64,000 bases of DNA from Eledone cirrhosa (Eukaryota): positions 31,062,001 through 31,126,000 of the forward strand of contig OZ024752.1 of the NCBI GenBank assembly GCA_964016885.1. Reading direction: 5' to 3'. This document shows, piece after piece, positions 1 through 64,000 of the stretch (the stretch's first letter is position 1; each line of letters starts with the position of its first letter). A program made the position numbers and the translations under genes. The notes beneath the pieces were generated by a model that searched no databases, was not told the origin of the DNA, and saw only the letters and a program-made list of their open reading frames with translations.

Positions 1-397
1 ATATTTGCCACGACAAAACAACCCAAACAATAAAGTAGTCATACCCTCTATTTAATAGGTGTCGTAGCCAGTAAGTCTCGATGATATTCAATTATCATAT
101 TTATTCGTAATCAAACTAGATCCAGTAACTATTACGAATAGGGCCCAACGAGAGAATCTCAATATTGTCATTCGATCTGTTAGAAATAGCAGCCAACTAC
201 ACTTCCTATCGTACCTTGCCGTCTTGAAGAAGAAATAGAAAAAGAAAATACATTGTATAATTGGTGGTGGTGGGGGTGATGGGGGTGGTGATCGTGCTAC
301 GGGCAGCTAGTGATTGTTATGTTTATATGAATATATACAGCTAAAAAAAACAAACAGTTGATATAATTTACATAGTTAATTGTCTATATAGATAATG

Positions 398-632
398 AAC
401 ACAACCACAAGGATGTGGTCCGAACGTGGAAGAGCCGAACTCCCACTGTCATGGCCTCCATCTCTCTCGCCCTCCCTATCTCTCTGTATGGTGGGCAAAT
501 GGGGTCCCACGTGCTGGCCTCCCCACAGCCCCGGCGGACAGAATGAAGAAGGCGTTTCCCCCGAGGATGGTAAGGGAGATGCGCTGGAAGAGCCATTCCA
601 TCTCGTGGGGCTCACACCTGCGGCTGGCCAGC
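398..632 (-). mobile_element. CRE-clade non-LTR retrotransposon 3' fragment
   Basis: Minus strand reads LASRRCEPHEMEWLFQRISLTILGGNAF, matching the CRE RLE-domain C-terminus (EPRExxFLxQRISxAIxRGNA). Homologous copies at 13292-13460 and 14365-14690. Confidence 0.7.
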
Positions 633-959
633 TCAGTACTAGAAATGTACCAAAAAAAAAGAGCAAAAAACTGTGGAGTCATGGTCTTATTACATGTGCT
701 CAGTCAGCGTTGAACTAGGGTTAAACAACAAACATATAGGATGGATATATTTATATAAATATATATTTATCTTATAATAAGGATACAGTCATTATTGTAT
801 TTTGGTGGGGTTGTTGTGTAGATAAGGTGTCTAAGTGAAACTTTTACTGCTGCCTCTTTCTTCATTACTGGACCATGAATTTTCACGTGTATTTAACATG
901 TGACTTGACTTGATCTAATAAGTAATTCAAATGCTTTTGTTGTTGCTATTGTTTATGAA

Positions 960-1416
960 TCCTGGGTAATGACCGAAAGAATATGACTGCGAATACAAGC
1001 GGTTGCAATGGGGTCCCTCCGAAGGGACTTTAGAATAACGTTACTCGTTAAAGTTCGTAACTCGGAGACTAGAGAGTCGCTCCAGATAGAGCCGTTACTT
1101 CTCCGAATTGAGAGATCACAGCTCTGATATTATAGGATATGTGGTTAGAATACAAGTGGCTGAAATGGGGTCCCTCCAAAGGGACTTTAGAGTAACGTTA
1201 TTCGTTAAAGTTCGTAGCTCGGAGACTGGTGAGTCACTCCAGATAGAGCCGTTACTTCTCCGAGTTGAGAGATCACAGCTCCGATACTACGGACATGTGG
1301 TTAGAATGTCTCAGGAAAGAATCACTGGACAGATTTTACGGGCCAGACCAACCGGCAGGAGACCCAAAAGTAGACACCGAGTAAGATGGTTGGATAACAT
1401 TCATGAGCTCGGCTAG
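960..1416 (+). mobile_element. RTE-clade LINE 3' ORF fragment with an internal ~140 bp tandem duplication
   Basis: IEPLLLRVERSQLRYYGHVVRM…GRRPKSRHRVRWLD is the RTE C-terminal signature. The segment GAATACAAG…ATGTGGTTA occurs twice (about 990-1147 and 1148-1303). Confidence 0.8.
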
Positions 1417-1593
1417 TCTCACAGGGCCAAAACATTTGGTGGTGGGGGGGGCAAGGGTTTCTTCTCTGAAGACCTTCTGCTGTCCAGCTCTCTTGAGAGT
1501 TTCTTACTACTGTTACTAGAGGAGGACGCCGTCTTCTCCCTCTTTCTGTCGCACACACACACATACGCACACATACGCACACACACTCACTCA

Positions 1594-1676
<83 letters not shown>

Positions 1677-1944
1677 TCACTCACTCACTCACTCACTCAC
1701 TCACTCACTCAACTAATAACGTTCCTTTTTCTCTCTCTATCTATGTACGTATGCCTCGCTTGGCGCGCTCCCTTTCTTTATAAAGTGAGCTTGACGGACG
1801 GACAGACAGCGCATTTATAATATAGATTTACAATGTACAGCACGCCACAGTGTAATTAAAATGTTCGGATAATTATTTCCACAAAGTAATTTTTATTGAA
1901 ATTTGGAACTCTTTTGATCTATTTGTTAGGATGTTAATCTCGCG

Positions 1945-2060
1945 TTTATATGTATGCATATATCTATGCAGGTATGTATATATATATGTATGTATGTATG
2001 CAGGTTTATATATATATATATGTATGTATGCAGGTTTATATATATATATATATGTATGCA

Positions 2061-2118
<58 letters not shown>

Positions 2119-2436
2119 CAGGTATGTATATATATATATATATAAATATATATATATATGTATGCAGGTATGTATATATATATATGTATATATGTATGCA
2201 GGTCTGTATATATATAAATATATATATATGTGTGCAGGTATGTATATATATATATGTATATATGTATGCAGGTCTGTATATATATATATATATATATGTA
2301 TGCAGGTTTGTATATATATGTATGCAGGTTTGTATATATATATATGCAGGTTTGTATATATATACATGTATGTATGTATGTATGTATGTATGTATGTATG
2401 TATGTATGTATGTATGTATGTATGTATGTATGTATG
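1945..2436. repeat. Compound (TA)n/(TATG)n microsatellite punctuated by TATGCAGG units
   Basis: Direct reading. The same compound repeat recurs at 3103-3606 and 4033-4480. Confidence 0.95.
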
Positions 2437-3101
2437 TTCTTCTGGTTTTATAATTTCACAAAGTTTTACCAATAGAGAGAGAGTCGGTTTCTAACATAGA
2501 CACAAGACTCTCTCATTGGAATTTACACAACATCAACTAGGTAGATAAGTATGTATGTCTGCATGCATGCATGTGTAGATATGGATGTTATTGCTTGTGT
2601 GGATGTGTGATTTGAGTTGTATGTGTGCATGTGTATATGCTTTGTATCTGTACATGTGTATATGCAGTTATTAGATGCAAAATTTTTGGAATGTTTTACA
2701 TACTTTTACTGTTCCATTAATGGATTGTACTTGTAGTTTCCTAACTAGTTGTGTTCTTTCTGTTCCTGTGAAGCCTAGCTTCTCAAGATTTGTATTGAGG
2801 CAGTTACTAACATATCCCAGTGCCCCAATAATCACAGGCATAAATCTGAAGGTGTAATCAGGGTGGAGTATCTGCAGATTTCTCATCAGTTCTGCATAAA
2901 TATTCTCCTTTTCACTAATCTTTGATATTATATTGGCATCTGCTGGGCAGCTAATTTCCACTACTGTGCATGCTTTCTTCTCCCTGTCCCATATCATAAT
3001 ATCTGGTCTGTTATGCCTGCATTTTATTGGGGTTTTTAATGGAACATTCCACCAGTACTCTTTCATATTATGTACATGGATGTCTTCCACATTGCTGTAG
3101 C

Positions 3102-3102
<1 letters not shown>
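2437..3102 (-). mobile_element. R4/Dong-like RLE non-LTR retrotransposon 3' end (restriction-like endonuclease domain plus 3' UTR)
   Basis: ORF 2671-3090 EYWWNVPLKTPIKCRHNRPDIMIWD…VVEISCP…EKENIY…PVIIGALG has a PD-(D/E)xK core. The 3' end abuts (CATA)n. Confidence 0.8.
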
Positions 3103-3137
<35 letters not shown>

Positions 3138-3606
3138 TGTATGTATGTATGTATGTATCTATGTATGTATATATCGGGTCTTCAAGTATGAAATTTGTAG
3201 AAAAAAAAACAAATTTCTACAAATTTCATACTTGACGACCCAATATGTATGTATGCAGGTGTATATGTATGCAGGTATGTATATCTATATGTATGTATAT
3301 ATGTATGTATGTATAGATATATGTATGTATGCAGATATGCCTGCAGGTATGTATATATGTATGTATACAGATACATATGTACGCAGGTATAGATATATGT
3401 ATGTATATATGTATGTACGCAGGTATGTATATACATACATGCAGGTATATATGTATGTATGTATGCAGGTATGTATGTATGTATGCAGGTATGTATATAT
3501 ATATATGTATGCAGGTATGTATATATATATGTATGCAGGTATGTATGTATGTATGTATGCAGGTATGTATGTATGTATGTATGTATGTATGTATGTATGT
3601 ATGTAT

Positions 3607-4032
3607 GCCATCCAAAATCACCGGGAGAGATGACCCCTTAGCCTTTGTCAAGGCAGAATTCTAGGAGAAGGAAAACTCTGATATAACACCTGTAACCCTG
3701 ATGGTATCCAATGATGTTGACTTGTTCTTCTTTTTGGTAAATATCATCTTGGTTAAGAGAGTGGGACTGGCTTTGTGCAGTGCCTTTGCTCAATATAAAA
3801 GCTTCACGGCACAGGCATTGCTTTATATCTGGAGATCTCTCTGCAGTTGTCGTCACATGGGACCATGGGCCCAGCACTATGTGTCAGTAATTGTCACAAG
3901 TGTAGTGTTTGTACCAGAGTTTTCAAGTCGCTGGCTGGACTAAAAAGTCACACTCGTTCAGCGCTTCGGTAGGGTTTCTCCTACATGGATATAAAGTAGT
4001 GGCCGTACTCGAAAACGAGTTGGCAGCCACCA
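3607..4032 (+). mobile_element. Non-autonomous RTE-derived element, 5'-truncated copy
   Basis: Near-identical to 50868-51291. Contains the RTE-type 5'UTR motif CTAGGAGAAGGAAAACTCTGA, a C2H2 remnant (CSVCTRVFKSLAG), a terminal CTCG-AAAA-CGAG hairpin and a (TATG)n tail. Shorter copy at 5153-5333. Confidence 0.6.
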
Positions 4033-4275
4033 TGTATGTATGCAGGTATGTATGTATGTATGTATGTATGTATGTATGTATGTATGTATGTATGAATGTA
4101 TGTATGTATGCAGGTATGTATGTATGCAGGTATGTATATATATATGTATGCAGGTATGTATGTATGTATGTATGTATGTATGTATGTATGTATGTATGCA
4201 GGTATGTATGTATGTATGTATGTATGTATATAGGTATGTATGTATGTATGTATGTATGCAGGTATGTATGTATGC

Positions 4276-4312
<37 letters not shown>

Positions 4313-4405
4313 CAGGTATGTATGTATGTATGCAGGTATGTATGTATGTATGTATGTATGTATGTATGTATGTATGTATGTATGTATGCAGGTATGTATG
4401 TATGC

Positions 4406-4470
<65 letters not shown>

Positions 4471-5445
4471 CAGGTATGTATAAAGAAAGTATACATATAT
4501 GAAAACACCCTCCAATATTGGAATATCGCCAGATATGCCATAAGATGAGAAATATTTTGAGATTAAAATCTGTAAAGTGTTTTCGTTATATATACAGACA
4601 CATACAGACACATACAGACACACACACACATGCACACACACACGCACACGCACACGCACACGCATACGCACACACACACACATATATATATATGTTATAG
4701 TTTTAAATCTCAACGCAAACACACAGCATGTCAGCCTGCTTACTTCTAAGTCGGTATTATATACACTATAAGTTCTCATTTGCAAACAGTGGTGACATTG
4801 CGAAGGTGACGAGTGTTCGTTAGCGTTTGTTCGTATTGTATATATAGAGAGAGAGAGAAGTTTATTTATGTACATATGACTAGAAGAGCGCTACCTAACG
4901 AACGAACCACCACATGGGGTGCAGATATATATGTATGGGGGTATGTATGTATGTATGTATGTATGTATGTATGTATGTATGTATGTATGTATGTATGTAT
5001 GTATGCAGCTATGTATATATATATGTACGCGGGTATGTATGTATGTATGTATGTATGTATGTATGTATGTATGTATGTATGTATGTATGTATGTATATAT
5101 GTCACATGCATTGTATGTATATACGTCACATGCATTGTATGTATGTATATACGTCACATGGTACCATGGGCCCAGCACCATGTGTCAATAATTGTCACAA
5201 GTGTAGTGTTTGTACCAGAGTTTTCAAGTCGCTGGCGGGACTAAAAAGTCACACTCGTTCAGCGTATCGGTAAGGGTTCTCCTACATGGATATAAAGTAG
5301 TGGCCGTACTCGAAAACGAGTTGGCAGCCACCATGTATATATGTATGTATGCAGCTATGTATATATATATGTATGCAGGTATGTATGTATGTATGTATGT
5401 ATGTATGTATGTATGTATGTATGTATGTGTGTATGTATGTATGTA

Positions 5446-6115
5446 TATTCTTCTGGTTTTATAATTTCACAAAGTTTTACCAATAGAGAGAGAGTCGGTT
5501 TCTAACATAGACACAAGACTCTCTCATTGGCATTTACACATCAACTAGGGAGATATGTATGTATGTATGTCTGCATGCATGTGTAGATATGGATGTTATT
5601 GTATGTGTGGATGTGGATGGTTTGAGTTGTATGTGTGCATGTGTATATGCTTTGTATATGTGTATATGCAGTTATTAGATGCAAAATTTTTGGAATGTTT
5701 TACATATTTTTACATATTTTTACTGTTCCATTAATGGATTGTACTTGTAATTTCCTAACTAGTTGTGTTCTTTCTGTTCCTGTGAAGCCTAGCTTCTCAA
5801 GATTTGTATTGAGGTAGTTACTAACATATCCCAGTGCCCCAATAATCACAGGCATAAATCTGAAGGTGTAATCAGGGTGGAGTATCTGCAGATTTCTCAT
5901 CAATTCTGCATAAATGTTCTCCTTTTCACTAATCTTTGATATTATATTGGCATCTGCTGGGCAGCTAATTTCCACTACTGTGCATGCTTTCTTCTCCCTG
6001 TCCCATATCATAATATCTGGTCTGTTATGCCTGCATTTTATTGGGGTTTTTACTGGAACATTCCACCAGTACTCTTTCATATTATGTACATGGATGTCTT
6101 CCACATTGCTGTAGC
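5446..6115 (-). mobile_element. Second copy of the R4/Dong-like 3' end
   Basis: Near-identical to 2437-3102 with the same 5' truncation point. Confidence 0.8.
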
Positions 6116-6299
6116 TATATATATGTATGTATGTATGTATGTATATATGTATGCATGCAGCTATGTATATATGTATGTATGCAGGTATGTATGTATATAT
6201 GATCAGGTATGCATAAATACATGGTCCCACAACTCCCGCCGTTGGGATTTTATATATCCCGATAACCACTCTGCATCTTCCCATGCATTGAGTACTCTC

Positions 6300-6515
6300 A
6301 TTCAGTATCAGTAGAGGGTCAGACATCATGCTTTCCAGCATAGTTACTCCCTTTACGGTCTGAGTTCAAATCCCGCCGAGGTTAACTTTGCCTTTCATCC
6401 TTACGGGGTCGATAAAATAAAGTACCAGTCACGAACTGTGGTCGATTTAATCGACTTTCCCCTCCCCTCACCTTCCCAAATTACTGGCCTTGTGCCTATA
6501 CTAGAAATCATTATT
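6300..6515 (+). mobile_element. tRNA-derived SINE (dominant family)
   Basis: Box-B-like GAGTTCAAATCC plus the conserved core CTTTGCCTTTCATCCTTACGGGGTCGATAAAATAAAGTACCAG. Other copies at about 8640-8752(-), 8753-8945(+), 9312-9495(+), 10232-10332(-), 11560-11720(-), 11853-11965(-), 13190-13292(-), 14050-14117(-), 15158-15280(+), 15292-15480(+), 31025-31210(+), 31467-31662(+), 43963-44150(+), 46383-46543(+), 51728-51890(+), 57866-57955(-), 59125-59245(-). Confidence 0.9.
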
Positions 6516-7147
6516 AGTAGTCTGCCCCGTCTCTGTACCGTAGACTCTCTTTCCACACACACATCTACTTTGGGTACAAGGCCAGCCATCCCTAGTGTAT
6601 TACTGGTGCAAAATGAGATACAGATAGACTGACAGAAAGGAGAGATGGCGGGGGCGCAAAATGAGACAGACAGACACAGATAAAAAGGAAAGAGTGAGGT
6701 GGGGGGGAAGTGAGACAGACAGACAGAAAGGAAAGATGGTGGGGCAAAGGGAGGCAGGCAGGCAGACAGACAGACAGAAAGGAAAGAGAGAGGGGGACAA
6801 AAGTGAGACAGAAAGGAAAGAGGGATGGGGCGCGCAAAATGAGACACAGACAGACAGACAAACAGGAAAGAGTGAGGGGGGCAAAGTGAGACAGACAGAC
6901 AGACAGACAGAAAGGAGAGATGGTGGGGGGGGGGGGGGGGGGCAAAGGGAGACAGGCAGACAGGCAGACAGACAGAGAAAATATGGTGGTTGGTATTCAG
7001 TTAGTACCAACTAGTATTCAAGAGATGTCGACAGCTACTTAATTACTTGGTAAGAAGAGATGATCTGTTTTAACCAGAAACTTACTTTTTAGATGGTCTT
7101 AGTTGTTTCAAGAACTAAGCTAGAACAGAGAGTAAGGGAAGACAATG

Positions 7148-8262
7148 GATGGGGGGGGGGTAAACGGGGTGGTGGTGGTGGTGGTGGTGGTGGTGGTAAA
7201 CGTGGTGGTAAACGTGGTGGTGGTGATGGTTATGATGATGGTGGTGGTGGTAAACGGGGGTGGTGGTGGTGGTGATGGGGGTGGTAAACGGGATGGTGGT
7301 GGTGGTGATGGTTATGATGATGGTGGTGGTGGTAAACGGGGGTGGTGGTGGTGGTGATGGGGGTGGTAAACGGGATGGTGGTGGTGGTGATGGTTATGAT
7401 GATGGTGGTGGTGGTAAACGGGGGTGGTGGTGGTGGTGATGGGGGTGGTAAACGGGATGGTGGTGGTGGTGATGGTTATGATGATGGTGGTGGTGGTAAA
7501 CGGGGGTGGTGGTGGTGGTGATGGGGGTGGTAAACGGGATGGTGGTGGTGGTGATGGTTATGATGATGGCGGTGGTGGTAAACGGGGTGGTGGTGGTGGT
7601 GGTAACGTTGATGATGATGGTGGTGGAGGTGGTGGTAACGTTGATGATGATGGTGGTGGTGGTAACGTTGATGATGGTGGTGGTGGTGGTGGTGGTAACG
7701 TTGATGATGGTGGTGGTGGTGGTCGTCGTAACGATGATGATGGTGGTGGCGTTGATGATGGTGGTGGAGTCAGTAGTAACGTTGTTGATGATGATGATGA
7801 TGATGGTGGTGGAGGTCGTAGTAATGTTGTTAATGATGATGGTGGTGGTGGCGTTGATGATAATGGTGGCGGTGGTGGAGTCAGTAGTAACGTTGTTGAC
7901 GATGATGATGATGGTGGTGGAGGTCGTAGTAATGTTGATAATGATGATGATGATGGTGGTGGAGGTCGTAGTAATGTTGTTAATGATGATGGTGGTGGTG
8001 GCGTTGATGATAATGGTGGCGGTGGTGGAGTCAGTAGTAACGTTGTTGACGATGATGATGGTGGTGGAGGTCGTAGTAATGTTGATAATGATGATGGTGG
8101 TGGTGACGTTGATGATGGTGGTGGCGGTGGTGGAGTCAGTGGTAACGTTGTTGATGATGATGATGATGATGGTGGTGGTGGCGTTGATGATGGTGGTGGT
8201 GGTGGTGGAGTCAGTGGTAACGTTGTTGACGATGATAGTGTTGGTGGCGGCGGTGAAGGTGT
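7148..8262. repeat. GGT/GAT triplet-based minisatellite (about 81 bp higher-order unit in the 5' half)
   Basis: Direct reading. The overlapping Gly/Asp, Val/Met and Thr/Ile ORFs are repeat artefacts. Confidence 0.9.
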
Positions 8263-8988
8263 ACGTGGTTACAAGTTTAATAATAGTAAGCGGTAGTTGG
8301 TGTATTAAACATCTTGTACGTAGTAGAAACATTATTACGTCCCTTTATCTTGTATATTGTTAGTTACCCCCAAAGTGAACATATGTCTCTAGGTCAGCGT
8401 TTCTCAACCTCAACCGGTGTTCCCCGGAACCCTAGGATTCCGCAAGAGGTCGCTAGGGGTTCCGCGAGAACCAGTGATAAATAAACTAATGTATTTCTTA
8501 AAAGTAATTTTTGTTTAATTTTATATTTGTAATTTTACTCTGCATTTACGCCATATTGTCGGAAAATCCTTGTTTATTTTAAGAAAGCCTTCAACCCCTT
8601 ATATTATTTAAAACTAGGTCAATATAAGAGATAGATATTAATAATTGTTTCTACTTTAGGCACAAGGCCAGCAATTATCCCAGTGTATAACTGGTACTTT
8701 ATTTTATCGACCCCGTAAGGATGAAAGGCAAAGTTAACCTCAGCGGGATTTAAAGGGCGGTGAATTGGCAGTATCAGTAGAGGGTTGGACGCCATGCTTT
8801 CTAGGATAGTTACGTCCTTTGCGGTTTGAGTTCAAATCCCGTCGAGGTTAACTTTGCCTTTCATCCTTACGGGGTCGATAAAATAAAGTACCAGTAATGT
8901 ACTGGGGTAATTGCTGGCCTTGTGCCAATAGTAGAAACAATTAATAACACTTTAGATGAAAGGTTTTCTCACCATTTTCATCTACACT

Positions 8989-9146
8989 CAGGGCCGTCTT
9001 AACGCATGGGAACGCTGGGGAGTTGCCCGGGGGCCCCACGAGGATAGGGGGCCCATTTGTATTTTTATTCCTGTGAGTGGTTGTGTAGGTAGGGGCCCCA
9101 GTGCTCTGCTTTTCCCGGGGCCTATAATGCTGTTAAGACGGCACTG
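8989..9146. mobile_element. hAT-superfamily MITE (158 bp)
   Basis: TIRs CAGGGCCGTCTTAAC / GTTAAGACGGCACTG with a perfect 8-bp TSD TCTACACT (8981-8988, 9147-9154). Further hAT-like ends CAGCGTTTCTCAACC near 8395 and 9224. Confidence 0.9.
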
Positions 9147-10067
9147 TCTACACTACGTTCCGATTGGTTTAGTCTTCGATCTTCGATCTTCAATAGGTCT
9201 CTCGTTTATTTATCTACCTAGAGCAGCGTTTCTCAACCTTTTTACCCTTGTGGAACCCTTGAAATAGGTTCATGTCTCAGGGAACCCCTACATAAAAATT
9301 ATTATATACCATTATTGGCAGTATCGGTAGAGGGTCAGACGCCATGCTTTCCAGCATAGTTACGTCCCTTTACGATCTGAGTTCAAATCCCGCCGAGGTT
9401 AACTTTGCCTTTCATCCTTACGGGGTCGATAAAATAAAGTACCAGTTATACACTGGGTAATTGCTGGCCTTGTGCCTAAAGTAGAAACAATTATTAATAT
9501 CTCTCTATCTAATAATAAAACTGGTACTTTATTTTATCGACCCTCACAAAGGTCTTTACAGCGCGAACATGTTTTATGTTTGTAAAATTAGTTGTAATGT
9601 GCGCAATCAATTAGTTGTCATGTGTGGTCCTCAGACAACACAGGTGTGATCCATGTGATCCATGTGATCAGTTTGACATGTCTGTTAATGGTGACGTCTA
9701 GATGATGGTGTCAGGGATGGTGTCTAGATGATAATTATGGTGGTGTTGATGATGTCAAACAGTCGGAGCCTCCACATGCTATCTATTTACAGATGGGTTG
9801 TCTGTATCATTGAGTGTTAAGCAGTCACGAAGCAAGGGACCTTCAAGGCACACGGACTTCTGTTTCCCCCTCCCTCCATAACTTCTGAAATGCTTTGATT
9901 CTATTTGTTTTGTGACTCATGACTCGCTTAATGACAATAGTATAAAAACGGTATATAATTATTTATTTGATTAATTAAAATGTCCATATAGAGCTAGCAA
10001 GGCATGACAGACCGGGAGAGGTAGCTAATACCCTTTAGAATTGAAAAGCAAAATCAGAGATAGAGTG

Positions 10068-10104
<37 letters not shown>

Positions 10105-10675
10105 GAGAGAGAGAGAGAGAGTTATAAAACATGGCTGACAAACAATGGTCATAGACCATAAAATAACTAAAAGTTTCTGTTCTTAAATACTGGAAAGTTT
10201 TGAACATGGTTGGTAGATCTTTGAGACATAAAATAATTGTTTCTATTTTAGGCACAAGGCCAGCAATTATCCAGTACATTACTGGTACTTTATTTTATCG
10301 ACCCCGTAAGGATGAAAGGCAAAGTCAACCTCGAGAAAATAATGTCATACTATGATAACTATAAAGCTAGAACTAATGAGGAAATTATCTATTCTATTTG
10401 GCCTTCACTGAGAAGACTGCACTCTCAACTCACGCATCAAACCACACCTCAGAGATTAAGTGTCTGAATATGTATGGCACAGCAGGTTGCCAGTCACAGG
10501 CTGATAAGAATTCTAAACCATTACGTGGTATAGGCGCCACAGAAATTGTTTCAGCATCATTGAAGATTTGTATTTTTTATACAGCGTCCCTCGAGCGTGT
10601 CAACAATATCTATCTCCATCAAAAAGTGCAACTCTGCATGAAATATTTCACTGAGTACCAGACTTAATATTTTAA

Positions 10676-10851
10676 CCCTTTAGCATTTAAACCGACCATA
10701 TCCGGTCAGAATTCTCTCCTCTCTTTGTGTTCAAGCTGGTCGTAACCGGCCCCTTATACCCACGTTAAGGTATTTTTCTCAAAACAAATAATATCAAAAT
10801 CTCGTAGATTCGATATTAAGTTAAATAAAGAGTAACGTAAATGCTAAAGGG
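10676..10851. mobile_element. piggyBac-type MITE
   Basis: TIR CCCTTTAGCATTTA / TAAATGCTAAAGGG flanked by TTAA on both sides. Duplicate at 12308-12482; relatives at about 22277-22403 and 32630-33058. Confidence 0.8.
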
Positions 10852-11009
10852 TTAACGTATTTAGTGTCATTGACTATATTCAGGGGGCAAGATCCCTCCA
10901 TAGTCGAGCCATTTGATTATGATCCTCTCGAGGAAAGAGATGTCAGTGAAATAGATTTTAGAGGTTGTTGTTGTCTTTCGTACATTAGCTCAGAGTCTAA
11001 ATTGTAAAG

Positions 11010-11385
11010 TATGTCTCGAGCTCCGAGGCTCATCAGGCCCGTCCTTATCCCGGCTTCCATGACTGGAGTGACTGGGACTACAACACCCACCCCCGCCTGG
11101 ACAGGATGCCAGTCCATTGAAGGGTTAAAGTCTGTCTCGAGTCCGGAGGCTCTCATCAGTCTGGTGCTTATCCCGGCTTCCATAACTGGAGTGACTGAGA
11201 GTACAAGACGACGCCAGTCCATCCCAGAGTTAATACCCGCAGCTATTCCTGCTGGTACTAATTTTCAGCTGAGAGTACTTTTGAGCAATGTAAAATGAAG
11301 TGTTTTGCTTAAGAACATAACACACAGCCCAGCCCAGGAGTCGGACCTACGACATTATGTTCGTAAGTCCAACACCCTTACCACA
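11010..11385 (-). mobile_element. Second SINE-like family (probable minus strand) with an internal duplication
   Basis: GCTCATCAGGCC…CCCCCGCCTGGACAGGATGCCAGTCCAT…GAGCAATGTAAAATGAAGTGTTTTGCTTAAGAACATAAC resembles widespread metazoan SINE cores. Repeated at 12641-13016; related segment at 36420-36535. Confidence 0.55.
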
Positions 11386-13728
11386 AGATCCAGTAGTCTT
11401 ATAACCCACTGGTATTTGATATTCCCTGGTATCATTTGTAAGAAAGAAGGTTTGGCAGATGTAACTTTAAGACTTGTTTTGGAGCCAGGTTTTTGGGTGA
11501 TTCGTGTTATATTTGATCGTACATCAACTGAAGTTAAAGCCTTTACCTTGAAAATATAATTGATCCTACTTTTGGCACAAGGCCAGCAATTATCCCAGTG
11601 CATTACTGGTACTTTATTTTATCGACCCCCGTAAGGATGAAAGGCAAATTTAACCTCGGCGGGATTTGAACTCAGACTGTAAAGGGACGTAACTCTATGC
11701 TACAAAGCATGTTGTCCGATGTGTGTATCCCAGGTTCAATTGGGGGGTAAACACAGTAAGTAAGGTACTCAATACATAGCAGAGTATAAATATTCAATAT
11801 AGAAATGGCTTCTACAGTTATAGTCCTTCATTCCGTATGCAATCAGTACTTCATAATTGTTTCTACTATTGGCACAAGGCCAGCAAATTATCCAGTGCAT
11901 TACTGGTACTTTATTTTGTCGACCCAGTAAGGATGAAAGGCAAAGTCAACCTCGGCGGGATTTGAGAAAATAATGTCATACTATGATAACTATAAAGCTA
12001 GAACTAATGAGGAAATTATCTATTCTATTTGGCCTTCACTGAGAAGACTGCACTCTCAACTCACGCATCAAACCACACCTCAGGGATTAAGTGTCTGAAT
12101 ATGTATGGCACAGCAGGTTGCCAGTGACAGGCTGATAAGAATTCTAAACCATTACGTGGTATAGGCGCCACAGAAATTGTTTCAGCATCATTGAAGATTT
12201 GTATTTGTTTATACAGCGTCCCTCGAGCGTGTCAATAATATCTATCTCCATCAAAAAGTGCAACTCTGCATGAAATATTTCACTGAGTACCAGACTTAAT
12301 ATTTTAACCCTTTAGCATTTAAACCGACCATATCCGGTCAGAATTCTCTCCTCTCTTGTGTTCAAGCTGGTCGTAACCGGCCCCTTATACCCACGTTAAG
12401 GTATTTTTCTCAAAACAAATAATATCAAAATCTCGTAGATTCGATATTAAGTAAAATAAAGAGTAACGTAAATGCTAAAGGGTTAACGTATTTAGTGTCA
12501 TTGACTATATTCAGGGGGCAAAATCCCTCCATAGTCGAGCCATTTGATAATGATCCTCTCGAGGAAAGAGATGTCAGTGAAATAGATTTTAGAGGTTGTT
12601 GTTGTCTTTCGTACATTAGCTCAGAGTCTAAATTGTAAAGTATGTCTCGAGCTCCGAGGCTCATCAGGCCCGTCCTTATCCCGGCTTCCATGACTGGAGT
12701 GACTGGGACTACAACACCCACCCCCGCCTGGACAGGATGCCAGTCCATTGAAGGGTTAAAGTCTATCTCGAGTCCGGAGGCTCTCATCAGTCTGGTGCTT
12801 ATCCCGGCTTCCATAACTGGAGTGACTGAGAGTACAAGACGACGCCAGTCCATCCCAGAGTTAATACCCGCAGCTATTCCTGCTGGTACTAATTTTCAGC
12901 TGAGAGTACTTTTGAGCAATGTGAAATGAAGTGTTTTGCTTAAGAACATAACACACAGCCCAGCCCAGGAGTCGGACCTACGACATTATGTTCGTAAGTC
13001 CAACACCCTTACCACAAGATCCAGTAGTCATATAACCCACTGGTATTTGATATTCCCTGGTATCATTTGTAAGAAAGAAGGTTTGGCAGATGTAACTTTA
13101 AGACTTGATTTGGAGCCAGGTTTTTGGGTGATTCGTGTTATATTTGATCGTACATCAACTGAAGTTAAAGCCTTTACCTTGAAAATATAATTGTTCCTAC
13201 TTTTGGCACAAGGCCAGCAATTATCGCAGTGCATTACTGGTACTTTATTTTATCGACCCCCGTAAGGATGAAAGGCAAAGTTAACCTCGGCGGTCCAATG
13301 TGTCCGAACAGGGAGGAGCCGAACTCCCACTGTCATCTCCTCCACCTCTCTCGCCCTCCCCCATCTCTCTCTATTGTGAGCTAATGGGGTCCCACGTGAT
13401 AGCCGCTCCACAGCTCCGGAGGACAGAATGGAGAAGGCGTTTCGCTGGAGGGTGGTAAGTTGTATTTGGAGAATGGTTTAAGGACAAATTTGAGATGTCA
13501 ACTATGTAAGAGTTGGTATGTTTTTTGTGGGGCTGAGAAAATCATGTAAGATGCCTCCACACGGTCGTTCTACTTTCTAAAACTGGAGGGTACCTCGTTT
13601 TCCTGAATACACAGGATTAAGGTTCTAGAAGCGATCTATGTTGATATATCGTGAAATAAACAAAATAAATTTATGTTTCTATTGTTTAATTCTCGAGGAA
13701 AAGGAAGTCAGTGAAATATATTTTAGAG

Positions 13729-13928
13729 CAGGGAAATTGAGGGTCTTCCGAGGGCCACAAGGGTCACATATGTGTTGTCTGAGGGCCACACACGACAACT
13801 AATTGTGCACATTACAACAAATTTTACGAAGATAAAACATGCTCGCGCTGTCAAAACCTTTGTGCGAGCCGCAGGTGTGCTTGTAAAGGGGCGCATGCGG
13901 CCCACGGGTCGCATCTTTGGCATGACTG
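13729..13928. mobile_element. hAT (Charlie-like) MITE, 200 bp
   Basis: CAG…CTG termini with an 8-bp TSD TTTTAGAG (13721-13728, 13929-13936). Paralogous empty sites at about 10957 and 12588; partial inverted copy at 9541-9645. Confidence 0.85.
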
Positions 13929-14364
13929 TTTTAGAGGTCTCACGTACATTAGCTCAGAATCTAAATTCTAAAGTTTGTCTCGAGTTCGGAGGTTCATCAG
14001 GCCGGTGCTTAACCTGGTTTCTGTGACTGAGAGTACACCCCCTACTTTTGTTCCTACTTTTGGCACAAGGCCAGCAAATACCCAGTACATTACTGGTGCT
14101 TTATTTTATCGACCCCGTTTATATATAATATCGTCTTGTATGATGTATCATGGATTTCATTACTGATTACATATGACAGTGTAACACAGTCTTTGTTCAA
14201 TTTCTGTGTATATTGTCAATTACGATTTTATTTGATCATATCTACATATATATATACTTGCGTATAATATCAATATACACACTACACATGATAGCAGAAA
14301 ACCACCGGAAGGGTGGTTTTTCTGCTAGTTATATTAAAGGGAAATGACCTACGTATGTAATACA

Positions 14365-14690
14365 CAACTACAAGGATGTGGTCTGAACGTGGAAGAACCG
14401 AACTCCCACTGTCATCGCCTCCATCTCTCTCGCCCTCCCCATCTCCCTGTATGGTGAGCAATTGGGGTCCCACGTGCTGGCCGCCCCACAGCCCCGGCGG
14501 ACAGAATGGGAGACAGAAGGCGTTTTCCCGGAGGATGGTAAGGGAGATGCGCTGGAAAAGCCATTCCAACTCGCGAGGCTCACACCTGCAGCTCGCCAGC
14601 TCAGCGTCTATGGTGGTGAGTAGGGAGGTAGCCCTAGAGCCGAGGACACCAGAAGTCTTCCCGGCCCAGGGCACGACCTCAAAGTATCGT
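14365..14690 (-). mobile_element. CRE-clade 3' fragment (longest copy)
   Basis: FEVVPWAGKTSGVLGSRATSLL…CEPRELEWLFQRISLTILRENA. Confidence 0.7.
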
Positions 14691-15529
14691 TTCCATTCGA
14701 TAATACGGTGGACACGTTCGATTTTTGTTAACCAAGGACATAACCGAATATCCCGCGCTTTATGGCATGAAACAAACCAATTTCCGAAACAAATACTTGA
14801 AAGTTCGATTCATATTTCCTTCTGCGCATGTGTATGCGCATGTGGGTCCATAACCTCTTCTAACACTCTCATTCGAATACTTTCTATCTGTTTTTAATTA
14901 TATTATGTTAAAATAACATATATTATAAATTGTATTTATTTTTATTGAATATTAAACTTCGTATAATTCTCTTCTTAATGGTTCTTTCTAAAGATTGAAA
15001 CTGTAAATAAGCCGGATTGCGTTAACCCTACACCTAACCCTAACCTCTAACCTCAAACACTAACCCTAAATCCAAACCCGAAACTTTAATCATAACCTTA
15101 ACCCTTTAGCATTTAGATTACTCTATATTTACTATTGTATTTTTGTGGTAAACACTTAGTCTGAGTTCAAATCCCGTCGAGATTAACTTTGCCTTTCATC
15201 CTTATGGGGTCGATAAAATAAAGTACCAGTAATGCAGTGGTAATTGCTGGGCTCGTGCCAAAAGTAGAAACAATTATTATGCGTATCATAAGGGATTGGC
15301 AGTATCGGTAGAGGGGCGGACGCCATGCTTTGCAGCAAAGAGTTACGGTCCTTTATGATCTGAGTTCAAATCCCGCCGAGTTTAACTTTACTTTTCATCC
15401 TTACGAGGTCAATAAAATAAAGTACCAGTAATACACTGATTTTAATTGCTGGCCTTGTGCCAAAAGTAGAAACATTTATTAAGCGTACCATAATTGTATT
15501 AAATTTCATTGAATATGAATATATATATA

Positions 15530-16772
15530 AAAAAGCTTAACGCAAAACGGTTGTATAAACGCCTTCCAACACATAACAATACACGTAAAACATTAGCTAT
15601 AACATCACAAAACAACAAACAACATCCTGTCCTACATAAGCAACCTCATCAACCCATCCATGGCAGTACAACAACGCAAAATTATAATTGCAACTGTGTC
15701 CAACCAGGAATGTGTCCGTTGAACAATCAGTGTCTTGAACGCAACATCGTATACAAATGTACTATCGAATCGGATAGACAGAAGTGGTACTATGTGGGAT
15801 CTACAGCCACCTCCTTCAAATCACGCCTTTATAGACATCGTTATTCGATAAAACATGAAAACCAGCGTTATGTAACAACACTCGCAGACAAGGCTTGGCA
15901 GCTGCGTGAAAATAACCAACAATTTCACCTAAAATGGGATATAATAGCGGCTGCCCCCCCCCCCCCCCCCCCCCCCATAATCCCATGGACAGGAATTTTG
16001 TAAATTATGTAATGTAGAATTATTTTGTATTATGAAATCCAAAAACATTTTATTAAATAACAGAATAGAGCGATCGTTATACTGTAACCATCGCTTAAAA
16101 TCTACATTTTCATATTATAAATACTACCAGGATTGAACGCCTGTCTCTATCCCCGTTTGATTGTCAAAATAGATATGAACATTCTTTATTAGTCTTAATT
16201 CTATCAACTCTTCTATTATTTACCTTTTAATACAAACTGCTATAGATAAAATGAGATTTCTGATTTCTTGATTCAATTCCCTAATGCATATACCAGCTGG
16301 CTACTAGCATTGATGTTATTTAGTAGCAATCGAAATCTCCCCCTTCCCCAATTGACACTTTATAATTAATACTACTGCACCAAATGACCAGCCCTGTCCA
16401 CTGTCCAGTTGGTCAAGTAGAGATTAAAATTGGCACTCCCAAAATTCTTATTTAGATTTACTCATGGTATTCTCATTAAAAACCCATTATATACTTGTTT
16501 AGCAGTAAATTATTTTACCATCTGTCATATACTATCCCCTCTGTTCCTTCCTCTTTTACTAATATAAATACTTCAATTTTTCTGATTTTATCCAGTTTAT
16601 CCAAAATCTCTGAAGAAGTGACAACTGATTATACATTTGCTATCGAATACTTGCTAACATTATATGATTACGCAAGCAGCGATACATAGGTATTCGGTCT
16701 GTTACAGAAACATATGTCAATACCTAATAAATTCCTTTTTTAACAAAAGCACTTTCATTTTATATTCATCCT

Positions 16773-16777
<5 letters not shown>
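15530..16777 (+). mobile_element. Naiad-type Penelope-like element, 5'-truncated (GIY-YIG endonuclease plus 3' region)
   Basis: CNCVQPGMCPLNNQC…IVYKC…YYVGSTATSFKSRLYRH…LKWDII. After a frameshift near the poly-C run it continues CKLCNVE…LLNNRIE…CNHR to a stop near 16136. Hammerhead-like core at 16610-16718; ends in (TA)n. Confidence 0.85.
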
Positions 16778-16818
<41 letters not shown>

Positions 16819-16926
16819 AGGATGAATATAAAATGAAAGTGCTTTTGTTAAAAAGGGAATTTATATATATATATATAAAAAAGGAATCTATATATATATA
16901 TATATATATATATATTTTTATATATA

Positions 16927-17165
<239 letters not shown>

Positions 17166-17180
17166 ATATTTATATATATA

Positions 17181-17383
17181 ACGAAGGAAATGTGGTAAGG
17201 AACCAGGTGGACCATAACGCACCAAAGTACTCAATACTTGAGGTAGTAGAGTGGGTAATAGGAACCAGTAAGACCCCGACAGCTGAGCTCAAGCCGTTTC
17301 GACGGCTAATTCTGGACTAAAATTTTAGTCCAGAATTAGCCGTCGAAACGGCTTGAGCTCAGCTGTCGGGGTCTTACTGGTTC

Positions 17384-17387
<4 letters not shown>
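17181..17387. mobile_element. Fold-back element, family D (130-bp perfect palindrome 17258-17387 plus tail)
   Basis: Arms are exact reverse complements and contain the hammerhead 3' half GAAA-CGGCT…AGCTG-TC-GGGGTC. Family copies at 31849-32053, 34080-34222, 46899-47078, 49146-49328, 60390-60541, 61425-61612 and 62660-62790, nearly all in or beside (TA)n. Confidence 0.85.
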
Positions 17388-17468
<81 letters not shown>

Positions 17469-17474
17469 TATATA

Positions 17475-17512
<38 letters not shown>

Positions 17513-17595
17513 ATTTATATATATATATTTATATATATATATATATATAATTATATATATATTTATATATATATATTTATATATATATATATATA

Positions 17596-17643
<48 letters not shown>

Positions 17644-17675
17644 TATATATATATATATATAATTATATATATATT

Positions 17676-17709
<34 letters not shown>

Positions 17710-17749
17710 TATATATATATATATTTATATATATATTTATATATATATT

Positions 17750-17780
<31 letters not shown>

Positions 17781-17781
17781 T

Positions 17782-17832
<51 letters not shown>

Positions 17833-18176
17833 TTATATATATATATATTTATCAGTTGATGGATGTGAATCCGAAATATATAGGGACTATTAAATCTCTC
17901 CCAATGTAACTCTCTCTTGTGTTGTTATTTTTATTTTATCCTTTATACTCTTCCCTTCATTCTACACATCTCACACATCTTATACACACCACGCATCTCA
18001 ACGTACACCCACTTACATCTCTCTCTCCACCACCGGACCTTGTTACCCGGAGATTTACCCATTTGCATTGTCGAGGCTTCCAAACGACTTAAAGAAATTT
18101 ACCTTATTATTCCACAATGCTTCAAGCTAACTTCAATACTCTCTTATATATATAGATATTTATATATATATGTATA

Positions 18177-18295
<119 letters not shown>

Positions 18296-18416
18296 ATTTA
18301 TATATATATATATTTATATATATTTATATATATATATATTTATATATATATATATTTATATATATATATATTTATATATATATATATTTATATATATATA
18401 TATTTATATATATATA

Positions 18417-18463
<47 letters not shown>

Positions 18464-18464
18464 T

Positions 18465-18624
<160 letters not shown>

Positions 18625-18691
18625 ATATTTATATATATATTTATATATATATATATATTTATATATATATTTATATATATATTTATATATA

Positions 18692-19228
18692 AAATAAAAT
18701 ATTAAACAAATAATGAATAAACAATTCCTTATATTAAACAAAAAAAGTTCATTATTTAACGATCGTTTCTAGGATATATATGTGTTAGAATTGGTATGCA
18801 TATTCAACAGATCTATGTACAAAATTATACAAAATTATACAAATTATCAAGATTAAATATACATACCAAACACATATATACGCCGTCTTTATTTCTGAAG
18901 ACGGCGTATATATGTGTTTGGTATGTATATTTAATCTTGATAATTTGTATAATTTTGTATAATTTTGTACATAGATCTGTTGAATATGCATACCAATTCT
19001 AACACATATATATCCTAGAAACGATCGTTAAATAATGAACTTTTTTTGTTTAATATAAGGAATTGTTTATTCATTATTTGTTTAATATTTTATCTTGACT
19101 CTGTATACCGTTTATCTTTCACCGAAAGTGGTTTTTCATTACATCTCTTCTTTCCATGATATCCGGAATACATTGAGTTCTTCATACGGATTGGACACTA
19201 CCGTAAACTCTTGGTAGATTTATCTACA
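18692..19228 (+). mobile_element. Fold-back element (about 400-bp palindrome 18692-19093 plus 3' tail)
   Basis: Arms are reverse-complementary (ORFs 18785- and 18796+ translate almost identically). Embedded in (TA)n. Confidence 0.9.
18889..19035 (+). ncRNA. Type I hammerhead ribozyme with a very long stem II
   Basis: TTATTT-CTGAAGA-[about 115 nt hairpin]-GAAA-CGATCG-TT-AAATAA. Stem I is 6 bp; stem III is palindromic. Confidence 0.7.
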
Positions 19229-19248
19229 TATATTTATATATATATATT

Positions 19249-19279
<31 letters not shown>

Positions 19280-20242
19280 TTATATATATATTTATATATA
19301 TATATATTTATATATATATTTATATATATATTTATATATATATATATTTATATATATATTTATATATATATATATTTATAGATTTATAGATTTATATATA
19401 TATATTATAGATGAGATTCTACAGAACTAGAATTGTTTTATTCTTTAGAAATCATCAGGAATCTGGGTATCAAAAAATAAGTATGGTATTTATAGGTCTC
19501 TTCAAGTGGTAGGAGAGGGTGGGGAGTGGGATCGGTGTAGGTCATTGGTTGATAGAAAAGGGAATTCATTAAAAGCTAATTCTTCAAAGCTATAGTTTAT
19601 TTTTAGAGTAACAAAGGCAGAAAGAATTCTATAAACAAGTTCAGGATGGGGTGCCACTCCTTATTTTTAAGTTTCTCTTAAGCTAACAGGTGTCTATAAG
19701 ATCAGTGGGGATCAGTCATGGTTGATGGATTTAAAGGAAAGGGAGATTCTTTAAAAGCTAAATTCTTCAAAGCTATAGTTTATTTTTAGAGTAACAAAGG
19801 CAGAAAGAATTCTATAAACAAGTTCAGGATGCACAAGAACTGCCCGAGCTGCATGCAGAAGAACTTCGCAACTTTCAAATACTTTAAGCCAGTGTTAAAG
19901 CCCGATGGCTAAAAACGACCTCCTCCTATTGGCCCCTATACCTCCTTCCCACCCTACCCCCACCCCTCCTCAACCTGAAATACGGCCACTATGGTTATGT
20001 GAGTACCTCTTACCTATCTGCATTTTCTGCCTGTAGAGCTGTTTTTATGTGCCTGTGTATATGCGTATATTTATTGAGTACTTATTTATTTGTATGTGTA
20101 TATATTTGTGTGTATGTGTGTATATGTATGTGTGTATGTATATGAATGTATATGTATGTGTATGTGGTTCTCTCTGTGTGTGTATTTATTTATTTATTTA
20201 TATATGTGTGTATATATGTATATATGTGTGTGTGTGTGTGTG

Positions 20243-20301
<59 letters not shown>

Positions 20302-20441
20302 GTATATGTGTGTGTATGTATATATATGTATATATATATGTATATGTGTGTGTATGTATATATATATATGTATATATATATGTATATGTGTGTGTATGTA
20401 TGTATGTATATATATATGTGTGTGTGTGTATATGTATGTGA

Positions 20442-20476
<35 letters not shown>

Positions 20477-20540
20477 CGTGTGTGTGTATATATGTGTATA
20501 TATATGTGTGTATGTATATATATATGTATATATATATATG

Positions 20541-20595
<55 letters not shown>

Positions 20596-20693
20596 GTGTG
20601 TATATATGTGTGTGTATATATATATATATGTGTGTGTATATATGTGTGTATATGTGTATATATATGTATGTGTATACATGTATGTGTGCACAT

Positions 20694-20762
<69 letters not shown>

Positions 20763-20797
20763 ATGTGTATATGTAGGTGTATGTATGTGTGTGTGTG

Positions 20798-20855
<58 letters not shown>

Positions 20856-20959
20856 TATTGAAATTTCCGTTGAAAACAGAAAAGGTCATAGAAGTGAAGA
20901 GTGCTCTATGTAAGTACCAGAGCAAAATTTAATGTATAAAAATCAATACAATATAATTA

Positions 20960-21029
20960 CCTCATTACCAGAGGTTTCCCGAATGAGGCGAATACGAAAG
21001 AAACGTCTTCATTCGTTCGTCAGACGAGG
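20960..21029 (-). ncRNA. Type I hammerhead ribozyme (family B)
   Basis: CCTCGT-CTGACGA-A-CGAATGA…TCATTCG-G-GAAA-CC-TCT-GG-TA-ATGAGG. Confidence 0.8.
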
Positions 21030-21940
21030 CAATATAAAACATGGCTAAATACTTGGAAAGTCTCATTAAGAAAACCAAAAAAAAAAAAAAAAAAAATTAT
21101 ATAAATATAGACAAATGAATTACAATAGCCATATGAAATATATAAAAATCTTTCAAGAAATATAGTTAGGTGTGTGTATATGTATGTATATACGCTCACA
21201 GATGTACATATGTGTGTATGTACAAATGTGTACGTATAGTGAAAAAGTGTGCGTAAATATATCTGTTAGGGTAAGTGTATCTGTGTATCTGTAACTACAG
21301 ACAGACATGATGTGGTTTTCTGTTTGGCAGGTACACAGAAAAATAGGGTATTAGATACATTATAAGAATATGAAGGCACGCGTATAAACACACCCACACG
21401 CACGTACACTTATATGCGGAAGTAAAAGAGGTAAGGGAGTGTAATAATTAAAAGAAAGTATCATTCTCGATATATTTATAAAAATGGAACAATAATTTAG
21501 AAAGAAAAAATTAAAGAAAAGAAGACAAAGAAGGTACACGCGTACACACACACACGTATATCTACAAGAAACGTATATCTATAAGAAATATATATATATA
21601 CACGCAAAAAACGTGCAGACAAAAGCGTATGCAAGCACATCTACACACACACACAGGATGCACATATATACGCATATACGCCTCGCCCCATGTATATCTA
21701 ATCACGCGCACGCACGCGACTGTATACACACTCGCACGCACACACACACAAAAATATACATGCTTATATACATACGCACACTTACACATCCATACATTCG
21801 GTACGTACACACACATACATACACTCACGCATATTGACCTGTTTACATGCAGACGCATAAAAATGAGGATGTAAAAGAAGAAGAAAAAAAAACAAAAAAA
21901 ACATAGATGTAAAAACACGGATATAAAGACACATATACAT

Positions 21941-21992
<52 letters not shown>

Positions 21993-22794
21993 GCACGCGC
22001 GCGCACATACGGAGGCGTTCGTGTACATATATAGAAAGTATACACACATTAAGGCGCTCAGACACATAGATGCAGGGTGTAAAAAGCCTTGTGGATAAGT
22101 AAGTACAAATATAAAATTATAAGATTGGCTGCGAAATAATAAAAAATATCTGGAGTGGAAAACGCAAGTGACTTGTGTAATCAGTTAGTGAAGAAAATAG
22201 GGAAGTAAAAAGTGGAAAGTGAAGATATTAGGTAAGTGAATCGGAGAATAAAGGAATAAAGGGGGGGGGGGGGATTATTCTATGAGATTTTGAAAGTATT
22301 TATTTTGAGAACATCAGTTTGAGCTAACAGTTATAGCCAGTTTCAACAGAAAGAGGTAGAGAATTCTGGCCGGTTTTGGTCGGTTTGAATATTAAAGGGT
22401 TAAGAGAAATTTGAAGATAATCTGATATGCACACAATATTTTGAATTTGTCTACAGAATTCTCTAGGCCTTTGTCACTTAGTAGAACCTTAAAGAATTTA
22501 GCTTTTAAAGAATCTCCCTTTCCTTTAAATCCATCAACCATGACTGACCCCCACTGATCTTATAGACACCTGTTAGCTTAAGAGAAACTTAAAAATAAGG
22601 AGTGGCACCCCATCCTGAACTTGTTTATAGAATTCTTTCTGCCTTTGTTACTCTAAATATAAATTATAGCTTTGAAGAATTAGCTTTTAATGAATTCCCT
22701 TTTCTATCAACCAATGACCTACACCGATCCCACTCCCCACCCTCTCCTACCACTTGAAGAGACCTATAAATACCATACTTATTTTTTGATACCC

Positions 22795-22845
22795 AGATTC
22801 CTGATGATTTCTAAAGAATGAAACAGTTCTAGTCCTGTAGAATCT
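22795..22845 (+). ncRNA. Type I hammerhead ribozyme (family E)
   Basis: AGATTC-CTGATGA-TTTCTAAAGAAT-GAAA-CAG-TTCTAGTC-CTG-TA-GAATCT. Homologues at 58771-58821(+), about 42545-42590(-) and about 57199-57247(-). Confidence 0.8.
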
Positions 22846-22934
22846 CATCTATATTAAAACTTTTATACTCTGCAATGTATTGAGTACCTTACTTACTGTG
22901 GTTACCTCCGATTCAACCCGGAATAATGTATATT

Positions 22935-23010
<76 letters not shown>

Positions 23011-23170
23011 GATATATTTATATTTATATATATATATATTTATATATATATATTTATATTTATATATATATATATATTTATATTTATATTTATATATATA
23101 TATATTTATATTTATATTTATATTTGTATATATATATATTTATATTTATATTTATATATATATATATTTA

Positions 23171-23238
<68 letters not shown>

Positions 23239-23350
23239 AATATATTTATTTATATATATATAAATATATTTATTTATATATATATATATATATATTTATT
23301 TATATATATATATATATTTATTTATATATATATATATTTATATATATTTA

Positions 23351-24380
23351 TATAGAGATTACATGAATCAAAGTTCTGTTTAAATCATCTATTTGCTTAC
23401 AATTGTTTCTTCCAAACCGAGGTTTAGAGTCTTCGGAGCAATTATTCAGTGATTTTTAACATACTTGACCTCCTTTTCAACACAAGAGACATATAGAAAC
23501 ATATGTATATATTGACCCACAGTGGGTTGACATCTATTATAATAATATAGCATGGTAATTTACATACAAAGAATACAGTCATATTAAAGGACAAAATTAA
23601 AGTTAAAATTAAAATTAAAATTAAAATTAAAATAAAACATTGGCAGTCTACTAAGATAAAGCAAGAGGAAAGTTTGGAGTAGCCAGTGTATGCTGTTTTG
23701 CTTCTCATTTGTAATATTTTTGATATTTTTGGTGTTTCTCTACACACGGTCTTCTATATCGTACAGGTGTGTGTGAATAATGCTTTACCAGTACAGCCCC
23801 CATGATACTCTTGATTGCCTGCTTTGACTGCTTGTTTTACATGTAACAATCTGCCGCACTATAATCTTGTATAAATAGGACACGCGTGCATGCCACACGT
23901 GTGACTGTTGCATACACTGGCTACTCCAAACTTTCCTCTTGCTTTATCTTAGTAAACTGCCAATGTTTTATTTTTATTTTGATTTTGATTTTAACTTTAA
24001 TTTTGTCCTTTAATATGACTGTATTCTTTGTATGTAAATTACCATGCTATGGGTCAATATATACATATGTTTCTATATGTCTCTTGTGTTGAAAAGGAGG
24101 TCAAGTATGTTAAAAATCACTGAATAATTGCTCCGAAGAATCTAAACCTCGGTTTGGAAGAAACAATTGTAAGCAAATAAATGATTTAAACAGAACTTTG
24201 ATTCGTGTAATCTCTATATAACTGCTCTGTAAAACAACTGATGTTGTTACATTGAGCTATTTATCTTACTGGTAATAAGATAGTAATAAATTACTGTCTT
24301 TCACTATTTAGGGTATAAAATATATATAACTATAAAAGGTTTTAGTATATACATAACCATAAATAGTATCCTTAATACTA
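23351..24380. mobile_element. Inverted-repeat element (arms 23351-23694 and 23909-24219) with 3' tail
   Basis: Reverse-complement arms in (TA)n, with a hammerhead in each arm. Confidence 0.8.
24128..24176 (+). ncRNA. Type I hammerhead-like motif with CCGAAGA core
   Basis: TTGCT-CCGAAGA-A-TCTAAACC-TC-GGTTTGGA-A-GAAA-CAATTG-TA-AGCAA. Mirror copy at 23393-23441(-). Confidence 0.7.
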
Positions 24381-24382
24381 TA

Positions 24383-24437
<55 letters not shown>

Positions 24438-24538
24438 GTATATATATTTATATATATATATATTTATATATATATATATATATTCATATATATATATATA
24501 TTTATTTATATATATATTTATTTATATATATATATATT

Positions 24539-24605
<67 letters not shown>

Positions 24606-24688
24606 ATTTATATATATATATATTTATGAAGTAATTCCGTCGGAAAAGTCCAGGAAAAAAGAGTGCTCTATGTAGGTAACAGAGCTTA

Positions 24689-25039
24689 ATAGTTATGTAA
24701 TAAACAACATAAGGCAATTATTTCATTTACCAGTGGTTTCTTAAAAGCAAAAAAAATTTTGCTTTCAGCCATCAGAATGAAAAAATCCTAGTGTATTTAT
24801 TGGCGTTGGATTTTAAAAACAAAAATATAATCTATATGAAAGTGAGGCTGGAAAAGGAAGGAAAGGAAAAATAAAAATAAAAAATAAAAACACACATGCA
24901 AACACACACACACACACAATTATATACATTCACATATATATATATATATACATACACACATACATACACACACACATATATGTGTATATATATATACATA
25001 CACATACATACATACACATAGAAATACACAAACGTGCAT

Positions 25040-25070
<31 letters not shown>

Positions 25071-25119
25071 TGCATATATATATATATATATACATACATA
25101 CTCATACATATATATATAT

Positions 25120-25150
<31 letters not shown>

Positions 25151-26963
25151 CATGCACATACATATACATACATTTATACATACACATACATACATACACA
25201 CAATAATACGTATATACACACGTACATACATACACATACACACATATATACACGCATACATACGCATGCACAAATATAAAATATATACACACAACTACAT
25301 ACTCACACACACAAATAGATATAAGGAAAAATATATAATAATAAAAAAATAATAAAAATGAATATAAAGATTATTATAGTGTTGACAGCGATACAGGCAA
25401 CAAATAAATGAACACACGTGGTAAGCAATACACACAAATGCACGTACACATACATACGCATACACATACATACACACACACACATATACATATGTACACA
25501 CACATACATTATGTTGTTTATTACATAACTTTTAAGCTCTGTTACCTACATATATATGTGTGTGTAGGTATATATATGTATATATATATATGTACATGTA
25601 TATATGTGTATATATATATATATATGCAAAAGTTCTATTTAAATTGTTGGGATACAACAAGCAAATATTTTTATAACTGATATAAAGCACTCGACAAATA
25701 TTTGGAGTAAATATACGATATTAACAAATGGAAACTATATTTATAAAACCATATCTATTTTATTATATATATTTCAAGGATACCATGTTAAATTATGGTA
25801 TGCTTTCATCAGACAAAATACAATATATACCAGTTTTATAAATAAATATTGACATACCCTTTCAAAATGCAACCGTTACTTTTGGAAGACATCAGGGATA
25901 GTGGATTTGTTTACTTATATTAGTAAGTCGTTATGTCACAACGACTTACTAATATAAGTAAACAAATCCACTATCCCTGATGTCTTCCAAAAGTAACGGT
26001 TGCATTTTGAAAGGGTATGTCAATATTTATTTATAAAACTGGTATATATTGTATTTTGTCTGATGAAAGCATACCATAATTTAACATGGTATCCTTGAAA
26101 TATATATAATAAAATAGATATGGTTTTATAAATATAGTTTCCATTTGTTAATATCGTATATTTACTCCAAATATTTGTCGAGTGCTTTATATCAGTTATA
26201 AAAATATTTGCTTGTTGTATCCCAACAATTTAAATAGAACTTTTGCATATATATATATATATACACATATATACATGTACATATATATATATACATATAT
26301 ATACCTACACACACATATATATGTAGGTAACAGAGCTTAAAAGTTATGTAATAAACAACATAATGTATGTGTGTGTACATATGTATATGTGTGTGTGTGT
26401 ATGTATGTGTATGCGTATGTATGTGTACGTGCATTTGTGTGTATTGCTTACCACGTGTGTTCATTTATTTGTTTCCTGTATCGCTGTCAACACTATAATA
26501 ATCTTTATATTCATTTTTATTATTATTTTATTATTATATATTTATTATATTTATTTGTGTGTGAGTATGTAGGTGTGTGTATATATTTCTATATTTGTGC
26601 ATGCGTGTATATATGTGTGTATGTATGTGTATGTACGTGTGTATATACGTATGATTGTGTATGTATGTATGTATGTGTATGTATATATGTATATGTATGT
26701 GTATGTATATATATATATATATATGTATGTGTGTATATATATGAATGTGTGTGTATGTATGTATATATATGTTTATGTATATATATATATGCTTGTATAT
26801 GTGTGCGTGCGTGTGTCTGTGTGCACGTTTGTGTATTTGTATGTATGTGTATGTATGGATATGTTGATATTTATGTGTGTATGTATGTATGTGTATATGT
26901 ATGTGTATGTATATATATACACATATATATGTGTGTGTGTGTGTATGTGTGTATGTATATAAT

Positions 26964-26994
<31 letters not shown>

Positions 26995-27202
26995 ATGTAT
27001 GTTTTTATTTTTTATTTTTTATTTTTCCTTTCCTTCTTTTTCCAGCCTCACTTTCATATAGATTATATTTTTGTTTTTAAAATCCAACGCCAATAAATAC
27101 ACCAGGATTTTTTCACTCTGATGACTGAAAGCAAATTTTTTTTGCTTTTAAGGAACCACTGGTAAATGAAATAATTGCCTTATGTTGTTTATTACATAAC
27201 TA
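24689..27202. repeat. 2.5-kb nested palindrome centred at 25936
   Basis: ORFs 25408-25680(+) and 26192-26464(-) translate identically. The outer unique blocks 24689-24890 and 27000-27202 are reverse complements. Confidence 0.9.
26052..26116 (+). ncRNA. Type I hammerhead ribozyme (family A)
   Basis: TATTTTGT-CTGATGA-AAGC-ATACCAT…ATGGTAT-CCTT-GAAA-TATATA-TA-ATAAAATA. Mirror at 25756-25820(-). Confidence 0.85.
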
Positions 27203-27372
27203 TATAATTTTTACTTGTATATATTTATATATATATATATATATATTAGGGTAAATATTGATGCAATTCAAATCAAGCACTCAACGTACTTTTTCCACAT
27301 AGGAGTGACGGAGTAAATATCGAATAAGGAAAAGCGAAGTAGTTTCAGATGTTCAAGTCCTTTAATAATAAT

Positions 27373-27446
27373 GCTGTGATATATATTTCAATGGCGACAC
27401 TGGCCACACTGTTCTGTGTGCGAGTATCGTGACATCATCAGACAGC
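27373..27446 (-). ncRNA. Type I hammerhead ribozyme inside an inverted-repeat element (arms 27327-27403 / 27539-27617)
   Basis: GCTGT-CTGATGA-[CGATACT/AGTGTCG plus CACAC/GTGTG]-GAAA-TATATA-TC-ACAGC. Confidence 0.75.
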
Positions 27447-28036
27447 TTGTTACATAATAAGGTTATGTTTCCGAGGCAATCCAAATTGAATCGACATGGG
27501 AACGGATGAAATGCGTGCTTTTGGGTTTATCACCCGTTCCCAGTGTCGCCATTGAAATATATATCACAGCATTATTATTAAAGGACTTGAACATCTGAAA
27601 CTACTTCGCTTTTCTTTATATGTGCGTATTTTCAGCCTGGGTTTTGTCTTTTCATCCGTTCGGACTAAAGCTCGTTGAAGAAGTAACTCCAGTCCCCCGT
27701 CGTCTGTAAGTCTTATATTTTTATGTGAGCTGATAGAGGACGGTTTAAGGATTTACAGAAACCCAAGAAGCTAGATATACCATCTCTCTAGTGGGTCCGG
27801 GTATGCTTTTTACATTCATTTGATTTATTGATTTATTGATAATTTATCTGAGTGTCTCTAATCTTCCATATCGCAATTTTTCGGTTGTTTGGTTGATTGT
27901 AGACATATTCTACGTGTGACGGTATTTTAACGATAGTTATAGCTCTGATTTATTTGAATTATGGAGCCCTCTGCCGCTCATCTCGAATTTTGTTTATCGT
28001 GAACTCGTGCGCCGATTTTTCGATACTCGATTATTC

Positions 28037-31012
<2,976 letters not shown>

Positions 31013-31214
31013 TATTAAATACCATTATTGGCAGTATCGGTGGAGGGTCGGACGCCATGCTTTCCAGCATAGTTACGTCCCTTTACGATCTGAGTTCAAA
31101 TCCCGCCGAGGTTGACTTTGCCTTTCATCCTTACGGGGTCGAGAAAATAAAGTACCAGTAATGCACTGGGTAATTGCTGGCCTTGTGCCTAAAGTAGAAA
31201 CAATTATTATTAAG

Positions 31215-31432
31215 GAGAAATCCTGTGAATATACCTCGAAAAGGCATATGACCATCTTCCCTGGGACTTGTTGCAAAGATTCTGCAGCAATATGGGATCG
31301 ATGGACAGCTTCTTGTTGCCTTGAATTTCCTATATAAATGCCCCAGTATTTGTCTTTCAATAAATGGTGCTAAATCGAAATGATTCAATGTGTGTGTCGG
31401 ACTCTGCCAAGGGTGCATATTGATATGTGCAG
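31215..31432 (+). mobile_element. Degenerate RTE-type reverse transcriptase fragment
   Basis: QLLVALNFLYKCPSICLSINGAKSK*FNVCVGLCQGCIL resembles RT motif GxxQGCxL. Confidence 0.6.
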
Positions 31433-32711
31433 ACAGGTTGGAACTGGTATCAAGACTGGTGGGTGTAGGGCGGTGGATTGGCAGTATCGGCAGAGCGTCT
31501 GACGCCATGCTTTGCAGCAAAGAGTTACGGCCCTTTATGGTATGAGTTCAAATCCCGCCGAGGTTAACTTTGCCTTTCATCCTTACGGGGTCGATAAAAT
31601 AAAGTACCAGTAATACACTGGGATAATTGCTGGCCTTGTGCCAAAAGTAGAAACAATTATTAAGGCTAAAAGTGAATCTTATTACTCTGGAGATTCGCCA
31701 GTTTCTCACGAAACTCCAAAGTAACAAGACCCTCTTTTTAACCTTAATAATATTGAATATTAAAACTCTACATTGGTATTGAGAATTCCTTTCTCAGTCG
31801 TCAACCACATACGAATGGATATATGTATTTATATATATATATATATATATAGGAAAAGAGTCAGGACCCCGACGGCTGAACTCCGGCCGTTTCGACGGCT
31901 AGATCCGAACTCAGGTCGGATGTAGCTGTCGAAACGGCCGGAGCTCAGCCGTCGGGGTCCTGACTCTTTTCCTATTACCCACTCTACTACCCTAAGTATT
32001 GAGTACTCTGGTGCATTATGGTCCACTTGGTACCTTACCATACCTGCTTTGTTATATATATATATATATATATATCTAATATAAATAAATTATATACATA
32101 TATATTATATATGTATATAATTTATTTTATATCATTAACATTAATATGAGATTTAATAATCATGTATAATTTATTTTAAATTATTTTACCCGAATTTTTT
32201 TAAAGAGAAGGGCATCAAATTTCATATAGCCTAGGGCCTCAACAGCCGGGTCCTGTTCATCATACAAGAACAAATTAGGGAACTGTTAGGGATTTTTATC
32301 CTAATGAACACGATCAACTCCCGACGTGCGAGAGATCAAGGTGAACTCCAATTAAGGTAATCGGTGTAATGTAACTGAACTACCAGCTGACAGGAAGATT
32401 CTGGCAACGGAATCTTCCTACAAAAACAAACAAACAAACGAACCACGTGTTCATACGAACCGACAATTATTACATCAAAACACGAGACGAGTCATGTCAA
32501 CAACCACAGTGATATAAGATACATAAATAAATGTTCGTTCTATTTTCGGTGGTACGTCTATAGTTGCAGAGATGGCAGCACCAACCACTAACTCTGATAA
32601 TTCTTTCTGATAGTTTCTGAAGCTGCAACTTTAGCATTTACATTACTCTATATTTACTATTATATTTTCATGGTAAAGAAAGGTTTTACCTCGCATAATT
32701 ATCTCACATAA

Positions 32712-32899
32712 AGGCGGTGGATTGGCAGTATCAGTAGAGGGTCGGACGCCATGCTTTGACGCAAAGAGTTACGGCCCTTTATGGTCTGAGTTCAAATCCC
32801 GCCGAAGTTAACTTTGCCTTTCATCCTTACGAGGTCGATGAAATAAAGTACCAGTAATGCACTGGGATAATTGCTGGCCTTGAGCCAAAAGTAGAAATA
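32712..32899 (+). mobile_element. Full-length SINE with a 17-bp TSD, nested in a piggyBac-type MITE
   Basis: ATAATTATCTCACATAA at 32695-32711 and 32900-32916. Confidence 0.9.
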
Positions 32900-33447
32900 A
32901 TAATTATCTCACATAATATCGAATCTATGAGATTTTGAAAGTATTTATTTTGAGAACAATACCTTAACATCAGTATGAGAGACCAGTTACATCCAATTTC
33001 AACAGAAAGATGTAGAGAATTATGGCCGGTTTTCGCCCGTTTGAACATTAAGGGGTTAAATAAAATACTACAAGACAGCTTAAGTAGTTTCGGCCTCAAA
33101 GACAAATAAATACATAAACAAATAAATGTGAAAAAAAAAGGAGTGGGGAGGGGGAGGGTTATAATTTAGGCACATGGCCAGCAATTTTTATGGGATGGAA
33201 AACTTGATTATATCGACATTAGTACTTGGCTGGTACCTAAATCTATCAAGGCCCCAGAATGATGAGATGTAAAGTGGTCCTCGGTGGAATTTGAACACAG
33301 CACCTAAAGAGCCGTAACTCTATGACTAAATCAGGGCCGGACATTTACCTGCTGAAGCCCCAATCTATATGAAATTTGATGCCCTTCTCTAAAATGAATA
33401 TAATAATAATTTTTATATTAATGTCAATGATAAATAGTGAGCTATAT

Positions 33448-33483
<36 letters not shown>

Positions 33484-33627
33484 ATACTTGGGGAGGGTCA
33501 TATTGTTGTAATAATATTGCCAGGAATAATAACAGAACACATTCACTGTTTGGTTGGTTTTCGCTTCTGTGAGTGTGTTCTGTTATTATTTCCGGCAATA
33601 TTATCTCTCTCTCTCTCTCTCTCTCTC

Positions 33628-34073
33628 TATCTAAGGCGGGTAAAATTCCCGAGATCCATGGACGAGTTCGCTCCAGCGGTCTCTGTCCCTCATTATCGCT
33701 GCCATGTCCTGCATCTCCAACAGACCAGTGTCTGTCCTTAGGGCATCAACATACGTTAACCTTGGTCTTCCTCTTCTAGTGTGTCCATGTAGGGGCTCCC
33801 AGAGGAGTACTGAGTGCAATGTCAACTCTGGATGTCGGTGAGCATGTCCAGCCAACCTCAGTCTCCTCTGTGTCACTTTTGAGCTGACTTTTGGGATGCT
33901 CCCATACAGCTCTGAGTTTTTCATCCTCAGTGTATACTGATTAATGTTCAGAGCCATCCTCAGCATTCTCGTGTAGCACCCATCCACCATCTGAGTGAGT
34001 TTCTTGGTCAGTGTCCAAGTCTCAGACCCATACAGCAGCACAGACTCCGCTACAGCAAGGAAGAGGCGGATTT
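33628..34073 (-). mobile_element. RTE/RTEX LINE 3' ORF fragment
   Basis: LLYGSETWTLTKK…YTRMLRMAL…RRLRLAGHAHRH…GRPRLTYVD. Short relative at 54990-55118. Confidence 0.85.
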
Positions 34074-34341
34074 TCTATATAACAAAGAAAGAGTGGTAAG
34101 AAACCAGGTGGACCATAACGCACCAGAGTACTCGATACTGAAGGTAGTAGAGTGGTAATGTGAACGGATCTAGCTGTCGAAACGGCCGGAGCCCAGCCGT
34201 CGGGGTCCCGACTATTTTCCTATATATATATATATACAGGGTGTCCCCCAAAATGTATTCACACTGATTACCTGTACAAGCAATATATATTAGAATTCTG
34301 TTGAAGAATGTATACATATTTTTGAGATACCTTGTATATAT

Positions 34342-34413
<72 letters not shown>

Positions 34414-34416
<3 letters not shown>

Positions 34417-34836
34417 AAAGTTTTATTTAAAATTGTTGGGTTACAACGAGTAAATATTTTATAACTGATATAAAGCACTCAACAAGTTTTGGAGTAGATA
34501 TACGATATTAAACAAATGGAAACTATATTTATAAAACCATATTTATTTCATTATACATATTTCAGGGATACCATATTAAAAATATGGCATGCCTTCTTCA
34601 GATAAAATACAATATATAAGCAGTTTTATAAATAAATTTAACGTACCATAAATATTGAACACCAAACCAACCTCTTAAATGGAAGTTGTTCAATATTTAT
34701 GGTACGTCAAATTTATTTATAAAACTGCTTATATATTGTATTTTATCTGAAGAAGGCATGCCATATTTTTAATATGGTATCCCTGAAATATGTATAATGA
34801 AATAAATATGGTTTTATAAATATAGTTTCCATTTGT

Positions 34837-34843
<7 letters not shown>
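34414..34843. mobile_element. Family A fold-back element with hammerheads at 34739-34804(+) and 34544-34609(-)
   Basis: Arms 34505-34660 / 34688-34843. Core CTGAAGA…GAAA-TATGTA-TA; stem I TATTTTAT/ATGAAATA. Confidence 0.85.
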
Positions 34844-34877
<34 letters not shown>

Positions 34878-35336
34878 AGCGGAAGCTTAGTAAAATCGGA
34901 GCATTGACTGTGGCCAAGCAAAGCCCACCTACAATAAAGAATGAGTAATAAGATTACGTTTAAAAGCTTGACAAATTGAAAATATATATCCCAACTAACA
35001 GACTAATTCTGTTTAGTCAAATAGGTCATAAGCACATGTTACTACCTAATTTTCAAATTCGCTAGCCGTTTCTAAACAAAACCTGCTTTGTATCTCCCTA
35101 TTTACACACACACACACACACATATATTTATATATTTTTATGATTTAGTGTTAAAGAATAAAAGGAAAACTAATTATGTAATACAATATATATTTTTTTT
35201 AAAATGAGACCTCCGAATGTTTGAGGCCTAATAGCTTATTTAGGTTACAGGTAAGTCCAGCGCAGGACTAAGTCTTACATAACATCGTGCCAATCCTCTT
35301 CCACAAATAAAAATTACGACAGTTTACACACTAGAT

Positions 35337-35396
<60 letters not shown>

Positions 35397-35398
<2 letters not shown>

Positions 35399-35836
35399 CG
35401 TTTCTGAATTTGTTTAGCAAGATTCTTTATCTGAAATCGTGTGTTGAAACCGATATTGTTATACTTTGGGAGGGTCATGTTGCCAATAAGAAACACACGC
35501 ACCAGTTGCTTTCACTTCAGTTTATTATATATTTATAAATTTACAAGTTTATAAATCTATAAATTTCTGGTTGGTTGGTTGGTTCCACAACCAGATAGTT
35601 GTTTATATATAGTCATAGTCCTTTCGTCACACAAGTCACTGAAGAGGTCACAGAGTGTGTGACGAAAGGACTATGACTATATATAAACAACTATCTGGTT
35701 GTGGAACCAACCAACCAACCAGAAATTTATAGATTTATAAACTTGTAAATTTATAAATATATAATAAACTGAAGTGAAAGCAACTGGTGCGTGTGTTTCT
35801 TATTGGCAACATGACCCTCCCAAAGTATAACAATAT
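35397..35836. mobile_element. Family C fold-back element with a hammerhead at 35634-35678(+)
   Basis: Arms about 35453-35633 / 35656-35836. AGTCA-CTGAAGA-G-GTCACA…TGTGAC-GAAA-GGAC-TA-TGACT. Relatives at 33478-33605, 41620-41853 and 43608-43950. Confidence 0.8.
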
Positions 35837-37689
35837 ATATATATATATATATAGAAAGGATAAAAAGGACGTCCTTGCCCACACATATCGGCATACGCTC
35901 ACACACAGCCATATGTATATGTACACACATGTATGTGTATGCGCGCATGCGAACACGAATATGGAGAGTGGGGGAGTATCGGTGGGGGTGGCGAACGACA
36001 GAGATGGGGGGAAGGTGAGAGGCGATGTAGAAGGTGTTTTACATATATACATACACATACATACACATGGGTATGGGCACATGGACTCACACTCATGTAT
36101 GCACGATATACACATACACACTCGCACACACGTATACTCACACATATATATATATATATACACATATATATATATATACACACACATGTACCGACAACAT
36201 ACACATACACGCACATATACACATACATGCACATATATGAGCTCACCTACACATACAGTCAGATTTACCCATATACATATATGTAGACGTACACATACAC
36301 ACACATACATAGGAACGATATAGGAACGATCGACTTTCGTCAAATCGGACCGAAGGAACAATGTTTCCGTTGGTCTTTCCAATTGCTAATACTATCTATC
36401 GGTCGCAACTCCAGGTAGAAGGAGCAACGTGAAATAAAGTGTCTTGCTCAAGGACATAACGCATCGCCTGGTCCAGGAATCGAACTCACAACCTTACAAT
36501 TGCGAATCCAATTCTCTAACCACTCAGCCACACGCCTTCACATACATATATACACACACATATGCATACACATACACATATATATATATACAGATATATA
36601 TATACACACACATAGCCATGCATACACATGTATTCACATACACACACACACACATACACATAATTTTGCGTACACGCACGCACACTTAAAACGCCCGTAT
36701 GAGTAAAATACTTACACACAGACACACACACTATTGTTGGTTGGCAAGTGGAGGTATGTGTTGTCGGTGTTGATGAAGTATGGAGTTTTGTGGTGGTGGA
36801 GTTATATAAAAATATATATACCGGATCGAATACCGGTTAAAAGGTGACATAGGGAACGCGGGGGAAAAGCGTTTATGGACGTACGGCGATGTGTGTTGTG
36901 GACATGGTGATGGTGGTGGTGCTGGGGTGATATGTTCGACAAGATGATTACATGATCAGAGGTTACGGTGTGTTATATGGTAGGCAGACGGGGGGGGGGG
37001 GGGGGATATATAATACAGTCGATTTGGGAGCGAGGGATGATATGTGTTGATGATGTTAATGATAATGATTGTTGAAGTATTTGGATGTATCTAGTGGTGG
37101 CGGTGGTTGTGTGTGCGTGCGACAGTACAATTACAGGGTCGAAATTAGCGTGGGGTTGTAGGTTAGGGTAGATATACATGGGGGGATGAGGTTGTAGGCG
37201 TGTATGGTATGCATATGACGATGTGTGGTGTGGTGGTGGTGGCGATGGTGTGATATGATCGACATTGTATTTACAAGGTCCCTTGTCATTGTGGATTGCA
37301 AGGTAGAACGTATCATAGGAGACCGATCTAATACCATGTTGCAACTATGAGGTGTGTATGTTGATGTGAATTTTGGTGGTGGTGATGGTGATGTGTGAGG
37401 CATGATATACAAATGCGGGCTTAGAAATGGTAACATGGAGTACAATACAATAAGTTCATTGAGGTGGGCGATGTTGAAACGGGGTATATGAGGTTATTAA
37501 TATGGTGTGTCATGGTTAGTGTGATTTTTGGTGTGGGTTATGTATTGCGGCATGATATACAAAATACGGTCTTACATATGGTTAAATGCAATGCTATGAA
37601 ATAAGATAAAGTGAAGTTAGATTAGAATTAAAGTTCGTTGAGATGGGCGATGGTGATACGAGGCAGGTGTGGTTAATATTATGGTGGGT

Positions 37690-37890
37690 CATGGTTAGTG
37701 CGTGGTCTTCCCGCGAAAGTTTGTGCAGAAAAGGTGTGCATCCTAGTGTGTCTGCAATTGACAATTATGTCCGACCTATAGTTTATGGCGGAATCAAGTT
37801 TAATTATTTCCGCCGCCTCAGCTAGGCACAATCTGCAGTGGTTTCTGTCACTGGGATGTATGCCACACGTCTTTTTACTGACCACGAGAT
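37690..37890 (-). pseudogene. Naiad-type PLE ORF extreme C-terminus
   Basis: CRLCLAEAAEII…INYRSDIIVNCRH matches CxLCLxE…LNxRxE…CxH, as in the 15.5-kb element. Confidence 0.7.
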
Positions 37891-38009
37891 CCGGGGTTCA
37901 TACAAGTGGAAGCTTAGTAAAATCAAAGCTTTGGCTGTGGCCAAGCAAAGCCCACCTACAATAAGGAATGAGTAGCAAAACACTCAATAATACTCCTTAG
38001 AGTAATAAC

Positions 38010-38194
38010 TGTTTCTACTTTTGGCACAAGGCCAGCAATTACCCAGTGTATTACTGGTACTTTATTTTATCGACCCCATAAGGATGAAATGCAAAGTTAA
38101 CCTCGGTGGGATTTGAACTCAGAATGGCAAGGGCCGTAACTCCATGCGTCAAAGCATGGCGTCCGACCCTCTACCGATACTGCCAATCCACCGC
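38010..38194 (-). mobile_element. Full-length SINE with a 15-bp TSD
   Basis: CCTTAGAGTAATAAC at 37995-38009 and 38195-38209. It interrupts a repeat also seen at 34875-34980, 42250-42445(inverted) and 61140-61197(inverted). Confidence 0.9.
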
Positions 38195-38280
38195 CCTTAG
38201 AGTAATAACATTACGTTTAAAAGCTTGACAAATTGAAGATTGCGGTACAGTACCAAAAACAACTAAAGAACTAATCAGGT

Positions 38281-38404
<124 letters not shown>

Positions 38405-38532
38405 ATAAAAATGAGGCTTGTTTGCATAATTGCAAACGAATCGAATGTTATTATTAATATTCGAAAAACTCAGATTACATTTATTTTTACACACACATAC
38501 ACACATACATACATACATACATACATACATAC

Positions 38533-39341
38533 ACAAAATGAAAAAATTGACCAATTTATAGAAAAGGTTGTGCATGGATACTTGAGAGGTAAAACACAGA
38601 CCATAGAGGGGATAAACCACTCAAAAAGCCTGGCATGGAGTTCCGACAAGTTTATGACATCACACCTTGAGGGATATCTCTATGCAATACAGGAACAAGA
38701 ACTCCCTACCAAATATCTGCTGCACAAAAGGGGAGGGCCATCAGCTGACATCATCTCGCTACTACCTCCACATGAGACGCGATGGGATAGCTAGAACCAT
38801 CTGGAACGCACTTCGGAAAACAAAATTAACAACAAACGAGGAAGAATAAATTGAGACAGATGGCACTAAGGAATACTGGTGGAACCTGAAAATAAAACCT
38901 GCCACCAAATTAAAGCACAACCGGCCTGATATTGTTGTTTGGGACCACACATTGAAAATGTGTTCTGTTGTGGAGATCAGCTGCCCACTTGATGTAAACG
39001 TTGTCAGAAAAATACAGGAGAAGGAGGACATCTACGGACCATTGATGAGGAGTTTACAAATCCAGTATCCAAGATACACCTTTAGTTTCATACCCATCAT
39101 TATTGGAGCTACGGGTTATATACCAACCCGCTTGGACCAAAGTATGACTGAACTTGGATTTGCGGACAAAGAGCACAGCTCTCTAATTCATAGTCTACAA
39201 ATGGCTGCGATAGCTGGCACCTTCAAAATGTGCAAAACATTCTTGCGATTCAAGGGATGACAATTTCTTTTCTTTTACAACCTTGCCACCAGGAAGGTGG
39301 CCGGTCAAAAAAATATACTCGAAATTAAGAGAAAGAGATAA
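38533..39341 (+). mobile_element. R4/Dong-like RLE element 3' end, second (diverged) family, frameshifted
   Basis: HGYL…EGYLYAIQEQELPTKYL; EYWWNLKIKPATKLKHNRPDIVVWD…VVEISCPLD…PIIIGATG. (CATA)n on both sides. Confidence 0.8.
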
Positions 39342-39375
39342 CATACATACATACATACATACATACATACATACA

Positions 39376-39409
<34 letters not shown>

Positions 39410-39877
39410 CATAAATTGGGAAGTAGTGAACGATTAAATTCTTTTTGAGGAGTGACTTCAGAATTTGTATTAAAATAAAATAGTGTTGATATAACTCACG
39501 ATATTTGAAGAAAAAAAATGAAAACTATTACTCATTTTAAGTTGTCGTTCAAATGTTATATGTGCTTGAATTGACATTTGATTTACAAGTATATTAAATA
39601 CTAGCCGAATTACCCGCGCCTTGCTACGTTTCACACATTTTATTTTGTAAGAAAGGAACACGTTAAGGATCACAGAGGAGATGAAGGACCGTGACAAATG
39701 GAGAGATGCTGTGCTGAATAGAACCCGTCCCACCCTTGCAAGTAGTGAAAAGTGGACATATGGTGATGATGATATATATTTCTACATATACATATACATA
39801 TACATATATATATATTTATATACATATACATATTCATATGCATATACATATATGTATATTTATATACATATATATAT

Positions 39878-40463
39878 ACTAGCCGAATTACCCGCGCCTT
39901 GCTGTAAGAATATGATTGATTTTAAATCAGTGATATAATTTATGGAGAAAAACTCTGCATTTCAATATTACTCAATGTAAAATGTAATGCATGAAAAATT
40001 GGAAAACATTATTTTTTGTAATATATCAAATCAAAATTACATTATTAAATTTTATTCTTATTTTGTTTCTTGTAAATAATTTTTTTCAAAATATCAATTC
40101 AAAACTTGATCATTTCATATTTGTGTAAAGTATTATTTTATTTGGGCTTCCAAAATTTCCACTATAGGGGTTTAACCCCCATTAGGGTATCTTAATATTA
40201 TTGAAATTTGCTGTGAATAAGCATCACATCTTGTCATTTACCTATGGTTTAAATTTCATATAAATCGAAGGAAAACATTTTCAATAAGGGTTTGTGGCCC
40301 CGGGGAACCCTTTGATTAAAATGAAATATACTTATCCTAGTACCCTGGGCAATGTAGTTTCAGAATATATATGGTTATGGGGGTTTATCTACAAAACCAT
40401 AGGAGGAGTTCGTGAACAAACAAACAGACAGGAACCACAACTTATATATATATATATATATAG
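39878..40463 (+). mobile_element. Probable non-autonomous Helitron/Helentron-like element
   Basis: 5' TACTAGCCGAATTACCCGCGCCTTGCT (also at 39599) and 3' GGAGTTCGTGAACAAACAAACAGACAG…TTATATA resemble Lep1/DINE-type ends. Confidence 0.45.
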
Positions 40464-40857
40464 TGCAAATTTATACGGGAACAAAACAGAGAGGCAGACA
40501 AATAAAGGTTTATTAGGTTCACGCTTTTGAGAGTGGGGGGAGGTATATATATAGATTTGTGTTGGATATCCGTCAGTTCCGACGATGAGTGTTTTAGTTG
40601 GTTGACTAACGGAGTGAACTCCAATGTGTTGTCATAAATTGTTCTAAAAGACTTGGAGCAGCTCAAACTATAGAAGTTCTTTTTCTTGCTTGCTACTATT
40701 CATCAGCCGCCCCCGAACATCCATAGAGGGAATACAGACGTAATTGTGTGATTACAGATATCATTTTGCAGTCACGTGGTTTGAAGTTCAGTCACTTCCT
40801 CTGGCACCTTGGACAAGTGTTTCATCAATAACTTGGAGTGGGATACAGTGTTGCGAT

Positions 40858-40909
<52 letters not shown>

Positions 40910-41744
40910 AGTAAGATCATGTTCAGTTAAGTACACAATACTGGGAAAGTAGAGTATATATATTGAAAAGAGTTACCGCCCGTCGAAACGGCGTGGGCTT
41001 AGCCGTCGGGCACTAACTCTTTACAATATATATATGTATGTATTAGGATTGGTGCTCTGAAATAGCGATGTATACATGAATGTATGTATAGTATATTTGG
41101 CAATATATTTGGTATATGTGACTATGTCACTTACTTCTTTTCGGCGAAAGAAGGGAGAGAAGCTAACAGTCTGTTTCACGCTGGTTGGCGTTCATGAGAG
41201 CCACGTACTCCCCTGCTTCCGTCTAAAATTATAGAAGATGGATTCTTATAGAATTCCAGTAATAATCAGGAGCTGATTATACGGAGTGATTGCCGGTCCA
41301 GCAAAAATTAGGTATTAGGATTGATGCTCAGAAATAGCGATGTATACATGAATGTATGTATGGTATATTTGGCAATATACCGTATGTTTAATTTAAAACA
41401 TTTAGAAGACCATACGCTATCAGTTTTAGAGTATATATAATTAATTACAGTATGTGTTAATTAATTACTGGCACTTCAGTATACAGGTTAGAGCACGCGA
41501 CGAAGTACGCAGGTGGGTCTGTTTATGTTTATTCCAGAGTATATTTATATACATGAAGTACAAGTTAACAGGTTATAATTAACTTCTTTTAACCTGTTGA
41601 CTCGTATCATGTTTATATATATTGTTATACTTGGGAAGGGTCATGCTGCAATAAAAACACACGCGTATGTTGAATTTCATTTCAATTTATTATAATAATT
41701 TCCCGTCAGTTAGTTTTATAACCGGATGGTTGTTTAGTCGTTGA

Positions 41745-41791
41745 TAGTCAAAGTTCTTTCGTCACACATTCTGTGACCTCTTCAGTGACTA
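41745..41791 (-). ncRNA. Type I hammerhead ribozyme (family C)
   Basis: TAGTCA-CTGAAGA-G-GTCACA-GAATG-TGTGAC-GAAA-GAAC-TT-TGACTA. Confidence 0.75.
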
Positions 41792-41879
41792 CTTTTGTTA
41801 CTTTATGTCTCCTCTTTATTGACAGCATGACCATCCCCAGAGTATAACAATATCTGATTAAACACACGTATTCATACTA

Positions 41880-42243
41880 GAAATCCTGCAATGCAAAAGC
41901 GGTGCCTAAGGTCCCGTCTTTCACATCTAGAATAAGGAGCAGATATTGCAATAACCTGGGGTTCAAAGGCCCTCAACTCTTCAACAAACTGCCAAAAAAA
42001 TTTGAGAGATCTGCATGGTGTGGACGTGGATGTTTTCAAGAAACATCTTGACATTCTACTATCCAGGATCCCGGATGAGCCGAGAGCACAGTACGAAGGG
42101 AGCCCAAGAAGAGCTGCAGCAACGAACTCCCTCTTACACCAATGGCCAGCCAACACAAGCTGGAGATAGAACGTGTAGCATCAAGGGAGGTGTTCCAGCA
42201 TGGCCTCAGTCGGATGGTTGGAACAGGTAAAAGAGTAAAAAAG
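41880..42243 (+). mobile_element. CR1-group LINE 3' end
   Basis: FKGPQLFNKLPKNLRDLHGVDVDVFKKHLDILLSRIPDEP…AATNSLLHQ with a GTAAAAGA tail. The terminus recurs inverted at 60783-60845. Confidence 0.75.
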
Positions 42244-42644
42244 AATATATTGATTAGTATCTTCGTTGTTTTGGTATTGTGTGGCTAGGTTTACCTACCA
42301 CAATTTTCAATTTGTCAAGCTGTCTAAACGTATGTTATTACTCTAAGGCCTACAACCTTATTGAGTGCTTTGCTGTACATTCCTAATTGTAGGTCGCTAG
42401 CTTGGCCACAGCCAAAGCTTCGATTTTACTAAGCTTCCACTTGAATATATATATATATGTATGTTATTCTGGGTTGAATCGGAGGTAACGACAGTAAGTA
42501 GGGTACTCAATACATAGCTCAGTGTAAATGTTTTAATATAGAAGAGCTTCTACAGGACTAAAACTGTTTCATTCGTGAGAAATCATCAGTATATCATCAG
42601 TACGAGGACACAAATAGGTTTTTACGTGTGTTCACAAACACTAA

Positions 42645-42669
42645 CACCATCACCGCCACAACAACCACC

Positions 42670-42703
<34 letters not shown>

Positions 42704-43160
42704 ACATCACCACCACTACTACCATCACCTAAAAGTCCCTCCCCACCACCACCACCACCACCACCACCATCATTATAACCACTACTACTACCATCATCTA
42801 AAAGCCCCACCTCCACCACCACCACCATCATAACCACTACTACTACCCTCATTTAAAAGCCTCTCCCCACCACCACCACCACCACCACCACCACCATCAT
42901 CATAACCACTACTACTACCATCATCTAAAAGCCCCACCACCACCACCACCACCATCATAACCACTACTACTACCCTCACTTAAAAGCCCCTCCCCACCAC
43001 CACCACCATCATCATAACCACTACTACTACCATCACCTAAAAGCCCCACCACCACCACCACCACCACTACTACTACCATCACTTAAAAGCCCCTCCCCAC
43101 CACCACCACCACCACCATCACCTAAAAGACCCCTCCCCACCGCCACCACAACCACCACAT
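42645..43160. repeat. ACC/ATC triplet minisatellite
   Basis: Direct reading. Confidence 0.9.
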
Positions 43161-43537
43161 TATATTGATTTTCAGAGTTGGCCACAGAACCTGACGTCAA
43201 TGATAAATTGTTGTGTAGAAGTGTTTGTTATATAGACATGGACGTATATATGTATATGTATACAAGCATAAGTATATATACAGACTTGTGTTTATAAACA
43301 TAGATGTGTACAGGATTCTGAGAATGTTTATAGTTTATGTATGTATGACTATAAATATGTTTTATATAAGTGACTATAAATATGAGTATATGTGTGTGTG
43401 TATACATGTGTGTGTGCGTATGTATGTATATATGTATGCATGTATATATGTATTATATATATACTATATATATACGCACATATATATATATTGTAAAACT
43501 CATTCTTTGATTTATTCATTGAACCTTGTTTAACTTT

Positions 43538-43613
<76 letters not shown>

Positions 43614-44146
43614 TACTTGGGGAGGGTCATATTTGTGTAATATTGCCAGAATTAATAACAGAACACACTCACTGTTTGGTTGGTTTTCGCTTTTCGCTTC
43701 TGTGTCTTTTATATCGGTTAATTTAATTTATTCGGTCCTCAATGTTGCCATTGACTGACCAACGGTCAAAAATACAGATACAATATAGACACAAACACAT
43801 ATATATAGTCTATCAAAGTTCTTTCGTTGCACATCTGCAACATCGTTATGTTATTAATTCTGGCAATATTACACAAATATGACCCTCCCCAAGTATAACA
43901 ATATTTGTTTCGACACACGATTTCCTATCAAAAACCTCGCAAAAGTAATTCATCGCCGTTATCGGTGGATTGGCAGTATCGTTAGAGGGTCGGACGCCAT
44001 GCTTTCCAGCATAGTTATGTCCCTTTACGATCTGAGTTCAAATCCCGCCGAGGTTGACTTTGCCTTTCATCCTTACGGGGTCGATAAAATAAAGTACCAG
44101 TAATGCACTGGTTAATTGCTGGCCTTGTGCCTAAAGTAGAAACAGT

Positions 44147-44184
<38 letters not shown>

Positions 44185-44502
44185 CTATATATATAGAGTT
44201 ATAAACTCAAACAGTCTTTTACAATTAAATAGCTCAATAAGAAATATTTCTGAGCCGTGAAATACAAGTTAATATAAATTAATATATATGATAAACACTA
44301 ATACAATCATATAAGTGTTTGTATTGTAAATGACGAAGTTAGCTATATATATAGTATAACGGCTCCTTTTGTTGAGCTAATTTTAGTCCCATATAAACGG
44401 CTGTTATTTCTAGAAGCACGAGTATGGGGTAGCTAGACGCTGAAAAACCATGTGCGTTGATCAGTCTTCTTAAATATTCTGAGGTGAAACACCAATTTTC
44501 TG

Positions 44503-44632
44503 GGTACTTGCTGATGAGAACAGAAGATGGAATTTTTCACCTTTCCAATTATCGAAACTTATTTGGGTTTTGAAGTTTAAACTTATCTACGGAACAGGTT
44601 TGGATTTTGAAATTTAAATTTGTCCAAGTACC
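44503..44632 (+). ncRNA. Type I hammerhead with expanded stem III, inside an element with ~84-bp inverted ends (44262-44345 / 44725-44808)
   Basis: GGTACTTG-CTGATGA-GA…TC-GAAAC-[about 65 nt]-GTC-CAAGTACC. Confidence 0.65.
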
Positions 44633-44815
44633 ACGGCTATTGCCAATATGGGTTTGTTTTTATTGATTTATTATTTTAAATCGAGACAGGAAAACTGTAT
44701 TAATCTAATTAGTATTTTTCAATCTAGCTAACTTGGTCATTTACAATACAAACACTTATATAATTGTATTAGTGTTTATCATATATATTAATTTATATTA
44801 ACTTGTATATATATA

Positions 44816-44881
<66 letters not shown>

Positions 44882-44944
44882 CCCTAATTATTGAGTACTC
44901 TGGTGCGTTATGGTCCACCTGGTATCTTACCACACTTTCTTTGT

Positions 44945-44979
<35 letters not shown>

Positions 44980-45190
44980 TTCCTCAACTATTATTATGGT
45001 CATTTGCGTTGGGACGTAAATATTTCAATTTTTCCCAATGTATGGTTCGTTAGCAAACATTATTGCAGGCTGGAAAATATGTAGACTTTCTGACAGATAG
45101 ACGGCCAACCAACCAGACAGATAGATTATAGATAGATAGGTAGACAGGTAGATAAAGATAGATATGCTGATAGATAGATAGATAGATAGA

Positions 45191-45650
45191 TTTCTTTATT
45201 TGCCACAAGGGCGCACAAGAAAAGGGAACAATACAAAGATACATGCCGGGGATTTTACGTACAGTCGTGTAAAAATATTGAAACAAACAATTATAACAAT
45301 CGAAATCCCCAATAGGGGGGGGGGGGAGCGCCACAAATGGGTTCTTTAATACCCCATCGATAGAACAACCCTCAACTCCAGGAGCGTGTTGTGCAAGTGC
45401 TCCCTTCTTCCTTTTGCTCTCTTCTTTAACCTACAGGTTTATATACAGAGAAGTCCCAATCACTCGGGCCATTTTCGCTTCATTCACCAACCTTTCAGTA
45501 AATTTACTGGGGTGCAGTGCCTCTCTCTCCACCCTGATTCTCCTTCTAAAGTGATACTTAAAGAAGGGAATCAATTGTTGTCCGGAGAGAAAGGCATCTG
45601 TCCTCAGTCCTCTCAAGATAGAAAGATAAATCGATACATCTGCAGTTAAG
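45191..45650 (-). mobile_element. Probable Tx1/L1-like LINE 3' end abutting (TATC)n
   Basis: ORF …FFKYHFRRRIRVEREALHPSKFTERLV…, pyrimidine-rich UTR, then AATAAAGAAAT and (CTAT)n. A related terminus CCCTGTGTGGCTAATAAAGA lies at the window end (about 63700-64000, +). Confidence 0.5.
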
Positions 45651-45865
45651 CAGACATGGCTTTACGAATGCCAGGAAATATAGATCGTGAGAAACAATAC
45701 TTTTACTGTCAAATTTAATATTTAGAACTGGAGCGCCGCCTCTGATCCTAGGCTCGACGAAGACTCACCTTGTGCTAAACAACAACAACAATATATATAT
45801 ATGTCCCAAGGCTCTGATACCATCAACACTATAAACACAGAGCTGGCATATCTAAGAACTGACTA

Positions 45866-45921
45866 ACTGCCTGATGAGGTCATAGCTATTCAATGGCTAT
45901 CATCGAAATATATATAGCAGT
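45866..45921 (+). ncRNA. Type I hammerhead ribozyme (separate family)
   Basis: ACTGC-CTGATGA-GGT-C-ATAGCTA…TGGCTAT-C-ATC-GAAA-TATATA-TA-GCAGT, followed by a short tail and (TA)n. Confidence 0.8.
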
Positions 45922-46090
45922 AAATAAAGGATTATGAGTTCATGTAACTGACTTATGTTTCGTCACTATATATATATATATAAAAAACATGGGAAGAAAG
46001 AGGAAAACTGCATGGTTGTACATGGGTTACATATTATAAAATTAGTCCCTCATCAGTGATTTGCCAACCATCATTGGTATTTCATCGCAT

Positions 46091-46127
<37 letters not shown>

Positions 46128-46293
46128 TGAGTATATCTGTAGAAAAGGTAAAGGAAAGAAGAGTGCTCTATGTGTAGTACAGAGCTATTTAATTACATAA
46201 TAAACAACACAATATAATTATTTCATCTGATGAACGGGTCGGACGTTTCTGTAAAGATCGTCTAGTTTCTTCAAACCTTTGGTAATGGAATAA

Positions 46294-46387
<94 letters not shown>

Positions 46388-46864
46388 TCGGACGCCATGC
46401 TTTCCACCATAGTTACGTCCCTTTACGATCTGAGTTCAAATCCCGCCGAGGTTGACTTTGTCTTTCATCCTTACGGGGTCGATAAAATAAAGTACCAGTA
46501 ATACACTGGGTAATTGCTGGCCTTGTGCCTAAAGTAGAAACAATATATTATATATATATATATATTGAGAGATAGATAGAGGGAGAGAGAAAAGGTGAAG
46601 TTGGAAGGAAAATATATTTTAGGGTCTGTTTTTCTTTTTTTTCCTTTCTTTGATTCGTCAAAGTGACATTATTGACAAAACGAGAGGGACAATTCTTTTT
46701 AAAAAGAGTATTATAATGTATATAAAGTATTACCGGTTGCGATGTATTAGTAAAATGCATCTTATCAAATGTTGAGTATTACAATTAAAAAGAATTAATA
46801 AGAATTAAAAACTAAAAATTAAAGATTTAAAATTAAGAGGTAAGTTTTTTTGTCATTTTCCTTG

Positions 46865-46902
<38 letters not shown>

Positions 46903-47158
46903 AACGAGTAGGACCCCGACGGCTGAGCTCAAGCCGTTTCGACGGCTAATTAGCCGTCGAAACGGCTTGAGCTCCGCCGTCGGGGTCCTACTCGTTCCTA
47001 TTCCCCACTCTACTACTCTAAGTATTGAGTACTTTGGTGCGTTATGGTCCATCTAGTTCCTTATCACATTTCCTTCGTTATGTATATATATATATATATA
47101 TATATACACATAACGAAGGAAATGTGGTAAGGAACCAGATGGACCATAACCAGATGGA

Positions 47159-47226
<68 letters not shown>

Positions 47227-47689
47227 CACACAGAAACACAAACCCTCCATCTCAATTTTACTTTTGATAATCATAAGAACAATAAAAACACAACTGGAAT
47301 CTTTTAAGTATATTTATTTACTTGACCGGTTTCACAGTTCTTATGATTATCGAAAGAAGTGCGTTCTATAATAAAATAAAGACGCCTATACTCCACTAAG
47401 GTTCTGAGTACCTTTTTTACTGTGGTCACCTTCTGATATACATTGGGGATTCTCCTGTTATATATACGTATATATGTGTGTCTGTGGTGAACTGAATAAG
47501 TCGTTTGGATCCTCATACATCGAAATCGGCGGAATAGTCGATCGACAAGTTACCAGACCTCATTCGCTTAACCAGTGGGGTGGAACTCGTCAAATCGGTC
47601 CGAAGAAACAATGTTTCCATTAGTATTTCTAATTGCTAATACTAGGTATCTGTCGGTAGCAAAATAAAGTGTCATAACGCATTGCCCAG

Positions 47690-47775
<86 letters not shown>

Positions 47776-47799
47776 ATATATATATATATATATGTATAT

Positions 47800-48223
47800 A
47801 TACGATATTAAACAAATGGAAACTATATTTATAAAACCATATTTATTTCATTATACATATTTCAGGGATACCATATTAAAAATATGGCATGCCTTCGTCA
47901 GATAAAATACAATATATAAACAGTTTTATAAATAATTTTGACGTACCATAATATAAGCGACCATTATTTAATGGTCGCTTATATTATGGTACGTCAAAAT
48001 TATTTATAAAACTGTTTATATATTGTATTTTATCTGACGAAGGCATGCCATATTTTTAATATGGTATCCCTGAAATATGTATAATGAAATAAATATGGTT
48101 TTATAAATATAGTTTCCATTTGTTTAATGTCGTATATCTACTCCCAAAACTTGTCGAGTGCTTTATATCAGTTATAAAATATTTACTTGTTGTAACCCAA
48201 CAATTTTAAATAAAACTTTTGCA
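47800..48223. mobile_element. Family A fold-back element with hammerheads at 48026-48091(+) and 47844-47909(-)
   Basis: Palindrome centred near 47967; core CTGACGA. Confidence 0.85.
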
Positions 48224-48225
48224 TA

Positions 48226-48274
<49 letters not shown>

Positions 48275-49108
48275 TAAATCATGTCTTTAGAATTATCAGA
48301 TAAATAAAATATATACCATTTCTTCTCCCAATCAGCGTAATTAACCATATAAGAAATCAATTAGACCAAGCTATAAGGATAAAGGTTCCTATGAAGAAAT
48401 CTCCGACAAATAACCGAAAGTGGCCTCTTCGCGGTGGCCCCCATAGAGTATTTATCCAACATTTCGACAGCATGTAGAAACTGACTAAATATACAATCAA
48501 CCATACACAATTAGGTGTAAATTCAGACTTAGAAGTATATATATATATCTTTACCCTCTCTAGCAGTCACACTCTCTGTTAGCCTCTTCCTCACCCTTCA
48601 CTCACTCATTCTCTGTTACTACCTCTCCTCCTCCTCCTTCTTCCCGTATGACCTGTGTGTAATTCTTTTCTTTCGCACGCTTGGCCAGGCCGGTCGGCAT
48701 TTATTCTCTCTCTCGTCTACGATTTCACAGAACTTATGTTTACCGAATTCACAGACTAAATCCCTTCTTCCTCCCGTTAGACTTGTGCGAAATTCCTTCC
48801 TTGCTCACATTTCAACCAGGTTTGATGGTCTTTATTCTCTCTCGTTCACGATTTCACCGAATTTAAATTCATAGAAATTTGGGACTTGACTCCTTCTTCC
48901 TCACTTTTCGTTGCTTCACCATTTTTGTTTGTTTACACTCGTGTCCCCTTTATTTACGTGTCCCAACGACTTTTTTTAGCCGTTGATCGCACCAACCGGA
49001 GGTATATGGTCTTTAAAGCGATGAAATACCAATGATGGTTGGAAGATCACTGGTGAAGGACTAACTTTATTCATATGTAACCCATTAGCAACCACGCAGC
49101 ACGTTTAT

Positions 49109-49146
<38 letters not shown>

Positions 49147-49324
49147 AAGAGAGTGTCGTAAGATACCGGGTGGAGCATAACGCACCAGAGTACTCAATAC
49201 TTAGGGTAGTAGAGTGGGTAATAGGAAAAGTGTCAGGACCCCGACGGCTGAGCTACCGCCATTTCGACAGCTAGGATCTAGCTGTCGAAACGGCCGGAGC
49301 TCAGCCGTCGGGGTCCTAACTCTT

Positions 49325-49392
<68 letters not shown>

Positions 49393-49571
49393 CACACACA
49401 GTTCAGGCATACAAAGGTCACAACACTTGTGTCCTCCCATGTATGAGCACGCTGTGTCGAGTAATTTCCATTTGAGCGCGAAAGGAGTGGAGTTCCTGTT
49501 GACATCTCAGACATAGGAGGCGAGTGTTGTCTGATTGGATTTGTCCGGTCTTCTGAACGAGTGTTAAATAT

Positions 49572-50686
<1,115 letters not shown>

Positions 50687-51291
50687 TCAGGTCACCAGTT
50701 GGTGCTACTGGTAACATGTATCCCAGTACAACCTGTCTCATGGTCGGGTCGTTGGCGACTAAGCTGGCAACCCCACCAAGGTTTCTTGGTGAGGAGGGTA
50801 ACTTTGGACATCCTGCAGGACTAAAAACAAAACCTGTCAAAAGGCAAAGGAGCTCTTAAGAGTCAATGGCCATCCAAAATCACCGGGAGAGATGACCCCT
50901 TAGCCTTTGTCAAGGCAGAATTCTAGAAGGAAAACTCTGATATAACACCTGCAACCCTAATGGTATCCAATGATGTTGACTTGTTCTTCTTTTTGGTAAA
51001 TATTATCTTGGTTAAGAGAGTGGGACTGGCTTTGTGCAGTGCCTTTGCTCACTATAAAAGCTTCATGGCACAAGCATTGCTTTATATCTGGAGATCTCTC
51101 TGCACTTGTCGTCACATGGTACCATGGGCCCAGCACTATTTGTCAATAATTGTAACAAGTGTAGTGTTTGTACCAGAGTTTTCAAGTCGCTGGCTGGACT
51201 AAAAAGTCACACTCGTTCAGCGCATCGGTAGGGGTTCTGCTACATGTATATGAAGTAGTGGCCGTACTCGAAAACGAGTTGGCAGCCACCA
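50687..51291 (+). mobile_element. Non-autonomous RTE-derived element, longest copy (about 600 bp)
   Basis: Structured 5' region, AGAAGGAAAACTCTGA motif, C2H2 remnant and 3' hairpin; no RT. Confidence 0.6.
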
Positions 51292-51350
<59 letters not shown>

Positions 51351-51544
51351 AAGGTTTAGCAAATAATGAAAAAGTTTCAAAATAAATTTAAAAAAATTGA
51401 CTTTACCTACTATTATTAACCCGCCATTGAACCACACTGGCATTTGGTTGGACAATACATGCGTACCTTGGCGCCTTGTGCGTGAAGGAACGTATATCCT
51501 ATTATATATATATATATGTATATATATATGTGTATATATATGTG

Positions 51545-51635
<91 letters not shown>

Positions 51636-51892
51636 AGTTTAAAACCCTGGCGGTTTAACGTCCCTTGTGATTTGAACGGTATATATGTATATATCTGTGT
51701 TTGTCTTTCTTTATATATTATATTATATTTGGCAGGATTGGTAGAGAGTCGGACACCAGGTTTCCAGCATAGAGTTACGTCCCTTTTCGGACTGAGTTCG
51801 AATCCCGCCGAGGTTAACTTTGCCTTTCATCCTTACGGGGTCGATAAAATAAAGTACCAGTAATGTAGTGAGTAATTGTTGGCCTTTTGTCG

Positions 51893-52890
51893 ATAAGGTA
51901 GCATATACCGAGTATGAGCATAGACCTAGGAAAAATAGATCCCGACGTACTATATGGTATAACCCACTAAATCATATTCATATGGAGGTGGCCCTTATTA
52001 AGAAGCATTTACCCCCAGCACATAAATATAATAAAATTTTTAATAGAAATACCATTAAAATTTCTTATTCTAAGACTCCTAATCTTTCACATTACATCAC
52101 AGCTTCAAATTTAGCTAAATTACCTAGCCGTAGGAACATGTGCAACCCTGTAGCTAGTACTAACTGTAATTGTAGGAATCGGGTTGACTGCCCCCTATCC
52201 GGGAAATGCCTCTCCAGTATCATTGTCTACAAATGTAAGGTTGAAATACCCACTTCCTGTAGGACCTACATAGGGTTAACCGCCAATAGATTCAAGCAGC
52301 GTCTTTACATGTATACCCATTCTTTTCTTAACACTTTAAGAAAGAATATGACGTCTCCATGACTTCATTTATACTATAAACGTGGTTTTGTCTTCGCGTG
52401 TATTTGTTTTCACTGCACCAAATAATGACGTATTATCTTCGTTTTTTTCCGTTCTTTGCCAGGGAACGTTTCCACGAACCAAAGTATCGTCTTCCTGTCT
52501 TCCTTCGGTTGCAACCGCCTAAGAGAACATTAGTCTACGACTTCTTTTATACCATAAACGCGGTTCTGTCTTTGCGCGTAATTGTTTTTCACCGCTCCTA
52601 TTAATGACGTAATATTCGTTTTTTCCCGTTCTTTGCCAGCGAACGTCACCATGAACCAAAGTATCGTCTTCCTGTCTTCCTCCGGTTGCAACGTTTTTTT
52701 TGAAATATCCACTTCTGCGTTTACAGATTGACTTTGTTAGTTTCAGAAGATCCCGTTAAGGGTGAAAGCAGCGATTTTTTGCTTAAACTTTAATCTGTTA
52801 TTTTAATAAACATTTGCTCTACGGTTCTTAAATATTTGATATATATTTATCCTTATCGAGCCCTCTTGGGATTTTAGTCTTCAGATTTAT
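51893..52890 (+). mobile_element. Naiad-type PLE fragment joined to a repeated 3' region with a hammerhead-like motif at 52739-52789
   Basis: RSRRTIWYNP…HKYNKIFNRNTIKISYS…CNCRNRVDCPLSGKC…IVYKC…YIGLTANRFKQR. Motif AGTTT-CAGAAGA-TCCC/GGGT-GAAA-GCA…TGC-TT-AAACT. The 3' region repeats at 53385-53805, with inverted tails at 52962-53008 and 54275-54405. Confidence 0.8.
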
Positions 52891-52908
52891 TATTATTACT
52901 ATTATTAT

Positions 52909-52966
<58 letters not shown>

Positions 52967-53041
52967 AAAATAACAGATTAAAGTTTAAGCAAAGAATCGC
53001 TGCTTTCACTATTATTATCACTGCTTTTTTACTATTATTAT

Positions 53042-53131
<90 letters not shown>

Positions 53132-53820
53132 TATTTGGTGCATACGTTCGTATGTGTGCGGGTACAGGTGTTACGCGGGTTTTTGTATATGTGCGCGTGT
53201 TTTTGTGCACGTGCTTGTACATGCATACCCATGGCGGGTGTTTTGCGTATGCATGTGTATGTACGTATATGGATGCGTGCATGTATATATTTAATTATCG
53301 TTGATTTCAATAACCTCTGTAATTTATTTACATTATTCTTAACTCTGAAGCCGAGAATCATTCGGTTTCCTAAATAGAATTTTAGTCTAATGACGTTTTA
53401 TCTTCGCTTTTTTCCCCCGTTCATTGCCAGGGAACGTTTCCACGAACCACCTAAATAGTCTACGACTTCATTTATACCATAAACGTGGTTTTGTCTTTGC
53501 GTGTAATTGTTCTCAACGCTCCAAATAATGACGTATTATCTTCGCTTTTTTCCCGCTCATTGCAAGGGAACGTCTCCACGAACCAACGTATCGTCTTCCT
53601 GTCTTTCTTCGGTTGCACCGTTTTTTCGAAATATTTACTTCTGCGTTCACAAATTGATTTTTTTAGTTTCAAAAGATCCCGTTAAGGGTGAAAGCAGCGA
53701 TTCTTTGCTTAAACTTTAATCTGTTATTTTAATAAACATTTGCTCTAGGGTTCTTATATATTTGATATATATTTATCCTTATCTTTGGACTTTAGTCTTC
53801 AAATTTTTTTTTTTTTTTAT

Positions 53821-53875
<55 letters not shown>

Positions 53876-53917
53876 TTCAAAATATTAATAAATGAGGAAC
53901 ATCATAACCAAAGTATG

Positions 53918-53980
53918 TATTTTATTATACATATTTCAAAGGTACAATGGTGTTTAAGTACGTTTTCATCAGATAAAATA
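53918..53980 (-). ncRNA. Type I hammerhead (family A relative)
   Basis: TATTTTAT-CTGATGA-AAAC-GTAC…GTAC-CTTT-GAAA-TATGTA-TA-ATAAAATA. Confidence 0.75.
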
Positions 53981-54056
53981 TATAAGAGATTGAATATGCG
54001 ACATACCGCTAAGGTACTTGAATCATCAATATATATTCGGAATTACCTAACACAAA

Positions 54057-54131
<75 letters not shown>

Positions 54132-54197
54132 TTGTGTTATGTAATTCCGAAGAAAAAGCAAAGGAAAACAGAGTGCTCTATGTATAGCACATAACTA

Positions 54198-54274
<77 letters not shown>

Positions 54275-54410
54275 ATAATAATAAATTTGAAGACCAAAAT
54301 CCAAAGAGGGCTCGGTAAGGATAAATATATATCAAATATATAAGAACCGTAGAGCAAATATTTATTAAAATAACAGATTAAAGTTTAAGCAAAGAATCGC
54401 TGCTATTTTA

Positions 54411-54480
<70 letters not shown>

Positions 54481-54722
54481 AAGGTATATATTGAGTTAGG
54501 AACTCAAAATATCTTTCTTAGAGCTATTTTATTGTAAGAGATTATTTTGAGTTTTGATATATTCGGCTCCGTTAATTTGTTGATTGTCAAATGTCGAATA
54601 AACCTGGCTGCTATTTTTAGTGGTGTAAGTTTGTGAGACTCACTAAGATACCATGTGCGTTATTATATATAGCACACTATTCAGTGTCTTAATATACTTA
54701 GAAGTGTCTAGGATACTAATTC

Positions 54723-54802
54723 ATCACCCACCGATGAGCAAGAATTGGTATTTCTATTCACAATTAATATTGCGAAACAGCACTAAGAGCTGTCTGGGTG
54801 AT
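54723..54802 (+). ncRNA. Type I hammerhead-like motif with CCGATGA core
   Basis: ATCACCCA-CCGATGA-GCAA…TTGC-GAAA-CAGC-ACTAAGA-GCTG-TC-TGGGTGAT. The upstream flank is homologous to the 44.4-kb element. Confidence 0.7.
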
Positions 54803-55147
54803 TGGTAGTTACCACAATTCCAGTTTGTATTTATTTTCTTGATTTATTCTTAAATTGAGTCTGGCAACCCCTATTGTCTATAGTTAGTATTCTTTTCACC
54901 TTAGCGAATCTGGTCCCTTACGATTTGAACACATATATGTATATATATCTGTGTTCGTTTTTCTTTTATATTCAATTATAATATATATATCCTTAGGGCA
55001 TCAACATATGTTAACCTTGGTCTTCCTCTTCCAGTGTGTCCATGTAGGGGCTCCCACAGGAGCACTGAGTGCAATGTTAACTCTGGATGCCGGTGAGCAT
55101 GTCCAGCTAACCTCAGTCTCCCCTCCTCTCTCTCTCTCTATATATAT

Positions 55148-55602
55148 GCAGAGGTTATATTTAATTTGTTAGGATTCAACAAGCTTAAAAATTGTTATAA
55201 CTGATATAAAGCACTCAACAAGTTAGTGGAGTAAATATACAATATATTAATAAATGGAAACTATATTTATAAAACCATAATTATTTTATTATATATATTT
55301 CAAGGGCAACCAAGGTAAATTATGGTGCGCTTTCATCAGATAAAATACAGATTTGTTTTATAAATAAATATTCACATACCCGGAAAAAAGACAACCCCAA
55401 ACGGTTGAAATTCGCTGGATAGTCACTATCCAGCGAATTTCAACCGTTTTTTCCGGGTATGTCAATATTTATTTATAAAACAAATCTGTATTTTATCTGA
55501 TGAAAGCGCACCATAATTTACCTTGGTATCCCTTGAAATATATATAATAAAATAATTATGGTTTTATAAATATAGTTTCCATTTATTAATATATTGTATA
55601 TA
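55148..55602. mobile_element. Family A fold-back element with hammerheads at 55489-55554(+) and about 55283-55347(-)
   Basis: Palindrome centred at 55424. Confidence 0.85.
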
Positions 55603-55989
55603 TATATATATTAAACTTTAGCCCAAATCCCATTTTGGTGGGGATACAAATCAAATTGACTAAAAAAGTCAATTTTAACTTATACGTACAACAAGCACGC
55701 GATTAACCGCCGTTATATATTAAAAAAAAAACGATATCAATACTAAGCAGTGGTAATAAATAATACATCGATATGATGAGCGGCCATGTTGGAGCAATAT
55801 TTAGTAGTGTTTTATATGTATATGAGAGATGTAGCCACCCGGTGTTGTAGAGACACCAACGCTACCCTGCTGTGTTTATCATTGATTGTGAATCAAAGAG
55901 AGAGAAGTAAACCTCTTCACTTTCTCTTCTTTTTCTTTTTTACTTCTTCTTTTACCTTCTTAATTTTTGTTTCAATTCAAAAACATGTT

Positions 55990-56299
55990 ATCTCTCTCTG
56001 TCTCTCTTCTCAGCTCTACCTCTCTCTTTCTCTGCTCAACAACCTCTCTCTACTCAGCTATTTATCTCTCTCTCTCTACTCAGCTATCTCTCTCTCTCTA
56101 CTCAGCTATTTCTCTCTCTCTACTCAGCTATCTCTCTCTCTCCACTCAGCTATCTCTCTCTCTCCACTCAGCTATCTCTCTCTCTCCACTCTCCCACATC
56201 TACTCTCTCTCTCTCTCTCTCCACTCTCCCACATCTACTCTCTCTCTCTCTCTTCACTCTCCCACATCTACTCTCTCTCTCTCTCTTCACTCTCCCACA

Positions 56300-56334
<35 letters not shown>

Positions 56335-56442
56335 CTCACCCACATTTACTCTCTCTCTCCACTCTCCCACATCTACTCTCTCTCTCTCTCTCTCCACTCT
56401 CCCACATCTACTCTCTCTCTCTCTCTCTCTCTCCCACATCTA

Positions 56443-56490
<48 letters not shown>
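55990..56490. repeat. (CT)n-based minisatellite (CTACTCAGCTATCTCT / CCACTCTCCCACATCTACT units)
   Basis: Direct reading. Confidence 0.9.
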
Positions 56491-56494
<4 letters not shown>

Positions 56495-56682
56495 CACACC
56501 TTTTGTTTATCTCACCGTTTTATCTCTCTCTCAATTAAAGTCTAGATGTGTGTGTTCATTCCTCTCTTCCTCCTACTACTCCTCCCCCTCTCTCGCTCTC
56601 TCTATATATATGCAGATATCCTTCCTCCCACTCTCACTTATCCTCCCTCTCTCTTTTTTTCTTTCTCTCTCTGCATATATCC

Positions 56683-56739
<57 letters not shown>

Positions 56740-56993
56740 CCTTCCCCCTCACCCTCTCTCTCTCTATATATATACATCCTCCCTGCCCCTGCCCCTTTAT
56801 ATATATATATATATATATGTTTTCTCACGCTTCTTATCTTTTATTTATTAATATGTGTTGTAGATTCACAAACATGGTTTGTTCAGCCAGATTCTGTCTG
56901 CCTCTCTTTCTCACACACATATTTGTTCGGGTATATAAACGAGAGAAAAAGTACTCAATACCAGTAGAAGAGTTTATTCACTCGAAGATGAAA

Positions 56994-57068
<75 letters not shown>

Positions 57069-57351
57069 TTACGTATAGCACGGAGCATATGTGCATAAAC
57101 ACATGCACCGTGTTGTATTTTGACAGTATTGTGTTAGCTTAATGTACAAGAACAGAGCTGTTATATGTAATATATATATTATTATTTTATTATAGAAATG
57201 ACTTCTACAGGACTAGAAGTGTTTCACTCGTAAGAAATCATCAGGACATTCCTAGTGATTTCTTACGACTGAAACAGTTCTAGTCCTGTAGAAGTCATTT
57301 CTATAATAAAATAAATATGTTGAGTACCATTTTTTTTTAAACTGTGGTCAC

Positions 57352-57778
57352 CACCCGGTATACTGTGGGAATCCACCTATATAATATATATATATATATC
57401 ACCCGGTATACTGTGGGAATCCACCTATATAATATATATATATATATCACCCGGTATACTGTGGGAATCCACCTATATAATATATATATATATATTTATA
57501 TATCACCCGGTATACTGTGGGAATCCACCTATATAATATATATATATATATCACTCGGTATACTGTGGGAATCCACCTATATATATATATATATATATAT
57601 ATCACCTGGTATACTGTGGGAATCCACCTATATAATATATATATATCACTCGGTATACTGTGGGAATCCACCTATATATATATATATATATATATATATC
57701 ACCCGGTATACTGTGGGAATCCACCTATATAATATATATATATATATATCACCCGGTATACTGTGGGAATCCACCTAT
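57352..57778 (+). repeat. Nine-copy array of CACCCGGTATACTGTGGGAATCCACCTA separated by variable (TA)n
   Basis: Units start at 57352, 57400, 57448, 57504, 57552, 57603, 57647, 57700 and 57750. Confidence 0.95.
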
Positions 57779-58480
57779 ATATATATATTTTATATATAAA
57801 TGAAAGGTATAGAAAGTATTGTAGCAAGAAGCCAACAGTAAATATATATATATATATATATATTTATAATTGTTTCTACGTTAAGCACAAGGCCAGCAAA
57901 TACCCAGTGTATTACTGGTACTTTATTTTATCGACCCCGTAAGGATGAAAGGCAAAAAATATGTGTAGTTTGTGTCTTTCATGAGCCTTGTATATGTTTC
58001 AGCTTGTTTCGTTGTGAAAGGTAACGAAATAGGCCAAATCCACAGAAAGATGACAAAACAGGTACAATTAATTTGTTAAATTCCTGTATATAATACAATA
58101 AAAGATATCAACAAGAATTTCACCAAACAACAATACTGACGGTACAATTAAACAAGCCACTGTGTATATACACACTCACACTGGCCATAGATGCAAAAAC
58201 ATATACATAACACTCCCAAACACGCACACCTTGTCAGTGAATAAGAAAACTGCTCCTGCTGCTATCACTACTACTATTACTACTCTTACTATTATTACTA
58301 CTACTATTAGTAGTATTGCTATTAGTATTACTATTACTGCTGCTGCTACTGTTTAAAGTGACTGCTGAACATTGTCGTTTTGTTATCGCCGTCACTAAAC
58401 ATTCAAGTGACGCCGTTGCATCAAACGGCCCAAACCTTTTTTTTTTCCTCTCTCCCCTTGTTGTTATTTTTTTTCCAACC

Positions 58481-58564
58481 ATGTCTCGAAGGAACTATTG
58501 GAGTAGAAATGAAATTAGTATGTTTATAAAATATACCTTGTTTTCACTCAACTTTCTATTTTGG
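58481..58564 (+). CDS. Tetraspanin (TspanC8 subgroup, TSPAN5/14/17/33-like), first coding exon
   Basis: CAACC-ATG context. MSRRNYWSRNEISMFIKYTLFSLNFLFW matches the TspanC8 N-terminus/TM1 (…EVSCCIKYFIFGFNVIFW) and is followed by a canonical phase-0 GTAAGT donor directly after the Trp codon. I found no exon 2 in the window. Confidence 0.9.
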
Positions 58565-59340
58565 GTAAGTTTTATATGATAAATTCTATAATATACACAT
58601 CTAGCTATATACACATCTAGCTATATACACATCTAGCTATATTCATATATATTTTCTTTGTATATATATATATATATAAACATACATATATATAAACATA
58701 CATACATACACACATTAAGTATATATATATATAGATAGAAAGAGAGAAAGAGAGGGATAGATATATATTGGGCTTCCTGATGATTTCTCCCGAATGAAAC
58801 AGTTCTAGTCCTGTAGAAGCTATTTCTATGTATTGATATGTATTGAGTACATAACTTACTGTGGCTACCCCCGATTGAACCCGGGGATAAACATATATAT
58901 ATATATAAACATATATATATATATACACACACACATTAAGTATATATATATATATATATATATGTAGGTAAAATTTAAAAGTGAAATTTTTTCTTTAATC
59001 CGGCAGAATGAATATTTATATAATTGTTACATTAAACGAATTTAAATTTTGTCATATATATAAATATATGTGTGTGTGTGTATATAATGTAGGAATGTTA
59101 TTGTTGTGGTACTATTACTACTGATAATAATTGTTTCTACTATTGGCACAGGGCCAGCAATCACACAGTACATTACTGGTACTTTATTTTATCGACCCCT
59201 TAAGATATGAAAGGCAAAGTTAACCTCGGCGGAATTTGAACTGAGAAAATGATCGGTTCTCATTTAGTTACCAATAATAATTCTGCTATTAGTTATATAT
59301 ATATACTCTCATTCTTTTGCTTTATTTCAAATTTCTTTGA

Positions 59341-59375
<35 letters not shown>

Positions 59376-59668
59376 CATACATAGAGAGCTCTCTTTCTCT
59401 CCATTCTCTAGTCTTTTAATCCCAGCTCCCTCCCTCTCATTTTGTTATTCTCTGCGGTACCATTTCTATTTCTAACATGCTACACAATTTAGATTTTCAA
59501 ATTTTCGCTTTGAACACGCAGCAATTTAAAAAAAAAAAATCTATTTTTATACAAGAAATTGTTATATCACAGCTCACAAAGTCATATATATATATGCACA
59601 CACACACATGCATATATAGATACATGATATATATATATATATATAAACACCCACCAAACAAAACAAGC

Positions 59669-59700
<32 letters not shown>

Positions 59701-59774
59701 GGTAATATCAAATATTATCCAATTACAAGTATGAAAGTAGCTCAATGTGAAATAAGTTTATTATAGAGCCGAAA

Positions 59775-59830
<56 letters not shown>

Positions 59831-60184
59831 CTTAAACAAGCTATATATCTACCTTTCTTTATATGGCTTGTTTTGTTTGGTGGGTGTATATATATATGCA
59901 TGTGTGTGTGATGTAAATGTAAATACTTCGCAATTATTGCTATTAAAAAAACAATAACAACAACAACAAACCACAAATAAAATAGCATTTCTGTTTTCTA
60001 TGTTTATTTTTGGAAAATATTTTAAATATATATTTTCTTAATTATTTTTCCTTTCGGTGCGGACTTAGACAAGTGTCTGTTTGTCTGTCTCTTCCTATAC
60101 ATACATGTACATACATATCTTACTCACATGTATGTATGTATATATATATAAATGAAAATAGAGAAATTAATGTGAGCAAGAAGC

Positions 60185-60236
<52 letters not shown>

Positions 60237-60342
60237 TTTTTTATTTAAGTTTAATCGATACAAAAATACACCGAGATTGTGTTTCTCAATTTTCTCGTTC
60301 TATATGCATGTACAAAATAGCAGTTTCTCTATTGATATTATC

Positions 60343-60391
<49 letters not shown>

Positions 60392-60724
60392 CGAAGGCAG
60401 TGTGGTAAGGGACCAGAAGGACCATAACGCACCAGAGTACTCAAAACTTAGGGTAGTAGAGTGGGTAATATGAAAATGTTAAAGACCCTCGACGGCTAAT
60501 TCTAGACGCTGCTTGAGCTCTGTCGTCGGGGTCTTGAACATTTATATATATATATATATGCCTTTATGTATCGTTTAAACTTGTAATATATATATAAGCA
60601 AAACATCTCTTATTCTTTCTTCTAACCAATATAAGCATTGAGCTGACTGAAACATATTTGGTGATATACTATCATATATAACTCTCTACATACATATTGA
60701 GTTATATATATTGAATTACCTTTG

Positions 60725-60785
<61 letters not shown>

Positions 60786-61108
60786 TTACTCTTTTACCTG
60801 TTCCAGCCATCCGACTGAGGCCTTGCTGGGGCACCGCCCTTGTTGCCACACATTTTATCTCCAGCCTGTATTGGTTGGCCCCAATTGTGTAAGAGGGAGT
60901 TCGTTGCTGCTGCCCTTAGGTTTCCCTATATATATATTGTTGCCTGATGACCCTGTGATAAACAGGCGAAACTCCAGAATAACAAGACTCTATTTCGCCT
61001 TAATAAAATTTATATATATATATATATATACACATATATACATATATATATAAGTAGAAGTGGTATTTAATTTGTGCGAAGTCCGACAAACATAAATGTT
61101 TATAACTG

Positions 61109-61143
<35 letters not shown>

Positions 61144-61611
61144 AGGTCGACTTTGCTTGGCCACATCCAAAGCTTCGATTTTACTAAGCTTCCACATATA
61201 TAAATATATGTGTGTGTGTGTGTTCTTCCGAAGAGTTTGTTTTGGTAAAAACAGGAGCAAGCAAGGGAAAGCTCTCAACATTCGTAGTTTGTAGTTACGA
61301 TGGAGATTCAATAAACATTAATAAAGATGCTGAACGATTTATGTAACTTCAGCATTTTTATTAATGTTATTATTATAATAATATATATATATATATATAT
61401 ATAATTGTAATATATATATATATAAAACGAAGGAGGTGTGGTAAAGATGGACCATAACGCACCAGAGTACTCGATACTTAAGGTAGTAGAGTCGGTAATA
61501 GGAAAATGTTTAACCCCGACGGCAGAGCTCAAACCGTTTCTGTAGCTATTTCTGGACTCCAGAAATAGCCGTTGAAACGGCTTGAGCTCTGCCGTCGGGG
61601 TTAACCATTTT

Positions 61612-61674
<63 letters not shown>

Positions 61675-62296
61675 GTGTGTGTATGCAATCCGACATGTGT
61701 ATTAGACCCATCTATCTAAACATATTATATATTGCTGTATATGTTTATAAGAGGAGTGAATGTCTCGTTTCCGATATCTCTTATGGAATCTGTTGTTGTT
61801 TTCCTTCAAAGAATCTTGTAAAGCTAAAGAACGACGTTAAAAATATATGCGTTCGTTTGTTGACTGCCTGAAAACAAAGACCAAAGACATGAAAAATATG
61901 ATTTAATTTTCTATAATAGGATTTAGTCTGCTCCGGCAGCTGTAGTTTAATAACAATTAACCCCTTACTCCCCCATCGCTGGGCACTTTGCGTAATTATT
62001 TAAAATAGTTAAGATATAAAACATAATATCCAAGTCTGTCAAACGAAGGGAATTGAACGAGAGATGCAAACATGCGTAAACATTTAAATCAAAACATGGA
62101 AATCTAAAAATGGTTTCTTGTTTGATGGTGTTGATAACACATACATACACACACACATATATATATATATTATATATATATTTAAAGGTTAAACAAGGTT
62201 CAATGAATAAATCAAAGAATTAGTTTTACAATAGATTGGAAGCACTCAACAGAAATCTTAACCATCTACTATGTCAGGGTATGTCATGCATCATCT

Positions 62297-62363
62297 TATT
62301 TTATCTGATGAGGACGTACTGTTGAAGTTAGCTCAGTACCTCTGAAATATGTATAATAAAATA
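62297..62363 (+). ncRNA. Type I hammerhead (family A relative with a different stem II)
   Basis: TATTTTAT-CTGATGA-GGAC-GTACTG…CAGTAC-CTCT-GAAA-TATGTA-TA-ATAAAATA. Confidence 0.8.
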
Positions 62364-62415
62364 TACTTGATCACAAGAAGTTCTATTTTTGTTAATATTT
62401 TGAATTAATATATTA

Positions 62416-62543
<128 letters not shown>

Positions 62544-64000
62544 TCTCTGTGTGTATATATTTATATATAGGTGAAATTCCTCATGTGTATTGGGAGGTGA
62601 CCACAGTTAAAAAAAGGTATTCGATACTTTAGTAGAGTAATTGCATCTTTATTATGTTATAGTGTGGTAAGATTCCAGGTGGACCATAACGCACCAGAGT
62701 ACTCGATACTTAGGGTAGTAGAGTGGATAATAGGAAAAGAGTCAGGACCCCGACGGCTGAGCTCCGGCCGTTTCGACAGCTAGATCCGAACGCCCCCCCC
62801 CCCTCTCTCTCTCTGTATATATATATAGTGTGTATGTGAGTCTTTCTCCTTTGAATAGAATAACCTACATTTTACAGCTTTCCGGTAACACTATAATTAT
62901 ATAAATATATGTATATATAATACCACATTTCGTTTATTTTATTTATACATGTATATGTATATATATGACTATCAGTTTATTAATGAGTGTTTTTTTTAAT
63001 CTCAACAACAAGTGCCAGTTCGTGCTACCAATAAATATTCGTTTCCATGGTTTGTAAACAAGCCCCCCCACACACACACTCTATAAAACAAGACATTTTA
63101 ATAAATACTAGCAAAGATAGAAAGAAAATAATTACTATTTTGGTTTTATTTTAACTACAAGCTTTTTGATTGAAATGCCCTTTAATTCTCGTATTTTTAA
63201 TTATTTTAATTTTTATTTTATGTCTAAATGTAGGATTCCCAGCCATTCACTTAAAAACTAAATGTCAGTGTTGTTGATCTTGTAACAAGTTTCTTGTTTA
63301 ACCCCAGGTCAGTTCTGATCGAGCAAACCCACGATCAAAGACATTCCAACCATGAACATCCCTGTACTTTTAGAGAGATATCTAAATATATATTGTTTCT
63401 TCTAGGTGTCTTATTTGTTTAGGACGATAGTAGTAGTGGTGGTGTGTGATTTAAGGGTGATTTGGTTTCTATATCAAACAAACCAAAGAGACCCCCACAG
63501 AGCCTCCTTCACTGGTTCGTAAATGTCAGTTTTACCATACTGTGTATTTTCCTGTGATTCTTCTTGCTAGTTATTTTTTTAGGACTCTCACATATGAAAA
63601 CGACCATAATCAGGTTGTTGATGTCTTTATCTATCTAATAAGACCAAGCTGTTGTGATTATTCCATGAGTGACCCTCGGTGGTATCCAGTGCTGGATTTT
63701 GGACAAACGAGGCCCTGTGCTAGTTAAGTTATGCGGCCCCAAACATTGCAAAAATTAATCATAAAAACATTTTTTGGCAGACGGAGCCCTGTGCTGAATC
63801 ACACCTGAGCACAACGGTAAACCCGGCACTGGGGGGTATCCCCCCCACTTTTGTAGAATTTGTTTTATTTTTAAACGTATATTCTTTAGTCTTTTTCATA
63901 AATCTTTCTCTTACACACGCAGCACTCCCCTCCCACACTGTACCGTTTTGTACCATCCTTATTGTCCTCTTAATGTAAAACCCTGTGTGGCTAATAAAGA

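Follow-up and report, generated by a model that had tools for sequence, protein, structure and literature searches.

A putative TE-derived minisatellite on the 3' end of a likely Penelope-type element in Eledone cirrhosa

In this work, we analysed a 64,000-nt stretch of contig OZ024752.1 of Eledone cirrhosa (hereafter the window), in which nine 26-nt cores, parted by TA spacers of 18-30 nt, were located by a window scan at positions 57352-57775, immediately on the 3' end of a short fold-back element that bears hammerhead-type motifs. With a probability of about 0.8, we consider this array a TE-derived minisatellite, whose nine units on the end of a likely Penelope-type (PLE) element would have grown from one extra terminal stub through DNA-level slippage or unequal exchange. 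The preliminary description of this DNA had proposed that repeated re-priming of the RT built the array; this proposal was not borne out, as the unit variants are nested and the array is unique among the PLE-type ends of the window.

The array and the element that carries it

The cores lie on the forward strand and start at 57352, 57400, 57448, 57504, 57552, 57603, 57647, 57700 and 57750, and no further match with 8 mismatches or fewer was found on either strand of the 64,000-nt window. Successive cores are separated by 22, 22, 30, 22, 25, 18, 27 and 24 nt, units (core plus spacer) measure 44-56 nt (n = 9) and are homologous to a dispersed element, the cores are 96-100% alike, and the unit junctions are identical in 8 of 8 cases. 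The nine reiterated copies with (TA)n spacers first described are thus recovered, TRF reporting 9.0 copies at period 48 (score 675), and the 28-nt unit given at the time corresponds to the 26-nt core plus its first TA. The array is followed by a (TA)n flank with a TTTT interruption (57776-57798), which is likely the original target site. A coding role was considered and rejected: the single long frame that spans the array (57341-57799) is of low complexity, and lies outside the set scanned for domains.

Upstream of the array, a fold-back of 133 nt with 4 mismatches outside its central loop was found at 57182-57314, one position longer than formerly described (57183-57314). Its inverted arm (57182-57246, minus strand) is a 5'-truncated copy without tail, in which the CUGAUGA...GAAA core is intact, the helix I partner is lost and helix III is mismatched. 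The sense arm (57250-57314, plus strand) carries a hammerhead-type motif whose core is damaged by two swapped bases in CUGAUGA, and corresponds to a high-copy segment of the family. Only this arm continues into a proximal tail (57315-57351, plus strand), which is about 20 nt shorter than those of its relatives in an alignment of 7 copies. The motif is better preserved in the copies at 22801 and 58777: CUGAUGA and GAAA are present together with a short helix II, a helix III of 3 bp whose loop is partly palindromic, and a UA cleavage position, and the two copies differ from each other on both sides of helix I in a compensating manner. Hammerheads of type I, with which this motif agrees, have been described for PLE repeats (PMC4209133). 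A search of the window against Rfam returned no match at the gathering score and no hammerhead hit, and therefore the type I hammerhead is called by hand pattern only; 93 sub-threshold matches, mostly of miRNA-hairpin type, were rejected as chance.

The hammerhead segment is also prominent in sequencing reads, since 6870, 6118, 6544 and 5113 records fell on 57249-57320 in the four runs examined (of 23 listed), which indicates a high-copy segment, and many opposite-strand joints were seen in all four. The small-share rows of the listing, 18 in number, were not drawn upon as evidence, except for X1 as mapped. Furthermore, go-back joints at 57249-57293 with 33 letters between them correspond to 78-nt tandem hammerhead units of the family at other loci; they were supported by 45 reads with 12 starts in run X21 and by 16 reads with 8 starts in run X22, and indicate retrozyme-like arrays or partial tandems. 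Reads were placed with a match limit of 80%, below which relatives at 64-66% fall. Searches of metagenome contigs with the unit motif, and of metagenome, viral and prokaryote contigs with the hammerhead motif, gave 0 matches, these collections not being animal genomes and hence uninformative here.

In the published PLE pattern, a truncated copy in inverted orientation is combined with a tail on one side only and with a (TA)n target (PMC8557442). The array element displays an inverted 5'-truncated copy, a one-sided tail and a microsatellite target, and a TA run of at least 10 nt adjoins 4 of the 7 ends of its hammerhead family. No RT or EN ORF linked to this family was found in the 150 of 172 non-simple frames of the window that were scanned, and the PLE origin is accordingly drawn from architecture; the array element is likely a short non-autonomous element of Penelope type. 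The sole domain match in these frames was a GIY-YIG fragment at 15503-16000 (E 0.0015, below the cut-off), with which a PDB sequence search returned 0 matches, and the 3' region of its locus showed no match to the array element's family. This locus (15503-16864) resembles a broken PLE-like 3' end, with cysteines upstream of the GIY-YIG fragment and a frameshift at a C run, and its 3' region ends at (TA)20 followed by an inverted 49-nt copy of its own terminus.

A second family with the same plan was recognised by nine tails (17181-17388, 31852-32052, 34076-34223, 44877-44944, 46898-47082, 49138-49329, 60385-60497, 61421-61616 and 62661-62791), its members consisting of a fold-back, a half hammerhead (GAAA, helix III, GUC) and a one-sided tail that mostly ends in (TA)n. 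At 62554-62791, one of these copies is nested at a TATA site inside a copy of the array element's family. On the two sides of another copy of the latter family (58770-58893, within 58660-58950), some 55 nt of microsatellite-like DNA form a near-direct duplication, which resembles a long target-site duplication.

Regarding the repeat unit, the core of unit 1 (57352-57377, plus strand) is the element's own 3' terminus, and represents only the end portion of the one-sided tail of about 63 nt (57315-57377). When the core is aligned with the final 26-28 nt of its two nearest relatives, 18 of 28 and 19 of 29 columns are alike (64-66%) and the ends coincide. Seven tails of the hammerhead family, the array copy included, were located in the window. 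The relatives at 47419-47458 (plus strand) and 62607-62569 (minus strand) carry a single homologous terminus, as previously reported, and the same holds for four further tails at 22895 and 58858 (plus) and at 42495 and 11757 (minus), so that the terminus is present once in each of the six relatives. These tail alignments bear out the earlier view of the unit as the 3' terminus of a short element of PLE type, the PLE type being a reading of the architecture.

A 4-bp stem with a 7-8-nt loop could be anchored by hand in 7 of 7 tails, with 26 of 28 pair cells kept, and was matched by 0 of 5000 shuffles, the tails being related and the stem picked by eye. The unit starts 2 nt 5' of this stem, and the unit 1 core would hold the 4-bp/8-nt hairpin position common to the relatives. 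RNAalifold found no consensus structure for the seven tails, and the terminus of the array copy folds no better than shuffles (z 0.38), the hairpin being formed by the termini of two relatives (z -2.86 and -1.72).

Growth history read from unit variants

The nine units differ at few sites, and these differences are ordered along the array. Units 1-4 (57352-57551, plus strand) have identical cores and AA-interrupted spacers of 22, 22, 30 and 22 nt, and units 4-9 (57504-57775, plus strand) form three dimers, each with an AA spacer followed by a pure one. As stated in the preliminary description, the CACTCGG variant (C>T) occurs in units 5 and 7, and in these two only, and a spacer variant is common to several units: the AA-interrupted spacer follows units 1, 2, 3, 4, 6 and 8. 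Unit 6 carries a private CpG-type change. The AA start was found in 6 of the 9 units, compared with 0 of 80 comparable TA-run starts elsewhere, and therefore spacers appear to be inherited with the unit. Since units 5 and 7 share both the C>T change and the uninterrupted spacer, the joint chance under independent change was obtained by simulation (0.0037), rising to 0.015 under the least favourable model, in which only C/G sites mutate. The two spacer types alternate from unit 4 onward, an arrangement that taken alone is expected in 5 of 84 cases, and TRF scores a period-104 form above the period-48 one (717 against 675).

An exhaustive search for tandem-duplication histories gave a minimum of 4 changes and 5 duplications, compared with 6 changes for the copying of every unit off a single template with the last spacer left free; these statistics are post hoc and rest on three changed sites. 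The variants thus follow a nested duplication tree, a result set out beforehand as one that would tell against re-priming, and the slippage or unequal exchange formerly offered as the alternative becomes the better reading. These figures show that duplication at the DNA level followed a mutation at least once, and they render further RT rounds, which may nevertheless have taken place, unnecessary. The age contrast between the fold-back arms and the units was not significant (Fisher p 0.19-0.24), and a TT extension of spacer 3 resembles the 3' flank, a weak likeness given that such an interruption occurs in 17 of 126 AT stretches.

From these observations, a sequence of events may be proposed. 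The element would have entered a (TA)n run, leaving a sense copy with its tail and an inverted truncated copy. Then, in what would be the weakest step, one 26-nt terminal stub would have been added within the TA run. As read from the variants, an AA interruption in the first spacer would have been followed by a dimer duplication, the C>T change and a second dimer duplication; finally, the first unit would have expanded, with spacer lengths drifting in a microsatellite-like manner.

Besides the focal array, core-plus-microsatellite arrays were found at six places in the window (2054-2354, 7161-8087, 23011-23274, 42770-43096, 56052-56174 and 56187-56410), after merging 14 chains by region, two of which were the focal array itself. 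Their cores, of 9-20 nt, are shorter and simpler than the focal one. The core of the array at 2054 recurs 30 times, dispersed over 1996-6177, and is perhaps part of a repeat, and those of the two (CT)n arrays about 1 kb upstream of the focal array (56052-56174 and 56187-56410) are found only there, in 6 exact copies each. Two minisatellites, with cores of 9-16 nt and (CT)n spacers of varying length, stand side by side at 56052-56440 and served as controls. The six arrays together count in favour of a DNA-level growth of the focal one.

The window as a whole is repeat-rich, microsatellites making up about 20% of it. It includes two inverted duplications, one at 25329-26543 with 607-nt arms that are 100% complementary and 1 nt apart, and one at 28119-30849 with 714-nt arms that are 95% complementary; a direct duplication of 1.44 kb at 10233-13293 (97.8% identical); regularly interrupted (TA)n arrays at 16862-18691 (1.8 kb) and 49568-50685 (1.1 kb); and a frequent SINE-like repeat roughly 190 nt long, which is represented by over a dozen copies or fragments (8764-8947, 9314-9500, 31027-31210, 43963-44155, 46383-46551, 57849-57956 and others).

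Origin of the first stub and alternative explanations

The extra stub from which a TE-derived minisatellite would have started may have been added at insertion, by one RT restart or by repair of the intermediate, or later, by break repair, the former being only slightly the more probable. TA repeats are described as hotspots of breaks and small duplications in human cancer cells (PMC13645644). Among 219 merged TA runs, an inverted copy of the adjoining flank was found in two, both at PLE-type ends: the stub at 16816-16864 is alike to its flank at 48 of 49 positions, and that at 47109-47150 to the adjacent copy at 36 of 38, being equally close to the copy at 17232. The chance of both stubs falling at PLE-type ends is 0.003 if 12 TA runs abut such ends, which is a lower bound for the recognised ones (at least 12), and 0.03-0.06 if 40-55 do. 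Since both of these inverted 40-50-nt stubs are at PLE-type ends, short stubs of the terminus may be tied to insertion; this tips the balance slightly toward a seed formed at that stage, for which a single RT restart is a candidate. At the second of these loci (46898-47163), a copy of the second fold-back family is succeeded by (TA)12 and by the inverted terminal stub; the latter measures about 40 nt, and at its inner end a 15-nt stretch is duplicated in tandem.

A larger share for the RT would follow if, in the course of insertion, it had made two to four restarts at one fixed boundary, with the remaining units added by DNA-level duplication. The polarity of the array agrees with such restarts, short terminal stubs do occur at PLE-type ends (both of the inverted stubs across the 219 TA runs), and the LINE UnaL2 is described as slipping on its 3' repeat in a telomerase-like manner (PMC1636434). 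However, a single seed already explains all variants with no change repeated, the stubs at 16816-16864 and 47109-47150 are single and inverted, and the junction lacks realignment homology; further, in the one PLE assayed in vitro, synthesis starts within the RNA at an AC-rich stem loop, without target homology, and both strands are extended, no reiteration being described in the accessible part of that report (PMC11167929). We thus consider this combined origin unlikely.

Still less probable is the origin of most or all nine units in one telomerase-like re-priming reaction on the RNA 3' end. The unit coincides with the element terminus, its start 2 nt 5' of the hand-anchored hairpin could mark where the RT stops, all 8 junctions share one fixed boundary (which DNA duplication predicts too), the array polarity agrees with an RT order in which short rounds come first and the long copy last, from the target outward, and PLE RTs are sister to TERT (PMC8557442). 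Conversely, such a reaction requires an identical C>T change and an identical AA loss to have occurred twice (joint chance 0.004-0.015; 6 changes against 4), and the linked variants of units 5 and 7 indicate that the units are not independent copies of one template. In telomerase-like repeat addition, homology between the product end and the template 3' end is used for realignment. At the observed junction this homology amounts to 0 nt, and CACC is the only word common to both core ends; realignment there would yield spacer-less 22-nt units, which are absent. Moreover, direct reiteration was found at 1 of the 17 recognised PLE-type ends in the window, namely the focal one, and 16 lack it.

The wider notion that PLE RTs perform true repeat addition in vivo appears doubtful to us. 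In such a process, the RT would copy the terminal hairpin, stop at its 5' base, restart at least twice in the TA primer and then make the long copy; by the same reading, and with the same doubt, such restarts would leave terminal stubs, direct or inverted, from which minisatellites start.

An inflation of copy number by assembly or polishing is also very improbable. No reads covered 57327-57425 in X19 (the best DNA run), X21 and X22, and in X1 the coverage extended to 57356, but 57373-57425 was skipped as repeat in read placement and two of the runs were reduced-representation, so that the gap proves nothing; moreover, the differences among units are patterned. Finally, repeated independent 5'-truncated insertions into one TA run, a notion prompted by an isolated stub from the second family, about 65 nt long, inside a TA run (44877-44944), are hardly tenable, as they demand the same truncation point eight times and the cores are 96-100% alike, compared with 64-66% for the nearest relatives.

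Relation to known systems

TE-derived minisatellites are common; 7,276 are described in human as expanding by local duplication, their start being explained in 6% (PMC3389668). The array resembles TE-derived minisatellites in that part of a TE is found in tandem at one locus, expanded by local duplication (PMC3389668, PMC9659126), and, as in most of those surveyed, its first duplication is not explained by flanking direct repeats (PMC3389668). It differs from those described in the accessible parts of these sources in that its unit is the exact element terminus, to which a (TA)n spacer of variable length is joined (PMC3389668, PMC9659126).

With partial tandem and inverted PLE insertions, the array element shares an inverted 5'-truncated copy at its 5' end, a tail at one end, a (TA)n target and a hammerhead-type motif; however, in the partial tandems so far described in these sources a truncated copy precedes the long one, whereas here the stubs follow it, the unit comprises only the last 26 nt of a tail of about 63 nt, and no RT or EN ORF is linked (PMC8557442, PMC11167929). 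Similarly, non-LTR retrozymes represent non-autonomous PLE-related sequences with a type I hammerhead, but a hammerhead is expected in each of their tandem units, and the array unit lies 3' of the hammerhead and contains none (bioRxiv 10.64898/2026.07.22.740005).

Among reiterating RTs, UnaL2 has a 3' stem-loop followed by repeats, with RT reiteration at initiation, and the present array would likewise be stem-loop-associated; in UnaL2, the repeated 5-nt unit is already reiterated in the RNA, downstream of the stem-loop, whereas here the unit includes the hairpin and lacks realignment homology (PMC1636434). Telomerase and the DRT10 and DRT2 systems copy a bounded RNA template repeatedly into tandem DNA (bioRxiv 10.64898/2026.10.08.757509, PMC12039810), stem loops helping to set the template boundary in DRT10 (bioRxiv 10.64898/2026.10.08.757509). 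Their products are copies of one template, in contrast to the nested variants and variable spacers of this array (bioRxiv 10.64898/2026.10.08.757509, PMC12039810). No description of arrays of PLE termini was found in the titles and abstract openings of the literature searched, in which subscription papers and supplements are poorly covered.

On the present reading, the array would be a TE-derived minisatellite of the ordinary kind, in which the history of duplication can be read unusually well. Its first duplication falls within a recognised gap, 6% of human TE-derived tandem repeats being explained (PMC3389668). If fixed-boundary stubs were present at many PLE ends, they would show from genomes that PLE RTs, as telomerase's closest relatives among retroelements, can restart on a bounded template.
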